Assembly: GCA_044225555.1 (NCBI GenBank)
Contig: JBGAIM010000004.1
Location: forward strand, 47,828 to 111,827
DNA: 64,000 bases
Direction of reading: 5' to 3'
Origin: Limisphaerales bacterium
Lineage (GTDB): Bacteria; Verrucomicrobiota; Verrucomicrobiia; Limisphaerales; JADLHS01
Shown here: piece after piece, positions 1 to 64,000 of the stretch
Layout: the number at the start of each line of letters is the position of its first letter
Position numbering within the stretch: position 1 is the first letter of the stretch
Program-made: the position numbers and the translations under genes
The notes under the pieces: generated by a model
What the model saw: the letters and a program-made list of their open reading frames with translations, nothing else
The model's database searches: none
Told to the model about the DNA's origin: nothing

Positions 1-165
1 CTCCGGCTGCAAATGCAGGGGGTAGTTGCGGCCTGATGGGCGCACCGGCGCTCCCGGGGTGTGCTGGGTGGTTGACCATTCAAACAAACTGGAACATCAT
101 CCCGCGTCCCATCCGCCGCCGGGCAGGGCTGGGAGGGGTCACGGCGGTTCGCACAACTTGCACCG

Positions 166-723
166 ATGCCACGTCCATTGTTCATCTTGTCTCGCGAAAA
201 AGAGCGCGCCGACATTGACCGGGTCACGTTCGACCCGGCCAAGCGGGAATTGCTGTACCAAATGATTGAGGCCGTCTGGAGCGTTCGCGAGAAAGGCCAG
301 GTAACCGAAGTGGAACTGTCCCCGATCCGTCGCGGTTTCGCGGTGCCTGAAGAAGGCGTGTGGAGCCGGGCCGGCGGGTGGCTGGCCAAGCTGGTTGATT
401 TTGCGCCGGAATTGACAGCCGTGGTGGACGAACTCGCGGCGCATCGGAACGAAGAAATCCGTTGTCGGCTCTGTGCCACTCTGACCGACCGCCATTATCC
501 CGACGCCTTCATCTGGCCGCGGCTGAAGCGGTTTCTGACGGACCGCAGTGACCTGGTGCGCGACATGGCGGTGCGCGTCTGCATCAAACGGCAAGGGACA
601 AAAATGGTGCCCGCCTTGGAGGCGGCGCTCGACGCCGAGCAGGACGAAGGTCGCCGCAACCGCCTGAAGATGGCGCTCGCGCTCATTAGGGGTGAACCCT
701 ACTGGTTGACCGAAGAAGAATGA
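166..723 (+). CDS. hypothetical alpha-helical repeat (HEAT-like) protein
   Basis: 185-aa ORF with a helix-rich, repeat-like composition. The overlapping 227-aa antisense ORF 139..822 is judged a GC shadow ORF. Confidence 0.4.
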   Translation: MPRPLFILSREKERADIDRVTFDPAKRELLYQMIEAVWSVREKGQVTEVELSPIRRGFAVPEEGVWSRAGGWLAKLVDFAPELTAVVDELAAHRNEEIRCRLCATLTDRHYPDAFIWPRLKRFLTDRSDLVRDMAVRVCIKRQGTKMVPALEAALDAEQDEGRRNRLKMALALIRGEPYWLTEEE

Positions 724-837
724 TTCGTCGACCTGCCGTGGCGCGGATTGAGCCGGGATTGCGTCGAGCTGGAAGCTTCCCTGCGCCGAAGTTTGCGTTC
801 CGTAACTTTCAATGCTTTTCATTCGTCTCTCACGCCA

Positions 838-1830
838 ATGAAACAGTTCATGCGGGCGTTCACCCTCGGAGTGCTGGTGTTGGTCGCCCCGGTGATTGGG
901 GCGGCGCCGGGGCCGGTCACTGCGACTGCCACCAATTCAACCACCAGCGCGCGATTTACCTGGCACGACGCCAAGCGTGACCGCGATGTGCCGGTGAAGA
1001 TCTATTCTCCTGCCACCGCACCGGGCCCTTTTCCAGTGATCATCTTTTCCCATGGCCTGGGCGGAACCCGGGAGAATTACGAGTACCTGGGCCGCTATTG
1101 GGCCAGCCACGGCTATGTGTCCGTGCAGGTGCAGCATCACGGCAGTGACGATGCGGTGTGGCGCGGCGCCGGCCTGGGCAACGGCATGGCGGCCATGCGG
1201 CAGGCGGTGGCGGATCCGCGCAACGCCATCAACCGTCCGCGTGATGTGAGCTTTGTGATTGATGAGTTGGAACGGTTGAACCGGGAGTCGCCATCCTTCC
1301 AGGGCCGCCTGGACCTCAATCGCCTGGGCGTGGCGGGACATTCTTTCGGCGCGTTCACCGCGCTGGCCATCGCCGGGCAAGTCTTTGCTCCCGGGGCAAA
1401 AACCGAAAGTTCGCTTGCGGACCCGCGCGTTAAAGCCGTGATCGCCATGAGCGCACCCGTGCCGGCCAACAAACAACGGCTCGATGAATCGTACGCCCAA
1501 GTGCGCATCCCTTGCCTGCACATGACCGGCACCCGGGACGCGAGCCCCATCGGCGACACACTGCCCGAGGAGCGCCGGATGCCCTTCGATCACTGCCGCA
1601 ATTCGGACCAGTATCTCATCACCTTCCAGGACGGAGACCACATGATCTTTTCCGGACGCCGACAAGCCTCAAAACAAGACCGGGCCTTTCAGGGATTGAT
1701 CTGCGAAAGTTCGACCGCCTTCTGGGACGTTTATTTGCGTGGCGATGGTCAGGCTAGGGCGTGGCTGACGAATGATTTCAAAGCCGTGCTGGGAACAAAC
1801 GGCATGTTCGAGATCAAGTTGTCGAAATAG
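838..1830 (+). CDS. secreted alpha/beta hydrolase (PAF-acetylhydrolase / dienelactone-hydrolase-like)
   Basis: ORF 748..1830 trimmed to ATG 838, which opens a signal peptide (MKQFMRAFTLGVLVLVAPVIGA). Has the FSHGLGGTRENY motif and a GHSFG nucleophile elbow. Confidence 0.75.
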   Translation: MKQFMRAFTLGVLVLVAPVIGAAPGPVTATATNSTTSARFTWHDAKRDRDVPVKIYSPATAPGPFPVIIFSHGLGGTRENYEYLGRYWASHGYVSVQVQHHGSDDAVWRGAGLGNGMAAMRQAVADPRNAINRPRDVSFVIDELERLNRESPSFQGRLDLNRLGVAGHSFGAFTALAIAGQVFAPGAKTESSLADPRVKAVIAMSAPVPANKQRLDESYAQVRIPCLHMTGTRDASPIGDTLPEERRMPFDHCRNSDQYLITFQDGDHMIFSGRRQASKQDRAFQGLICESSTAFWDVYLRGDGQARAWLTNDFKAVLGTNGMFEIKLSK

Positions 1831-1853
1831 CAAACCGTGTCTCGCCTGCCACT

Positions 1854-3242
1854 TCAACGTGCCGCCATGGTGGTTGTGATGCCGATGGCGCGTTCGAGTT
1901 TGGCCACCGCCACTGCATAATCGCGCTGCGCCAGACTTTGCGTCGTGCGCGCTTCCGTCAGTGCCGTCTCGGCATTGAGCACGTCCAGTTGCGTGCCGGT
2001 GCCGGCGTCGGCGCGGGCTTTGGCCAGCCGCAGTGATTCCTCGGCTTCTTCCTGGACCTTTTTCTGCGAATCCAACACTTCCCGCGCTTCGATGAAATCC
2101 GAATAGGAGGTGCGCACCTCCAATTCAACGTTCCGCATCGTATCGTCGAGTTCCGTGATGGACTTCTCATGGGCGGCCTTCGCCGACACCACCTTCCCTT
2201 GCGTCAGCAGGCCGTCAAAAATGTCCCAGCCAACCTGCCCTCCAATGAACCAGCCATGCTTTTCCGCACTCAGATCCGTTTCAAAGGACGACTTGCGCAC
2301 GCCATAACCGGCGAAGGCCTGCAGACTAGGCAGATAACCGGCCCGCGCGGTAACGATGTCTTCGCGCCGCAAGGCCTCGGCCTTGCGCAACGAGCCGATT
2401 TCACTCCGGTTCCCCAACGCCTGGGCAATGGCGGCGGGCAACTCGACCTGATAGGGCGCGGTATCCAGCCGGTCGGTCAGTTGGAGCGGCACCTCTTCCA
2501 GAACTTCAGGCGGCAGATTGAAACCCAGGAGATTGACCAGGCGGTTCTTCCCGATGCGATAGGCGTTGCGAACGCGGATCAACTGGGGCCGGGCGTTGGC
2601 CACGGCTACCTCCGCCCGCAATACATTGAAACGCGGCACCGTGCCGGCATCGTAACGGCGTTGTTGATCGTCCAACTCCTGCTGCAGCAACTTCACAGAA
2701 GCCTCGCGTACGGTGATTTGCTGCGCCGCCAGCAAAATGTCGTAATAGGAGATGCGGACAGCCAGCAGCGTATCTGAAACCACGGTTTGATACTGCAACA
2801 GCGCTTGTTCTTTGGTGAGTTTCGCCGTGCGCAAGGCAGAAGTCATGCGCCCGCCCTCGTACAAAGATTGCACCAGGCGAATCTGCGTGTCCCAACTTTG
2901 ATCTGTGCCCAAGGCGAAACCACCCGTCGCTACGTCAATGGAACTTTGCTGCACCGCCTGGTACTGTCCGGCAATTCTGGCTTTGGGATAGACAATCGCG
3001 CGAGTTTGCGCAACCAGGCCCACCGACGACTCCAAATCACTCTTGGCCTTGAGGATCGTGCCATTCTGTTGCAGGGCGAGATTGAGCGCATCCGCGACCG
3101 AGAGCGGACGGCTGATCCAATCGCGCACCGCATTGGTGGCCGTCCCCGCAACGGCACCGCAGTTAAACAGAAACATCATCAGACAGACGCCAACCCCCAA
3201 GCGCAGCCAACCGAACGAAGCACCGGAAAACTTGCCAATCAT
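1854..3242 (-). CDS. TolC-family outer membrane efflux protein
   Basis: ORF 1854..3272 trimmed to ATG 3242, preceded by GAAAGGAAATT (SD-like). Hydrophobic N-terminus and the duplicated coiled/OEP-type repeat pattern typical of outer membrane factor proteins. Confidence 0.8.
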   Translation of the reverse strand: MIGKFSGASFGWLRLGVGVCLMMFLFNCGAVAGTATNAVRDWISRPLSVADALNLALQQNGTILKAKSDLESSVGLVAQTRAIVYPKARIAGQYQAVQQSSIDVATGGFALGTDQSWDTQIRLVQSLYEGGRMTSALRTAKLTKEQALLQYQTVVSDTLLAVRISYYDILLAAQQITVREASVKLLQQELDDQQRRYDAGTVPRFNVLRAEVAVANARPQLIRVRNAYRIGKNRLVNLLGFNLPPEVLEEVPLQLTDRLDTAPYQVELPAAIAQALGNRSEIGSLRKAEALRREDIVTARAGYLPSLQAFAGYGVRKSSFETDLSAEKHGWFIGGQVGWDIFDGLLTQGKVVSAKAAHEKSITELDDTMRNVELEVRTSYSDFIEAREVLDSQKKVQEEAEESLRLAKARADAGTGTQLDVLNAETALTEARTTQSLAQRDYAVAVAKLERAIGITTTMAAR

Positions 3243-3398
3243 AATTTCCTTTCTCGGCCCAGTATGGGGCAAGTTACCAACAACTCAAATCTTTTGGTTA
3301 GTGCGGACCGGACGGTTGCTCCGTATTATTTCTCCGGAGTCAAAAAAATTTGCAAAGCGGGGGTGGTGCAACTACTTTCCGCGCACCAAATCCGAAAT

Positions 3399-3836
3399 AT
3401 GTTCAACCGTTTGAGCAATATGATGTCCCGCGGCGGATCGCCGAAGGCCGCGCCGATGTACCGCGAGACTCCGTCCTCCCCCGCTGGACTGGCCCGCAAT
3501 CCGAACGACCGCAAGCCCACCTATTCGAAAGTCTTTCGCTGGCGGCTGCCGGACGGCTGTGAAAAGGAACCCGCCACCGTGGAAGTGGTCGGCTCGTTCA
3601 CCCATTGGCAACGCGTCCCGTTGATGCGCGATGGCAAACTGGATTCCTGGCACGGAACCATTCACCACATCGAGGGAAATCGCACCCACCATTACATGCT
3701 GCTGGTGGATGGGCAGCCAACGAACGACAAGAATTGCGACGGTTACGCCGTGCCGCACGGACCGAGCGAGGAACAATACTCAATGCCGACCCCCCGCGGC
3801 CCGCGTTTGTTCATGCTGTTTGCGCAGACGAAGTAG
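3399..3836 (+). CDS. CBM48 / AMPK-beta glycogen-binding-like domain protein
   Basis: ATG 3399 inside ORF 2787..3836. VEVVGSFTHWQRVPLMRDG..WHGTIHHIEGNRTHHYMLLVDG resembles the AMPK1_CBM module. A possible TTGCAA-17-TACTTT promoter lies at 3350-3378. Confidence 0.55.
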   Translation: MFNRLSNMMSRGGSPKAAPMYRETPSSPAGLARNPNDRKPTYSKVFRWRLPDGCEKEPATVEVVGSFTHWQRVPLMRDGKLDSWHGTIHHIEGNRTHHYMLLVDGQPTNDKNCDGYAVPHGPSEEQYSMPTPRGPRLFMLFAQTK

Positions 3837-3860
3837 GCGAGGTCGCCCTGCGCTGCCAGT

Positions 3861-4664
3861 TCAAAGTTTCTTCAAAGTTTCCAACAAGCGTTTCCACGCC
3901 TCTTCGCGCGCCTTCTTGTCGCCGGGCCGCCCGTTCGGATCGTCGCCGCCGCGCATGAATCCGTGGCCCGCGCCGTCGTAAATCACCGGCTCGAAAGTTT
4001 TCCCCGCCTTCTTCGTCAACTCCTTGGTCTTGTCGAGCGTGGCGTTGATGCGGTTGTCATTCTCGGCGTAAAAGCCATAAACCGGCGCCGTGATGCGCGC
4101 AATTTCCGATTCCTTTTCCGGCCCCGACCCGTAAAACACAAACGCCGCCTTGAGCTTCTTGTTGTTCGCTGCATAGCGGAACGACTGCGTGCCGCCCCAG
4201 CAGAAGCCGGCCACGACCACCTTGCCGTTGCACGACGGCAGCTTCGTCACGTAATCCGCCACCGCGTCCAGGTCCTTCGTGATCTGGTCGGCGGGCAGTT
4301 TGCGGATCGCCTGACCGACTTCGACGCCGCTCTTGATCAACTCCGCCGTGCCGCCGCCGCCAGGCGCGCTGCCGCTCAGCAAATCCGGCGCGATGGCGAT
4401 GTAGCCCGCCTCGGCCAGTTCATCCGTCACGCTCCGCGCCCAATCGCTCAGGCCGAAGATTTCGTGGATGACGATGACGGCGGTGGCCTTGTCTTTCACT
4501 TCGGGGTAAGTGATGAAGCAATTCACCTCGCGGTCGCCGTGTTTGACGTTCACAAACTCCGGATGGCGCGGGGATTTTTCGAGCCGGGCCTTGGCCCAGT
4601 CTTGCGCTTGAACGGTGAAAGCCGCCAGCGCGGCGGCGACGACGAGCAACAGGGGGTTTTTCAT
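3861..4664 (-). CDS. dienelactone hydrolase family protein (secreted)
   Basis: Signal peptide MKNPLLLVVAAALAAFTVQA; VIVIHEIFGL, GFCWGG and GAGHGF motifs. Confidence 0.8.
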   Translation of the reverse strand: MKNPLLLVVAAALAAFTVQAQDWAKARLEKSPRHPEFVNVKHGDREVNCFITYPEVKDKATAVIVIHEIFGLSDWARSVTDELAEAGYIAIAPDLLSGSAPGGGGTAELIKSGVEVGQAIRKLPADQITKDLDAVADYVTKLPSCNGKVVVAGFCWGGTQSFRYAANNKKLKAAFVFYGSGPEKESEIARITAPVYGFYAENDNRINATLDKTKELTKKAGKTFEPVIYDGAGHGFMRGGDDPNGRPGDKKAREEAWKRLLETLKKL

Positions 4665-4718
4665 TTGGTTTCTTTCGTTGGGTTCAATGGCGAAAAACTC
4701 TCGGGTCTTGCTTAACGC

Positions 4719-5306
4719 TTATTGAGCAGCACCTGCTGTCTGCTTGTATGCAGCCAAATCGTAATAAATCCGAATGTAGTGCGATCCAGATCGAGGAGCG
4801 TCCGTCTGGTTCTGCGGTCTGGTTTTGAGATAGGCCAACACAGCCTCCAGTTGAGAAACAATGTCAGCGAGGCCGTGAATTTGGATTCCGGCCAGCGCAA
4901 ACTCCTCCCGCGATACGCGCGTGGTTTCATAATCGTTGGTCGCTGGGTTGTAAGGCTTCGAAAAAATGATCCCGTCAATCGCACCAAAATCCCGATACCA
5001 GTCTCCACCCTCATAAAAATTGAGCCTGATAGGCTGGCACTCGCGAACTTTCAAATCGAAACCGAAATCTTCGAGCGTGATATCTTCGTGCCGCCATGAA
5101 TCGACAATCTTGGTGTCTGGCAGAACCTCCAGGCGGGCCTTAACGCGATTGAAATGTCGGTAATAGACAAAAGGAGACGAATAAATTGCGATTAGGGCGA
5201 ACGGACTAGCAACCAAAAGGCCTACGATTACTACTGCAATAAACACACCGCGCTTCGCACTTCGCTCTTTTACGTTGCTCTCCATGCGCATCGAGGAGTC
5301 TGACAT
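4719..5306 (-). CDS. hypothetical single-pass membrane protein
   Basis: 195-aa ORF with one TM helix (VFIAVVIVGLLVASPFALIAIY). GC is somewhat lower than the neighbours. No family recognised. Confidence 0.5.
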   Translation of the reverse strand: MSDSSMRMESNVKERSAKRGVFIAVVIVGLLVASPFALIAIYSSPFVYYRHFNRVKARLEVLPDTKIVDSWRHEDITLEDFGFDLKVRECQPIRLNFYEGGDWYRDFGAIDGIIFSKPYNPATNDYETTRVSREEFALAGIQIHGLADIVSQLEAVLAYLKTRPQNQTDAPRSGSHYIRIYYDLAAYKQTAGAAQ

Positions 5307-5310
5307 TCTG

Positions 5311-5982
5311 TTACGCCTCCGGCGTCACGCCCATCACGATGTCGAACTTCGCCGCCAGTTCGTTGGCGCGGGAATTTTTCAGCGGCGCAAAATCCACCGT
5401 CACGGACGCGCGCGCTTTCGGGTCGGTGAGATTTTTCCAGATGCCGTCCTCCGGGTTCTGCGGATGGCCTTTGATGTAGCATTGCGTGGTGAGCAGTTCC
5501 TTGCCGCTGTGCTTGATCTTGAAATGCACGTGCGGCGTGCGGCCCGGATACGGCACGGGTTTGATGGTGCGGAAAACGTATTCACCAGTCGAACCCGTGA
5601 GGAACCGACCGAAGCCCTGGAAATTTGCATCGCGCTTCGCCGCATTGTCGCTGCCGCGATGGAGATAAACGCCCTTCGCGTCGCACTGCCAGATTTCCAC
5701 CAGGGCATTGCGAATCGGGTCGCCCTTGGAATCCAAAACCCGCCCGCTCAACCAAGTGACTTCGCCCACCGCGGGAGTGATGGCGTCGTTGAGTATCAGC
5801 AAGTCGTTGTCGGTGTCGAGCGGCAGGTGGTCGGGATAAAACGGCCCTTCGGTCTGTCGCGGTGTCAGCGTCAATTGTTCCGCAAAGGCCCCGGGTACGG
5901 CGAAGAGTGCCGTCGCCATTCCAAACCGGGTCAGGAAACGGCGACGATTGTCGAGCCGGCCAAAAGTCACGGTGGGTTTCAT
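5311..5982 (-). CDS. intradiol ring-cleavage dioxygenase family protein (Tat signal)
   Basis: ORF 5311..6165 trimmed to ATG 5982, giving a twin-arginine leader (NRRRFLTRFGMATALFAVPGAFA). TEGPFYP, VEIWQCD and GRTPHVHFKI motifs. Confidence 0.7.
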   Translation of the reverse strand: MKPTVTFGRLDNRRRFLTRFGMATALFAVPGAFAEQLTLTPRQTEGPFYPDHLPLDTDNDLLILNDAITPAVGEVTWLSGRVLDSKGDPIRNALVEIWQCDAKGVYLHRGSDNAAKRDANFQGFGRFLTGSTGEYVFRTIKPVPYPGRTPHVHFKIKHSGKELLTTQCYIKGHPQNPEDGIWKNLTDPKARASVTVDFAPLKNSRANELAAKFDIVMGVTPEA

Positions 5983-6107
5983 GGCCGAACTCTGCCGCAG
6001 GCCCAACGCGCTGGCCAGTAAATAATGAACCGCATTAGCTGCCGACATGCTCAGCTTACACGCGACGAAACGGAGCCAGCCTCCGCGGCAAGCCGGCCTT
6101 TTGGTCG

Positions 6108-7577
6108 CTACGGCTTTTCGTTCGTTGCCGGGGCAGGCTTCACCTCCGGTCTCTTGATCGGCCACTGGGGATCCTCCGTGCGGGCGGTTTTGAAGTACGC
6201 CTCGAACTTGCCAACGATCTCGGGATTGTCCTTCGCCACATCCCGCTTCTCTCCGAGGTCAGTCTGTAGATTGTAAAGCTCCAACGGCTGGTCAGCTTGC
6301 GGACGAACGGCTTTCCAATCACCCATGCGCGCTGCCTGCTGGAAACCGCGCTCGTGAAACTCCCAGTAAAAGAAATCGTGCCGGTTCGTCTGCGTTTGAC
6401 CAGTCAACAACGGATAGACGGAAATGCCATCAATTGCCTTGGGCGGCTTCACCATGGCGATGTCCGCCGCCGTGGGAAGGAAATCCCATTGGGCCCAGGC
6501 GAAATCACTCACCTGCCCCGGTTTAATCTGCGCGGGCCAGCGCACAATCATCGGGACTCGAATGCCCCCTTCGTAGAGATCGCGCTTGATCCCCCGCAAT
6601 GGCCCGGAGCTGTGGTGGAACTTCGGATCCACACCGCCCTCGGCATGGGGACCATTGTCGCTGGTGAAGAAAATCACCGTATTGGTCTCCATCTTGAGCT
6701 GCTTGAGTTGCTCCAACAACCGTCCGATGTCTGCGTCCATCCGCGTGATCATGGCGGCCTTGTTCCTTTCCGGCGGCGTCCATTGCTCATCCGAATATGG
6801 TGCGTCGCTGGGCACCTGCATGCCGTTCCCTGTGCGCCGGCCTGCTTCGTTGTTCGCATGTGGAATCGTGTAGGAAAGGAACAGGAAGAAAGGCCGGTAA
6901 CGGTTGAATTGATCCGGCTTGTTGATCTTGACGAAATTCAGCGCCGCCGTCGTGCACAGGTCGGGAACGTAAACACTCTGCTTCGCCCCGCCGTTCTCGG
7001 GATAGCCCATCTTGCCGTCGAAGCCACCATGCCCGGGACGCGCGGGATCATACCGCCAGACAAAGTCCGGATAATAGTTATGTGCCTCCGTGTTGCTGAG
7101 GTAACCCATGAACTCATCGAAGCCAACGCGCTGCGGCACGCCCGGCGACCCCTCCTCCGCGAGCCCCCATTTCCCGAGCAGCGCCGTCCGATAGCCCGAC
7201 TCCTGCAGCAGCCGCGCCACCGTGACCTCATCGGACGACAACGAGGTCGCCCGCGCGTTCCCGCGAATTCTCAAGTGTCCCGTGTGTTGGCCCAGCATCA
7301 ATGCCGCGCGCGCCGGTGAGCACACCGTGCTGCCCGCGTAACAACTCGTGAACCGGATACCCTCGGCGGCCAGCCGGTCCAGGTTCGGCGTCTTGATCCG
7401 ATCCTGGCCGTAACAACCGATGTCACCATAGCCGAGATCATCCGCGAGAATGAAAATGATGCTGGGCCGACGCGGCATCGGCGCCGGCGAATTGTTCGTG
7501 GATTGGGCGACGGCGGAAACGGCACAACCAACCGCGAGCAGAACGCCGGCAAAATGTTTGGGGAACGGGACAATCAT
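6108..7577 (-). CDS. arylsulfatase-A family sulfatase (Cys-type)
   Basis: Signal peptide. DDLGYGD metal-site motif and the formylglycine target motif C-S-P-A-R (STVCSPARAALMLG). Confidence 0.85.
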   Translation of the reverse strand: MIVPFPKHFAGVLLAVGCAVSAVAQSTNNSPAPMPRRPSIIFILADDLGYGDIGCYGQDRIKTPNLDRLAAEGIRFTSCYAGSTVCSPARAALMLGQHTGHLRIRGNARATSLSSDEVTVARLLQESGYRTALLGKWGLAEEGSPGVPQRVGFDEFMGYLSNTEAHNYYPDFVWRYDPARPGHGGFDGKMGYPENGGAKQSVYVPDLCTTAALNFVKINKPDQFNRYRPFFLFLSYTIPHANNEAGRRTGNGMQVPSDAPYSDEQWTPPERNKAAMITRMDADIGRLLEQLKQLKMETNTVIFFTSDNGPHAEGGVDPKFHHSSGPLRGIKRDLYEGGIRVPMIVRWPAQIKPGQVSDFAWAQWDFLPTAADIAMVKPPKAIDGISVYPLLTGQTQTNRHDFFYWEFHERGFQQAARMGDWKAVRPQADQPLELYNLQTDLGEKRDVAKDNPEIVGKFEAYFKTARTEDPQWPIKRPEVKPAPATNEKP

Positions 7578-7681
7578 GTTGGTTGCGGATTTTGGGAGAC
7601 TCGTTCGCGCGCGTCCATCGAATTAATCTGACCACCGAATTGACTTTTCATTCAAACACTTTGCCCGCAAGCTTCCGGCGA

Positions 7682-8371
7682 ATGTCTGACAGTGAAAAAC
7701 CAGTTTCGAGCAGCCCGGAGACCTCCAGTTCCAAGCCGGCACCCGGTGGCGGCAACCGACGGCGCGGTCGGCGCGGTGGGCGTGGCCGGCGCAAGTCATT
7801 TGGCCCGCGCCCGAGTGCCCCGGCGAGCGCTGCTCCGGAGCCGCGTGATCCTTCGGCGCCGGCACCGAGCGAGGAAGCGGCGCCCGCGCCCGTCGAACCG
7901 GGCGAGCCATCATCGAAACCAACCCCGGACGCGGACGCCATTCCGCTGCGCCGTCCGCCGCCCGAGCCCCGCCCCTTGCTCGAACGCGTCCAGCAGCTCA
8001 CCGAGCGTGTGGCGCGTGCCGAACCAGTGCATCGTGGTTCGGCCATCAGCCAGGCCATTGACGAAGTAATGGAGATCGTGGACGCCCTGAAGCGCGCCGT
8101 GGATCAAATGGAGGAGGTCTTGGAGTTGGTCGAGATGGCCGAACGCCAGAAGCTCGCCGACGAACGTGAAATTGACTCGCTGCGCCGCGCCTTGCGCCAA
8201 CTGCACGACCGCCCGCGCGAACCACGAGGCCACCGCGATTCGCGCGAGCCACGCGGCCCCCAGGAACCGCGTGAACCGCGGGGACCAAAGGAATTCCGAG
8301 AGCCGCGCGCGGAGACAGAATCGCCCGAACCCGAGCCGACTGAGGGCGAAGCCCCCGAGTCGCAATCCTAA
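7682..8371 (+). CDS. hypothetical intrinsically disordered protein (RGG-like N-terminus, coiled-coil core, REPRGP repeats)
   Basis: ATG 7682 within ORF 7583..8371. GGGNRRRGRRGGRGRRK tract, a central helical segment, and a C-terminal PREPRGHRDSREPRGPQEPREPRGPKEFREPR repeat. Confidence 0.5.
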   Translation: MSDSEKPVSSSPETSSSKPAPGGGNRRRGRRGGRGRRKSFGPRPSAPASAAPEPRDPSAPAPSEEAAPAPVEPGEPSSKPTPDADAIPLRRPPPEPRPLLERVQQLTERVARAEPVHRGSAISQAIDEVMEIVDALKRAVDQMEEVLELVEMAERQKLADEREIDSLRRALRQLHDRPREPRGHRDSREPRGPQEPREPRGPKEFREPRAETESPEPEPTEGEAPESQS

Positions 8372-8386
8372 TTTCGCGCACGTGAT

Positions 8387-8554
8387 TTATTGATTCGGAT
8401 TCGGCATCTGGAATTGACGCTGCTCCCGGACCTTTTGCATCTGGCCGCGAATCCCTATTACCGAGAGGATCAGTCCCACGATTAAAAAGGCCGCCACGAA
8501 CCACGGCCACACATACCGCCGTTTCCCCAACGGGAGATTCGTTGAATCACTCAT
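8387..8554 (-). CDS. small hypothetical membrane protein (55 aa)
   Basis: ATG 8554; single TM helix (VWPWFVAAFLIVGLILSVIGI). No homology recognised. Confidence 0.3.
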   Translation of the reverse strand: MSDSTNLPLGKRRYVWPWFVAAFLIVGLILSVIGIRGQMQKVREQRQFQMPNPNQ

Positions 8555-8772
8555 GCGCAGCCGCAGTATCCGCCGCCCGGTTCGGAAGCTCAATGGCAAT
8601 GTGTGTTGCCGCGCGGGAGGGGTGACGGGCAGCGGCCCTCAACTGGTGCAACGTCGCGTGCGGCGGCGCCAGGATTTCGCGCCGAGCGGCCTTGGTTCCG
8701 CCCGCTGCCGGACGGGCGGAGTTCTCGAGAACTGCCACCACTCTGGTTGACAGTTTTTCCGCGGCGCGACCC

Positions 8773-11055
8773 TTAATCCGTGACTAGGACCACGCGGAAA
8801 CCGATGATGAAGTCGCTAATGAAGGGACTCGCGCCTTCAAACCAACGGCTGGCGGAGCGGCAATCGAACTCGGAAGATTCCCACGCTCCGCCACGAATGA
8901 CTTTCCAGCCAATCGGATTGGTCGCGGGCCCTTGCGGATCGGTGACGGTGCCGCCCAGATAGTTGCCATACCAGTCCTGACACCATTCCCAAACATTCCC
9001 CGCCATGTCGTACAATCCCCACGCATTGGGCAGCTTCAAACCGACCGGGTGTGTCGTGATGCCATCGTGCGCGCCGAACCACGCATAGTTGGTCAGGTTG
9101 GTGAGATTGGGGTCGTCGCCGTAATAGAACCGGTTCGTATTGCCCGCACGCGCCGCGCATTCCCACTCGGCTTCGGTCGGCAGCCGGTAATGAGTGCCCA
9201 AAGGAATCCGTCCCGCGGCCAGGTCTTGTTGCGTGAGCAGGACGCAGTAGTTGGAGGCAGCGAAAAAGGAAACGCTTTCGACCGGGCGGTCGAGATCGCC
9301 GGGAAAGCCGCTCGGATTTTCACCGGTGACGGCGAGGTATTCCCGTTGGGTCACCTCATATTTGCCGATCCAATAGCCGCGACTCAGTCGCACAATCGTT
9401 TGCGGACTTTCATCGGCTTGATGGCCCACTTCGTTGGTGGGGCTGCCCAATCGGAACGTGTTGGCCGGGATGAACACCAGGTTTGCCGGCGGGGTTGACA
9501 ACGGTTGTGCCCGGTAAAATTTCTGCGGGGAGAACTGCGCGGTCGGGTCCAAGAAGAAGACGCTGCCGAGCGGATTGTTGACGACATCCAGCCGGCTCCA
9601 GTCCGTGAGATTGGTGGAATTGAGCACCGTGTAAAAACCCGGCGGCCCGGTGATCCCGAACCGAAACGCGCCCACTGGCTGGATCAACTTGGTGAGTTTG
9701 ATGTCCAGCGGGTATGGGAACACCGGGATGCCTTGATTCTGCAACGTCACGATGGTCGCGGCGAGGTTGGTGGCCTGGGGCTCGGACAAGACCAATTGGG
9801 TCAACGGATTACCATCCAGAGCCAGCGACGTTAATTGCGTCAGGTCCGGCGGCAAAGTGAGGCTGGTCAGTTGATTGCCGCTGAGGACAAGCGCGACTAG
9901 GTTGGTAAGACCCGGAGGCAAGGTAAGGCTGGTGAGTTGATTCCCCAACACATCGAGCGTGACCAGTTGAAATAGATCCGAAGGCAGCGCGAGATTGGTC
10001 AGTCCATTGAAGTGCAGAAACATCGCGCTCAAGTTGGTCATCCCGACCGGCAAGGTGAGGCTGGTGAGATTGGTGTTCCCGGCTATACGGAGCGTAGCAA
10101 GATGGCCCAGGCCGGTGGGCAAATGAACGTTCCGGAGTTGATTCTCGCCGATGTCGAGCAGGCTCAACGCCGTCAGGTCAGAAGGCAGATCGAAGTTGAT
10201 GAGCTGGTTGGCGTTCACCTGGAGCAAGCTCAAGGCGGTCAGGTTCGCAGGCAGATCGAGACTGGTGAGCCGATTGTTAATGAGGTCCAGGCTGATCAGA
10301 TTTCGCAGGTCCGCGGGCAGGTCAACGTTGGTGAGCTGATTAAAGGAGAGATCAAGCACGTGCAGGTTCGTCACACCGGCGGGCAGCGTGAAGCTGGTGA
10401 GTTGATTCTCGTCGAGATAAAGCTCGCCCAACCGGGTCAGGCCCGCTGGCACGGTGAAATTCGTGAGCGAATTTTCACTCAGGCGGAGCAGGAGCAGATT
10501 GGTCAGTCCACCGGGCAGGGAGACATTGGTGAGGGCATTTAGACTCAGGTCGAGCACACCCAGACCGGGCAGAGGTGGCAGGTTGAAGCTGGTGAGTTGA
10601 CAGTTCTGGAGGCCAAGCTCCTCCAGCCCGGTCAGGTCCACGGGCAGCGTGAGTTGCGTCAGTGGGTTGTTCCCGATCAGCAGCGAGAACAGGTTCTTCA
10701 GGCCGGCCGGCAGGGATACGTTGGTGAGCGAATTGCCGCTGAGAGTGAGCGACACCAGATTCGTCAACGTGGGCAGAGAGAAATTGGTGAGTTGATTGTT
10801 GTACAACAAAAGCGTGTTCAAATTGCGCGCCGCTTCCAGCCCGGCGAGGTTGCTGATGTTTCGGTCGTGAGCATTCAGAAAGGTCAGCCCAAGCATGTCC
10901 TGCTGCGTTAGCGGACCGACCGGTTTGTTCAACGTCGCGCGAACGGCGGCATTCAGACCGGGATCGGGAATGGTTACTTCCTGCGCCGAGGTCGGGGTGA
11001 GGAGGCTGATCAAAGCCAACAGTAGGACAGAAAGAACAGTTCTCAACTTTATCAT
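8773..11055 (-). CDS. secreted leucine-rich-repeat protein with C-terminal FGE/SUMF1-fold domain
   Basis: ATG 11055 opens the signal peptide MIKLRTVLSVLLLALISLLTPTSA. About 16 LRRs of 23 aa, then a FGE-sulfatase-type domain (YWIGKYEVTQ.., LPTEAEWE, GNVWEWCQD, RGGAWESSEFDCRSASR). Confidence 0.8.
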   Translation of the reverse strand: MIKLRTVLSVLLLALISLLTPTSAQEVTIPDPGLNAAVRATLNKPVGPLTQQDMLGLTFLNAHDRNISNLAGLEAARNLNTLLLYNNQLTNFSLPTLTNLVSLTLSGNSLTNVSLPAGLKNLFSLLIGNNPLTQLTLPVDLTGLEELGLQNCQLTSFNLPPLPGLGVLDLSLNALTNVSLPGGLTNLLLLRLSENSLTNFTVPAGLTRLGELYLDENQLTSFTLPAGVTNLHVLDLSFNQLTNVDLPADLRNLISLDLINNRLTSLDLPANLTALSLLQVNANQLINFDLPSDLTALSLLDIGENQLRNVHLPTGLGHLATLRIAGNTNLTSLTLPVGMTNLSAMFLHFNGLTNLALPSDLFQLVTLDVLGNQLTSLTLPPGLTNLVALVLSGNQLTSLTLPPDLTQLTSLALDGNPLTQLVLSEPQATNLAATIVTLQNQGIPVFPYPLDIKLTKLIQPVGAFRFGITGPPGFYTVLNSTNLTDWSRLDVVNNPLGSVFFLDPTAQFSPQKFYRAQPLSTPPANLVFIPANTFRLGSPTNEVGHQADESPQTIVRLSRGYWIGKYEVTQREYLAVTGENPSGFPGDLDRPVESVSFFAASNYCVLLTQQDLAAGRIPLGTHYRLPTEAEWECAARAGNTNRFYYGDDPNLTNLTNYAWFGAHDGITTHPVGLKLPNAWGLYDMAGNVWEWCQDWYGNYLGGTVTDPQGPATNPIGWKVIRGGAWESSEFDCRSASRWFEGASPFISDFIIGFRVVLVTD
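9781..10884 (-). repeat. coding tandem repeats (about 16 x 69 bp) encoding LRRs
   Basis: 23-aa periodicity (LxxLxLxxNQLT[SN][FLV]xLPxxLTN) read directly from the translation. Confidence 0.7.
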
Positions 11056-11164
11056 GCTCGTGGGAGTTGAGACTGGGGCAACGGTTCCCAAACTCAAATG
11101 GGACTTAAGACCCATGTGGAGCCTCGAAGTCAGTTCGACTGGTCCGGAAGCAACGAGAAACACG

Positions 11165-13261
11165 TTACTGATCTGTGGCCAGCACCACGCGAAAGCCGAC
11201 GTCGGAATCGGGCCAAAGCGGGAAGCGAAAAATCCGGGAGGCCGAACGGCAGGACGAGTTGGGATAATCGTAAGCGCCGCCGCGCAGAACTTTGTCCTTT
11301 AGCAAAGTGGAAACCGGGCCGGTTGGATCAATCTGCACTCCGCCCGGCAGCGCGCCATAATTATCCGCACACCACTCCCACACATTTCCATGCACTTCGT
11401 ACAATCCCCAGGGATTCGGGAGCTTCTGCCCGACCGGATGCGTCGTGAGATCGAGAATTGCGAGGTCCAGAAACCAGGCGTAATTCGTGGTGCTGGCGTA
11501 GTTGGGGTCATCGCCGTAGCTGAAGCGGGTTGAAGTGCCGGCGCGCGCGGCGCATTCCCATTCGGCTTCAGTGGGCAACCGATAATGCGTGCCAGGCGGA
11601 ATCCGTCCCGCCGCGAGGTCCAGCTCCGTCAGCTTGCCGCAATAATTCGTGGCATCAGACCAGGCCACATTTTCAACCGGCCGGCTCAAGTCACCGGCGA
11701 AAGTGCTGGGGTTTGTATTCATGACCCATAAATACTCGGCTTGGGTGACTTCGTATTTCCCGATCCAAAAGCCGTGGCTCAGGAGCACGGTGGTTTGCGG
11801 ACGCTCGTTGACGCTTGTGTCCAGATCATTGGTCGGACTGCCCATGGTAAAGGTGTTCGGTGGAATGAAGACCATGTTCGCGGGAGTGATTTGCCGCACG
11901 GCGCGATAGAACTTCTGGGGAGAGAATTGGGCGGCGAAATCCGTGATGGTATTGCTGCCGAGCGGGATGCTCGAGCCGCCCAGTTCGCTCCAGTCCACGA
12001 GATTCGTCGAACTAAGAACGGTGTAATTGCCGGGCGGCCCGGTGACTGCAAATCGAAACGCGCCGACCGGCTGCGGCGGCCGGGGAGCGAGCCGGACGGC
12101 CAGCGGGTACGTGAACACTTGGACTCCTTGATTCCGCAAGCCGGTAACCGTCGCGGCCAGATTCGTGGCTGCCTGCGCTTCGGATAACACGAGCGTGCTG
12201 AGGGGATTGCCATCCAGAAGCAACGTAATCAAATTGGTCATGTCCGGGGGCAGCGTGAGGCTGGTGAGATTATTGGTGCGAAGATCGAGTTGGACCATTT
12301 GATTCAAGCCGGGCGGCAACACGAGGTTGGTTAGTTGATTGTTCTGAAGGAAGAGAGCGGTCAGGTTGGTGAGGCCGGGAGGCAAGGTGAGGCGGGTGAG
12401 TTTATTGTCCGGGGCACGGAGAAAGTTCAAACGCGTCAAACCCTCCGGCAGCGTGAGATTCGCAAGTTGATTACCTCCGATGTCCACAAAAGTCAGGTTC
12501 GTCATGTCCGCACGAAAGGTCAGGTTGGTCAGTTGATTGTCGCGAGCCACAAGCGAACTCAACTGGGTCAGACCGGCCGGCAGGTCGAGATTGCGCAGGT
12601 GATTGAAATCCAGATCAAGACTTCCCAGACGCGCCAGGTTTGACGGCAAGGTCAGGTTCGTCAGTTGGTTAGCGAAGCAAAGGAAGGTGACCAGGTTTGT
12701 CACATCCGCCGGTAGTGTGAAGCGGGTGAGTCGATTATCCGTGAGATCAAGCTGGGTCAACTTGGTGAGGCCCGCGGGCAAGTTGAAATTCGTCAGCACG
12801 TTGCCTTCGAGGAAGAGCGTGTCCAGGTTCGTCAACCCGGCGGGAAGGGAGCACTGGCTTAGTGAATTAAAGGCCAGATCCAGGATGTTCAGTTTCGGGA
12901 TGGCATTCGACAGCGTAAAACCGGTGAGCTGATTCTGGAACAGGTCGAGGATCGTCAGATTAGTCAACGCGCCCGCGATCGGGAAATTCGCTATGGCGTT
13001 GGCATCCAGATCAAGAATGCCCAAATTGCGCGCAGCTTCCAGGCCTTGTACGTTTGTGATGCTTCGGCCTCCGGCGCTCAATAGGTTTAAACTGAGCAGG
13101 TCCTGGTCAGTCAATGGCCCGACAGGTTTCTGTAGTGCCGTGCGAACGGCGGCGTTCAGTCCAGGGTCCGGAATGGCGACTTCCTGCGCCAAAGCCGGGA
13201 CCAGGAGGCTGGTCATGGCCAGAGTTCCAAGAACGTGGAAGATATTCCTCGTGATGATCAC
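11165..13261 (-). CDS. secreted leucine-rich-repeat protein with C-terminal FGE/SUMF1-fold domain (tandem paralog)
   Basis: Signal peptide MIITRNIFHVLGTLAMTSLLVPALA, about 13 LRRs, and the same middle and C-terminal architecture as 8773..11055 (RGGAYDYPNSSCRSASR). Confidence 0.8.
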   Translation of the reverse strand: MIITRNIFHVLGTLAMTSLLVPALAQEVAIPDPGLNAAVRTALQKPVGPLTDQDLLSLNLLSAGGRSITNVQGLEAARNLGILDLDANAIANFPIAGALTNLTILDLFQNQLTGFTLSNAIPKLNILDLAFNSLSQCSLPAGLTNLDTLFLEGNVLTNFNLPAGLTKLTQLDLTDNRLTRFTLPADVTNLVTFLCFANQLTNLTLPSNLARLGSLDLDFNHLRNLDLPAGLTQLSSLVARDNQLTNLTFRADMTNLTFVDIGGNQLANLTLPEGLTRLNFLRAPDNKLTRLTLPPGLTNLTALFLQNNQLTNLVLPPGLNQMVQLDLRTNNLTSLTLPPDMTNLITLLLDGNPLSTLVLSEAQAATNLAATVTGLRNQGVQVFTYPLAVRLAPRPPQPVGAFRFAVTGPPGNYTVLSSTNLVDWSELGGSSIPLGSNTITDFAAQFSPQKFYRAVRQITPANMVFIPPNTFTMGSPTNDLDTSVNERPQTTVLLSHGFWIGKYEVTQAEYLWVMNTNPSTFAGDLSRPVENVAWSDATNYCGKLTELDLAAGRIPPGTHYRLPTEAEWECAARAGTSTRFSYGDDPNYASTTNYAWFLDLAILDLTTHPVGQKLPNPWGLYEVHGNVWEWCADNYGALPGGVQIDPTGPVSTLLKDKVLRGGAYDYPNSSCRSASRIFRFPLWPDSDVGFRVVLATDQ
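12179..13093 (-). repeat. coding tandem repeats (about 13 x 69 bp) encoding LRRs
   Basis: Same 23-aa LRR periodicity as the downstream paralog. Confidence 0.7.
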
Positions 13262-13405
13262 ACTCCTTCGAGACGGCAGCGCGCAATCTGTTCCCTAAAC
13301 CGACTGGGACTAAAGACCCATGATCGAGCACAGATTGAGGATTGCGGCGAAGTTTCCGGAGCTTATGCTGTTGGTTAGTCGCGCTGCAAACCACTTCATG
13401 CATCC

Positions 13406-13708
13406 ATGACAAACTCGTCGGCGATAGAACTCGACCGGGGCGAAAGTCCCAGTGCGGCGGATTGGTTGATCGGCCAGACTGGGTCCGTGTTCGAGTGCTT
13501 TTTTGAGCGGAGCGTTGACGCCATTTGGTTGCTGGACCCGCAGGCCGGGGTGTTTGTGGATTGCAACCGCGCGGCGGTGGAACTCACGGGTGCCGAGAAC
13601 AAAGAGCAGTTGCTGCGCATGCGACCGGAGGATCTTTCTCCGCCGTTTCAACCGGATGGTTCGCCTTCGGCCCAGAAAACGGCGGAGACAATCGCGACCA
13701 TTCAATAA
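13406..13708 (+). CDS. N-terminal PAS-domain fragment of the downstream sensor kinase (ends at in-frame TAA)
   Basis: The first half of a PAS fold (FERSVDAIWLLDPQAGVFVDCNRAAVELTG..) stops at TAA 13706-13708. It is in the same reading frame as 13733..16189. Confidence 0.5.
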   Translation: MTNSSAIELDRGESPSAADWLIGQTGSVFECFFERSVDAIWLLDPQAGVFVDCNRAAVELTGAENKEQLLRMRPEDLSPPFQPDGSPSAQKTAETIATIQ

Positions 13709-13732
13709 CGGAAGACGCATCTCTTCGAATGG

Positions 13733-16189
13733 ATGATGCGGCGACGGGACGGCCGGGACATTCCCCTTGAGGTTTCGGCAGCTGTTGTCGTGATGGGCGG
13801 CAAGAATATCCAGATCATCATTTCCCGGGACATCAGCGAGCGGAGGAAGGCCGAGCGCGAGTTGATTGAACTAAACCAATCCCTGGAGCGGCGGGTGGCG
13901 GAACGCACCGCCGCACTCAGCACCAGTGAAGCCCGGCTGCGCGCCTTGGTTGAACATGCACCGGAAGCGATCGTGGTGTTCGACGGAGACTCCGGGCGGT
14001 TTCTGTTCGGTAACGAACATGCCTGTCGCCTTTATGGCGTGCCCATGGAAAAGCTGACAGAGCTAACCCCCGCCGACGTCAGCCCGGAGTTCCAACCGAA
14101 CGGAAGGCGTTCCAGTGAACTGGCCGGCGAATTGATGGCCGAGGCTTTGGCCGGCGGGACGCCGGTGTTCGAATGGATTCATAGACAACAACCCGCTGGC
14201 CGGCTGATTCCCACCGAAGTCCGGTTGTTGCGTCTGCCCGCCGAGAATCAGAATTTGATTCGCGCCAGCATCATTGATAACACCGAACGCAAACTCGCCG
14301 AGCGCGCCCTGCGTGAATCAGAAAAGAAATTTCGCGCGCTGTTTGAAGGCTCAAGCCACGGCGTGGTGCTGCATGACGAGAACCAACTCCTGGAGGTCAA
14401 TTCCGCCGCCGTCCGGCTTTTTGGCTGCCAAAGTCCGCAGGAGCTGCTGGGTAAGCATCCGGGGGCGCTGGCGCCAGACCGGCAGCCAAACGGAGAAAAG
14501 TCGGCCGTAATGGCCGCCAAATACATCACAGAATGCATGACCACCGGCGGCATTCGCTTCGAGTGGCTCGCCCGCGCTCCAAACGGCAGGGAGATTCCGA
14601 TGGAAGTCGCGCTGACGCGAATTGAATGGAGCGGCCGCCACGTGATCCAGGCATACATCACCGACATTACGGAACGCGTACGCGCCCAGGCCGCATTGGC
14701 GGAGAGCGAAGCCCGGTTCGCCGCCGCCTTCCAGGCCAGTCCGATCCTCACCGCCATCGCGCACCTGAGCGATGGGCGGTTTGTTTTGGTCAACGACGCC
14801 TTTGCGAAATGGACCGGCTATGCCCGCAACGAAATACTCGGGCACAATACATTTGAACTGGGTTTGTGGGACCAGCCCCAGGACCGCGAAGCGTTTTGGG
14901 CAGATTTGCGCCGCGCTGGCTCTGTCAGCGATCGCAAGTGCAACTTTCGCAATCGCGCCGGCAAGTTGTTCACGATCTTGTTGTCTTCGGAGATTATCCA
15001 ACTCGACGGGGTGCCACATATCCTGGCCATGGGGCTGGACATCTCGGAGCGGAAACGAGCCGAAGAGGAGATGCGAGCGAGCGAAGCCCGGTTGCGCGAG
15101 AGCGAGGCCCGGTTCAGCGCGGCCTTCCAGGCCAGTCCGGCGTTCCTGGGCATCCTTTGCATGAGCGACGAGAAATACGTCCTCGCCAATGAGGCGTACT
15201 TGAACTGGCTTGGCTATCCACGGGAAGAAGTTCTCGGGCGGACCTGCGTTGAGCTCGGCTTGTGGGCGGACATCGCCGAACGGGATCTGGTCTTGCAGGA
15301 TATGCGCGAGGTCGGGGCGATTCGCCAGCGGGAATGTCGCTGGAAAAATCGCCGGGGCGAGCGCTTCACCGTCCTGCTCTCGGCCGAAACCATCAAGCTG
15401 GACAACACGCCGCACATGCTTTCCATGGCCCTGGACATCACCCAGCGAAAGCGGGCCGAAGAAGAGTTGCTGCGGACGCTGGAACGGGAAAAGGAACTCA
15501 GCCAGCTCAAGAGTAATTTTGTTTCGCTGGTGTCGCATGAGTTCCGCACCCCGCTCGGCATTATTCAATCCTCGGCGGAATTGCTCCGGGAGTTCCACCA
15601 GAAAATGCAGCCGGGCGAACGCGAAGAGCAAATGGAGTCCATCGCCCGCAATACGCGCCGCATGGCCGGCATGATGGAAGGCGTCCTCGTCCTCAGCCGG
15701 CTGGAGGCCGGCAAACTCGACTTTCACCCCGCCTTACTGGACCTGAACGGCTTTTGCCGTCGCGTCGTGGATGAGGTTCTCTCGGCAACCAATCGCCGGT
15801 GTCGCATCGAATTGTCGCTTAACTCCGGACCATCCGAAGGCCAGGCGGATGAACAATTACTCGGGCACATTTTCACCAACCTGCTGAGCAACGCCGTGAA
15901 GTATTCGGACCCCGGCGCGACGGTGCGATTCAGCATTGAACGGGACGGTCGTGACGCCGTGTGCGTGGTTCGTGACCAAGGGATCGGCATTTCGGCGGAT
16001 GATCAGCAACAAATGTTCAACGCCTTCCATCGTGGGAGCAATGTCGGCAACCGGCCGGGCACGGGCCTGGGTCTGCTCCTGGTGAAACGTTGCACCGAGC
16101 TGCACGGCGGCCGGGTGCGGATCGAAAGCAACGTTGGCGAGGGCACGACCGTGACAGTCAGGCTGCCCGTTTTTCCAAAGGTAACATGA
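13733..16189 (+). CDS. cytoplasmic multi-PAS sensor histidine kinase
   Basis: Four further PAS repeats separated by ERK/ERKRAE linkers. HisKA H-box (SHEFRTPLG) and HATPase_c N/G boxes (NLLSNAVKY, DQGIGI, GTGLGL). No TM segments. Confidence 0.8.
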   Translation: MMRRRDGRDIPLEVSAAVVVMGGKNIQIIISRDISERRKAERELIELNQSLERRVAERTAALSTSEARLRALVEHAPEAIVVFDGDSGRFLFGNEHACRLYGVPMEKLTELTPADVSPEFQPNGRRSSELAGELMAEALAGGTPVFEWIHRQQPAGRLIPTEVRLLRLPAENQNLIRASIIDNTERKLAERALRESEKKFRALFEGSSHGVVLHDENQLLEVNSAAVRLFGCQSPQELLGKHPGALAPDRQPNGEKSAVMAAKYITECMTTGGIRFEWLARAPNGREIPMEVALTRIEWSGRHVIQAYITDITERVRAQAALAESEARFAAAFQASPILTAIAHLSDGRFVLVNDAFAKWTGYARNEILGHNTFELGLWDQPQDREAFWADLRRAGSVSDRKCNFRNRAGKLFTILLSSEIIQLDGVPHILAMGLDISERKRAEEEMRASEARLRESEARFSAAFQASPAFLGILCMSDEKYVLANEAYLNWLGYPREEVLGRTCVELGLWADIAERDLVLQDMREVGAIRQRECRWKNRRGERFTVLLSAETIKLDNTPHMLSMALDITQRKRAEEELLRTLEREKELSQLKSNFVSLVSHEFRTPLGIIQSSAELLREFHQKMQPGEREEQMESIARNTRRMAGMMEGVLVLSRLEAGKLDFHPALLDLNGFCRRVVDEVLSATNRRCRIELSLNSGPSEGQADEQLLGHIFTNLLSNAVKYSDPGATVRFSIERDGRDAVCVVRDQGIGISADDQQQMFNAFHRGSNVGNRPGTGLGLLLVKRCTELHGGRVRIESNVGEGTTVTVRLPVFPKVT

Positions 16190-16821
16190 AAAAAATATTG
16201 GTCATCGAAGACGAACCGGAGATGCGCCGTAACCTCACCACGCTCCTGCGTTTTCAAAGCTACCAGCCCGTCGCGGCCGAAAATGGACGCCTGGGTGTTG
16301 AAGCCGCGCGCCGGGAAAAACCCGACCTCATTCTGTGCGATGTCATGATGCCGGATCTGGACGGTTACGGTGTGCTGAAAGCCTTGCAGACCGACACATC
16401 GCTGGCGCGGATTCCGTTCATTTTCCTCACGGCCAAAGGCGAGAAGGACGATCTCCGCAACGGCATGGACTTGGGCGCGGACGATTATCTGACCAAGCCG
16501 GTCGCCAACGCCGACCTGGTCCGGGCGATTGAGGCCCGCCTGCGCCGCTCCGAACAGCAGGTGAGTCGTGAATTCAAACCGGACTTCTCCTCCTTCGCAC
16601 CACTGCTGAAGCTCGGCCTCACGCCGCGCGCCGCCGAGGCGTTGCTTTGGCTGGCGCAAGGCAAGACAAACGCGGACATCGCCACGATCCTGGGCATCAC
16701 TGAATCCACCGTGAAGAAGCACGTCCAGGAAATGTTCGAAAAACTGGGCGTGGAAACCCGCGGCGCCGCTACCATGCGCGCCCTGGAAGTTCTGAACTCC
16801 CAACCTCACGTCGGCACCTGA
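16186..16821 (+). CDS. response regulator, REC + LuxR/FixJ-type HTH
   Basis: ATG 16186 overlaps the kinase stop (ATGA). KILVIEDE, DLILCDVMMPDLDG and a C-terminal LTPRAAEALLWLAQGKTNADIATILGITESTVKKH. Confidence 0.85.
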   Translation: MKKILVIEDEPEMRRNLTTLLRFQSYQPVAAENGRLGVEAARREKPDLILCDVMMPDLDGYGVLKALQTDTSLARIPFIFLTAKGEKDDLRNGMDLGADDYLTKPVANADLVRAIEARLRRSEQQVSREFKPDFSSFAPLLKLGLTPRAAEALLWLAQGKTNADIATILGITESTVKKHVQEMFEKLGVETRGAATMRALEVLNSQPHVGT

Positions 16822-16955
16822 AGCGAAACACTGACAACCTCGAACCGACGGCAAGTTTGCGTTTGTTTGGCGTTGCGTAAATCAGGTGTCTCTGGTGTCT
16901 TTTGAGCATCGCTGGACGCCAGATCGTCACGCCATCAACTTAACCAGACAACTGT

Positions 16956-19724
16956 ATGCCGAACAATCGAGCCATTCTCCGGTCCCTTTTGGGATTGTTG
17001 CTTTCACTGCTGCCCCTGCCCTGCGCCACAGCGGCAGCCACTGCCCCCGAAATTGAAATCCCCTTCAAGAAGTTTGTTCTGACGAACGGACTGACCCTGA
17101 TCGTACATGAAGATCACAAGGCGCCGATCGTGGCGGTCAACCTCTGGTATCATGTCGGTTCGAAAAATGAAAAGCCGGGCAAGACCGGTTTCGCGCACTT
17201 GTTCGAGCACATGATGTTCACGGGCAGCGACCACTTCAAAGGCAACGGCGATCAAAGCGCGTTTTTTGGAGCCATGGAACGCATTGGCGCCACGGATTTG
17301 AACGGCACCACGAGCAACGACCGCACGGATTTCTTCGAGAACGTGCCGAAGAACGCCCTGGACGTGGCCTTGTGGATTGAATCGGACCGGATGGGCCATT
17401 TGCTCGGGTCCGTGGATCAAGCCCGATTGGATACCCAGCGCGGCGTCGTACAAAACGAAAAGCGTCAGGGCGAAAACGAACCCTATGGCGTGGTCGAAGA
17501 ATTGATCGTCAAGGGTACCGCGCCCGTGGGCCATCCCTATTCCTGGACCGTAATCGGTTCGATGGAGGACCTCGGCGCCGCCTCGCTCAGTGATGTGAAG
17601 GAGTGGTTCACCAACTACTATGGGGCGGCGAACACGGTGCTCGTGCTGGCCGGCGACATTGATGCCGACACCGCGCTGAAGAAAGTCGAGCATTACTTCG
17701 GCGAAATCCCGGCCGGGCCGCCGGTGGCCCGCTACCAGACCTGGATTCCTCAAATTCCGGGCACGCGCCGCGAGATCGTTTCCGACCGCGTTCCTCAGGC
17801 ACGGCTCTACAAGGTCTGGAACATTCCCCCCTACGGCGAGGCGGAGAATGTTTGCCTCGATCTGGTGAGCGATGTGTTGGCTTCGGGCAAATCGTCCCGG
17901 CTGTTCAAGCGCCTGGTTTACGATGAGCAGATTGCCACCGACGTCTCGGCCTCCATCAGCCCGAACGAAATCAGCGGCCAGTTCATGATCGTCGCCACCG
18001 CCAAACCCGGGGTGGATCTGGCGAAAATTGAAAAGGCGATTGACGAGGAAGTCGCGCGCTTCCTGGCCAAGGGCCCGACCTCGGCGGAATTACAACGGGC
18101 GCAGGCGGGCAAGATCGCGGGCTTTGTGCGCGGGGTGGAGCGAATTGGCGGCTTCGGCGGCAAGTCGGATGTCCTGGCAATGAATGAGACCTATCGCGGC
18201 GATCCTGGCTTCTACAAGACGCCGCTCAAGTACACCCGCGAGGCGACCGTTCGCGAGCTTCAACGCGCGGCGAAGCAATGGCTGACCGATGACGTGTACA
18301 TCCTCGAAGTCCACCCGTACGCGAATTACGAAACGACCCGCAGCACGGTGGACCGCTCGAAACTGCCCGGCCCCGGGCCGGACCCGGAGGTGAAGTTTCC
18401 GGCATTTCAGCGCGCCACCCTGGCCAATGGGTTGAAGGTCCTGCTCGTGGAGCGCCATGCCATCCCGCTGGTGCAATTCAACCTGCAATTGGACGCTGGC
18501 TATGCCGCCGACCAGTTCGCCATCCCCGGCACGGCCAAGTTGACCATGCAGATGCTGGATGAGGGCACCGCCAAGCGCACGTCGCTCCAGATCAGCGATG
18601 AACTGGCATCCCTCGGCGCAAATCTCGGTGCGGGCTCGAGCCTGGATGTCTCCAGCGTCAGCCTGTCCACCCTCACCTCCACCCTGGACCGCGCGCTCGA
18701 CATCTATGCGGACGTGATTTTGAATCCCGCATTTCCCCCATCGGATTTCCAGCGCCTGCAAAAACAACTGCTCGCCGGCATTCAACAGGAGAAAACCGAA
18801 CCCTTCGGGATCGCGCTGCGGGTATTTCCGAAACTCCTCTACGGTACCGGCCACGCCTATGGAAATCCACTGCGCGGCTCCGGGACCGAAGCCTCGGTCA
18901 GCAAACTTACCACCGCCGACCTCCGCAAGTTCCACGACGCCTGGTTCAAGCCAAACAATGCCACGCTCATCGTCGTGGGCGACACCACGCTCAAGCAGAT
19001 CCAGCCCAAGTTGGAAAAACTGTTTGCCGGGTGGAAATCTGGCACGGTGCCGATCAAAAACCTGGCCGCCGTCCCGCACCAGCCGAACCCATCCGTATAT
19101 CTGATCGACCGTCCGGGTGCCATCCAATCGGTCATTCTCGCGGGCCATGTCGGGCTGCCGAAATCCGACCCGGACAACATCGCCGTCGAAACGATGAACA
19201 CCATTCTGGGCGGCACCTTCACCTCTCGCGTAAACATGAATCTGCGTGAGGACAAGCACTGGGCGTACGGAGCGGGGACGGTCCCGCTGGCGGCAAAGGG
19301 GCAGGGCCCGTTCGTGGCCTATGCGCCGGTTCAAACCGACAAGACAAAAGAATCCATGATCGAGATGGACAAGGAACTGCGCGGGATTCTGGGTCCGCGC
19401 CCGATCACCCAGGAAGAACTTGGTACTGCGCAGAAAAATCAGACGCTCAGTCTGCCCGGCCAGTGGGAAACCATCGGCGCCGTGGAAGGCTCGCTGGGTG
19501 AAATCGTGACGTTTGGCCTGCCGGAGAATTACTTCACGACCTATCCGGACCAAGTCCGCGCGCTCACCGTGAACGACCTGACGAAAGCCGCCCAAAAAGC
19601 GGTGCATCCGGACCAGTTGGTCTGGGTTGTGGTCGGCGACCGCTCCAAGATCGAAGCGCCCATCCGTGAACTCGGGTGGGGCGAAATCAAATCGCTCGAC
19701 GGGGACGGAAATGTCGTGAAGTAA
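16956..19724 (+). CDS. M16 (pitrilysin/insulinase) family zinc peptidase, fused double module
   Basis: Signal peptide, the inverted zinc motif HLFEHMMF (HxxEH), and two M16 + M16_C halves in 922 aa. Confidence 0.85.
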   Translation: MPNNRAILRSLLGLLLSLLPLPCATAAATAPEIEIPFKKFVLTNGLTLIVHEDHKAPIVAVNLWYHVGSKNEKPGKTGFAHLFEHMMFTGSDHFKGNGDQSAFFGAMERIGATDLNGTTSNDRTDFFENVPKNALDVALWIESDRMGHLLGSVDQARLDTQRGVVQNEKRQGENEPYGVVEELIVKGTAPVGHPYSWTVIGSMEDLGAASLSDVKEWFTNYYGAANTVLVLAGDIDADTALKKVEHYFGEIPAGPPVARYQTWIPQIPGTRREIVSDRVPQARLYKVWNIPPYGEAENVCLDLVSDVLASGKSSRLFKRLVYDEQIATDVSASISPNEISGQFMIVATAKPGVDLAKIEKAIDEEVARFLAKGPTSAELQRAQAGKIAGFVRGVERIGGFGGKSDVLAMNETYRGDPGFYKTPLKYTREATVRELQRAAKQWLTDDVYILEVHPYANYETTRSTVDRSKLPGPGPDPEVKFPAFQRATLANGLKVLLVERHAIPLVQFNLQLDAGYAADQFAIPGTAKLTMQMLDEGTAKRTSLQISDELASLGANLGAGSSLDVSSVSLSTLTSTLDRALDIYADVILNPAFPPSDFQRLQKQLLAGIQQEKTEPFGIALRVFPKLLYGTGHAYGNPLRGSGTEASVSKLTTADLRKFHDAWFKPNNATLIVVGDTTLKQIQPKLEKLFAGWKSGTVPIKNLAAVPHQPNPSVYLIDRPGAIQSVILAGHVGLPKSDPDNIAVETMNTILGGTFTSRVNMNLREDKHWAYGAGTVPLAAKGQGPFVAYAPVQTDKTKESMIEMDKELRGILGPRPITQEELGTAQKNQTLSLPGQWETIGAVEGSLGEIVTFGLPENYFTTYPDQVRALTVNDLTKAAQKAVHPDQLVWVVVGDRSKIEAPIRELGWGEIKSLDGDGNVVK

Positions 19725-19754
19725 TTTGCCTCGGCGGACGCGCGGCCTTGGGGG

Positions 19755-22700
19755 CTACAGCACGTCGGCCCTTTTCTCGCCGGCGCGCACGCCGAGATTG
19801 CCATAGCGATGGTAGTCCGTGCTGATGCTCTGCTCGTGGACATACCACAATAGTTCCAACCGGCCCTCGGCCGACACCGGAACGCCGGGGGCACAGATAT
19901 TCGCCTCGTGCGCCGCCTGCAACACGGCACCCGGCGCGCGATCCGCCGCCGCATAACGCACGCGATCCACCTGGTGTTCACGGATTGCCACCGCCAGTTG
20001 CTCGTCGCTTTCCTCGAGGAACTCGATGTCACCGGCCCACGATTCGGTCAGTTGTTCCAGCAACGCCACCGCGGAAATTGCCGCGCCCGGCGGGGCACTC
20101 ACGGTTACCCGACTGCCGGCCACATGCGCGGCGCAGACCCGGGCAAACAATTCAAACGGCGTGTCCTGGGGATGAACCCGGATGCGGACATTCTCGCACG
20201 CCAGATAACGCCGCACGTTGTCCTGACCGACGAGCCGGAAATGGTCGTGCTCCCGTCCGAACTCATCCCGGTGAGCGGCCTCGTAACTCGCCGCCGCGGC
20301 GGCGATGCGGTCGGCATCGGGATGTTGCCGCGCGCGAAGTCCGGCGCACAAAGCGTTGAGGGTTGGCCGTTCCAGGTCGCCAACCGCCTTGGTCGGCGCG
20401 CGGTCGCTGAAGTCCATGAACTGCGCCACATAGTTGGGCCCGCCCGCCTTCATGCCCGGTCCAAACACCGACTTGCCCAAGCCACCGAACGGCTGCCGCA
20501 AAACAATCGCGCCCGTCGTCACCCGGTTGATGTACAGATTGCCGGCGCGGATGTGGTGTTTCCAAAAATCCCATTCGCGCTCATCCAGGCTCTCCAAACC
20601 ACTCGTCAGACCGAACCCCGTCTGATTGACCAACGCCACGGCTTCGCTCAGTTGTTCAAAGCGCATCACCGCAAGCACCGGGCCGAAGAATTCGGTCAGA
20701 TGCGTAAAGCTTCCGGGTCGCACGCCGTACTTGATTCCCGGAGTCCAGAGATTCGGATTGCCCGCCAGGGGCTGCGGCATCAACGCCCATTCCTCGCCGG
20801 GCTCCAACACTTTGAGCGCGGTTTCCAGATCACCGCTCGGCGGGCGGATCAGCGGGCCGATCTTGGTGCTCAGGTCCCACGCCGGGCCGACCTGGGCGCT
20901 TTGCACCGCTTCGCACAGCGCGCGACGAAAGGCCGGGTCATCATAAACCTCATCCTGCAACAACAGCAGCGACGTGGCCGAACACTTCTGTCCCGCATGG
21001 CTGAAGGCCGAATGCAAAATGTGTTTGATGGCCTGGTCGCGGTCGGAAACGGCCGTGACAATCGTGGCATCCTTGCCACCCGTCTCGGCAAAAAGATTCA
21101 GGCGCGGATTGTCGCGCAACATCGTCAGGGCGGTTTCGGTCCCGCCGGTAAGAATCACCGCCTGGACCTGCGGATGATTGACCAGCTTGCGCCCTTCCTG
21201 GCCGCCCGCGCACGGAACGAATTGCAGCACCTTCCTGGAAACGCCCGCCCGCCAGAAGCACTGGCAGAATTCCCACGCCACCAGCACGGTGTCCGACGCC
21301 GGTTTGAGGATCACGGTGTTGCCCGCGGCCAGCGCGGCGGCCACGCCACCCACCGGAATGGCGATGGGAAAATTCCAGGGCGAAACCACCACCACCACGC
21401 CTTTGCCACTGGCCTGGAGCGTTGGCAACTCCTGCCACCAGCGCGCGCTGTCACGGTAGAACTCAAGAAAGTCTATCGCCTCGGAAACTTCCGGGTCGGA
21501 CTCCGGCAACGTCTTGCCGCCGTCGGCCAACGCCGCTCCCATGAGATTACCGCGGGCCTGGCGAAGTTCGTTGGCCACCCGGCCCAGGATTTCAAACCGG
21601 GCGCGGGGTGTAAGTTTTCGCCAGCCATCGGAATCGGCGGCGGCACACTCCGCGGCCCGCGCAATGTCCGCCTCGTTGGCTTGCCGGAACCGGCCGACCA
21701 CCACGCCGGGCCGCGAGGGGTCGCGGCACTCGCGCACCGCGCGGCCCTCGAGAATTTCCGCGCCGGCGATCACCAGTGGAATCTGCGTCGCGCGTTCGTC
21801 ACACAACGGCTGCCACTTTGCGATGATTTCCTGGGCCCATTCGCCATTCTGCGGCAGGGCGAAATCCGTGTCCGGCTCGTTTACGAACTGCTGCCAGCCG
21901 CCGGCCACCGCCGAGGTTGCCTTCGCGGGCACGGGTAACCGTCGGTCCTGCGTCCGTCTCGGCAGGTCGCTGGTGGTGGCCACCGCGTCAAAGGCTGCGA
22001 GAAATCCCCGCTCCAATTGCTGCCATTCGTCACTGCCGACTTTGATCTTGAAGGCATGGCGCAGGAAATTTTCCGGCCCGGTGTTCTCGTCCAGCCGGCG
22101 AATGAGATAACCGATGGCGTTGATGAAGTTCTCCTTTTTGCAGGCCGGGGCGTAAAGCAGCAGGTTGCGCGAAAGCTCGAACAACGCACGGCGCTGGTTG
22201 TTGGCCATGCCTTCGAGCATTTCAAACTGCACCCGCTCCAGCGCCCGGGCTTCGTGCGCCAGCACCAGACCATAGGCGAGATCGAAGAGATTGTGCGATG
22301 CCACCCCCACGTCCATGGCCGCGAGATTTTCGGGTTTCATCACCTCGTGCACCATGCGCTTGTAGTTCGCATCGGTTTCAAGTTTGGTTTGGTAGGGCGC
22401 CTGGGGCCAGCCGCGCAGCGACGCTTCGGCGCGTTCCATCTCCATGTTCGCGCCCTTGACCAGCCGGATCGTGATGCGGCCCCCGCCCGCCTCCACGCGC
22501 CGACGCGCCCAGCCCTGCAACTCCCGCAGCGTGCGGAAGCTGTCGGGGATGTAGCTTTGCAGGGCGATGCCGGCGCGCACCTGTTGAAGTCCCGCGCGAT
22601 CCAGCGTGCGCCTGAAGGCCGCCGCCGTCAGTTCCTTGTCGCGGTATTCCTCCATGTCGAGATACACGAACTTGGGCACGACCTCGCCGTTGGGCCGGGT

Positions 22701-23399
22701 AAAGCGGGCGCGATCCGCCGTCCGGAACAAACGTTCCAGCCGGTCGCACAGCGTGGCGACCGTGTGCTCGCGGGCCAGCGGCGAAATCTGCGAATCGAGC
22801 GTCGAGATCTTGATGGAGACCACCTCGGTCTCCGGCCATTGCAGGCCGGTCAGATACTGTTGCAAGCGCCGCTCGGATTCCGCTTCGCTGAGGATCGCCT
22901 CGCCGAGAAAATTCACATTCATGCGCACGCCTTCGCGAGTCCGCTCGCCCAGATGGTGCGTGAGCATTTCCTTTTCGCCCGGCAGGATGACGTTGGCGGT
23001 CTCCTTCTGCATGTGCTGCTTGACCAGCGGCAACGCCACACCCGGCGCGTAGCCGCCGAAGGATTGGAAGCCCTTCATCAACGTGCGGTCCAGCGGACCG
23101 AAGAAACGCGGCACCCCCTGCACATCGAGAATGTGGATGAGATGCTCGACCGCGCGATGCGGATTGTTCGTGCGAAACGCCTGATCCGTCATTTGCGCAA
23201 GCGTGGCTTTGTCGGAAGGCGTCTGGAGCATCCGGTCCAGTTCCGCCTGCTGGCGTTTTTCCGGGGGCGTCTGCAATTCCGTGGCGCGCTCCTGCAAACG
23301 GCGGGCCAGGAAGAGCGCCTTCTGCACGGCGACCGGGCGTGGCGATTGCGCATCGGCCCGAAAGCCGGCCAGCAATGTTTCGAGATCGAGAGTAGCCAT
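19755..23399 (-). CDS. putA: bifunctional proline dehydrogenase / L-glutamate gamma-semialdehyde dehydrogenase
   Basis: ORF 19755..23567 trimmed to ATG 23399 (MATLDLETLL). N-terminal PRODH barrel followed by an ALDH domain (FPIAIP, ETGGKD, HAGQKCSA). Confidence 0.9.
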   Translation of the reverse strand: MATLDLETLLAGFRADAQSPRPVAVQKALFLARRLQERATELQTPPEKRQQAELDRMLQTPSDKATLAQMTDQAFRTNNPHRAVEHLIHILDVQGVPRFFGPLDRTLMKGFQSFGGYAPGVALPLVKQHMQKETANVILPGEKEMLTHHLGERTREGVRMNVNFLGEAILSEAESERRLQQYLTGLQWPETEVVSIKISTLDSQISPLAREHTVATLCDRLERLFRTADRARFTRPNGEVVPKFVYLDMEEYRDKELTAAAFRRTLDRAGLQQVRAGIALQSYIPDSFRTLRELQGWARRRVEAGGGRITIRLVKGANMEMERAEASLRGWPQAPYQTKLETDANYKRMVHEVMKPENLAAMDVGVASHNLFDLAYGLVLAHEARALERVQFEMLEGMANNQRRALFELSRNLLLYAPACKKENFINAIGYLIRRLDENTGPENFLRHAFKIKVGSDEWQQLERGFLAAFDAVATTSDLPRRTQDRRLPVPAKATSAVAGGWQQFVNEPDTDFALPQNGEWAQEIIAKWQPLCDERATQIPLVIAGAEILEGRAVRECRDPSRPGVVVGRFRQANEADIARAAECAAADSDGWRKLTPRARFEILGRVANELRQARGNLMGAALADGGKTLPESDPEVSEAIDFLEFYRDSARWWQELPTLQASGKGVVVVVSPWNFPIAIPVGGVAAALAAGNTVILKPASDTVLVAWEFCQCFWRAGVSRKVLQFVPCAGGQEGRKLVNHPQVQAVILTGGTETALTMLRDNPRLNLFAETGGKDATIVTAVSDRDQAIKHILHSAFSHAGQKCSATSLLLLQDEVYDDPAFRRALCEAVQSAQVGPAWDLSTKIGPLIRPPSGDLETALKVLEPGEEWALMPQPLAGNPNLWTPGIKYGVRPGSFTHLTEFFGPVLAVMRFEQLSEAVALVNQTGFGLTSGLESLDEREWDFWKHHIRAGNLYINRVTTGAIVLRQPFGGLGKSVFGPGMKAGGPNYVAQFMDFSDRAPTKAVGDLERPTLNALCAGLRARQHPDADRIAAAAASYEAAHRDEFGREHDHFRLVGQDNVRRYLACENVRIRVHPQDTPFELFARVCAAHVAGSRVTVSAPPGAAISAVALLEQLTESWAGDIEFLEESDEQLAVAIREHQVDRVRYAAADRAPGAVLQAAHEANICAPGVPVSAEGRLELLWYVHEQSISTDYHRYGNLGVRAGEKRADVL

Positions 23400-23727
23400 G
23401 GCGGTTTTAGAATCAGTTTTTTGGCGGCATTTGGCAACGGCGGGCTTGGCGCGCCGGCTGAACGGACAATCTGAATCCCCGCAGGTCCAGCCAACGGACT
23501 GGGTTCTCGTCCGCCAGTACTCTCGCGGCCTGCGTGGAACTCGTGACGACCGGGCAACCCTATCCAACGCGGGCGCGGTTGGGCATCACACATTCGGGGG
23601 GAGTTGAGATTTCCTGCTCCTCACTGCACATCCAGGCCAAGGGCGTCGCCTTCGGTGGTCACCTGGAGCGAACGGATTATCGCGCGCGCAGTCGGCGACT
23701 GGCATCGCTTCACAAGCCGGCGGCAAG

Positions 23728-24861
23728 TCAGCAGTTACCTCGGCCTGTACGCAACTTGAGGCGGAGAATCTCGCCCGGTCGCCACAGGCGCATCGGGGGG
23801 CCCCACGTGCCGGCGCCGCGGCTGACAATCAGCGTCATCCCGGCTACTTCGTAGCGGCCCACCAGGAAAGGATACTTGATCCGCACCAGGAAATTGAAGG
23901 GCCAGAGTTGCCCGGCATGCGTGTGGCCCGAGAGCATGAGGCCCGCGCCCGCGGCGGCGGCGGGTTGCACGGCGAGGGGTGAATGCGAAAGCAGGATCGT
24001 GGCGCCGGCCGGCCGGTCGGCCAGGGCTTTGGCCACCGCCGCTTCGCCGGGTCCGAATTGTTCGCGCGCAGTGAGATCGTCCACGCCCGCAAGGATCAGA
24101 CCCGGGGCCGCTTCCGCCCAGCGGTCACGCAGCAGCTGGTAACCGGCGGCTTCAAGCAATCGCACGCTCGGTTCGAGCCCCGCGTAATCCTCGTGATTCC
24201 CTGTAACGGCCCACACCCCGAGAGGCGCGCGCAGTTGCCGGAGCCCGGGTAACAACGTCTCCACGTGGCGCACGTTTCCATCTATGAGGTCGCCAACAAT
24301 CACCACCAGATCCGGCTTCAGTCCATGGATGCGGCCAAGGAGATTGGTCAGCCAGCGCGCTCCCTTCAGCGTGCCCAGGTGCAGATCAGAAACAGCCACC
24401 AGCGTGGTGCCGTCGCGTTCCGGCGGCAAACTGGCCAGCTGGACTTCGTAATCCCGCACGACGGGCGCACGCGCTCCCTGCACGATGCCGATGAGCGCAA
24501 GAATTCCCGCGACAACGACCGCCGCGCCCCGCAAAGGCGGCGCGACTTCCGGGAACAGCCATCCGCCCAACGTCACCAAATCCACGACCAGCAGCGCGGC
24601 GAGCATCAGGAACAAAGCCCCCATCCAAACGGCCGCCGCAAACTCCAGCGGCGCGCCGACAACCTCCAGCTTACGGGCATTCAGCGTCCGTGCCAGCGGG
24701 TAGCTCAGTCCCAACCCGAGGGCGACGAAGACCAGACTCCCGTGCGAGGAGTGGGCGGCCATCCACGGAATCGTGCCCAGCCGCCAGAATACGTACCAGT
24801 GCATCAGTGCCCACACGGTCAGCACGAGCGTGATAAAGCTGGCAAACCGACCGCCGTTCAT
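23728..24861 (-). CDS. membrane-anchored metallophosphoesterase
   Basis: ATG 24861 precedes several TM helices. Calcineurin-like motifs DLHLG, GDLIDG, GNHE and GHTHAG. Confidence 0.8.
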   Translation of the reverse strand: MNGGRFASFITLVLTVWALMHWYVFWRLGTIPWMAAHSSHGSLVFVALGLGLSYPLARTLNARKLEVVGAPLEFAAAVWMGALFLMLAALLVVDLVTLGGWLFPEVAPPLRGAAVVVAGILALIGIVQGARAPVVRDYEVQLASLPPERDGTTLVAVSDLHLGTLKGARWLTNLLGRIHGLKPDLVVIVGDLIDGNVRHVETLLPGLRQLRAPLGVWAVTGNHEDYAGLEPSVRLLEAAGYQLLRDRWAEAAPGLILAGVDDLTAREQFGPGEAAVAKALADRPAGATILLSHSPLAVQPAAAAGAGLMLSGHTHAGQLWPFNFLVRIKYPFLVGRYEVAGMTLIVSRGAGTWGPPMRLWRPGEILRLKLRTGRGNC

Positions 24862-25103
24862 CCCGGGTGGCTCCGGTTCATGCCGACCGCGCTGTCGCCA
24901 GCCCGGCGGAGAAACTGCGGACGAACGCCGGGGACAGCCCAGCGACGCCAGCGTGAGAGGATTTCGAGTTCCGGCTCCATACTTTGGTGCAATCGGCGGC
25001 GCAGTTTCGACCTTCCGTCTCCAACTGGCAACTCCCAACGAGTTGCCCAAACCCAGTCTCGATCTCTGAGTTTCACCCTTGTAGAATTTCACTGCCGATA
25101 GCG

Positions 25104-26423
25104 ATGTCTGCCAAACCGATTCCCCCGCCCGCCCAGGTCGCAAGTGTCCCGCAAGAGGTCACTGGTCAATCGCGGCGCGTCGTGGTGGGCAGCGTGACGT
25201 GGCGCGATACGTTCGCCGCCCTCAAGCATCGCAATTTCCGGTTGTTCTTTGTCGGTCAACTCGTGTCGCTCACCGGCTCGTGGTTGCAAAACACGGCGCA
25301 GGGCTGGTTGGTGTATCAACTGACCGGCTCGAAGGTTCTGCTCGGCACCGTGGCGGCCGTCGGTTCGCTGCCGATGCTGCTCCTCGCCGTCTGGGGCGGC
25401 TCCGTGGCGGACCGGCATTCCAAGCGCACCGTGATTTTCTTCACGCAGACCATGATGATGATCACGGCGTTCGTATTCGCGGCGCTGGTGGGGAGCGGGC
25501 ACATCCAGCCGTGGCACATTCTCGTACTGGCGGCCTCGGGCGGCGTGGCCATGGCGTTTGACATGCCCGCCCGCCAGGCATTCATGGTGGAGATGACGAG
25601 CCGCGAAGACCTGATGAACGCGGTGTCGCTGAACAGTTCCATTGTCAATGGCGCCCGGGTGATCGGCCCGGCCATCGCCGGCTTCCTGATGACGCAGGTG
25701 GGCATGACCTGGTGTTTTCTTTTGAATGGCGTAAGCTTCATCGCCGTCATCGCCGGTTTGTTGATGATGCGCCTGCCCCGCTTTGTTCCACCGCCGGAAC
25801 CTCACTCCACCGGACGGCACGTGCTCGAGGGCTTTGCTTACGTGGCGAAACACCGCCGGTTGCGCACCCTGCTCCTGCTCTTCGGCGTGGTGGGCATCTT
25901 TGGGTGGTCGTACTCGGTGCTACTGCCGGCGTACGCAACGGACATTCTGCATCTGGGCGAGGGTGGTTACAGCGCATTGCTCAGTGCCAACGGCTTTGGC
26001 GCGCTTCTCGGAGCGCTGACGGTAGCCACGTATGGCAACCGGGTGCGGCCGCGCCTGATGATCTTTGGCGGCCTGTGGTTGTTCTCCGCGATGCTGCTGA
26101 TGCTGGCCTTTGTGCGGTGGTTTCCGCTCGTGCTCGGGTGCCTCGCGCTGGGTGGCTGGGGAATGCTGCTGTATTTCTCGACGACGAACACGCTCATTCA
26201 AACCAGCGTGTCCGACGCGATGCGCGGGCGGGTGATGGGTATCTGGGCGTTGGTCTTCGGCGGCATGATGCCGGTGGGCGGCATCGAATCCGGCTTTTTG
26301 TCGCACGCCGTGGGAGTCCCCTGGACAATCGCCACCGGGGCGCTGGTTTGCGCTGTCGCCGGGCTGGTGACGTGGTGGACGGTGCGGCGGAATCTCACGC
26401 CACCCGTCGAATCGCACTCTTGA
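25104..26423 (+). CDS. MFS transporter (MFS_3 / EntS-like)
   Basis: ATG 25104. About 12 predicted TM helices and the GSVADRHSKR loop motif. Confidence 0.8.
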   Translation: MSAKPIPPPAQVASVPQEVTGQSRRVVVGSVTWRDTFAALKHRNFRLFFVGQLVSLTGSWLQNTAQGWLVYQLTGSKVLLGTVAAVGSLPMLLLAVWGGSVADRHSKRTVIFFTQTMMMITAFVFAALVGSGHIQPWHILVLAASGGVAMAFDMPARQAFMVEMTSREDLMNAVSLNSSIVNGARVIGPAIAGFLMTQVGMTWCFLLNGVSFIAVIAGLLMMRLPRFVPPPEPHSTGRHVLEGFAYVAKHRRLRTLLLLFGVVGIFGWSYSVLLPAYATDILHLGEGGYSALLSANGFGALLGALTVATYGNRVRPRLMIFGGLWLFSAMLLMLAFVRWFPLVLGCLALGGWGMLLYFSTTNTLIQTSVSDAMRGRVMGIWALVFGGMMPVGGIESGFLSHAVGVPWTIATGALVCAVAGLVTWWTVRRNLTPPVESHS

Positions 26424-26579
26424 GCCTTCTTGCGGAGGTGTCCCCGCTTCACCACCACCTCGACCATGACCATGCCGGTTGGAAACACAGGTGCTTGCGT
26501 ATTCTGGAGCAACAACCGTAAGATCGGTTCCAGCAGGGCCGGCAGCGGCCGCAACCAATCGCGTCAGGTGGGTTTAACC

Positions 26580-28094
26580 ATGTCAATCCAAGCCGGCTTC
26601 CAGTTCTCCGGTGTGCTCACACCGCCGTCCAGGGTCAGGAAGTCTCGTTGCCTATTATGGCTTGCCCTGCTTTTGGGATCGTGGTTTGGCCCGGCGGCGC
26701 TTGCCAGCACGAACAAGCCGCTAATTGCTCATTACATGCCGTGGTACGTCGCCCGGCACTACAGTGGGAGTTGGGGATGGCACTGGACGATGAACCACTA
26801 TAACCCGGACACCTTCAACGGCGCCGGCCAGCGCAACGTCGCCTCCTGGTACTACCCGCTCATCGGCCCGTACGACTCGGCGGATCCGGTCGTGCTGGAG
26901 TATCATGTGCTCCTGATGAAGCTGGGCGGCCTTGACGGTGTGGTCGCGGACTGGTACGGCCAGGAAAATTATCTCGATTACGGCACCATCAACCAGCGCA
27001 CGCTTGCGTTGCTGGACTACACGCGCCGGGCCGGATTGAAATTCGCCCTCTGCTACGAAGACCGGACTGTTCAGCAAAAAATTTCCGACGGTTACCTCTA
27101 CGCCAGCAACGCCGTCGCTAATGCGCAGCAAACGATGCTGTATGCCCAAACCAATTATTTCAGCGCGGCGAACTATCTCCAATTCAGCAACCGTCCGGTG
27201 CTGCTGAACTTCGGTCCGATCTATTTCAAAAACAACTCGCAGTGGGCGAGTATTTTTTCCGTGCTCGCTGCCAGCAACCAGCCGGCGTTCTTCACCGAGG
27301 ACATCCGCTATCCGGCCGGCTTCGGAGCGTTCAACTGGCCGCCCATGTACCTGAGTCAGCAAAATGGCGGCGTGCTCACCCCGGCCGCGCTGGAAAACTA
27401 TTTGAGCAATTTCCAGAACACCGCCGCGTCGTGGCCGGCTTTTGTCAGCAGCGCCTTCCCGCGCTTCCGCGATATTTATCAGCAGGCCGGACTGGGCTAC
27501 ACCTATGGCACGCTGGAGGACGATGGCGGGCAGACCTTTCGCTCCACGCTGACCCGGGCATTGACCAATAACTCGGCCATGATCCAACTCGTCACTTGGA
27601 ACGACTATGGCGAGGGCACCATCATCGAACCGACGGTCGAATATGGTTACCGCGATCTCGGCGTGATCCAGGATTTCCGGCGGCAGTATCTCGATCCCGG
27701 CTTTACCGCTCAGACCAACGACCTGGCATTGCCGTTGCGCCTCTACAACCTGCGCCGGCAATACGCCGGGAATTCGATTGTCGCGGGCGAATTGAACCGC
27801 GCCTTCACGAACATCGTGGCGGGCAACCTCGCGGTGGCTCATTTGCAACTGGCCGGCCTCGAAGCGCGGCAGCCGGTCATTTACAACGTCGCCCTGGCCA
27901 ATACCAATCTCCAATTCTCCATCGGCGGTTATGTTTCGCCCAACGGCGCGGAGGTCCAGACCACTTCAAACCTCGCCGCGGCCTGGCAAACCGGTAGCGT
28001 ATTGACCGTGGGCACCAACGCCCTCCAGTTTTCCACCCCGGTCAACCCTCAAGGCCCGCCCGCGTTCTACAAAGTCCGGACCACCCAACCGTGA
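26580..28094 (+). CDS. secreted glycoside-hydrolase-like protein (GH99/GH71-like TIM barrel plus C-terminal beta domain)
   Basis: ATG 26580 plus signal peptide. AHYMPWY, GPYDSADPVVLEYHVLLMKLGGLDGVVADWYG and TWNDYGEGTIIEP motifs. Exact family is uncertain. Confidence 0.6.
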   Translation: MSIQAGFQFSGVLTPPSRVRKSRCLLWLALLLGSWFGPAALASTNKPLIAHYMPWYVARHYSGSWGWHWTMNHYNPDTFNGAGQRNVASWYYPLIGPYDSADPVVLEYHVLLMKLGGLDGVVADWYGQENYLDYGTINQRTLALLDYTRRAGLKFALCYEDRTVQQKISDGYLYASNAVANAQQTMLYAQTNYFSAANYLQFSNRPVLLNFGPIYFKNNSQWASIFSVLAASNQPAFFTEDIRYPAGFGAFNWPPMYLSQQNGGVLTPAALENYLSNFQNTAASWPAFVSSAFPRFRDIYQQAGLGYTYGTLEDDGGQTFRSTLTRALTNNSAMIQLVTWNDYGEGTIIEPTVEYGYRDLGVIQDFRRQYLDPGFTAQTNDLALPLRLYNLRRQYAGNSIVAGELNRAFTNIVAGNLAVAHLQLAGLEARQPVIYNVALANTNLQFSIGGYVSPNGAEVQTTSNLAAAWQTGSVLTVGTNALQFSTPVNPQGPPAFYKVRTTQP

Positions 28095-28141
28095 CCGCGC
28101 GCACTGCGCCCGGGCGACCGCCGAAGTGCGACCATCCGCGG

Positions 28142-29101
28142 TCAACGTGACGGCACACTCTTTGGCCGCACGGGAACCGGTACGTTCCCAATTTCAATCC
28201 GCCCGGTGGTCACCGTGAACCAGTCCTCACGCCGGTTGCGGCGCGATTCGATCAACGCCTTGAACGTCGCCGTGTCCGTTCGCATGATCTCCAGTTCCGT
28301 GCGCTGCGACTCGGGCACATCCGCGGCCACGCGCACCGCCTGGAGCGGCACCCGCTGCTCCGCCTTCTCGTAAAAACCCAGCGGACCAGTACCGCGTGGC
28401 AACGTCGAAAGTAGTTCAATCCCCTGAACCACGCGCCCGAGCAAGGTGTCGTTGCGATCCAGGTGCCTCGGCGCATGGCCGATCACCACAAATAACTCCG
28501 TTCCGCCACCGCTGTCGGGAGCATTGTCGCGTCCCGCACCCAACATCCCGTAACGATGCACCAGCCACATCTTGCCGCTGCGCCGGTCCCGCGCCACCGG
28601 AAAGCCGCTGGTGAATCCGACTTCTTCCGCATACACGTCGCCATCGGGCAGTCGGGTAAACGGAAGCTTGGAATCAAGCACGCGCTCGAACTCAGCGGGC
28701 AACGTGCGTTGCGCGTGCTGGATTTTACGTGCGAGTTCCGGTTTCTCCGCATTGGGGTCACCCCATTGCACCACGTAATTGTCCTGCACCCGGACAATTG
28801 CCAGCCCGTCATAATAATGCTCTCGCGCCAGGGCCTTCACATTGGCGACATGCTTCGGCGCGAACGCCGGTGCCAACTCAATCACGACGCGGCCCGTGGT
28901 CAACTCCAGGTAAAGGGTGTTTTCAGGATCAAGCGACCGCCAATCGCCCGGTTTGGATGCCGCCAACACTTCCGCCATGACCGGCCCGCTCCGTTTCGGC
29001 GGTTCTGCGGCGCGCGTGGTTTCGTTGGCCAAGACCATGACCATGAATGCCACCAGACTGCCAAGCGAGGAGGTTTGCTTCCGGGTGAGAGTTGGATTCA
29101 T
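28142..29101 (-). CDS. cyclophilin-type peptidyl-prolyl cis-trans isomerase (secreted)
   Basis: [44 protein letters not shown]. Its start overlaps the upstream stop by ATGA. Confidence 0.8.
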
Positions 29102-29787
29102 AGGTCCGACATGTCCGGTGAAATGACGCGAGGTTTCTCGGAAAGTGTCACCTCAGGGTTTTCCTTCACGAGGTCTTTTTCCAGTTTCAGTTTCACCCAG
29201 CCTTTCTTGTCCGCCGTGTATTTGCGCCGGCCCGCTGCGGTGGCGATTTCGACGGTGGCCTTCTCCGCGCTGGCTTCCGGAAAGAAGAAAATCACGCCCT
29301 CAATTTTTGGCGCGAACAGGGACAGCATGCCGGCCTGCGCCTTGATGGCCTTGTTCATTTCCGCAACGCCATCGCCCAGCCGCTGATAGCGGAACGTCAA
29401 GGCTTCCGGCACCGGTAGCTGCATGCTGACCCAGAGTCTCAGCGAGCCTTTGGGTTGGTTGGAAACAACGCCGGGATTCTCGCGACGCAGTTCCTTCGTT
29501 TGGGGAAAACCGAGGATCTGCCCATTCGTGCCGAGCGTCACCGGAATCAAGCCCTTGGTAGCGCTCTTGATCGTAAGGCTCATGTCCGCAGATGACACGG
29601 CTTTGTTGTTGGATATGACGGACACCTGAACCTCAAGCTTGGTCCGATCCAGACTGGCGATGGCTCGAATCATGTCGTCCAGAACCTTGTAAGGAATCAC
29701 CGCATTGGTTTCAGCGGCGCACACCCGGCAGGTGTCAGCTCCCAGCAGAAATGCAAGGGTTGCAAGCAAGGCTGGCGCTCGGTTCAT
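29098..29787 (-). CDS. hypothetical secreted protein
   Basis: 229-aa ORF with a signal peptide (MNRAPALLATLAFLLGADTCRVCAAE). Translationally coupled to the PPIase gene. Confidence 0.5.
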   Translation of the reverse strand: MNRAPALLATLAFLLGADTCRVCAAETNAVIPYKVLDDMIRAIASLDRTKLEVQVSVISNNKAVSSADMSLTIKSATKGLIPVTLGTNGQILGFPQTKELRRENPGVVSNQPKGSLRLWVSMQLPVPEALTFRYQRLGDGVAEMNKAIKAQAGMLSLFAPKIEGVIFFFPEASAEKATVEIATAAGRRKYTADKKGWVKLKLEKDLVKENPEVTLSEKPRVISPDMSDL

Positions 29788-29899
29788 GACTCAATCGCTA
29801 CCGCAAGCGCCTTCGGGAAACAAGCCACAAACGCCACCGGTCACTGGCGACGTTGGCAGCCTGCCCTCCCCGGCTGACCGGCCAGTCGCACGAGCCACA

Positions 29900-30970
29900 T
29901 CACAACGGAACCAAGCGCCGAAAGCCATGGCCGAGGACCACCACCAAAAACAGCAGGTTTCGCAAGAGCAGTCCGGGCCAAAACAACGGCACCGGCCCGA
30001 ACGCACCACCGGCGACCTTCTGTTCAGCCAGCCTCGCGCCAACGCGCTCCATAAAGCCGACCGAACGCGGCCAGTCCGCGATGCCGTCGAGCCACTCCCC
30101 GGGGATACCTCGTTTCCCGACCGACGCCCCGGTCATCGCGCCAAGAACCGCCCCGACCGTGTCGGTGTCACCTCCGCACTCCAGCGCGGAAATCAAAGCC
30201 GTGCGAAAATCGTCGGGGTGACGCAACCAAGCATAAATCGCCACCGGCACCACGTGGAGCGAGTAACCAGTGACGCCGCTTGCGAGGCCGAGGGTGCGGA
30301 CGAACTCCGACACGGATAAATTGGCGGCCAGCGCGGACTCAACTCGGGCCAGAATAGCCTGCCACTCGGTTTCTTCGGAAAGACGTCGTAACCGTTCAAG
30401 CACCCGCACGCCCAGCGAGCTGGCCGGAGTTCGCACTGCCAACGCCACACATTCAGCCACCGCCAGTGCAGCGGTTTCCGCCTGCCACCCTCGATGCGTC
30501 AGACGTGAGGAGGCGAAAACAAATTCCCTCCTTCGTTCCGCGTCGTCCGCAAAATACGCCCCAAGGATGCTGCTGCGCATCGCCGGCCCGCTCCCCGCCG
30601 AGGTGACAGCCGCCCGGCTCGAAGGAAATCCGATCCACAATCGGATACACGCTTTGGCCGTGGCCAATCCCACCCCGCCCGGCAGACCGGCAAACCACCA
30701 GCGAAATTTCCACGCGAGTGCGCATTGAAAAGCCGCCGCCTCATCGGGATGGGCCAGCAAAGCTTGTGCGACCATCAACGTGTGCTCCGTATCGTCGCTG
30801 ATCATGCCGCGCCCAAACACTAAACGCATGCGCCACTCACCCTTCCATCGCTTTCGGATTTTTTCGGGCGACAGGTTCTCGGCGGGCAATCCCAGCGCAT
30901 CACCCACGGCAGTCCCGAGCAATACCCCGGCAAGGCGATCATCTAACGTCAATGGAGGAGATTCAGGCAC
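29900..30970 (-). CDS. ADP-ribosylglycohydrolase (ARH/DraG) family protein with hydrophobic C-terminal tail
   Basis: GTAVGDALGLP, ISDDTEHT and GGDTDTVGAVLGAMTGA motifs. The track start (31015) is TTG. GTG 30970 gives an 8-nt overlap with the upstream stop, so the start is uncertain. Confidence 0.7.
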   Translation of the reverse strand: MPESPPLTLDDRLAGVLLGTAVGDALGLPAENLSPEKIRKRWKGEWRMRLVFGRGMISDDTEHTLMVAQALLAHPDEAAAFQCALAWKFRWWFAGLPGGVGLATAKACIRLWIGFPSSRAAVTSAGSGPAMRSSILGAYFADDAERRREFVFASSRLTHRGWQAETAALAVAECVALAVRTPASSLGVRVLERLRRLSEETEWQAILARVESALAANLSVSEFVRTLGLASGVTGYSLHVVPVAIYAWLRHPDDFRTALISALECGGDTDTVGAVLGAMTGASVGKRGIPGEWLDGIADWPRSVGFMERVGARLAEQKVAGGAFGPVPLFWPGLLLRNLLFLVVVLGHGFRRLVPL

Positions 30971-31970
30971 GATCTCTCCCGATGAAATACAGCCCGGCGT
31001 AGACTTTTGGGTCAATCAACACACCAGCCTTGGCCTTCGCCACGAGCCACGAATCTATCTCGCTGAGGGAAACTTCGTGCACAGTGATGTCTTCGTGCGC
31101 CACGCCACCACCCGCGCCCACCCGCCGCAACTTGGTAGCACGGAACAGGGTCACGACCTCCGAACCCAACCCGGCGGAAGCCGGACCATGGGTCAGGGCC
31201 TCAATTTGTCCCGCCTCGTATCCCGTCTCCTCCGCCAATTCGCGCCCGGCCGCCTCCGCGTGGGATTCATCACTGCTACCCGGTTCATCGCCAATGATGC
31301 CAGCCGGTAATTCAATCGTGCGGGCGTGAACCGGAATTCGATACTGCTCGACGAGAAGAATCTTCTGCTCCTCAGTTACCGCAGCGATGATGGCCGCGCC
31401 GGTGGCGTTGGTGCGATGCGCATATTCCCAACGCCCCTCTTTGATCAGGGCCAAGAATTTTCCGGCAAACAGCGGCTGCCCATTCTGAGGGATCCTGCTA
31501 TGGGCCAGACGCTGGCGCACCGTTTGAATCAACTCCGACAAGCTGCCCACCAGAGGCACGCCGTAACGCTGGCAAACCATGGCGACATTGCCCTTGCGCC
31601 AATAGCCGTCCGGGCAGGAAACGATCAGCTTGCCAGTGCGCGCATAGAGTCCGAGTTCGAGGAGCGAGACGGGGGCGCGCGATTCCGGAGCGAGGTGCAA
31701 GGCAATCAGATCGGCACGCTCCAATCCGGCCAATTCCCAGTCCACTTGCTCGCGAAACTCGGGAACATCCGCGCTCTGCACAACCGTTGCGCGCCATTCA
31801 TCGCGGCGGGGATTTAGAAAGGTGACCGTCTCCGCATCGAAGGCGGCAATGAACTGCTTTTGCCATTCAAGGGCCGCGCCCTCATCAATTGAGCCTGCGA
31901 GAAAGACTGCGGGCGCTTCAAACTCGGAAGGCAGGGGTTGCGGAGCGGTGATAACGGTTCTCATTGGCAT
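30963..31970 (-). CDS. fusion: nucleoside 2-deoxyribosyltransferase-like domain + Nudix hydrolase (ADP-ribose pyrophosphatase-like)
   Basis: N-terminus VFLAGSID..WELAGLERADLIALHL..SLLELGLYA (Nuc_deoxyri_tr2-like). C-terminal Nudix box GIIGDEPGSSDESHAEAAGRELAEETGY. The alternative ATG 31964 gives an ATGA overlap with pncA. Confidence 0.7.
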   Translation of the reverse strand: MPMRTVITAPQPLPSEFEAPAVFLAGSIDEGAALEWQKQFIAAFDAETVTFLNPRRDEWRATVVQSADVPEFREQVDWELAGLERADLIALHLAPESRAPVSLLELGLYARTGKLIVSCPDGYWRKGNVAMVCQRYGVPLVGSLSELIQTVRQRLAHSRIPQNGQPLFAGKFLALIKEGRWEYAHRTNATGAAIIAAVTEEQKILLVEQYRIPVHARTIELPAGIIGDEPGSSDESHAEAAGRELAEETGYEAGQIEALTHGPASAGLGSEVVTLFRATKLRRVGAGGGVAHEDITVHEVSLSEIDSWLVAKAKAGVLIDPKVYAGLYFIGRDRA

Positions 31971-32593
31971 CCTCCGTCGTTCAATAGCTCCGCGCTTTGC
32001 ACCACGGTGATTCCCGCACGTTGCATCTCGACGATGGCGTTCGGAACATCAGTGGGACGCAGGTTCACGCCCCGGCTGGCATCTTCGATGAAGTAGGTTT
32101 TGAACCCCATCTGCGCAGCATCCAGTGCCGTGAACTTCACGCAGTAGTCTGTCGCCAGGCCGCAGACGAATACTTCCGTAACGCCCTGCGCCTTGAGCCA
32201 CTCGCCCAACCCCGTGGATTTGCGATGCCCGTTGTCGAACAGCCCGCTGTAGCTATCAATTCCCACCTCCGTGCCCTTCGGAAAAACCTTAGCGATGCGT
32301 TCCCCTTTTAGTGTCGCCGCCAGCTCCGCCCCGTGACTGTCCTGAACACAATGCACCGGCCACAACGTCTGCGGCAGACCATTCAATTCAATCTGCGCGA
32401 ACACACTCTGCCCCGGGTGACTGGCGGCGAAGCTGCCATGGTTGGCCGGATGCCAGTCCTGCGTCGCGACCACAAGCGGAAACACGGCCTGCAATTGGTT
32501 CACCACGGGAATGATTCTGTCGCCATCCGGCACGGCCAGTGCGCCCCCGGGCAGGAAGTCGTTTTGAATATCCACTAGGATGAATGCTTTCAT
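31961..32593 (-). CDS. pncA: nicotinamidase / pyrazinamidase
   Basis: Isochorismatase-fold motifs ILVDIQNDFLPGGALAV, QDWHPANHGSF and VCGLATDYCV. Confidence 0.85.
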   Translation of the reverse strand: MKAFILVDIQNDFLPGGALAVPDGDRIIPVVNQLQAVFPLVVATQDWHPANHGSFAASHPGQSVFAQIELNGLPQTLWPVHCVQDSHGAELAATLKGERIAKVFPKGTEVGIDSYSGLFDNGHRKSTGLGEWLKAQGVTEVFVCGLATDYCVKFTALDAAQMGFKTYFIEDASRGVNLRPTDVPNAIVEMQRAGITVVQSAELLNDGGCQ

Positions 32594-33135
32594 GGGAAAT
32601 CAATGAATTGAGGTGGAACCTGAGCCACGAGCCAGACACCATTCGCCGAACAGAGAAACTCGTGGCCGGCGCGATGCATTTCGCCGGCGCGAATCGTCAG
32701 CAACACCGGCTTACCGTGCCGACCACCGACTTGCAGCGTGACCTTGGTTTCCGCCGAGAGATGCACATCGTGTCGGCCCATCTTGTTCAACCCATCTCTG
32801 CGGATACCGTCGAGAAAACGCGTCGCCGTGCCATGATACAAAATCTCCGGTGGCTTCTGTGGGGCATACTGCAAATCCACTTCCACTGAATGCCCTTGAT
32901 TCGCGCGAATGCGTTGGCCGTCCTCGCTGAACGCAAAGCGTTTCTTGTCGCTCGTCGCGACGAGGTGTTTGAGTTGATCAAGCGTCAGCGGCGTGCCGTG
33001 CCGGTTTACGGCTGCTAGCATTTCGTTTACATCTACCCATCCCGCCTCTCCCAATTTCAACCCCACCGTCTCCGGTTCGTGCCGTAGAATCAGGCTGAGG
33101 AATTTGCTGGTTCTGATGGTTTCTTTTTCTGTCAT
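32590..33135 (-). CDS. kptA: RNA 2'-phosphotransferase (Tpt1/KptA)
   Basis: SKFLSLILRHEP, IRANQGHS, LYHGT and HLS motifs. ATG 33135 overlaps the upstream stop (ATGA); the track start 33165 is GTG. Confidence 0.85.
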   Translation of the reverse strand: MTEKETIRTSKFLSLILRHEPETVGLKLGEAGWVDVNEMLAAVNRHGTPLTLDQLKHLVATSDKKRFAFSEDGQRIRANQGHSVEVDLQYAPQKPPEILYHGTATRFLDGIRRDGLNKMGRHDVHLSAETKVTLQVGGRHGKPVLLTIRAGEMHRAGHEFLCSANGVWLVAQVPPQFIDFP

Positions 33136-34472
33136 AACTGAATTCTTTCTCTCGCCATCAGCCACTCGCTTGGAATGTTATTTCCTCCGGCACTCAAGGC
33201 GACAATGCCGCCGACGATGGCAGCGTTCGTATCGCAATCTCCACCAACGCTGATCGTCGGTCCCAACGCCTCTACAAAACTGTTCAAATGATGTGCGGCC
33301 AACCAGATGCAGAACGGCACGGTATCGGGCGCGGTGACCAGCGAGCCATTGCCAAGGGCTCGAGCAACTTCAACGGTCGGAATTTCCGGAGGGGTAGTGC
33401 TTGCCAGGAAAACGCCTCGACGCACTTTACTCTCAGGCGTGTGCTGAAGGACCGCATCAAAGAGTCGTCGCGTTTGGTCTGCCCTTGGTGCATCTCTGAG
33501 TTGCCACGCCATTGCTGCAGCGACAGCGACAGCAATCGCGCCGGCCACAGCTTCTGGATGAGTGTGCGTGACAACTGATGAAGCTCGCGCCTCTGCGGCA
33601 CAACGTTCCAAATCATCGGCAAAGTAAGCGCCTAACGGTGCAACCCGCATGGCGCTCCCGTTGCCCATCGAACCTTGCCCGCCAAAAGCATTGGCCGCCA
33701 TGTCACGCCACTTTGCCCCGGCGGTGATTTCCCGCATTTGGATGCGCGTCATGCTGCCGTAGCCGCGCTCGGGGTCGCGCTCGAAACGCCGGGCAAAACG
33801 TTTGGCCAGCGCATCCTGATCAATCCGACCGTGCGACTTGAGCACATGCACGATTGAGATGGCCATCTCCGTATCATCCGTATGAAACCACGGGCCAGCA
33901 GGTAAGTTGTCTTCAGCAAGCCGGCGAGGAGCGGCTTGGGCTTGGTAGCCCAGCATCTCGCCCAGCGCATCGCCCAACCCCAGCCCATCGAGCGACAACT
34001 TCATGCGCTCGACGCGGGCCGCATGATCAGGCGGCAGGTTTGCCTTCCAAGTGTTCGTGTTTCCGTCGAGCAGACGCTTTGCCGCACGCAACCACGATGT
34101 TTCGATCCAGTTAGTCCCAATCGGGCCAACCCGATCTACCATCCAACCGGCGAACCGCAATTCATTGTGCATCGAATAGACGCGGTCTGTGTTCGAGGAA
34201 TGAATCAGCACCGGGCAAACCGGCATGAAGTCACCAAGAAACCTGGCCACATCCACGCCCGTTCCTGGATCAACCGTCGCGCCCGGCATAGGATTCAAAT
34301 CGTGATCGAGCGAAATCAATGCGGTCGTCGGGAAGAACGACTCACATTCGGCGATCATCGAGGGTGCATCACGCCAGACCTTCAACTCAAAGTCGGCGCC
34401 CAGCACTGCAACTGTCTGCTGAAACGCTACGATACGCTCGTCGTTGTCTTCGAGGATGAGGATGGTTTTCAT
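33132..34472 (-). CDS. fusion: receiver-like (cREC-type) domain + ADP-ribosylglycohydrolase
   Basis: N-terminal 120 aa are REC-fold-like (ILILEDND.., [13 protein letters not shown]). The C-terminus carries ARH motifs ([34 protein letters not shown]). Confidence 0.7.
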
Positions 34473-34993
34473 TTCGTCTCCTCCCTGACCGCAGCGTGAT
34501 ATGCGGCAAACACTTCATTCGTGAAGCAGGCAAAAACAACGCGCTTAATCTCATGCATGCTCTTTAGCGCGGCGCACGTTTCACGAACTGCGATCCGGGC
34601 GGCTTGGAGAATCGGATATCCATAGACGCCACAACTGATGGCAGGGAATGCGATCGTCTTAACGGCATTCGCTCGCGCGAGTTCAAAACAGTTGCGATAA
34701 CAGGATGCCAAGAGCTCCGGCTCACCGTATCCGCCCCCGTCCCAGACCGGTCCAACGGTGTGGATCACGAATCGCGCAAGCAGTCGATAGCCCTTTGTTA
34801 TCCTGGCTTCACCGGTGGGACAGCCACCCAAGGGGCGACACTCGGCCAACAAATCCGGACCTGCCGCCCGATGAATCGCCCCATCGACCCCGCCACCACC
34901 AAGCAACGACGTGTTTGCCGCATTCACAATCGCATCAACCTCCAGTTTGGTGATGTCCATGCGAGTGATCTCGATGCGATTGCTATTGTTCAT
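34469..34993 (-). CDS. macrodomain protein (YmdB-type O-acetyl-ADP-ribose deacetylase / ADP-ribose-1''-phosphate phosphatase-like)
   Basis: [42 protein letters not shown] and ISCGVYGYP. Confidence 0.85.
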
Positions 34994-35023
34994 ATGTATT
35001 TTTGCTTAACCGACGATCCTGTC

Positions 35024-35713
35024 TCACAATTCAAAATTGAATCCGCGTTTCTTGAGCTTCTCGTATTTGTCCGCGTCGAATCTGAATAACTGCGCCGGGC
35101 GATGCCGGCCGGTCATCTGCGTTTCCTTGAGCGGAACGAGCAACTCAAAGCCCAGGACCTTTTTGCGGAAGTTGCGCTTGTCCAGGTCCGTGCCAAGCAC
35201 CGCTTCATAAAGATGTTGGAGTTGCGACAGGGTGAACTTCGGCGGCAACAACTCGAAACCGATGGGCTGGTAACGCACCTTGCCTTTGAGTCGCGCCAAA
35301 GCCGTGGCGAGAATTTCGCCGTGATCGAACGCCAACTTCGGCACTTTCGAGACAGGAAACCAACGCGCATCCGCCGCGTCGGTGGCGGCCTTGGTGTCAT
35401 GCGCGGCCAGCTTGACGAGCGCATAATAGGCCACGCTCACGACGCGTTCGCGCGGGTCACGTTTCACCTCGCCGAAGGTATAGAGCTGTTCCAAGAACAC
35501 ATCTTTCAGTCCGGCTTCCTCCTCCAGTTCGCGTCGTGCTGCGTCATCAATGGTTTCATCCACGCGCACGAAACCGCCGGGCAAAGCCCATTTACCTTTG
35601 AACGGATCGAGGGCGCGCTCAATCAGCAGCACCTTGAGCTCACTGTCATCTAGGCCGAAGACGACGCAGTCCACGGTCAGCGCGGCTCGAGGGTATTGGT
35701 AGGTGTGTGGCAT
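35024..35713 (-). CDS. nrtR: NrtR-type Nudix-related transcriptional regulator (Nudix + winged helix)
   Basis: Intact Nudix box ([24 protein letters not shown]) followed by [36 protein letters not shown], as in the NrtR C-terminal wHTH. Confidence 0.75.
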
Positions 35714-35719
35714 AAGCGG

Positions 35720-36190
35720 TTAATGTGTAGTTTGCTTCGCGGTCGGTTCAGTGTTCAAAGTCAGTTCGGCGCGGAGTTCCATGAGCAAAATTCCCAGCCG
35801 GTTCTTCCCTGTGCCATCACCGCCGTCCGCCCAGTAGCTGTCATTCCGGGTGTGCTCGACCAGTTCCGCATCCCCGGTCGAGAGCAGCAGCGATTTGAGT
35901 TTGGGATGTTGTTCGAACTTGGCCCTTAAGGCCGCGCGCATCACATCATCCTTCACAGCCTCCCAATCCGCCCGCAACGGCAGCGCGCGACTCCGACCCA
36001 GTTTTGCCGCCAGCGACGGGGTCGTGGCATTGCGCACGGCTTCCTCGTGTTCCGTGCCGGCGAACTTCTGGGCTTGGAAATAGTGTTCCGAGGTCGGCCA
36101 CAACCGCCCGTTCAACGTGAATGGGTGGGCCGAGAAGTTGGAAAACTCCCCGTAGGAATCGTTTTGACGATAGAAAAGTATTTGCTTCAT
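35720..36190 (-). CDS. NADAR (YbiA/DUF1768) family protein
   Basis: ATG 36190 (MKQILFYRQ). YGEFSNFS, WPTSEHYFQAQKF and the ELVEHT..DSYWADG motif. Confidence 0.8.
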   Translation of the reverse strand: MKQILFYRQNDSYGEFSNFSAHPFTLNGRLWPTSEHYFQAQKFAGTEHEEAVRNATTPSLAAKLGRSRALPLRADWEAVKDDVMRAALRAKFEQHPKLKSLLLSTGDAELVEHTRNDSYWADGGDGTGKNRLGILLMELRAELTLNTEPTAKQTTH

Positions 36191-36226
36191 GGCCTTATTT
36201 ATAAGTGTTCTCTTTACACGTTCTAT

Positions 36227-36245
36227 TGTTAGTGTCACACTAACA
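36227..36245. promoter_or_regulatory. perfect 19-bp palindrome TGTTAGTGT-C-ACACTAACA, candidate NrtR operator of the divergon
   Basis: Read directly from the sequence. It lies in the divergent region between the NADAR operon and pnuC. A weaker GTGT-N8-ACAC element lies at 36204-36219. Confidence 0.55.
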
Positions 36246-36247
36246 CT

Positions 36248-37030
36248 ATGTCAAGCGGGAAGCTGAAAAAGGTGAAATTGAGCCATGACCTTGGTAGCCT
36301 GCCGCCCGTGCTTTCCGAGCCAGCGCCAACCGCCAGTCCAGCGACTGTTTGCCCCGTCCGCCCGACCTCAATGTGGTTGGGACTCAAACCATTGGAGGTC
36401 GTCGTAATTTTCGCGGTTTCGATTCTGGTTCTGCTGGCTTCCTATCCGGCTTGGTGGTCAATCAACGTCACCGAGGCGTGGGGATTTGTGACCGGCGGAA
36501 TCTGCGTCTGGCTGGTGGTCCGCGAACACCTCTGGAACTGGCCCATCGGGCTCGCGAACAATGTGTTCTTCTTCGTGCTCTTTCTCCAGAGCCGGTTGTT
36601 CGCCGACATGGGATTGCAGGTGGTTTACTTCGGGCTCGGAGTCTATGGCTGGTTGAACTGGCTCTTCGGAGGTGAACACCGGACGGCGCTGAAGATCAGT
36701 CGCACCACGCGAACCGAATGGCTGGTTTTGCTGGCGGTAATCCCGCTCGGCACTTGGGCGCTGCGGGAGATCCTGATCGCGGTCAACGGGGCAGCGCCAT
36801 TCTGGGATTCACTCACCACGATTCTGAGCCTCGCTGCCCAATACCTGCTGTGCCGGAAGCGCTTCGAGAATTGGTTCTTCTGGATTGCCGCTGACATCGT
36901 TTACATTCCGCTCTATTTCAGCCGACAACTGCCGCTGACAGCGGTGCTGTATGCAGTGTTCCTGACCATGTGTCTCGTCGGCGTGCGCGAATGGAGTCGG
37001 AGCATGCGGAAAGGAGCGACCGTGTCATGA
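36248..37030 (+). CDS. pnuC: nicotinamide riboside transporter PnuC
   Basis: VREHLWNWPIGLANNVFFFVLF..GLGVYGWLNW motifs and multiple TM helices. The alternative ATG 36374 (MWLGLKPLE) would leave a more realistic 183-bp control region. Confidence 0.8.
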   Translation: MSSGKLKKVKLSHDLGSLPPVLSEPAPTASPATVCPVRPTSMWLGLKPLEVVVIFAVSILVLLASYPAWWSINVTEAWGFVTGGICVWLVVREHLWNWPIGLANNVFFFVLFLQSRLFADMGLQVVYFGLGVYGWLNWLFGGEHRTALKISRTTRTEWLVLLAVIPLGTWALREILIAVNGAAPFWDSLTTILSLAAQYLLCRKRFENWFFWIAADIVYIPLYFSRQLPLTAVLYAVFLTMCLVGVREWSRSMRKGATVS

Positions 37031-38025
37031 AGCACCGGCTGGGTTTGGTGATTGGGAAATTCTATCCACCGCATCGGGGACACAAACTGCTCATCGACAC
37101 GGCAACGACGCAGTCCGAGCAAGCTGTGGTTATTGTTTGCGCCAAACCGACTGACAGCATCCCCGGCGAGCTGCGCGGGAAATGGCTGCAAGAAATTCAT
37201 CCAACCGCGCGCATCATGGTGATTGATGACCGCTACGACGAAAACGATTCGCGCGTGTGGGCGGAGAACACCATCCGCTGGTTGGGGCGTGCTCCGGACG
37301 CGGTGTTCACCTCGGAAGACTACGGAGATCGCTATGCCGCATTGATGGGATCTAAACATATCTTGGTGGATAAACCGCGCGGGCAAGTGCCGATCTCGGG
37401 AACCGCAGTGCGGAGTGATCCTTATGCGCACTGGAAGTTTATCGAGCCGCCGGTGCGGGGTTGGTTTGCCAAGCGCGTGTGTATCCTCGGCGCGGAATCC
37501 ACCGGCACCACCACGCTGACCAGAGCGTTGGCGGAGCATTTTCAAACCGCCTGGGTGGAGGAATACGGTCGCGAGTATTCCGAGGTGAAACTGGCAAAGA
37601 ATGATCCAGTCTGGCGAACCGAGGAATTCACCATGATCGCGGAGGAACAATCCCGCCGGGAAGACGCTGCCGCCCGCCAGGCGAATCGTGTGTTGATCTG
37701 TGATACCAATGCATTTGCCACCGTGCTCTGGCATCGTCGCTACGTGGGCAGCCCGAGCCCAGCCGTGGCCAAAATCGCCAGCCGCGGGAAATGCGACCTA
37801 TATCTCCTTACCGGCGATGAGATTCGCTTCGTGCAGGACGGGCTTCGCGACGGCGAACACATCCGTCACGAGATGCATCGCTGGTTTGAGCAAGCGCTCG
37901 CCACGCAATCGGTCCCCTGGCATGTTGTTCGTGGATCACCGGCCCTGCGGCTCGAACAGGCGATTCACCTGATCCAAGCGCTGTTCAAAGGCTCAACTTG
38001 GTCACCCCCGGTGTATGCGGTATGA
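37027..38025 (+). CDS. nadR: NadR-like bifunctional NMN adenylyltransferase / ribosylnicotinamide kinase (no HTH domain)
   Basis: ATG 37027 overlaps the pnuC stop (ATGA). GKFYPPHRGH (HxGH-type) and a second P-loop-like domain (ILGAESTGTTTLT). Confidence 0.75.
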   Translation: MKHRLGLVIGKFYPPHRGHKLLIDTATTQSEQAVVIVCAKPTDSIPGELRGKWLQEIHPTARIMVIDDRYDENDSRVWAENTIRWLGRAPDAVFTSEDYGDRYAALMGSKHILVDKPRGQVPISGTAVRSDPYAHWKFIEPPVRGWFAKRVCILGAESTGTTTLTRALAEHFQTAWVEEYGREYSEVKLAKNDPVWRTEEFTMIAEEQSRREDAAARQANRVLICDTNAFATVLWHRRYVGSPSPAVAKIASRGKCDLYLLTGDEIRFVQDGLRDGEHIRHEMHRWFEQALATQSVPWHVVRGSPALRLEQAIHLIQALFKGSTWSPPVYAV

Positions 38026-38906
38026 AAATCAAACGTGTCATCGTGGTCATTAACCGGACGAAGTCACATGCTGCGACGACGGCCAGCGCGCTGCGGCAGT
38101 TCTTTGACCGGGAGAAGGTGCAGCACAGTTGGGTGGAGACGCTGCCGCCGCAGCGGAATCTCTACCGCAGAATGGCCAGCTTGCGTGAGCGAAGCGCGGA
38201 TCTGGTCATCGCCGTGGGCGGGGACGGAACCCTGCTGCAGGCGGCGCACCGCTTTCGCGGCTCGGGGCTGCCCATTCTGGGGATCAACATTGGCTACCTG
38301 GGCTTCATCACTTCCATTCACGGCGACCGTATTCAACAGGAGATGAAGCGGGTGCTGAATGCCGAGTTCTTCATCAGCCAGCGCACGGCGCTCGCCTTGG
38401 AGATTCGGAATGGCCGAAAGCGAATCGCGGGGTGGGCCTTGAACGACGCCCTGCTGACCCGCGGCGGCAACCCACACCTCATCGGGATCGAGGCGCGCAT
38501 TGGCGAACGTCGGTTGACTCGTTATCGCTGCGACGGGCTCATCATTGCCACGCCCACGGGTTCGACCGCCTATTCGCTGGCGGCGGGCGGCCCGATCATC
38601 AGTCCCGAGTGCAACGTTTTGACCGTCACGCCAATTTGTCCGCACTCCCTGACCAATCGGTCGGTGGTCGTCAATTCTACTGAGCCCATCCAGTTGCAGT
38701 TGGACGCGACATCCGGTCCGGCCGAAGTCCAGGTGGACGGCATGAAACTGGTCACCTTGACCCGCGCCAGCACCATCGAGGTAAAAACGTCGGCGGACAC
38801 CGTACCCATCGCGTTCCTGCCGGAAATCAACTACTACGACGTGCTGTCCGAAAAGCTGAAATGGCGTGGTGACGGACTCTCCAAACCCAAATACGGACAC
38901 GCATGA
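38022..38906 (+). CDS. nadK: NAD+ kinase
   Basis: ATG 38022 overlaps the nadR stop (ATGA). VIAVGGDGTLL, GINIGYLGF and ATPTGSTAYSLAAGGP. Confidence 0.85.
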   Translation: MKIKRVIVVINRTKSHAATTASALRQFFDREKVQHSWVETLPPQRNLYRRMASLRERSADLVIAVGGDGTLLQAAHRFRGSGLPILGINIGYLGFITSIHGDRIQQEMKRVLNAEFFISQRTALALEIRNGRKRIAGWALNDALLTRGGNPHLIGIEARIGERRLTRYRCDGLIIATPTGSTAYSLAAGGPIISPECNVLTVTPICPHSLTNRSVVVNSTEPIQLQLDATSGPAEVQVDGMKLVTLTRASTIEVKTSADTVPIAFLPEINYYDVLSEKLKWRGDGLSKPKYGHA

Positions 38907-40519
38907 GCTATCTGCTTTTTCCCGGCCGACATCTCGTCAACACCCGGTTTCAAGAAACCTATTTGCGGCGGGTTCTGTCCACCAAGCCGAATGAACTGCC
39001 GGGCTTCCTGCCCGGCCGGGAGTCGCTGGAACGGCCGCCCACGGAAATCCTCTTCGCGATCACCTCGGCGAACCAGGAGAATTCGCGCTTCAATCCGATT
39101 CCCTTTCATGTGCGCGCCATGGGGGTGGACCGGTTCGCTCGTGACTTGCGCCGGCAAATTCCCTTTCGTTATCGGGTGTTGGGCATTCCGCACTATGGGC
39201 ACACGCAGAACTTTGCCCAATTCACGCTGAAAGAAATCGCTTACCAGAGCGAGCAGCACATCAAGCTGACACCGGCAAACTGCCTGGTGCTTTGTTCCAC
39301 GCCGGAAGTGATCCGCCTATATCAGGAACAGGCCTTCGCCGTTGCCTCCGCCGAACTGGCCGGACCCGAACCAAAGCCAGTGACGCCAATCGAAATCATC
39401 CGCGAGATTGGAGCGCGCGGGCCGGATTGGCCAACGGGACGGTTGGTGGAGGCCAGCCTGGCCACCAGCCATCGAAGCCTGTTTGACGACCTGCCGGAGG
39501 TTCCGCAGCGCATCGCGCGCCTCTATCAGGATCCGCTGACCAATCAGGATGGCAGCCTGACGGAAGCGCGCAACTACAGCACCTATGCGCGCGGGATGAA
39601 TGAGATCATCCGACTCAAATATCTCGACATCCGCAACGGCATCAAACCCGGGCGCATCGTGGACGAAGGTTGCGCCGACGGAGCGTTACTCGCCGAAATC
39701 AGCCGCGACTTTCCAGACTCGGACCTGTTCGGCATTGATTTGTCGGCGGAATTCGCCGGCCGATTCCACGAACGCCAGCGGGCGGGGGAGTTTGGCGGTG
39801 CATACGTCCATTTCTTCCATCGCAATCTCTTCGACCGCCTGTTCGAGCCCGACTCGATCGACACCACCATCTGCAACAGCACGCTTCACGAAATCTGGAG
39901 CTATGGCGACGGCGAGAAATCGGTCCGCAAGTATCTGGCAGAGAAATTTCGCCAATTGCGCGCGGGCGGACGACTGCTCATCCGTGATGTGGTCGGTCCC
40001 GACGCGGGCGACACTGAAGTCCTGCTCTGGTGTTCGGACAGCGATGGTGACAATCTCGCACCCTTGGAACTCGTTCGCCACGAAGGCCGCGAAGCCGCGT
40101 GGTTGCAGAAACTCTCCACGCGCAGCCGCTTCCGCTTGTTCGCCCGCGACTTTCTGGGCGGTCGTCGTCCCTATCCCTTCCTGGAAGTCCAACGGGACAG
40201 CCGCGTGCTCTTCCGGCTTTCCCTCCGTCGCGCCGCCGAATTTCTTTCCAAGAAGGACTATTGCGACAACTGGCGGTCCGAGATGAACGAGGAGTTCTGC
40301 TTCTGGAGCTTTTCAAATTGGAAACGGGTTCTGTCCGAGATCGGGTTTCACATCAACGAAACCCCAAATCAACCAGGGTGCGGCTCCCGCTGTTACGTGA
40401 ATCCCTGGATCGTGGAACATCGTTACCGGGCGCATGTGAGTCTCTTCAACCCGGATGGCTCGCAATTAGACTGGCCACCCGGCAACCTGGTGATCGTGGC
40501 AGAGAAACCACTGGCTTGA
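38903..40519 (+). CDS. fusion: divergent NadM/NMNAT-like nucleotidyltransferase domain + class I SAM-dependent methyltransferase
   Basis: Start overlaps the nadK stop (ATGA). N-terminus LFPGRHLVNTRFQ and ITSANQENSRFNPIPFHVRAMGV, compared with GRFQPxHxGH and GSAQ..NPFTxxER of archaeal-type NMNAT. C-terminal MTase motif I is IVDEGCADGALL. Confidence 0.6.
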   Translation: MSYLLFPGRHLVNTRFQETYLRRVLSTKPNELPGFLPGRESLERPPTEILFAITSANQENSRFNPIPFHVRAMGVDRFARDLRRQIPFRYRVLGIPHYGHTQNFAQFTLKEIAYQSEQHIKLTPANCLVLCSTPEVIRLYQEQAFAVASAELAGPEPKPVTPIEIIREIGARGPDWPTGRLVEASLATSHRSLFDDLPEVPQRIARLYQDPLTNQDGSLTEARNYSTYARGMNEIIRLKYLDIRNGIKPGRIVDEGCADGALLAEISRDFPDSDLFGIDLSAEFAGRFHERQRAGEFGGAYVHFFHRNLFDRLFEPDSIDTTICNSTLHEIWSYGDGEKSVRKYLAEKFRQLRAGGRLLIRDVVGPDAGDTEVLLWCSDSDGDNLAPLELVRHEGREAAWLQKLSTRSRFRLFARDFLGGRRPYPFLEVQRDSRVLFRLSLRRAAEFLSKKDYCDNWRSEMNEEFCFWSFSNWKRVLSEIGFHINETPNQPGCGSRCYVNPWIVEHRYRAHVSLFNPDGSQLDWPPGNLVIVAEKPLA

Positions 40520-40604
40520 GCCGGCCTCGTTCGTGTTGATCGGCCGCCGCCATCGAATTTGCTGGGCGAACATCTCGAGACCTCGAGCTCCCCGGTTCGC
40601 CATG

Positions 40605-41594
40605 CTAACGATTGACGCACGAGGCCAATTCGCCATCCGTGAACGAAATCGCACAATTGGTCCCTTCGTCCCGCAAAATCTTGGTGGCAATCAGCCGGGA
40701 CACCGGCGCCAGGATACTGAAGTGATCCCCGCCTTTGACCGCGTGGAATCGGATCGCCGGGTTGCGCGTCGCGCGCGACAACCTCCGCAACGAATCAATA
40801 TTGCTGCGGCCATCCGCGCCCTCGAAAACGAAGGTTGGCCCTTCAACTCCCTTCAGCCATTTCAAAGGCGACCGCAGCGCCACCTCCTTGGCGCTGGCGA
40901 TATCAAACGGCAGATTTTCCGCACCGTAGCCGCGGACGTTTTCCACCGGGCCGAAAGCAAACACCGCGCGGAAGTGATTGGTCACTTCGGCCACCAGCAG
41001 CGCCAGCGTCCCGCCCGTGCTGTGCCCGCCCAGATAAATCCGCCGGGGATCGACGTAATCCTGCTCCGCGAGGAACCTGGCGGCCGCCAGCACGTCATCC
41101 ACCTCGCCGTAGAATCCCTCCATGACACCGGGGTTTTGGTTCCCGCCACGCAGCGACGGGTACATCATCACCATCCCCGCTTCCCGGAAGGCGCTGGCGG
41201 ATTGATCATTGCTGGGCGGGAACTTCTCCCAGGCAGCGCCATCAATGCTGTTGCCGAACCCGCCGAAAATCCAAATGATCGCCGGGTGACGTTTCCCATC
41301 CGCTGGCGAGGGCGTCAAGTAGGCCGACATCTCGCCCAAAGGTGAGGAATACTTCACGACCGTGAAGAGTTTCGGTGGCGGCGGCGGCACTGGCTCGCCC
41401 GCGCGATCCTGACGAACCAGCCGGGTCGCGAAACCCTGCCGCGCCGTCGCGAGGGAACCCCCTGCCCCGCCGGGTTTATCTCCACACCCGCACCAGCCGA
41501 TGAGGCAGCCCAGCGTCAAACACCGAAGCATCCGGGCAAGCCACGGCCACAATCCGGATCGCCCGGCGGAGCACTGACAAAGGTGAACATTCAT
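40605..41594 (-). CDS. alpha/beta hydrolase (S9 / dienelactone-hydrolase-like), probable lipoprotein
   Basis: ATG 41594 within ORF 40605..41813. Cys-rich lipobox-like leader (LTLGCLIGWCGC) and the nucleophile elbow GGHSTGG. Confidence 0.65.
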   Translation of the reverse strand: MNVHLCQCSAGRSGLWPWLARMLRCLTLGCLIGWCGCGDKPGGAGGSLATARQGFATRLVRQDRAGEPVPPPPPKLFTVVKYSSPLGEMSAYLTPSPADGKRHPAIIWIFGGFGNSIDGAAWEKFPPSNDQSASAFREAGMVMMYPSLRGGNQNPGVMEGFYGEVDDVLAAARFLAEQDYVDPRRIYLGGHSTGGTLALLVAEVTNHFRAVFAFGPVENVRGYGAENLPFDIASAKEVALRSPLKWLKGVEGPTFVFEGADGRSNIDSLRRLSRATRNPAIRFHAVKGGDHFSILAPVSRLIATKILRDEGTNCAISFTDGELASCVNR

Positions 41595-41809
41595 GAAATC
41601 CCTTTCTGAGCAACGGAGCGGATGGACCAACCGGTTGACATCGCTTTTGAATCTACGCCGGGCACGAACGGCGAGGCTAGACAATTCCAGAGCGGTGGCT
41701 TGTTCGCATGACTCATGCGCGGGATGAGGTGAGCTTCGTGACCACTTCAACTTCACATTGACAAAACCGGCCGCGTTATGGATTCCGGAAAACACGGCCA
41801 CCGCCCGCC

Positions 41810-43204
41810 TCAATCCTCCGGACGTTCGCCACTCGGCGCCATCTTCACCAGCCGGGGATCAAACTGGCCCAGCACCGTCACCAGATCCTTCTGTGCTTCC
41901 ATCACTTCACGAATGTTCTTATAGGCCATCGGCACTTCGTCGAGACCGGCGCTGATGAGCGTCACGCCGCGCTCACGGAGAAAACGGTTTACATCCTTCC
42001 AGTTGAACTTCTCATTCGCGGCTTTGCGGCTCATCGCGCGGCCCGCCCCATGCGACGCCGAGTTCAACGACTCCGCGTTGCCCTTGCCGCTCACGACAAA
42101 CCCCGGCGACGCCATCGAGCCAGGAATGATTCCCAACACGCCCTGCCCCGCCGGCGTCGCGCCCTTGCGATGCACAATGACCTCTCGCTCCACGCCGTCA
42201 ATGACGTGCTGCTCTTTCCACGCGAAGTTGTGATGGTTCTCCAAGTCCAGCAGCACGGTCGCGCCGAGGTTCGTCGCAATGTGTTGGTGAATGCACGCAT
42301 GGTTTGCCGCCGCGTATTGACCCATCAACTCCATTGCGTTCCAATATTCCTGGCCTTCCGGCGAATCCAGCGACAGCCACGCGAGCCGTTTCAACTCGCT
42401 CGGCAAATCCGGAAACTGGCTGAAGGCAATCTTGCTGTAATGATCGCACACCGCCGCACCCGTACCGCGACTGCCGCTGTGCGATAACAACGCCACGTAA
42501 GTTCCCGCTGCCAACTCGTTGATCTTCGAGTGCGCCGTGAACAAACCGAACTCCACAAAATGATTCCCGCTGCCGCTGGTGCCGAGTTGCGACCACGCCT
42601 TGTCCTTGTTTTGTTTCGTGATCGGACTGACCGACCAATCCGCGTCCAGCACGTCGTGCGCGCGGCGCTCCTTGAAACTTGCGCCCACGCCGAAGCGCGT
42701 CTCCGCCTCGATGGCGCGCGTGAGCCGATCCTGTTTGTTTTCCAGATCACGCACCGGAATATCCAAGACCGTCAGTTTCATGCGGCACGCGATGTCCACG
42801 CCGACGGCGTAAGGGATCACCGCGTTCTCCGTGGCCAGCACGCCGCCGATGGGCAGGCCGTAGCCCACGTGCGCATCCGGCATCAACGCGCCCGCGACCG
42901 ACACCGGCAACAGACACGCCTTCTCCATCTGCATCACCGCATCGTGTTCGAGCCCTTCGCCCCATTGCCGATACTTCACCGGCTCGGCGCGCGGTGGCGG
43001 AGGCGCAGCGAGCAAAGACTTCGCCAACTCACCTCGCAACGGGTCGTCCACGAACGCCGCGGGATTGGCGACAATCGCACTTACTTCTTCCTGCAACCGC
43101 GACTTGTCGCCGCCGCCGAGGATGAACTTGGCAACAAAATCCGTTGCCCGCCGGGTTGCCTCGCCGAGCGGAATTCCCATTCGCAAAAAATCTTTGGTGT
43201 TCAT
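41810..43204 (-). CDS. rtcB: RNA-splicing ligase RtcB (long, archaeal/eukaryal-like form)
   Basis: ATG 43204 (the track start 43213 is TTG). PDAHVGYGLPIGGV, HSGSRGTG, NHHNFA and SASHGAGR (GMP-His region). Confidence 0.9.
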   Translation of the reverse strand: MNTKDFLRMGIPLGEATRRATDFVAKFILGGGDKSRLQEEVSAIVANPAAFVDDPLRGELAKSLLAAPPPPRAEPVKYRQWGEGLEHDAVMQMEKACLLPVSVAGALMPDAHVGYGLPIGGVLATENAVIPYAVGVDIACRMKLTVLDIPVRDLENKQDRLTRAIEAETRFGVGASFKERRAHDVLDADWSVSPITKQNKDKAWSQLGTSGSGNHFVEFGLFTAHSKINELAAGTYVALLSHSGSRGTGAAVCDHYSKIAFSQFPDLPSELKRLAWLSLDSPEGQEYWNAMELMGQYAAANHACIHQHIATNLGATVLLDLENHHNFAWKEQHVIDGVEREVIVHRKGATPAGQGVLGIIPGSMASPGFVVSGKGNAESLNSASHGAGRAMSRKAANEKFNWKDVNRFLRERGVTLISAGLDEVPMAYKNIREVMEAQKDLVTVLGQFDPRLVKMAPSGERPED

Positions 43205-43209
43205 ATCAA

Positions 43210-44256
43210 TCAAATTCGTGGAGCTTGTAACGTTGGCGGCTGGACGAATGAATGAACAAATCGGACATATTCATCCAACGAAACCATTTGTAGCCGGTAA
43301 CGTAAATCGCAGTTCTTTAAGCCAGCTGACAACGCCGCTTGAGGGTTCACAATTTTTGTGAATGTGATCCCCATCGTTTTCGCGTGATCCAGCCGAGCTT
43401 GAATATTAGAGCACCGGTTGAAAAAAATGATTTCATTTACTGCCGATAAACACAAAGCAGCGAATCGGTATTCGGCTTCAACTTTGGAAAGTTGATGTCC
43501 AGCCACATTTGGACGCGTCGAGTTCTTTGTTACGTCGTGATAAAAGATTGCGTCGAGCACCAAATTTGGTCCGATTGGTAATAGATACTGAATCGCCTTC
43601 AGGTCCGTTAGTTGTATTTGGACTAGACCAATGTCCGACATGGGCAATTCGAGCGGCGAGGTCGAAACCGTCCACTCGCAATGAAGAAACTCCATGAAGT
43701 TTAGGTTTAGCAGCCGCTCAAATTGTAATCTGTAAACGAGCTGTATGACATTGTCGGACTCGATAATCAGTCTACCTCCCATTGCGTAGCCTTCGCGGAA
43801 TTTACTAATCACGTCATCAGGGACTTTTAGCTCGCGAAACAAATAATAGCTACCCTTCTCCAGCTCCATGTTTAGCTGGCCCAGAAAGCTCGCGACAGCG
43901 CCGGGCTTTGCGAAAATCGACGTTCTCTTCAAGAACGCACAATACAGACATAGATTGTCGTATGTGCTCTTCTCTAGTTCGACCGATGATTTGTTGGAGG
44001 CCCTTTCCAGGTCATTGAATGTTTTGGGAAGATTGGATTCAACTTTTGAAAACGATTGCTCAATCGCATTGTTTACATCTGTCGACGATAACAATTGATT
44101 GTAGCCTGGTGCAGAACACACATTCTCAACGCTTCTGCCCCCTTTTATCCACTCCTGTGTCTGGACGTTAAAGCATTCCAGAGGCTTTCCGCGGCGACGA
44201 AAGCGTTTGAGCAGAACTTGCGACACGTAATGTTGGCGTTCGTCTTTGTTGTTCAT
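43210..44256 (-). CDS. DUF4238 family protein
   Basis: N-terminal QHYVSQVLLKRF matches the HYVPQFYL-type DUF4238 signature. The gene is visibly AT-richer than its flanks. Its stop lies 5 nt before the rtcB ATG. Confidence 0.65.
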   Translation of the reverse strand: MNNKDERQHYVSQVLLKRFRRRGKPLECFNVQTQEWIKGGRSVENVCSAPGYNQLLSSTDVNNAIEQSFSKVESNLPKTFNDLERASNKSSVELEKSTYDNLCLYCAFLKRTSIFAKPGAVASFLGQLNMELEKGSYYLFRELKVPDDVISKFREGYAMGGRLIIESDNVIQLVYRLQFERLLNLNFMEFLHCEWTVSTSPLELPMSDIGLVQIQLTDLKAIQYLLPIGPNLVLDAIFYHDVTKNSTRPNVAGHQLSKVEAEYRFAALCLSAVNEIIFFNRCSNIQARLDHAKTMGITFTKIVNPQAALSAGLKNCDLRYRLQMVSLDEYVRFVHSFVQPPTLQAPRI

Positions 44257-44407
44257 CGCATTTAATTAGATTCTACATTCATTTTTGTTGGGAGAGCGAG
44301 CTTTGACGCCCGCTCTCCCGTTGGTTCATTCATTCAGGAACAGTTTCCACTCAGCACGCGAACGGGACACAAGGTGGCGGGGGAATCTTTGTTGGTTCAT
44401 TGCCAGA

Positions 44408-45619
44408 TCAATGCTCCTCGCCACGCCGAATGGGAACAGAGATCACCATCGCCGCAAATACGCCCAGCGCAGCGCACGCACCCCAATAGGCGGCCGAGCT
44501 AGACGCAAACAGCTTCATCCCGGCGACCGGGCCGATGATCAAGGCCAGTGCCCAGGTCATGCCGTTCACGCCCATGTAACGCCCGCGCATGTGCGGCGGC
44601 GCGAGGTCCGCCACATAGGCCGAGGCCATCGGCAATGCCAACATTTCGCCCAAGGTGAACAGCGCCATGCACGCCACCAAAGCGGCCACGGAGTGGGCAA
44701 AATAGTTCAGCCCAAAGCCCGCGCCGATGAGCACGTAACCCAGCGCCATCACTTTGCGCGCCGGGAATCGCCGGGTCAGCGCGGTCAACGGCAGTTCGCA
44801 AAACACGATCAGCGCGCCGTTGAAGGAAATGACCGCACCATAGGTGGCGGCGGAAAATCCCAGTTGCGTGACGAACAATCCAAAGGTGGAAGCCGTTTGC
44901 ATGAACAACAGGGCCACGGCGAAGTTCGCCAGCACCAATTGCTGAAACCGTTTGTCGCCGCGGATCACGCTCAACACCTCGCGCCAGCTCGCGCTGCTGG
45001 CAGCGGCGGAATGCTGCACACCGCGCGGCAGCGCCAGCAGCGCGATCAAGCCATAGACCGCCGAGGTAAGAGCATCCCCGACGAACAGCCAGATGTAACC
45101 GTACGCCGCCAGCAAACCGGCCGTCGCCGGACCAAACGCAAATCCGGCGTTGAACGTCACCCGCAGCGCGGCGAACGCCGTCAACCGTTGCCCCGCCGGC
45201 ACCACATCCGTCAGCAGCGCCGAACTCGCCGGGCGATACGCCTCACTCACCAGCCCCGTGATAAACGTGAGCCCGACAATGAGCGGCAACCCGCGCGCCT
45301 GCGAGAGCAACATCATCGTGACCGCCGCCCCGAACATTGAGAACACGATGGTTTCGCGCCGGCCCAGCCGGTCTGCGAGATGCCCGCCGATCAGCGAGGC
45401 GAACAGGTTGCCTGCGCCATACGCACTCACCGCCAGTCCCGCCGCCGTCACCGAATAACCCTGCCCCGTGAGATACAGCGTCAGGAACGGCACCACGAAT
45501 CCGCCAAACCGGTTGATGAACGACCCCGCAAACAGCACCCATGCGGCGCGCGGCAACGCCCGCAAGCTGGCGAACAACGTCGGCTCGCTTGGACCCGGGT
45601 TAACGGAGGTTGGATTCAT
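44408..45619 (-). CDS. MFS transporter
   Basis: 403 aa, about 12 TM helices, GHLADRLGRR loop motif. Confidence 0.8.
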   Translation of the reverse strand: MNPTSVNPGPSEPTLFASLRALPRAAWVLFAGSFINRFGGFVVPFLTLYLTGQGYSVTAAGLAVSAYGAGNLFASLIGGHLADRLGRRETIVFSMFGAAVTMMLLSQARGLPLIVGLTFITGLVSEAYRPASSALLTDVVPAGQRLTAFAALRVTFNAGFAFGPATAGLLAAYGYIWLFVGDALTSAVYGLIALLALPRGVQHSAAASSASWREVLSVIRGDKRFQQLVLANFAVALLFMQTASTFGLFVTQLGFSAATYGAVISFNGALIVFCELPLTALTRRFPARKVMALGYVLIGAGFGLNYFAHSVAALVACMALFTLGEMLALPMASAYVADLAPPHMRGRYMGVNGMTWALALIIGPVAGMKLFASSSAAYWGACAALGVFAAMVISVPIRRGEEH

Positions 45620-45620
45620 G

Positions 45621-45658
45621 AAATAAAAAAACCCTGCTCACCGTTCGGCAAGCAGGGT
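45621..45658 (-). terminator. rho-independent terminator
   Basis: On the minus strand ACCCTGCTTGCCGAACGGTGAGCAGGGT is followed by TTTTTTTATTT. Confidence 0.7.
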
Positions 45659-45676
45659 TGGAAAATTCTTGGTTCG

Positions 45677-45814
45677 TTAGTTCAGAAGCTCCTCCTGCCC
45701 GCCGATGACTGAATAATTCTTGGTCATCTGCCAGGACATGCGGCGATCGCGCGGGAACATGACAACCCCCGCGAGGGCTCGCGTGCTAATTTGCGTTGTC
45801 AGTTCCGCTTTCAT
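45677..45814 (-). CDS. possible 45-aa ORF (or non-coding transcript) ending at the terminator
   Basis: ATG 45814 gives MKAELTTQISTRALAGVVMFPRDRRMSWQMTKNYSVIGGQEELLN. A TTGACC-17-CATTGT promoter-like element lies upstream. No homology recognised. Confidence 0.2.
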   Translation of the reverse strand: MKAELTTQISTRALAGVVMFPRDRRMSWQMTKNYSVIGGQEELLN

Positions 45815-46006
45815 GGGCACGCTGACAATGAAGACGACCGCTGTGCGGGTCAAGGGAAACCTGCATTTGTTTTGCCGGCGCGCGGTGTTCACGCCGCTTG
45901 AATGCTCGAAAATGCCGGCTGTCGTAGGAAACACCAGCACGGTGTTCGCGGATCCAGGCGGCAATTGTGGGCATCCCAATTGCAGCGTCGCCCCGGTCTC
46001 GCCTTT

Positions 46007-46921
46007 TCACTTCGTGATCGGCCCGATGTATTGACGGGCGACCACGATGTCGTCAAACCACACGGACTGGCGTTGCTGCCAATATTGCTTCGTCGGATCG
46101 CTTTCATCGTAGCCGTAATGTTCGAGCCAGAGACAGTTCACTTTCAAATCCATGTCCGTGCGCCAGCGGATGCCGGTAAACTCGCCCACCAACTTTCCAT
46201 CCACCCACATGGCTTGCCTGCCATCGGCCTTTTCGGGCGCGGTGTTGGCTTGGATCATGAATTCCCAGCATTGCCACGTGTCGAGCGGCGGGAGAACACG
46301 ACTCGGCCCGGCGGCCTGGCCCTTGCCCGGACCGGGCGGGAAAAAGCCGTTGCCCCAGTATTTGTTCATCTTCGGGTCAATCGCCATGTCGAGATAGTAG
46401 GTGTAGAGATTCACCTCGCCGGGCGGCGGATTCCTGCCCCACGCAAACCAAGGCTCCATGCCGGTCGAGTAATACGTTCCGTCCGGTTTCAACCCCGCCT
46501 TGCCGAAGGCCGACCACTTGTTCGTACGCTGGTTCGCCCCCAGCCAGACGAAGTGATGGCAATACTGGTAGTCCGCCGAAAACTTGACGTAGAACCGGAC
46601 ATAAACCGTGTCCGCGCCGGGCAGGAACCATTTGATCGCATCGCCGCCGGTGTTTTGGCCGCGGTCCATCTCCATCTGCACGCACCACTGGCCGGAGTTC
46701 GGTTTCTCGCCCGACATCACCACGCCACCGCGTTGCTGATCCCACTTCTTCATGTCACCGGACTCGAAATTCTCGGCGAACAACACCGCCGGATTCTTCT
46801 CGAGGCCGACGTCACCGGGATAATTTGCCGCCAGACCGCCCGATGCTGCCAAAGCGGAGCCGTGAAAAGCGCAGAACGCCGCGCAGACAGGCAGAGCTGT
46901 TCCCAGTCGCACAAAGCTCAT
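46007..46921 (-). CDS. secreted hypothetical protein, concanavalin-like / polysaccharide-lyase-like beta-sandwich
   Basis: ATG 46921 opens the signal peptide MSFVRLGTALPVCAAFCAFHGSALA. Composition is beta-rich and Trp/Tyr-rich. Family not firmly recognised. Confidence 0.5.
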   Translation of the reverse strand: MSFVRLGTALPVCAAFCAFHGSALAASGGLAANYPGDVGLEKNPAVLFAENFESGDMKKWDQQRGGVVMSGEKPNSGQWCVQMEMDRGQNTGGDAIKWFLPGADTVYVRFYVKFSADYQYCHHFVWLGANQRTNKWSAFGKAGLKPDGTYYSTGMEPWFAWGRNPPPGEVNLYTYYLDMAIDPKMNKYWGNGFFPPGPGKGQAAGPSRVLPPLDTWQCWEFMIQANTAPEKADGRQAMWVDGKLVGEFTGIRWRTDMDLKVNCLWLEHYGYDESDPTKQYWQQRQSVWFDDIVVARQYIGPITK

Positions 46922-47173
46922 ACTTTCGGTCAACGGTATCGGATTTTGTCGAGAGAGCGAGCTTTGACACGTTCTTTCCCAAGGGTTGCTATTACCAACA
47001 GTTCCTTCGGTTAATGGAGAGCAATATGCCTGCGCCAACAGGTGATTTCCCTGTTCCGCCATGTTTGATCCAAGCCCTGACCACCCGAAACCCGGGGTCT
47101 GTGCGTCAAAACGACCACTGGCCAACCCTTCCCTTTGCTGGTAGCCTGGGGCACAACAGCACCTGATTGAACG

Positions 47174-48076
47174 ATGCAAACCAAGTCACCAACTATCATC
47201 GTCGCGCGGTCCAGCGCCTTCACCCTCATCGAGCTTTTGGTGGTTATTGCCATCATTGCCATCCTGGCGGCCATGCTGTTGCCCGCGCTGTCCAAATCCA
47301 AAGCCAAGGCCCAGGGCATTATTTGTCTGAGCAACACCAAACAGATCACCGTGGCCTGGCATCTGTATTCCGGCGACAACAACGATCGCGTGGCCAACAA
47401 CTATGGCGTCACGGAAACCATTCAAGCCATTACCGCCAAAGTGTTCGACAACTGGGTCAACAACGTCATGACTTGGGGCGCTACTGCCGGCACCGCTGAC
47501 GTGAGCAACACCAACCGGGAGTGGGTCGTGAACGGCGTGTTGGGGAGATACACCGCCGGCGCGATCGGCGCCTACAAATGTCCCGCCGACAAATATCTTA
47601 GCACGCCCCAAAACACCGCGCGCTTCCCGGAACGAAACCGCAGCTTGGCCATGAACTCAATCTTTGGCCGGTTCAGCATCGGCAACGATGACACGGCGCG
47701 TGGCCTCAATTGGGGCTTTCCGCAATACCGGCAGTACCTCAAACAAGCCCAGGTGCTCCGCCCCGCCAAGACCTGGCTGGTTATGGATGAACATCCCGAC
47801 TCCATCAACGATGGCTACTATATCAATAATCCGACCGCCGGAAACTGGCAGGACCTGCCGGCCTCCTATCACAACGGGGCGTGTGGATTCTCCTTTGCCG
47901 ACGGACATTCCGAAATCAAGAAATGGTTGAGCGCGAGTTCCAAATATACCTCGGTGAAATATTTCTATCCGGCCACCATGCCCTTTGACGCCCTTGGCCG
48001 GAAGGATTTTGCCTGGTACCTCGAACGAACCGGCTACGTCCTCGCCAACAACGGCCAGCCTCAGTTCGGCTATTGA
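47174..48076 (+). CDS. prepilin-type N-terminal cleavage/methylation domain protein (pseudopilin-like, DUF1559-type)
   Basis: [25 protein letters not shown] leader and a C-terminal SFADGHSE motif typical of PVC pseudopilin-like families. Confidence 0.8.
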
Positions 48077-48162
48077 CCGTCTTCAAATGGGAGGGCGAGC
48101 GCTCTCGCCTTCCCATGGTTTTATTCAGTTCCCGCTCGGCGATCGTGGCCACGCCTCGCGGT

Positions 48163-48450
48163 TCAATGATATTTCCGATCCGAGCGCGTGCGATTCCGCC
48201 GGGATTTGAAAATCGTTTCCGACTTCTGCTTGTAAAGCCACCGGAGAAAAATTTGGAACCGTTCGTCGGCCCGGATCTTTTCCACGGTGTTGAAATCATC
48301 GCGCAGTTGGTTGTGCGTCCAGGTCTTGTGGATGAAGTCCTCACAACTGTGGCAGGTCGGCGCGATCTCCGTACCGCCCTTGCAACGCGGCACGATATGG
48401 TGACCGCGGGTGGGAACACTTCGCCGGCAAAATACGCAGTTCTCGTCCAT
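48163..48450 (-). CDS. small HNH endonuclease
   Basis: ATG 48450 (the track start 48483 is TTG). CVFCRR..GHHIVPRCKGG..CHSCEDFIH. Confidence 0.65.
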   Translation of the reverse strand: MDENCVFCRRSVPTRGHHIVPRCKGGTEIAPTCHSCEDFIHKTWTHNQLRDDFNTVEKIRADERFQIFLRWLYKQKSETIFKSRRNRTRSDRKYH

Positions 48451-48569
48451 AGCGCGCTTCAGGTTTATCAAAAAGTTATCCAAGGCAAATGCAAATTGGC
48501 GGCCGCCGAGGAGGCGGTTCGTCGTGATCGCGCTTGTGAGTCGCCGGTCAGCGGGGGCATCCTCCGCCG

Positions 48570-49316
48570 GTGAAGATTCCGAGTGAGTTGATTCACAAGC
48601 TCGCGTCAGCGGACCGGGTAACCGTGCTCACGGGCGCGGGCGTTTCCGCCGAGAGCGGCGTGCCCACCTTTCGCGATGCGCAGACCGGCCTGTGGGCGAA
48701 ATACAAACCGGAAGACCTCGCCACGCCGCGCGCGTTCCAGCGCAATCCCCGGCTCGTTTGGGAGTGGTATGCGTGGCGTCGCAAACTGGTCGCGGAGGCG
48801 AAACCGAATGCCGCCCACCTCGCGATTGTGGAAATGGAGAAACTATTCCCGCAATTTGGATTGATCACCCAAAACGTGGACGGTCTGCATCAGCGCGCCG
48901 GCAGTGGGAAAGTCATCGAATTGCACGGCAACCTCACACGCACAAAATGTTTCGCCGAAGGGACGATCATCTCGAACTGGAACGACACCGGAGACGTTCC
49001 GCCAAAATGCCCCAACTGCGGCGGCCTCCTGCGACCGGACGTTGTCTGGTTCGAAGAATCAATGCCCGAGCCAGAAATGGACATGGCCGCCCGCGCCAGC
49101 ACCGATTGCGAGGTGTTCCTCTCGATTGGCACGTCCACGGTCGTTTACCCCGCGGCCGCGCTACCGACAACTGCATTGAACAGCGGCGCCACCGTCGTGG
49201 AGATCAATCCGCAACAAACTCCCTTCACCTCACAGGCACACTACGCTCTCGCCGGCCCGGCGGGAGTTGTGTTGCCAGAGTTGATCGCCCACGTGAAAGC
49301 CCAACGGCGGCTGTAG
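48570..49316 (+). CDS. cobB: NAD-dependent protein deacylase (Sir2/CobB family)
   Basis: GTG start. TGAGVSAESGVPTFR, QNVDGLHQRAG, ELHGN and CPNCGGLLRPDVVWFEE. Confidence 0.85.
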   Translation: MKIPSELIHKLASADRVTVLTGAGVSAESGVPTFRDAQTGLWAKYKPEDLATPRAFQRNPRLVWEWYAWRRKLVAEAKPNAAHLAIVEMEKLFPQFGLITQNVDGLHQRAGSGKVIELHGNLTRTKCFAEGTIISNWNDTGDVPPKCPNCGGLLRPDVVWFEESMPEPEMDMAARASTDCEVFLSIGTSTVVYPAAALPTTALNSGATVVEINPQQTPFTSQAHYALAGPAGVVLPELIAHVKAQRRL

Positions 49317-49362
49317 CCGGACTTCTTCAACCCGCGCGGTCGTCCGCGAGCGGTACGCCGTA

Positions 49363-50346
49363 TCAGTTGATCGGGTAACCGTGCCAGAGCCAGGCCAGTG
49401 CGGCCGGCAACGTTTCGTCCTTTACCTTGCCATCACAGTGCCGCGACGCCTTGGAGAATACGTAGCGATAGTGGTAGCCCTTCGCCTTCAACGCCGCCGC
49501 CATCCGTTCGTTCGCCATCACCCAGTTGTGCAATGACGCCTCGTCGCGCTGGTAGCCATTGTCCTGCTCGCTGACGTGCAGCCAGATTCGGATGGGCTTG
49601 GCCGCCCTCTTGGGAATCAGATTTTCGTGATACTCCCACGCGCCGTGCGGTGACTCCGGGTTCAGTGGTGATTGCTGATTCACGTAGGTTCCCGAGTAAC
49701 TCAGCACGCGCCGATACAAGTCCGGTCGAAACCACGCCATGGTGAACGCGCACGCCGCGCCCGAACTGCAACCCATCGTCGCCCGGCCTTCCGGATCTTT
49801 TGTGAACGTCACGTTGTAGTCCTTGGCGACCCGCGGCAGCACCTCCGTCTCGATGAACGTGGTGTACTTATCCGACACCGTGTCGTACTCGAGACCGCGC
49901 TGGCTGCCTTGAGCGTCGCCCCCGCCCGAATTGATCATCACCGCGATCATCACGGGCAGGCGCTTCTCGTGAATCATGTTATCGAGCACCTTGGATATTT
50001 GGTTCGTGTAACCCAGGCCATCCTGCGCCACGACGAACGGCGCGGGCGTGCCGGCGACATATTGTTTCGGCACGTAAACACAGACCTGCCGCCGATACGG
50101 CACGACCCCGGTTTGATTCTTCGCGATCCCCGGATAAATCTTGCTGTCCTCGGAATTCATCGTGAACACGTGCAACGTCCCGCGCGGCACGCCTTCCTTG
50201 ACCGTCAACTCTGGCGCGTTGGTGTAGTTTGGCCCGATGACAAAGTCGCCGTCGGCATAGTCGTCCGCGGCGGAGGCTGGAGTGGAATTCATCACTGTGG
50301 CCAGCAGACCGACGCCGACCGCCAATTGTGCGATCTTCGTTCTCAT
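49363..50346 (-). CDS. secreted esterase (putative esterase / enterochelin-esterase-like family)
   Basis: ATG 50346 plus signal peptide. Nucleophile region MGCSSGAACAF. Confidence 0.7.
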   Translation of the reverse strand: MRTKIAQLAVGVGLLATVMNSTPASAADDYADGDFVIGPNYTNAPELTVKEGVPRGTLHVFTMNSEDSKIYPGIAKNQTGVVPYRRQVCVYVPKQYVAGTPAPFVVAQDGLGYTNQISKVLDNMIHEKRLPVMIAVMINSGGGDAQGSQRGLEYDTVSDKYTTFIETEVLPRVAKDYNVTFTKDPEGRATMGCSSGAACAFTMAWFRPDLYRRVLSYSGTYVNQQSPLNPESPHGAWEYHENLIPKRAAKPIRIWLHVSEQDNGYQRDEASLHNWVMANERMAAALKAKGYHYRYVFSKASRHCDGKVKDETLPAALAWLWHGYPIN

Positions 50347-50484
50347 GATTGTGGAAAAGTTGACGGCGGACAATAAACCGCCGCAGTCGTTCCCCGCAAC
50401 GACGAACATGATGCGACGTAATCACGCAGTTTCCTCAATCTGCTTGCAACCGCCGGCGCAGTTGCAACAACCTGTTCCACACCT

Positions 50485-51444
50485 ATGAACCGCCGACAAT
50501 TCCTCGGAGTAGTTTCCGCCGGCCTGCTCGTCACCCCGCTCCTCGCCGCCAGTCAATCCAAACACCTGCCAACCCGCAAGCTGGGCCGGAGTGGAATCAA
50601 AGTTCCGATCCTTGGCTTTGGCTCGGGCAGTCGGTTTCTCATGTACCAGGAGGACGACGAGGCCATCGCCGCCCTGAACCACGCGATTGATCTCGGCATC
50701 ACCTACATAGACACCGCCCACTCCTACGGCAACGGCAAGAGCGAGGAACGCGTCGGGCGCGTTATGGCCACCCGCCGCAAGGAAGTCGTGCTCGCCACCA
50801 AGATCGCCGCCCGCACGGCCGACGATGCGCGTCGCCAGATCGAACTCAGTCTCAAGCGTCTGCAGACCGACCACCTCGAAGTGATGCACATCCACGCGCT
50901 CAAGAATCTGGACGACCTTGCGGCCATCGAGAAGAAAGGCGGTGTGCTGGAAGCGATGTATGAAGCGCGCGAAAAGAAAATCACCCGCGCCATCGGTATC
51001 ACGTGCCACGCCGATCCGGCGGCATTGCAGGCTGCACTCGAACGTCATGATTTCGATTGTACCCAGATGGCGCTCAACGCCGGTCTGGCCAGCATCACCG
51101 AGGCCATGAAGATCGCGCCCGCGCCCGCACCCGCCAGCTTTGAGCACCTCGCCTTGCCCGTGGCGACGAAGAAGCAGATGGGCGTGATCGCCATGAAAGT
51201 TTTCGGCCAGGAACAACTCGTCGGTGCGGCGGCGCCGGAGAAGCTGCTCGCCTACGCGCTCTCACTGCCCGTCAGCCTCGCGAGCGTCGGTATGCCCAAG
51301 CCCGAGTTGATCGAAACCAATGTCGCCTTCGCGAAAAACTTCTCTGCCCTGTCTCGCCGCGAACGTGAAGGGCTTGTGGATTCCATCGAAGCCGGGCGCA
51401 AGCACGCCATGCTCCGTTTCTTCCGTGACCATGAAGACGCTTGA
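50485..51444 (+). CDS. aldo/keto reductase with Tat-type leader
   Basis: MNRRQFLGVVSAG leader. GITYIDTAHSYGNGKSE, and LATK with the catalytic-tetrad context. Confidence 0.85.
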   Translation: MNRRQFLGVVSAGLLVTPLLAASQSKHLPTRKLGRSGIKVPILGFGSGSRFLMYQEDDEAIAALNHAIDLGITYIDTAHSYGNGKSEERVGRVMATRRKEVVLATKIAARTADDARRQIELSLKRLQTDHLEVMHIHALKNLDDLAAIEKKGGVLEAMYEAREKKITRAIGITCHADPAALQAALERHDFDCTQMALNAGLASITEAMKIAPAPAPASFEHLALPVATKKQMGVIAMKVFGQEQLVGAAAPEKLLAYALSLPVSLASVGMPKPELIETNVAFAKNFSALSRREREGLVDSIEAGRKHAMLRFFRDHEDA

Positions 51445-51452
51445 TCAAGCAC

Positions 51453-51728
51453 CTATTCCGGAAAGAAGCGGTTCAACTCTGTGGTGAGCATGGCCCGGTC
51501 AACAAAGCTGAACGTCCCCTGCTCTCGCGCTTCCTGCGCCGCCTCCAGAAGCCCGGTCATCGCCGCGCGGTAAAACGTCGCCGCGAGACTGATTCGCTTC
51601 ACACCCGCGTCCACCAGTTCCGCCACGCTGAATGATCGGCCCCGGCCACCCACCTGCTCGTTTTCGACAAGGCCAAATTCCCGCAGCACGCGGGCGTAGT
51701 CGCCCTCCTCCGGTTCGATCTCCGCTGA
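51453..51728 (-). pseudogene. C-terminal remnant of an isocitrate lyase / PEP mutase family gene
   Basis: The open frame encodes only about 90 aa (..FSVAELVDAGVKRISLAATFYRAAMTGLLEAAQE..GTFSF), resembling the C-terminus of about 270-aa PEP-mutase-family proteins. It is bounded upstream by an in-frame TGA and no intact N-terminal part fits before 51847. Confidence 0.4.
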
Positions 51729-51846
51729 TCACCCAGTAGCCAGGCCAGCACCGTGCCGCCTTGCGGACTGTTGCGGGCATTGGTGAGGGATGGAACGATC
51801 GGCGGATTGTCGCAATTCAACAGCCCCGACGCCAATCCGGGCGGCC

Positions 51847-52320
51847 TCAAAGCCCGAAGCCGTGAATCAGCGCCCGGCTCGTGCCATACGCGATGAAGGC
51901 CAGCACGAAGGTCGCATACAGCAAATTGAAAATCCGGGCCCGGGCTTCAAGAAAGGATTTCAAACGATCACGCCAGCGTCCGGGCAGAAGGCTTTGGGCC
52001 GCTGTAAACAGGAACAGCGCCAGGATCAGCATGCCCATGGGATGGTAGTGCCAGCTCTCGACGAACATCCCGCGCACCCCACAACTCAGGCTGCGGGTCA
52101 GGCCGCAGCCCAGACACGGGATGCCCGTGGCGCTCTGCCACCAGCACAGTTGGATGCCCGCGATACCGTGCGGCGGGCAAGCCAGCGCCAGTGCGAGTCC
52201 AAGCCAGGCCACGATGACGCAGGGCTTACCCAGCCAGAGGTCGGCAACGTTCGCTGGTTTGGCGAACCAGTTCTTGATTCGCACGAACCCGGGAACAGAT
52301 CGTAACACTGCTGCTGGCAT
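51847..52320 (-). CDS. DUF2752 family membrane protein
   Basis: ATG 52320. IPCLGCGLTRS motif and four hydrophobic helices. Confidence 0.65.
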   Translation of the reverse strand: MPAAVLRSVPGFVRIKNWFAKPANVADLWLGKPCVIVAWLGLALALACPPHGIAGIQLCWWQSATGIPCLGCGLTRSLSCGVRGMFVESWHYHPMGMLILALFLFTAAQSLLPGRWRDRLKSFLEARARIFNLLYATFVLAFIAYGTSRALIHGFGL

Positions 52321-52333
52321 GCAAGTGTTGCTG

Positions 52334-52978
52334 CTAATTGATAAACCGCAAAACAATGTTGAGGACGAACGCGAAACCGTAGAGGACTTTCAAAGTGTCG
52401 TCTTCGTTTACTCTGAACACGTAATAAAGGGCGTACAAAGGAATGCACAACGCGAGAAACCCCGTGCCGATGTTGTCGCGAAAAGCGGCGACCGCGACAA
52501 TGATGTGAACCGTCAAAACGTAAAGCACGGCCACGCCGAGAAACGCCAGCTTCATGCCCGGGTTATCCTTTCCCAAGAAATACAACGCCCCGAGGACTAC
52601 CACCACGAGCCCGACATAGGGAAAGGCGGTCTTGTACCAAGGAGTTTCCCACTGATCCTTGGCCGGTTTGCCAGGCGCCGCCGGCTTTCCAGCCACCATG
52701 CGTTTGCCGGTCGCCATGTTGTAACCGCATTTGGTGCATAAGACCGCTCCCCGCGGGAGCGCCGCCCCGCAAGACGGGCAACCAGACGCACTGCTTTGCG
52801 CCGGGGCCGGGGCGGGTGCTGGCGGTGGCGGCGGTGGCGGCGGCGGTGCTGCTGCCGGAGTGCCCGGCACCATCATACTACCGTGGCAGGCCGGGCAGTT
52901 GATTTGCATGCCCGCGTAGCCCGTGTCCGCTTGAATGTGCTGCTGGCAGTGCGGACAGGAGAATTTGATTTCGGCCAT
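52334..52978 (-). CDS. zinc-ribbon / poly-proline / membrane protein (hypothetical)
   Basis: Two CxxC pairs at the N-terminus (CPHCQQ..CPACHG), a PPPPPPPPPAPAPAP tract, a second ribbon (CPSCGA..CTKCG) and C-terminal TM helices. Confidence 0.6.
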   Translation of the reverse strand: MAEIKFSCPHCQQHIQADTGYAGMQINCPACHGSMMVPGTPAAAPPPPPPPPPAPAPAPAQSSASGCPSCGAALPRGAVLCTKCGYNMATGKRMVAGKPAAPGKPAKDQWETPWYKTAFPYVGLVVVVLGALYFLGKDNPGMKLAFLGVAVLYVLTVHIIVAVAAFRDNIGTGFLALCIPLYALYYVFRVNEDDTLKVLYGFAFVLNIVLRFIN

Positions 52979-53218
52979 AAGAGTTAGCTTTCCCGAGGCT
53001 GATTTCGTGCCACGCTGCCAAAATCAACCCCAGACGTCAAATCTCGTTCGCAACTGAAGATTCGAGAATTGAATCCAGATCATCGGCTGGTCAAGAAGCC
53101 GGGAACTGCACCCGGAAGGTAATGATGCGCCTGAAGGTTGCAGGATTACAGGTTGCAAGTTCACCGCCGCGGACGACGGACAAAACCTGCAACCTGCAAC
53201 TTTCAACCGGCAACGCGC

Positions 53219-54355
53219 CTAGCGCCGCACTTTGCGCGTCTTGTAGGTGAGGAGCGGCCGCAACGTCGCGATGACGGACACAAGTCCGGCAGCAACGAGG
53301 TCGGCGATGACCTGCTCAATGTTTTTGTACGCGGCGGGCGCTTCTTCATAGAGCAGGTCGCGCGCTTCACACACCACCCGGCCTCCAAGCGGCGTCTGCG
53401 TGAGTTCAGCCACACGGAAACGTTCGCGCATGCGCTGACGCGCATCGCTCCGGGCCCACTTGCGGCCGGCACCGTGCGCCAAGGACCACGCGTGGCTCCC
53501 GCCAGCGCCCGCCGGCTTCACGAGGTAACTCAACGAACCGCGGGAACCGGGGATGACGACGACCCCACCATCGGCAACCACAGCGCCTTTGCGGTGGACC
53601 CAGACAACTTCACCCTCGCTTTCGCGGCGCGTGATGCTGTTGTGGCAACCGTCCCAGACGCACTCTGCTTCAGCCCCAAGCGCTGCCACCAAGCGGTGCG
53701 CGATGAGTTCACGATTGGCCCTGGCCCAGCGCACCGCCAAGTCGTGTCCGCGAAGGTATTCCTCCGCAGCGAACGAATCCGCTTCGACGCCGTCGCCGTC
53801 GTGCTGGTCCACGTGTGCGCGCAGGATGGCTTCACCCAGGCCCCGCGAACCGCTGTGAACGAGCACAACGAGTTGTTGCCTGCCGAGACCGAGTTGTTTG
53901 AATGCCTCGGCATTGAACACCTGCTCGACCGCTTGCAGTTCAGCGAAGTGATTCCCGCCGCCAATCGTGCCGAGGGCGGTATCGAACTCCGTGGGTTCGA
54001 GATCCCGAGCGGCGCGGAACTCCACGACGGATTCGTCCCACGGATGTTCGAGGTTGAATCGTAGCGCGGCCCAGCGATCGAGCTTGGCGTCGCGGCGGAC
54101 GAGGTTCGTAGGGAACAACGCCATGCCGCAACCGATGTCGCCACCGATGAGGTGCGGATAGATCACAGCCTCCGTCACAAAGGCCGCGCCGACGGGCGAG
54201 CCTTTGCCCGGGTGCAAATCCGGAAAACCGACGACGTGACGCACGCCGTCGAGCTTCGCCGTGGCGTAGAGCTGGCGCACCGCCTCGCCTTCGATCCAAC
54301 TTTGGGCCGAGGCAAAGAGGCGCACCGGGGCGGTGGTGGAAAGTTGAGAGTTCAT
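53219..54355 (-). CDS. rtcB: RtcB-family RNA ligase, compact (about 378 aa) form
   Basis: ATG 54355 (MNSQLSTTAPVRLFASAQSWIEGEAV). PDLHPGKGSPVG, HSGSRGLG, CHNSI and SLAHGAGRKW. The track's longer start 54502 adds a basic, non-conserved-looking extension. Confidence 0.85.
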   Translation of the reverse strand: MNSQLSTTAPVRLFASAQSWIEGEAVRQLYATAKLDGVRHVVGFPDLHPGKGSPVGAAFVTEAVIYPHLIGGDIGCGMALFPTNLVRRDAKLDRWAALRFNLEHPWDESVVEFRAARDLEPTEFDTALGTIGGGNHFAELQAVEQVFNAEAFKQLGLGRQQLVVLVHSGSRGLGEAILRAHVDQHDGDGVEADSFAAEEYLRGHDLAVRWARANRELIAHRLVAALGAEAECVWDGCHNSITRRESEGEVVWVHRKGAVVADGGVVVIPGSRGSLSYLVKPAGAGGSHAWSLAHGAGRKWARSDARQRMRERFRVAELTQTPLGGRVVCEARDLLYEEAPAAYKNIEQVIADLVAAGLVSVIATLRPLLTYKTRKVRR

Positions 54356-54776
54356 AAAAGTTGAGAGTTGAGGGGTGAAACAAAGTGAGGGTGCGGAGGT
54401 TTTGCGTCTTGCAACTCGCAACCTTCGGGCTTCGACCGAATTGGTTCCCGAGGTTGGTATCGCGTCACGTCTCCTCGTCTTCGGCGAAACGCGGTGGCGC
54501 ATTAACGCCGTGCGATTACCCAGTAGTAAATTGCTTCTTCAAACGAGATGGAAGGTCGGGGCGAGATGCTTCGAAACTCGGTTGAGCTTTCCGGCTTACG
54601 CACACCGGCAACACGCTCCGGGACCGGTTGTTCTGGTTGGGCTGGTGAAGGTGTTTTTTCCTTCAAGTCATCATTCATTAATGGGTGGATTGGTTGCATA
54701 GGGATCATGGGTTGAACCGTAGCCGCAGCGGTGTCGCATTCAGGGAACACCGCTGCGGTTAGAGATGATTGGTCCT

Positions 54777-54923
54777 TCAGACCGTTTTGATTTGGGGTTT
54801 CAAACCGAAGCGCGCCGGACGAAACACAAATGTCAATTTGGCCCGGCGGATTCGGAGGATACGACCTGGCCGGTAGCTCTTGCGAAAGAGCAACTGGCTT
54901 TGATAACGGAGAACAGGTTTCAT
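54777..54923 (-). CDS. possible 48-aa highly basic small ORF
   Basis: ATG 54923 is preceded by AAAGGAAATCCC (good SD). MKPVLRYQSQLLFRKSYRPGRILRIRRAKLTFVFRPARFGLKPQIKTV. Below the 60-aa cutoff of the track. Confidence 0.25.
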   Translation of the reverse strand: MKPVLRYQSQLLFRKSYRPGRILRIRRAKLTFVFRPARFGLKPQIKTV

Positions 54924-55015
54924 GGGATTTCCTTTGGTTGACGGTTGGAACGAAATTGGATTGCCGGGCGGCAGCCGACGATTGATTTGCAGCAGACCCC
55001 GCCTACGCTGCGTTT

Positions 55016-55086
55016 TGGTTCGCGCGGAAGGACTCCCACCTTCGAGTTATGAGCATCAGGCGCTGGCGATTGAGCCACGCGAGCGA
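55016..55086 (-). ncRNA. degenerate tRNA-like element, initiator-tRNA-derived (CAU-containing loop), encoded A-CCA end
   Basis: Minus strand: TCGCTCG-CG-TGGC-TCAATC-GCCA-..GCTCATAACTCGAAGGT..-GAAGG-TGGGAGT-CCTTC-CGCGCGA-A-CCA. Acceptor pairs 6/7. The anticodon arm cannot be folded. Confidence 0.3.
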
Positions 55087-55094
55087 TGGGCAAT

Positions 55095-55168
55095 TGGCTG
55101 CTCAGGCTGGAATCGCACCAGCATATTCCGGGTAACAACCGGAGGGATTACGGTCATCCGACTGAGGA
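55095..55168 (-). tRNA. tRNA-Asn(GUU)-like gene with non-canonical T loop (UGCGAUU), no D-loop GG, encoded CCA
   Basis: Minus strand: TCCTCAG-TC-GGAT-GACCGTA-ATCC-C-TCCGG-TTGTTAC-CCGGA-ATAT-GCTGG-TGCGATT-CCAGC-CTGAGCA-G-CCA. All stems pair except C2.C71. Confidence 0.6.
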
Positions 55169-55175
55169 ATGAAAT

Positions 55176-55251
55176 TGGTCAGCGCGGCAGGAGTTGCACC
55201 TGCGTATGCTCGGTCCCAAGCCGAGGGCGTTGGCTGCTACGCTACGCGCTG
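55176..55251 (-). tRNA. tRNA-Pro(UGG)-like gene with non-canonical T loop (UGCAACU), no D-loop GG, encoded CCA
   Basis: Minus strand: CAGCGCG-TA-GCGT-AGCAGCCA-ACGC-C-CTCGG-CTTGGGA-CCGAG-CATAC-GCAGG-TGCAACT-CCTGC-CGCGCTG-A-CCA. A 76-nt perfect cloverleaf with U8, A14, A21, U33, G37 and A58 present. Confidence 0.65.
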
Positions 55252-55388
55252 ATGACTCCGAGCGGTTGAAAAGAAACGTCGGAGTGGAGAACACGACACC
55301 GAAAACCCTGGCCATCGGCATCGCGGTAAGATTTGAAATTGGTGCTCCCAGCGGCCAACGCCCCGCAAATCAAAATTCGTAAATGGTT

Positions 55389-55462
55389 TGGTGCGGTTGC
55401 CGGGAGTCGCACCCGGACATGCTCGCTGGCAAGGAGCCAATCTGCTCTTAAATCACAACCGT
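55389..55462 (-). ncRNA. tRNA-Gly(GCC)-derived tRNA-like element (no foldable D arm), T loop UGCGACU, encoded A-CCA
   Basis: Minus strand: ACGGTTG-TG-ATTTAAGAGCAGATTG-GCTCC-TTGCCAG-CGAGC-ATGT-CCGGG-TGCGACT-CCCGG-CAACCGC-A-CCA. A1.C72 and C31.C39 are mismatches. Confidence 0.35.
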
Positions 55463-55797
55463 GGAAATTGAAAGGGCCGGGAGCGTCATTGCGCTTCCGA
55501 CCCAGGCCATTTCAATAAAGAACAAACACCTCTTGCTAGCTTGCGCTACCAACCCGCGGTTTCACGGCGGCTGTTTCGGTGTTTAGGGGCACACCTCCTC
55601 CAAAGCCCTTCGATTGTAAAAGCTGTTCAAATGGTCTCGGCGCGCGGTTTCGCCCCGCGTGGGCACACCACGTCGGTGGAACGCCATCGCGTTCCGGCAC
55701 CTCAATTCGTTTGGCACGGTCCGACATCATCAAGACGTCACTTTGCGAAAACTCACAGTTATCCTTTCGTTGCCGCCATCCACTATCAGTTTCAGGG

Positions 55798-55832
55798 AAA
55801 CAAAAAACCCTGCTTCCCGTCGGGAAGCAGGG
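55798..55832 (-). terminator. rho-independent terminator
   Basis: On the minus strand CCCTGCTTCCC-GAC-GGGAAGCAGGG is followed by TTTTTTGTTT. Confidence 0.75.
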
Positions 55833-55853
55833 TGGGGAGAAAACTTAATCTCG

Positions 55854-56030
55854 TTACGACTTTACCTGCTTGCCGGGAGTCCAATTGGGAATCAGCCCAT
55901 AACGGGACCGGGTTACCAATCGGCCTTGGCCGAATTCACAGCCGAGGATGGCGCGATCATGACGCGTCGCATTTGGCGCGACCCGTTTCATCGTCCAGCC
56001 CGGGGCTGATATGTTCATGCAGTTTCTCAT
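55854..56030 (-). CDS. 58-aa ORF resembling an internal fragment of an SOS-response-associated peptidase (SRAP/YedK)
   Basis: MRNCMNISAPGWTMKRVAPNATRHDRAILGCEFGQGRLVTRSRYGLIPNWTPGKQVKS. RYGLIPNW resembles the WGLIPxW motif. There is no MCGR N-terminus. The stop lies 22 nt before the terminator. Confidence 0.2.
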   Translation of the reverse strand: MRNCMNISAPGWTMKRVAPNATRHDRAILGCEFGQGRLVTRSRYGLIPNWTPGKQVKS

Positions 56031-56426
56031 CGAACGTGCGAGACGTGTATCACGCGGGCGCGGTTACCGTCCACTTATACTTTGCAGGTAGTCACTATTT
56101 TGAAACCAAATATCCGAATTGATTGATACCAAACTGTCACACCGACAACCTCCACTCAACTGCGGCCGTGCGGGACCGGCGGCCACAAATCGGAAGTCCT
56201 CAAGAAATCCATGCGCGCCCGGCGGGGGACTTCAAGCCTGGACAACCTGAACAGCCATACTATTTCAAATTGGGCCGTGGTCGCACATTGACGGTCCGGT
56301 TGGAGTTTGCTACCACCCTTGGGAATCACAACACCTGATTTCGTATCTGACATTTTTGAAGTGCCGGCTTTGCTTCCCAGGCTGCCCGCCCACGGATTTG
56401 TCACGGTCCGGATTCGCGCAAAATAA

Positions 56427-59400
56427 ATGATCAAGCCGGGCTCACATCCCAACCATGACGGCTTCCGCGAAAAATTGCGGCTCGTTCTGACGACCTTGGT
56501 TGCCGTCGGGCTCTGGGGCCACCCGGTTGAAGCACCCGCGGCCAATGCAGTGACAAAAACTGATTTCAATCGCGATGTGCGACCGATCCTGTCGGATAAC
56601 TGCTACGCGTGTCACGGTCCGGACAGTGGAAAGCGCAAAGCCGGCTTGCGACTCGATCTGAAAGAAAGCGCACTCGCCAGGCTAAAATCAGACGCCGTGG
56701 CCATTGTCCCCGGCCACCCGGAGGCAAGCGCCCTCGTCGAACGCATCACAACCACCAAGGAGGATGACCTGATGCCGCCCGTCCAGACCGGCAAGCATCT
56801 TACAAAAAATCAGATCGAAGTGTTGCGACGCTGGGTGGCCGAAGGCGCGGAGTGGAAACCGCACTGGTCGTTCATCAAACCGGAACGCCCGGCGGTGCCA
56901 GCCGTGAAGAACCAAGCCTGGGCGCGCAATCCGATTGATTCATTCATTCTGGCCCGGCTCGACCGGGAAAAACTGCGCCCGAGCCCGGAGGCGGACAAGA
57001 GCACCCTGATCCGCCGGGTAACTTTCGATCTTACCGGTCTGCCGCCCACGCCGGACGAAGTGGATGCCTATCTCGCCGACCGCAGTCCAGAGGCTTACGA
57101 GCATTTGGTGGATCGCCTGCTGCAATCGCCGCGTTACGGCGAGCACGAGGCACGGTACTGGCTGGACGTGGCCCGCTACGGCGACACCCATGGACTGCAC
57201 CTGGACAATGAACGCTCGATGTGGCCATATCGGGACTGGGTGGTGGCCGCGTTCAACCGCAATCTGCCCTTCGATCAATTCACGACCGAACAACTTGCCG
57301 GCGATCTCCTGCCCGCACCCACGCGCGATCAGAAAGTTGCCAGTGGCTTCAACCGCTGCAACGTCAGCACCAGCGAAGGCGGCGCGATTGACGAGGAATT
57401 CTATGTCCGATACGCCGTGGACCGTACGGAAACCATGGCAACGACCTGGCTCGGCTTGACGGTCGGTTGCGCGGCCTGTCACGACCACAAATACGACCCG
57501 ATCTCGCAAAAGGAATTCTACCAGCTCTACGCGTTCTTCAACAACATCAGCGAAGCCGCCATGGACGGCAACGCGCTGCTGCCCCCGCCGATTCTGAAAC
57601 TGCCCTCGCCGGAGCAGCAACAGAAGCTCGACGAGTTTGACCAGAAAATCGCGGCGTTGGAAAAAGGCATTCGCGATGAGGTGGGCAAGATTGCTTATCT
57701 CGAACCGGCGCCTCAGCCCGGGCCCACAAATACCGAGCCCCAGGATTTTGTCTGGGTCGAGGATGATTTCCCGAAAGGCGCCAAGGTTCGCAGCGATGGC
57801 GCAAAACTGAACTGGGTGAAGGGCGAGCGCGTTTTCAGCGGCCAACGCGCGCTGGCTCGCACGGACACCGGTCTCGCGCAGGATTTTTTCAGCGGCGCAG
57901 TGCAACCTCTGGTGGTCAGCACGCAGGACACATTCTTTGTCCAGGTTTACTTGGAACTGACCAATGCGCCCCGGACCATCATGTTGCAACTTCACACCAC
58001 GGATTGGTTGTATCGCGCGAACTGGGGGGACGAGAACACGATCGACTGGGGCGAAAAGGGAACGCCCAGCAAACTCTTGATGGGCGCCCTGCCCACGGCC
58101 GGCGAATGGGTCCGGCTGGAAGTTGCGGCCGCGAAGTTTGGTTTGCCCGAAGGAACGAAGATAGACGGCTTTGCGTTCGCCCAGTTTGGCGGGACAGTTT
58201 ATTGGGACCGCGCCGGTCTCCGCACCGCCACGCCTCCGGAAGATCGCTCGGGCGAGTCGCTCCTGGTTTGGGAACAGCAGGAGGCCAAGCTCGAAAAATC
58301 GGGCGTGCCGCAGAAGGTGCGCGACGCCATCAAACGCAAAACCGCGGATCGCACACCCGAACAGACCAAGTTGATTCGGGACTACTATGTGGAAAATGTT
58401 TATGCGCCGGTCCGGGAGATCTTTGACCCGCTGCACAAGCAAATGGCCGACACTCGCATGCAACGCGAGGAATTCGACAAATCCATCCCCGCCACCATGA
58501 TTTCGCAGGAGAATGACAAACCGCGGGAAGCGTTCCTGCTCAAACGCGGCCAATACGACCAACGCGGCGAGCCGGTGGTTCGCGCCGTGCCAGCGGTTTT
58601 GCCGCCCTTGAGCGCGGGAGGCAACACCACCAACCGCCTGGACCTCGCTCGCTGGCTCGTCAACCCCGGGCATCCGCTCACGGCGCGCGTCACGGTCAAC
58701 CGGCTCTGGCAGCAATTCTTCGGGACTGGTCTGGTAAAGACCGCAGGCGACTTCGGCGCCACTGGCGAATGGCCGTCGCATCCGGAATTGCTCGACTGGC
58801 TCGCCACGGAATTTGTGCAACAAGGCTGGGACCTGAAACACCTGATCCGCCTGCTGGTGACCAGCGCCACTTACCGCCAAAGCTCGGCGGTGACACCCGC
58901 CCTGGTTCAGAAGGATCCGCAAAACCGTTTGCTGGCACGGGGACCGCGCTTCCGGCTCGACGCCGAGATGATCCGGGACAACGCGCTTTTTGTCAGCGGA
59001 CTGCTGGTGGAGAGAATGGGCGGCCGAGGGGTGAAGCCATATCAACCGCCTGGCATCTGGGAGGCGGTTGGTTACACGACCAGCGACACGGCCAAATTTA
59101 CGCAGGATCACGGCGAGGCGCTTTATCGCCGCAGCCTTTACACCTTCTGGAAACGCACCGCCGCCCCGCCCTACTTGACGACCTTTGATGCCCCGTCGCG
59201 CGAGAAGTACTGCACCCGGCGGGAACGCACTGACACCCCGCTGCAAGCCTTGGTGACCATGAATGACCCGCAATATGTCGAAGCGGCCCGCCAGCTCGGC
59301 GCGCGCATGTTGCAGTATCCGGGCAACACCGAGCGACGGCTCACGTTTGGTTTCCGCCTCGTGACCGCCCGGCTCCCGTCGTCGTTTGAGAAATCGGTTC

Positions 59401-59579
59401 TGACCGCCACCCTCAAAAAGTTCCTTGGCCAGTACGAACAGAATCCGGAAGCGGCGAAGAAGCTGGTCTCGGTGGGAGAATCGCCAGTCAACGAGGAATT
59501 GAACCCACCGGAACTGGCCGCCTACACGATGGTCGGCAGCCTGCTGCTGAATCTGGATGAAACGCTGAACAAGAACTGA
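56427..59579 (+). CDS. PSCyt1 / DUF1549 / DUF1553 (PSD1-type) protein
   Basis: N-terminal planctomycete cytochrome-c-like motif [10 protein letters not shown]. Typical DUF1549 ([13 protein letters not shown]) and DUF1553 ([11 protein letters not shown]) motifs. Confidence 0.85.
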
Positions 59580-59590
59580 ATGCCGCCACC

Positions 59591-61066
59591 ATGAATCCCC
59601 TGCACGAACGACTTCAGCAAATCAGCCGCCGACATTTCTTCAAGACGACCGGGCTCGCCGCCGGACGAATTGCACTGGCAGGCATGCTGCTCCCCGAACT
59701 CGCGCGCGCGGCAACGAAGAACAAAGTGGTGACCCGGGCGCATCCGCCGCTGCCGGGATTGCCGCACTTCGCGCCCAAGGCCAAGCGGCTGATTTACCTG
59801 TTCATGAATGGCGGGCCGTCGCAGATGGATCTGCTCGACTACAAGCCCGGCCTCGAAAAGATCTACGACACCGATCTGCCCGACTCGATTCGTCAAGGTC
59901 AACGGCTAACGACCATGACCAGCGGCCAGACGCGCTTCCCGATTGCCCCTTCAAAATACTCGTTCAAACAATACGGCCAGTCCGGCATGTGGTTCAGCGA
60001 GCTGCTGCCGCACACGGCGAAAATTGCGGACGACATCGCCGTGATCAAGTCGGTCCACACCGAGGCCATCAATCACGATCCTGCGGTCACTTTCATCCAG
60101 ACCGGCAATCAAATTCCGGGCAAGCCCAGTCTGGGCTCCTGGCTCTCATACGGCCTCGGCAGTGAGTGTGACAATCTGCCCGCCTTCGTCGTCATGACTC
60201 CCCGCTGGTCGGCCAAACGCGATGCGCAGGCGTTGTATCAGCGTTTGTGGGAGGCGGGCTTTCTCCCGACCCGGCACGCGGGGGTGGCCTTGCGTTCCAA
60301 GGGCGATTCCGTGTTATATCTCAATGACCCGCCGGGCGTGGATGCGGTGGGCCGCCGCACCATGCTCGATGCGCTCGCGAAATTGAATCAAGCCGAATAC
60401 AAGAAAGTCGGCGACCCGGAAATCAACACGCGCATTGCCCAATACGAAATGGCATTCCGGCTGCAAAGCTCCGTGCCGGATCTGACCAACATCGCCAACG
60501 AGGAGCAGGCCACGCTGGACCTTTACGGCCCGGAAGTGACCTCACCCGGAACTTTTGCCCACAGCGCACTGATGGCCCGCCGGCTCGCCGAACGGGGCGT
60601 GCGTTGCATCGAGATTTTCCATCGCGAATGGGACCATCACGGCGATCTCGAACGCGACCTGCCACTGCAATGCCGGGATGTTGACCAGGCTTGTTTTGGA
60701 CTCGTCACCGACTTGAAGAACCGGGGTATGCTGGATGAAACCCTCGTCGTCTGGGGCGGTGAATTCGGGCGCACGGTTTATTGCCAGGGCAAGCTGACCC
60801 GCGATAGCTACGGTCGCGACCATCATCCGCGGTGTTTCACGATGTGGATGGCTGGTGGCGGCGTCAAGGGCGGGACGATCTACGGCGAAACGGATGATTT
60901 CAGCTACAACGTGGTGAAAGACCCGGTGCATATCCGCGACATCAACGCCACGATCCTGCATTGTCTTGGCATCGATCACCGACTCCTCACCTATAAATTC
61001 CAAGGGCTGGATCAACGCCTGACCGGTGTGGAGGAAGCAAATCCGGTGAGCGGCATTCTTGGGTAG
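59591..61066 (+). CDS. DUF1501 (sulfatase-fold) protein with Tat signal
   Basis: [19 protein letters not shown] leader. [10 protein letters not shown] and [10 protein letters not shown] motifs. This is the canonical partner of the PSD1-type gene. Confidence 0.85.
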
Positions 61067-62364
61067 CCCGCCAACAGGGAACGAAGCTCGGGGTGGGTTT
61101 GTTTGAGGATGTTCGAAATCCGGATCCGTTCCTCCGTCTCAAGGTACGCATACCGCGGATCTGGATTCGTCCGATGCAACGCGCGAATCAGCCGGGCATA
61201 AACGCGCTTCTTCAACTCTGTCGGCAGCGCGAGAAAGCAGTCCGAATAAATCAGGTAACTGCAGCGGTTCTTGAACAGATGTCCCGCCAGTTGAAAATCC
61301 TTGAGCGAACTGCCATCGCTGGCCCGGGGCACATTCACCCGAAAAGCGCTCTGAAACGCGGCCGCGCCCTCCAAGCCATCCGGCAACGGGGCTTCGCCTT
61401 TGTACAGAAGGTCATCAACCACATCCTCGGCCGCACCTTCGAACACGTGCCGGACGCTGTCGTAGGTCAGATCGTCGGTCACGGGCTCCTTCAGTTCGAG
61501 TTGGAGATTCCGTTGGTAGGCGAGCATGCGGCGACAATCGAGCGAGGCGCGTGTGATGGTATTCTGCACCGCCGTCTGCTGCTCGAAAACCAGCAACGCC
61601 ACGATGTCGCTACCGGGCGCGAGGTAGGGTTTGGTTGCAACCAAGTCCGACAGGTCCGCGACATTTGCTCCCCGCTTGAAGTTCACCACCAGTTGCCCGT
61701 CTTTGTCCTGGGCCAGAACATTGCCCCGGTGCAGTGCCTTGCCGTGCTTGCCCGTCACATACCACCCACCCCAACGATTGGTAAACGGCGTCCGGAAATC
61801 CACCACTTCCGAACCAAACCGAAACAGCGGTTCGCCCGTATCACTGGTAAACACGGAGCGGGCAAACACCCCGGGAATCCCGCGAACGAAAATGCCCCCG
61901 TGACAGGACAGGCAATTGCTGTCCCGGACCGGATGCGGCTCGGCAACATTCGGATTGAGACTGTAGAAGATGGGACCGAGCTGGGGATCAATGGTCGCGA
62001 TTTCGATCAAACCACCGGGCACCCAACCCACGTAACTCGCGTCTGAAAAATAGATCGCCCGCGGCCGGTCAGGAGAAATGATCTGGCGTTGAAAACTCGT
62101 CTTGGAGAATACCAGCATCTGACTCTCGGGCGGGATGCGCAGTTCCTGCAAAACGCGCTGCACGATTTCTTTTCCACTCCCGGTCCACTTCAACTCTCCC
62201 GCCGCGACCCGGGCCTGCAATTGTGCCATCGCATCACGCGCTGGTGCCGAGGAGTAATTGATCGGCGGTCGCTCGTACAACTCTTCACCTTGCGCTCCGG
62301 CCTTGTTCCCGGCCAGCAGCGTGATCAGCAGCATCGTCAAGATCGCAAATGTTTTCCGACTCAT
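61012..62364 (-). CDS. secreted hypothetical protein with one CxxCH haem-binding motif
   Basis: ATG 62364 plus signal peptide ([19 protein letters not shown]). CLSCH motif. The 3' end overlaps the DUF1501 gene by 55 nt (convergent). Confidence 0.5.
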
Positions 62365-62465
62365 GATTCCGTGGCGCCGGGTCTTCCACAGCGCCCCAAG
62401 CATGCGGTCATTCTAAGACCTGGCTGGCGCCCCTCCTTGACCCAGATCAAACCTTCCGAAGGCAA

Positions 62466-63473
62466 TTATTCCAGGTCGGCAGGCTTCACCCCGGGTTTGA
62501 ATTTGCCAAAGCCGAACTGGGTGGGCTTGAACTCCCCGACGTAATCCACGTCAGCCTCGGCCGGCAGCCGGTCCCCCAATCCGAGCGTCCAATAGCACGC
62601 GTTAACCAACAGGCGGCGTAAGCCCACGCTCTCCAGGTCCGTCGCCGCGCCCATGGTCGTCGTCACGATCTGATTTGTTTTTCCACCCGCACCGGCATAG
62701 TTCAGCGTCCAGACGAGCGGCATCATGGGACTGTTCTTCGGTCCCTCGAGGGGCGAATCCCCGGGCTTCATGCCGGCCAGCACCTGTCCGCGAACGAGCA
62801 CTTGGGCGGAATCCGGCAGATGGACAACCCCATAAACATCGCTGGGCCCCCAAATATCGGTGACCCCTCGCAAGACGGGATGCGCTTTGAATTGTTCGTT
62901 GAGGATGCCGCGCGTGCTTTGCTTGCCGTGGTCGCCATGATGATTGACCCAGGTTTCACCCAGCACCTGCTGACCAAAACCACCCGGCCAATCCTTGCTA
63001 TCCCAACTGAACCGCGCATACGGGCTTTGCTTGTTCCGGCTGTAGGCAAATGCGTGCGTGCTGGTGCGGAGGGCAATGATCGGCTTGCCACGATCCAGAT
63101 AGTCCACGAAATGTTTCATCTCCGCATCCGGCAATTCGCGGAAGCGCAGGAGCATGACGCACAAATCGGCGGAGTCGAGCGCCTCCATTCCGGGGATGTT
63201 GGTCTGCGTATTGGGATCAATCGTGCCGTCCTTCGGATTGATGGCAAAGAGCACGGTACATTTGAACCCGTGGCGCGTGGCGAGCAGCTTCGCCAGCATC
63301 GGCAACCCTTCCTCGGAACGATATTCCTCGTCGCCGCTCAGGAACACGATGTGCCGGCCCGGCCCCGCCCCTTTCGCGCCCTCATACGTTACCCAGTCCC
63401 TGCCCGGCGCGAGGTTGCACATCGCGAACATCAGCGCTGAGGCAAAAATAACGGCAATTGATCTGGCTCTCAT
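62466..63473 (-). CDS. ThuA-like (class-I glutamine-amidotransferase-fold) secreted protein
   Basis: ATG 63473 (MRARSIAVIFASALMF) lies 4 nt after the upstream stop. HIVFLSGDEEYRSEEGLPMLAKLL is typical of PVC ThuA-domain proteins. Confidence 0.6.
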   Translation of the reverse strand: MRARSIAVIFASALMFAMCNLAPGRDWVTYEGAKGAGPGRHIVFLSGDEEYRSEEGLPMLAKLLATRHGFKCTVLFAINPKDGTIDPNTQTNIPGMEALDSADLCVMLLRFRELPDAEMKHFVDYLDRGKPIIALRTSTHAFAYSRNKQSPYARFSWDSKDWPGGFGQQVLGETWVNHHGDHGKQSTRGILNEQFKAHPVLRGVTDIWGPSDVYGVVHLPDSAQVLVRGQVLAGMKPGDSPLEGPKNSPMMPLVWTLNYAGAGGKTNQIVTTTMGAATDLESVGLRRLLVNACYWTLGLGDRLPAEADVDYVGEFKPTQFGFGKFKPGVKPADLE

Positions 63474-63477
63474 AATG

Positions 63478-64000
63478 TCAATGTTGGTGTTGATGCCCGG
63501 GAGCATTGCCTCCCGACTTCACGAAAGCAAGCAGGTCCAGGATTTCCTCGGCCGAAAGTGTATTCAGCAACCCGAGCGGCATGAGCGAGGACTTCTGGGG
63601 TTGCTGGGATTTGATTTCCGATCTTTTCAGCGGTTGAATCAACGCGGCAACGGGTCCGCTCTGCACCGTCAGCACTTCCCCCTCCTCCTTGACGATCATC
63701 CCCGACACTTCGTCACCGTTTTGCAGTTCAAAATCAAAGCCGCGATAGCGATTGCTGACCACGAGCGATGGTTCGAGGATCTGCCGCAGGAGCTCGGCCG
63801 CGTTGTCTTGATAACGGGTGAAGACATCCGTCAGTTCCGGTCCGTAGCTGACTCCTACCGAACCGAGCTGGTGGCACGAAGCACACGCGAGTCGGGTGAA
63901 AGCCTCCTTTCCTCGTGCCAGATTTCGACCGGCATCCAGTTTCGAAAGTTCGGGCGTGAGATCGCTCAATTTCCATTCGGTAATCTTGGGTTGCGCGGAC
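63478..64000 (-). CDS. c-type cytochrome domain protein, C-terminal part (gene continues beyond the window edge)
   Basis: The frame stays open to position 64000. CASCH haem motif and the ..SLMPLGLLNTLSAEEILDLLAFV tail, typical of PVC membrane-bound dehydrogenase / cytochrome fusions. Confidence 0.6.
   Translation of the reverse strand, partial: SAQPKITEWKLSDLTPELSKLDAGRNLARGKEAFTRLACASCHQLGSVGVSYGPELTDVFTRYQDNAAELLRQILEPSLVVSNRYRGFDFELQNGDEVSGMIVKEEGEVLTVQSGPVAALIQPLKRSEIKSQQPQKSSLMPLGLLNTLSAEEILDLLAFVKSGGNAPGHQHQH

Follow-up and report, generated by a model that had tools for sequence, protein, structure and literature searches.

The window, by which we mean the whole 64,000-nucleotide stretch analysed here, carries on its minus strand a series of tRNA-like units together with a structured leader, a small protein gene and the gene for an RtcB-type RNA ligase (Table 1). 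Both tRNA-Pro(UGG) and tRNA-Asn(GUU) were called by ARAGORN and exceeded the gathering score of RF00005 (29 bits), and the Rfam alignment placed U54-G55-C56 in the T loops of both (UGCAACU for Pro, UGCGAUU for Asn). The D loops, AGCAGCCA with A18-G19 for Pro and GACCGUA for Asn, contain no GG dinucleotide, and CCA is genomically encoded in both genes. A first-pass annotation made from the sequence alone had described the two as complete tRNAs with exactly these features, and it was borne out by ARAGORN and Rfam, as was its account of the stems and acceptor ends by the alignments. All 21 of the 21 pairs of Pro are intact, with C1-G72 and A73, and its identity to the orthologues of loci L013, L016 and L022 is 91%. 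Asn carries G73 and a C2.C71 mismatch, the latter in the window copy alone (1 of 18 orthologues), and its D loop differs from the AAUAGUA or AACAGUA of the nearest orthologues.

Table 1. Features of the locus, in order of minus-strand reading. R2, covariance model trained on 150 related array tRNAs.
Feature	Position	Strand	Basis or remark
Conserved non-coding block with strong intrinsic terminator	55800-56129	-	Stem 55833-55807, 12 bp, then T run
Conserved structured leader RNA adjoining first tRNA	55463-55740	-	Conservation and covariation
tRNA-Gly(GCC) of array type, impaired	55389-55462	-	R2 46.5 bits, E = 4.9e-10
Spacer between Gly and Pro	55252-55388	-	Homologous to Asp-to-Pro spacer of intact arrays
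tRNA-Pro(UGG), intact, G55 type	55176-55251	-	ARAGORN; RF00005 54.7 bits; R2 78.6 bits
tRNA-Asn(GUU), G55 type, mildly degraded	55095-55168	-	ARAGORN; RF00005 39.5 bits; R2 49.8 bits
tRNA-Arg(UCU) relic	55016-55084	-	R2 35.8 bits, E = 3.2e-7; anticodon arm unaligned
Gene for 48-aa very basic small protein, inside array	54777-54923	-	tblastn and codon periodicity
tRNA-Phe(GAA) relic	~54442-54525	-	3' half kept, 5' half diverged; R2 10.6 bits, E = 1.5
RtcB2-type RNA ligase, 378 aa	53219-54355	-	PRK09588, TIGR03073, Pfam RtcB
tRNA-His(GUG) relic	53088-53155	-	Downstream of RtcB; R2 14.2 bits, E = 0.16

The two outer units, Gly and Arg, gave no match to RF00005 at E<=10, and the Gly unit was left uncalled by ARAGORN as well. 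Membership of the family was judged by a match to R2 together with a T loop of the form N54-G55; the Pro, Asn, Gly and Arg units all match R2 with E from 1.6e-18 to 3.2e-7, and the T loops of the outer pair are UGCGACU (Gly) and UGGGAGU (Arg). Compared with Gly-GCC orthologues, the Gly unit has three pair-breaking changes (G1A, an A-to-U change in the D stem, and G39C), with the mismatches A1.C72 and C31.C39 as a result. Its D stem reads AUUU/GAUU against AUUU/GAAU in the orthologues. The earlier description of a degenerate unit derived from Gly-GCC thus holds, while its statement that no D stem exists does not, the stem being weakened only, and the first base is A rather than G. The resemblance of the Arg unit to initiator tRNA, pointed out in the same annotation, proved coincidental: the unit is an orthologue of Arg-UCU (74.6% identity to that of L005) that has lost 7 nt by deletion and whose anticodon is changed, CUUCUAA having become CUCAUAA. 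The spacers between the units are 7, 8 and 137 nt, as first stated. In the longest one the segment 55342-55252 shows 81-83% identity to L001, L007 and L081, and the Ala and Asp genes of intact arrays are absent from this spacer. Two further relics were detected. The segment 54487-54437 shares 85-93% identity with the 3' halves of array Phe genes from 13 loci, and the His relic, with the T arm CCGGG-UGCAGUU-CCCGG, lies in the place of His in intact arrays and agrees with array His genes at 26 of its 3' 28 nt. By the size test for long arrays, which asks for about 20 or more tRNA genes on one strand, the window falls short with two callable tRNAs and four relics. It had been taken for a four-unit array; it is the eroded remnant of an array that has at least 21 tRNAs in relatives. 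Pro alone is fully intact and Asn is slightly damaged; Gly, Arg, Phe and His survive as pseudogenes, and nothing is left of the other array genes. At most two tRNA genes of the window are able to work.

Upstream of the first tRNA lies the leader, in which helix P1 is formed by 55584-55578 paired with 55530-55524, and, after a hairpin at 55503-55474, a U-rich tract occupies 55473-55463. Of 31 verrucomicrobial loci, 27 have the leader at 81-91% identity, some of them despite the loss of all array tRNAs; P1 does not vary, and the inner hairpins show covariation. Searches of Rfam gave the leader and the spacers no identity, with matches at noise level only. The leader is a possible attenuator. The non-coding block further upstream retains 70-81% identity across many related loci, with short cores of 86-89%. 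Three open reading frames were examined as genes and rejected: a 65-aa frame in the leader (368, 415 and 411 differences by codon position, again without periodicity, and stops in some orthologues), a 58-aa frame within the upstream block (102, 122 and 139 differences at codon positions 1, 2 and 3, likewise aperiodic), and a plus-strand frame of 193 aa with stop codons in orthologues. The 48-aa frame is present without stops in 23-24 loci by tblastn, and its differences by codon position, 276/236/476, follow a pattern like that of the RtcB control (2027/1667/5617). No protein family matched its product in profile searches, PADLOC and PHROGs included.

The ligase of the window scored 512.6 bits against PRK09588 (cutoff 407) and 444.9 bits against TIGR03073 (cutoff 271.8), and shares 61-84% identity with its orthologues in Limisphaerales; an exact-sequence look-up returned no record. 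It lies on the same strand, 660 nt downstream of the last array unit (the Arg relic), and no terminator-like site was found between the two on the minus strand, in agreement with the distance of about 0.7 kb and the lack of a terminator noted at first. This linkage is conserved, and it recurs on a phage contig described below. The next gene downstream encodes a zinc-ribbon membrane protein and not prfH. By tblastn with PrfH, no adjacent prfH was detected in the window or in the Limisphaerales loci L001-L030, the sole match in L001-L030, a fragment of 44 residues in L015, lying about 6.5 kb away from RtcB. At outgroup RtcB2 loci PrfH follows RtcB2 directly, and in the Limisphaerales RtcB2 loci tRNA genes stand in its place. 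The ligase family is that of the RtcB2-PrfH ribosome repair module (PMC9304027, PMC9223846, PMC6514570), from which the window and the 30 Limisphaerales loci differ by the absence of an adjacent prfH. Profile searches revealed no TROVE gene near the window locus, and Rsr is absent from the window.

The locus is present in about 25 genomes of Limisphaerales (Verrucomicrobia), and an RtcB homologue flanked by same-strand tRNA arrays was observed in L001-L030; at 50 RtcB2 loci from outside Limisphaerales no tRNA array was found. Every one of the G55 tRNAs (217 of 217) is on the strand of RtcB. The intact order begins with the leader, Gly, Ala, Asp, Pro, Arg, Asn, Ser, the small basic protein, Ile, Phe and the RtcB2-type ligase, continues with Arg, Thr and His, and ends in a later block of Cys, Arg, three or four Leu, Gly, Val, Glu, Lys, Gln and others. 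Some genomes have, between His and Cys, an SPFH protein, Rsr/Ro60 with a Y-like RNA, or a second RtcB. These insertions within the arrays are repair or quality-control genes, and we counted them in favour of a repair reading. Matches to the Y RNA model RF01656 were seen in the arrays of L002, L004 and L017, that of L017 directly upstream of rsr, and Rsr, RtcB and tRNA-shaped RNAs are combined in one locus in L017, L021 and L081. The arrays contain 21 tRNAs in L017 by ARAGORN and more by Infernal, 16 of the G55 type in each of L021 and L024, and 15 in L010. The arrays of the relatives thus reach or approach the size of about 20 tRNAs by which long arrays are recognised, and the window holds what remains of one. 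In about 10 related genomes the array is lost or reduced and RtcB and the leader persist; the array tRNAs are therefore dispensable. Four loci (L014, L018, L020 and L027) retain RtcB and the leader without any array tRNA, and Pro survives also in the reduced loci L012, L022 and L028. These observations altogether leave little doubt that the units of the window are leftovers of a conserved, operon-like Limisphaerales locus, all on one strand.

The nucleotides G18, G19, T54, Psi55 and C56 of the tRNA elbow are among the most conserved in biology, and the exceptions known to us are single, specialised tRNAs. In the arrays of related genomes G55 was found in 229 of 230 tRNAs, nearly all of which combine A18-G19 in the D loop with N54-G55-N56 in the T loop. 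The GG dinucleotide of the D loop occurs in 11 of 385 G55 tRNAs versus 168 of 179 U55 tRNAs (Fisher p = 1.6e-114), and AG without GG in 331 and 2 of the same sets, respectively. The contact between G18 and U55 of ordinary tRNAs is thus, as read from the alignments, replaced by A18/G55, and array tRNAs of this composition would therefore be unable to carry Psi55 or Gm18. Positions 19 and 56 covary, AG being present in 334 of 351 tRNAs with C56 and in 10 of 34 with another base there (p = 1.4e-19), and position 54 is matched with 58 as U:A (175), A:U (20) or C:A (17). Because these 19:56 and 54:58 tertiary pairs covary, the L-shape appears to be kept under selection, and the universal 18-55 contact does not. 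The first-pass annotation had proposed that relatives be searched for syntenic arrays and for covariation in the stems: arrays were found, and compensatory changes were detected at 12 of 21 pairs of Pro (21 orthologues) and 11 of 21 pairs of Asn. Its proposal that G55 without GG reflects selection rather than random decay is likewise supported by the constancy of G55, the covariation with A18 and the compensation in the stems, which together indicate a consistent, selected signature.

The array family comprises 34 anticodons for at least 17 amino acids. CCA is encoded in 209 of 217 array tRNAs (96%). Acceptor ends are isotype-typical: G3:U70 was found in all eight Ala tRNAs, C1:G72 with A73 in all 21 Pro tRNAs, G73 in all Asn, Asp and Ser and in five of six Gln tRNAs, and U73 in all Cys tRNAs. 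In E. coli these features serve as identity elements. C33 takes the place of U33 in the Ala, Ser, Leu-GAG and Thr-GGU tRNAs and in half of the Gly tRNAs; array Asp has U37, array His has neither G-1 nor C73, and array Leu has no long variable arm. Each of these departures could impair decoding or charging. The anticodon loops are otherwise canonical-looking.

The same design was observed among IMG/VR contigs, in a sample picked by the G55 pattern and therefore uninformative on how common the design is. L146 is a genuine phage contig with terminase, portal and protease genes, on which RtcB, 21 tRNAs (19 with G55) and an HNH gene follow one another on one strand; its RtcB has only 31% identity to that of the window. 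RtcB is linked to the array again in L145. A 39-nt core of the leader recurs at about 90% identity ahead of the first tRNA-Gly in the IMG/VR arrays L101, L140, L145 and L161, and the block order Arg-UCG, Leu-CAG, Leu-UAA, Leu-CAA is common to the Limisphaerales arrays and L101, L145 and L161. Since the same design occurs with an unrelated RtcB and HNH on a phage contig, the module is considered to be mobile and associated with conflict. Viral-contig RtcB homologues obtained by protein search (L085-L087) were accompanied by no tRNAs, and INPHARED phage genomes queried with array segments of L017 and L146 gave weak single-tRNA matches only. Caulobacter phage CcrColossus was considered as a G55 carrier and rejected; its tRNAs are canonical, and the match fell on a tandem element that lacks annotation rather than on a G55 tRNA.

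Among known systems, the long tRNA arrays are closest. Like the present locus, they comprise many tRNA genes on one strand; these duplicate housekeeping tRNAs, as the Limisphaerales array genes may do, and the two have in common a patchy, mobile distribution in which Verrucomicrobia have been reported, rtcB and HNH neighbours, and short type I Leu tRNAs whose D loops resemble CAAnnGCAGA (PMC8421152; Tran et al. 2016, PMC4758250). In Anabaena, the one case for which this is known, such an array is normally silent, is induced by translational stress and is co-regulated with rtcB, and 23 of its 26 members are charged in vivo (PMC8421152). RNA-repair and HNH neighbours, by which long arrays are also tested, were present here, RtcB lying within the array and RtcB and HNH flanking that of L146. 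The Anabaena array is canonical (TTC T loop, GG D loop) in 23 of 24 genes, whereas G55/A18 is near-universal in ours; G55 as a trait of cyanobacterial arrays was rejected on this count, and no mention of recoded elbows was found in PMC8421152. Unlike the known arrays, moreover, those described here hold RtcB, and in some genomes Rsr and SPFH, inside the array and are preceded by a conserved structured leader. No description of G55/A18 arrays was found in the searchable literature, and the design is regarded as an apparently undescribed, new variant of the long tRNA arrays. The Salmonella rsr-yrlBA-rtcBA operon with its YrlA Y RNAs (PMC7790460, PMC4201824) joins RtcB, Ro60/Rsr and tRNA-shaped RNAs in the manner of L017, L021 and L081. 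In a YrlA-type Y RNA, however, a Ro-binding stem replaces the anticodon arm, whereas the units of the window are cloverleaves with a normal anticodon arm and loop; they have neither the Ro60-binding stem nor the adjacent rsr of a bacterial Y RNA.

That G55 is merely a quirk of verrucomicrobial housekeeping tRNAs has virtually no probability left: nothing was found in support of it, and canonical TTC/GG tRNAs stand off-array in the same loci (Asp in L012, Thr in L014, Arg in L020, Gly-CCC in L021 and Leu-UAG in L081), which answers the objection of a lineage quirk raised in the first-pass annotation. The Gly-CCC tRNA, at 69.2 bits, is the best match in the seven loci scanned with Rfam, and L081 holds a canonical type II Leu-UAG (TTC loop, at 5976) beside an array type I Leu-UAG (TGG loop, at 19724). 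It was also proposed that the units are dedicated non-ribosomal aminoacyl donors, on the model of the Staphylococcus tRNA-Gly used in the cell wall. That precedent was described accurately in substance: the non-proteogenic tRNA-Gly species NP1-3 have lost G18-G19 and U55, as have the array tRNAs, and are nevertheless aminoacylated (PMC13443448). The C33 and U37 variants might in addition disfavour decoding. The exclusion of the NP tRNAs from translation is, however, ascribed to weak EF-Tu determinants in the T stem (pairs 49:65, 50:64 and 51:63) and not to the loss of U55 (PMC13443448), and they form a single isotype with a shortened anticodon loop, served by Fem transferases, with no array, no link to RtcB and no carriage by phage. 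The arrays, in contrast, cover at least 17 isotypes with isotype-typical discriminators and otherwise canonical-looking anticodon loops, and the design is found on phages too. No Fem-type, L/F-type, cyclodipeptide-synthase or other aminoacyl-transferase was detected among the scanned array-linked proteins, several of which match no family; PADLOC and PHROGs gave nothing informative on the latter. tRNAPyl, which has neither G18G19 nor T54-Psi55-C56 and in its bacterial form has G55 (PMC1851642), is without the same motifs as well. It is one specialised suppressor with a compact core and its own synthetase, whereas the G55 arrays are a whole parallel set. tRNAPyl is nevertheless used on the ribosome. 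A donor role is thus very improbable.

Two other alternatives were weighed. The window units might be functionless debris, with selection acting on RtcB and the leader only and with Pro and Asn not yet decayed. Of the six units that can be recognised, four are pseudogenes, nothing remains of the array's downstream half, and the four loci without array tRNAs show RtcB and the leader maintained by themselves. Against this, Pro keeps every pair and all conserved nucleotides, at 91% identity, amid decayed neighbours, and its persistence in three further reduced loci suggests that selection on Pro goes on; we consider the debris explanation rather unlikely. Distinctly unlikely, in our estimation, is a role of the array tRNAs as decoys, sponges or substrates made for RtcB, in which they would soak up tRNA-targeting toxins or give a cut-and-religate signal and contribute little to decoding. 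Tight linkage to RtcB in two unrelated RtcB lineages, the non-canonical anticodon loops (C33, U37) of several families and the presence of Rsr and Y-like RNA in the same loci would all suit such a role, and in cyanobacteria, where stress leads to the cleavage of some array tRNAs, a sponge function of the array tRNAs has been suggested (PMC8421152). A decoy should, however, resemble its target, and the loss of G18 and U55 makes for poor elbow mimicry of canonical tRNAs; the discriminators, G3:U70 and a near-complete set of amino acids would moreover be costly to keep if charging were irrelevant.

We therefore favour, at slightly less than even confidence, the reading that the array is an auxiliary set of elbow-recoded tRNAs linked to RNA repair, to which the first-pass suggestion of spare or decoy tRNAs tied to nuclease damage and RtcB repair came nearest. 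As a tentative scheme, to which we give as a whole somewhat less credence, the array would provide a second pool of tRNAs, expected to be chargeable by the aminoacyl-tRNA synthetases of the host. A factor that recognises the ordinary elbow would see something else in A18/G55; the likeliest such factors are putative tRNases that attack the elbow or the T loop during conflicts between phage and host or between bacteria. The array pool could then sustain translation when damage befalls ordinary tRNAs, cleaved RNAs would be rejoined by a presumably co-transcribed RtcB, and the leader, whose terminator-like hairpin adjoins the first tRNA, would gate expression. Phage tRNAs are said to evade host anticodon nucleases through changes in the anticodon loop, as reportedly described by van den Berg and colleagues in 2023. 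The concept of variants invisible to tRNA-directed nucleases is shared; the array tRNAs differ in that the change is in the elbow, that a whole set carries it, and that resistance is putative. A T-loop tRNase is exemplified by the CDI toxin CdiA-CT(E479), which cuts between the conserved T and Psi (PMC9086364). A bolder version, which we hold to be possible though on the unlikely side, is that these are 'orthogonal' tRNA sets, open in principle to charging by host synthetases, with the G18-Psi55 contact recoded to A18-G55, spread by phages with RtcB and domesticated by Limisphaerales. The recoding would allow a cell or a phage to distinguish its own spare tRNAs from ordinary ones, conferring immunity to tRNases aimed at the elbow or T loop or escape from elbow-reading modification or decay, and the leader would sense damage and switch the set on.

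For the RtcB2 family, the locus adds a second context beside PrfH-coupled ribosome repair, and it brings to light a leader RNA and a 48-aa protein, both conserved. Standard tRNA finders under-call the G55 array genes, which is a lesson for annotation. Hundreds of tRNAs for most amino acids have undergone one coordinated A18/G55 replacement. If they are charged and used in decoding, the elbow code would be more plastic than has been assumed, and the arrays would offer a natural scaffold for the engineering of orthogonal tRNAs. In that case the tRNA elbow would also be a target in conflicts of phages with hosts and among bacteria, with the recoded elbow and RtcB as the counter-measure, on a front that is as yet unexplored.

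In the window, ARAGORN called two tRNA genes, tRNA-Asn(GUU) and tRNA-Pro(UGG), which scored 39.5 and 54.7 bits, respectively, in an Infernal search with the Rfam tRNA model RF00005 (threshold 29), a check proposed in the first-pass annotation. When T-loop positions were numbered from the Rfam alignment, the loops of Pro and Asn read U54-G55-C56-A-A-C-U and U54-G55-C56-G-A-U-U, respectively; their D loops (AGCAGCCA and GACCGUA) were devoid of the G18-G19 dinucleotide (GG), and CCA was encoded in both genes. All these traits had been described from the sequence alone, as part of a set of four tRNA-like units with spacers of 7, 8, and 137 nt, and both the traits and the spacers were confirmed. 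The two outer units were not called by ARAGORN and gave no match to RF00005 even at E<=10. R2, a covariance model that we trained on 150 related tRNAs, detected all four units (Table), and every further match in its scan of the 64-kb window stood at E = 0.16 or worse. The four-unit observation is genuine and far beyond chance.

Table. Features of the window, read 5' to 3' on the minus strand, and of related loci (L numbers).
Locus	Feature	Position	Strand	Remarks
Window	Conserved non-coding block	56129-55800	-	Short cores 86-89% identical across loci; strong intrinsic terminator at its end (12-bp stem, 55833-55807)
Window	Conserved leader	55740-55463	-	
Window	Gly-GCC (Gly-like) unit	55389-55462	-	R2 46.5 bits, E = 4.9e-10; three pair-breaking substitutions (G1A, D-stem A-to-U, G39C)
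Window	Spacer homologous to Asp-to-Pro spacer		-	Ala and Asp lost
Window	Pro unit	55176-55251	-	R2 78.6 bits, E = 1.6e-18; intact, 91% identical to orthologues
Window	Asn unit	55095-55168	-	R2 49.8 bits, E = 6.5e-11; sole orthologue with C2.C71; D loop changed
Window	Arg-UCU relic (Arg-like unit)	55016-55084	-	R2 35.8 bits, E = 3.2e-7; 7-nt deletion; CUUCUAA to CUCAUAA
Window	Conserved small ORF	54777-54923	-	48 aa
Window	Phe relic		-	
Window	RtcB2	53219-54355	-	
Window	His relic		-	
Window	Zinc-ribbon membrane protein	52334-52978	-	Proline-rich linker
Window	DUF2752 protein	51847-52356	-	
L101, L140, L145, L161	39-nt leader core	692-729, 6322-6360, 5639-5676, 6794-6831		
L146, L101, L140	Met-CAU and Ser-UGA, TTC T loops and GG D loops	2101-2173 and 2443-2515; 1002-1077 and 1740-1825; 5954-6030		
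L146	Met-CAU with G55	5159-5234		
L188 (CcrColossus)	Two tandem elements	8001-8185		62633-62817 of the phage genome
L084 (Nostoc PCC 7120 plasmid delta)	Glu-CUC	3007-3084		
L081	Second RtcB; putative metallopeptidase	16376-17899; 18141-19271		
L017, L002, L004	RF01656 matches	12895-12963, 16214-16283, 14919-14987		
L003, L004, L002, L021	Odd tRNA-like elements	2331-2403, 12170-12242, 15566-15642, 12297-12371		Canonical T loops

The downstream gene was identified as RtcB2, the 'release factor H-coupled' RtcB (PRK09588, 512.6 bits; TIGR03073, 444.9 bits; each above its cutoff), and its nearest homologues, 80-84% identical, come from Verrucomicrobia subdivision 3/Limisphaerales. A minus-strand scan from the tRNA units to RtcB revealed no terminator-like site, as the annotation had noticed. 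We fetched 80 genomic loci with relatives of this RtcB, 30 from Verrucomicrobia (L001-L030) and 50 from other phyla. Syntenic arrays, which the annotation had suggested looking for, were found in most of the L001-L030 loci, the RtcB gene being embedded in a same-strand tRNA array of recurring order: Gly-GCC, Ala-UGC, Asp, Pro-UGG, Arg-UCU, Asn, Ser, Ile-GAU, and Phe upstream of RtcB; Arg-GCG, Thr-CGU, and His first downstream; and Cys, Arg-UCG, Leu-CAG, Leu-UAA, Leu-CAA, Arg-CCU, Gly, Val, Glu, Lys, and Gln as the rest. Up to 21 tRNAs per locus were detected by ARAGORN and more by Infernal. The 50 loci from other phyla carried no arrays; the only tRNA among them is a canonical one in L076, encoded on the opposite strand. 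The prfH gene directly follows RtcB2 in the four outgroups tested (L052, L053, L059, L067), and no PrfH was found in L001-L030 or the window; the usual partner of RtcB2 has thus been supplanted by the tRNA array in this clade. Some arrays also encode an SPFH/Band-7 protein or a second RtcB, and Rsr/Ro60 is encoded in those of L017, L021, and the further array locus L081. Beside Rsr in L081 lie a second, classical RtcB of 507 aa and a protein showing weak Peptidase_U49/M48 signals, a putative metallopeptidase. The arrays of three loci contain matches to RF01656 (ceN72-3_ceN74-2), a family of stem-bulge RNAs from nematodes that are akin to Y RNAs; that of L017 is directly upstream of rsr. These matches and the odd tRNA-like elements found nearby probably represent YrlA/YrlB-like Y RNAs of bacteria.

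G55 was present in 229 of 230 array tRNAs. After removal of one duplicate locus, all of the 217 remaining array tRNAs were on the RtcB strand and 209 encoded CCA. The annotation had raised the alternative that all ordinary tRNAs of this genome carry GUGC, as a lineage quirk; G55 is instead a feature of the array, because off-array tRNAs of the same loci (Asp of L012, Thr of L014, Arg of L020, Gly-CCC of L021, Leu-UAG of L081) are of the canonical kind, their T loops reading TTC and their D loops containing GG. In L081 a canonical type II Leu-UAG coexists with a type I Leu-UAG of the array. Compensatory double changes were observed at 12 of 21 helix pairs for Pro-UGG (21 orthologues) and 11 of 21 for Asn (18 orthologues). 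For tertiary pairs, verrucomicrobial array tRNAs were pooled with those on viral contigs. The D-loop GG was found in 11 of 385 G55 tRNAs versus 168 of 179 U55 tRNAs (Fisher p 1.6e-114), and AG without GG in 331 and 2, respectively. D-loop AG accompanied C56 in 334 of 351 tRNAs versus 10 of 34 with G56 or A56 (Fisher p 1.4e-19); in the Pro family, G56/A56 loops are accompanied by D loops like AGUCUUUA, a pattern consistent with a change from G19:C56 to U19:G/A56. The 54:58 pair was U:A in 175, A:U in 20, and C:A in 17 tRNAs. Because 19:56 and 54:58 covary, the contacts forming the L shape appear to be maintained, with G18:U55 consistently replaced by a predicted A18:G55. The departure from the canonical elbow is structured and selected; the covariation of stems and tertiary pairs bears out the earlier argument for selection rather than decay.

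With 34 or more anticodons, the array set covers at least 17 amino acids. Its acceptor ends carry G3:U70 in Ala (8/8), C1:G72 with A73 in Pro (21/21), G73 in all Asn, Asp, and Ser and in 5 of 6 Gln, and U73 in Cys. In E. coli, these acceptor-end features are synthetase identity elements. The long variable arm is kept in Ser. Several traits are unusual: position 33 is C in Ala, Ser, Leu-GAG, Thr-GGU, and half of the Gly tRNAs, and position 37 is U in all Asp; His is without G-1/C73, and the Leu tRNAs are short (type I), a form that a bacterial LeuRS is able to charge (PMC6614811).

Viral contigs of IMG/VR were searched by exact match to the Pro T arm GCAGGTGCAANTCCTGCCG, and 100 contigs were returned. 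In this sample, which was chosen by the G55 pattern and therefore proves that such arrays exist but gives no frequency, G55 was carried by all 15 tRNAs of L110, 19 of 21 in L146, 16 of 19 in both L101 and L145, 15 of 19 in L161, 12 of 14 in L140, and 8 of 10 in L187; D-loop GG (first two positions excluded) was found in 5/168 G55 and 160/168 U55 tRNAs. L146 is clearly a phage contig, given its genes for terminase gpA, an S49 head protease, and a portal of the lambda type; in it, RtcB (31% identical to the window RtcB), 21 tRNAs, and HNH follow in this order on one strand; the link between RtcB and array is repeated in L145. The block Arg-UCG, Leu-CAG, Leu-UAA, Leu-CAA is common to L101, L145, L161, and the verrucomicrobial arrays, and a 39-nt leader core precedes the first tRNA, Gly-GCC, in four contigs. 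No G55 arrays were detected in the deposited phage genomes searched. Several Met-CAU and Ser-UGA of the otherwise G55 viral-contig arrays keep canonical loops, and at least one Met-CAU is G55; the recoded elbow may not suit every tRNA. Within a tRNA cluster of Caulobacter phage CcrColossus, two unannotated elements of about 90 nt, ending in CCGCCAA and without a tRNA call, are 77-80% identical to spacer elements of the L146 array.

The small ORF of the window, very basic and with a ribosome-binding site, matched no family library. It is open in 23 related loci and its differences by codon position (276/236/476) show periodicity, as do those of the RtcB control (2027/1667/5617), with clear variation at third positions; the ORF is thus a genuine gene for a small protein. 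The leader is shared at 81-91% identity by 27 of 31 loci, some of them without tRNAs; it is non-coding (368/415/411) and contains an invariant 7-bp helix, AAACACC/GGUGUUU, and inner hairpins with compensatory changes. Its terminal hairpin is followed by a U-rich tract ending one base before the Gly unit, suggestive of an attenuator. The leader has no match in Rfam and may be a new small RNA or cis-regulatory element.

An erosion map of the window's copy was built from the homology map, the alignments, and the R2 scan. The fourth unit, likened in the annotation to initiator tRNA, maps as an Arg-UCU relic, and that likeness is therefore coincidental. Array homology ends at the RtcB stop codon except for the His relic; the zinc-ribbon and DUF2752 genes 3' of RtcB are unrelated to the array. 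On one rival explanation the tRNA units of this genome are mere debris, as the broken units might suggest. Similar erosion was observed in relatives, L014, L018, L020, and L027 being without array tRNAs and L008, L012, L015, L022, and L028 keeping one or two. The survivors of reduced arrays are Pro (L012, L022, L028, and the window) or His (L008, L012, and L015, with Cys beside it in L015), which suggests that Pro and His may serve a role absent from other array tRNAs.

Other rival explanations hold that the array tRNAs are non-ribosomal aminoacyl donors, or decoys or RtcB substrates. tRNAPyl is used on the ribosome. It is without the same motifs, G18G19 and T54-Psi55-C56 (PMC1851642). For the non-proteogenic tRNA-Gly of Staphylococcus, the precedent named in the annotation, the loss of GG and U55 holds, but exclusion from translation is ascribed to EF-Tu determinants (PMC13443448). 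Long tRNA arrays (L-arrays) have been described, including from Verrucomicrobia, and those of cyanobacteria have rtcB/HNH neighbours; translational stress induces them, and most of their tRNAs are charged in vivo (PMC8421152). Unlike the arrays here, the Anabaena array carries canonical loops in all but one of its 24 genes (23 of 24); like them, it includes short Leu tRNAs of similar appearance. One member of this otherwise canonical trn operon, called Glu-CUC (Nostoc PCC 7120 plasmid delta), with a TGCAACT T loop and a D loop without GG, follows the verrucomicrobial design. A tRNase directed at the T loop is known among CDI toxins; it cuts at the conserved T-Psi step (PMC9086364). No account of G55/A18 arrays was found in the literature searched on tRNA arrays, RtcB, and T-loop variants, which, with subscription journals poorly covered, is no proof of novelty. 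The identity of the window's feature is secure: it belongs, in eroded form, to a family of tRNA arrays with recoded elbows that is conserved, mobile, and linked to RtcB. We tentatively propose that these arrays would provide a spare pool of damage-resistant tRNAs, which would act together with RNA repair under the control of the leader RNA.
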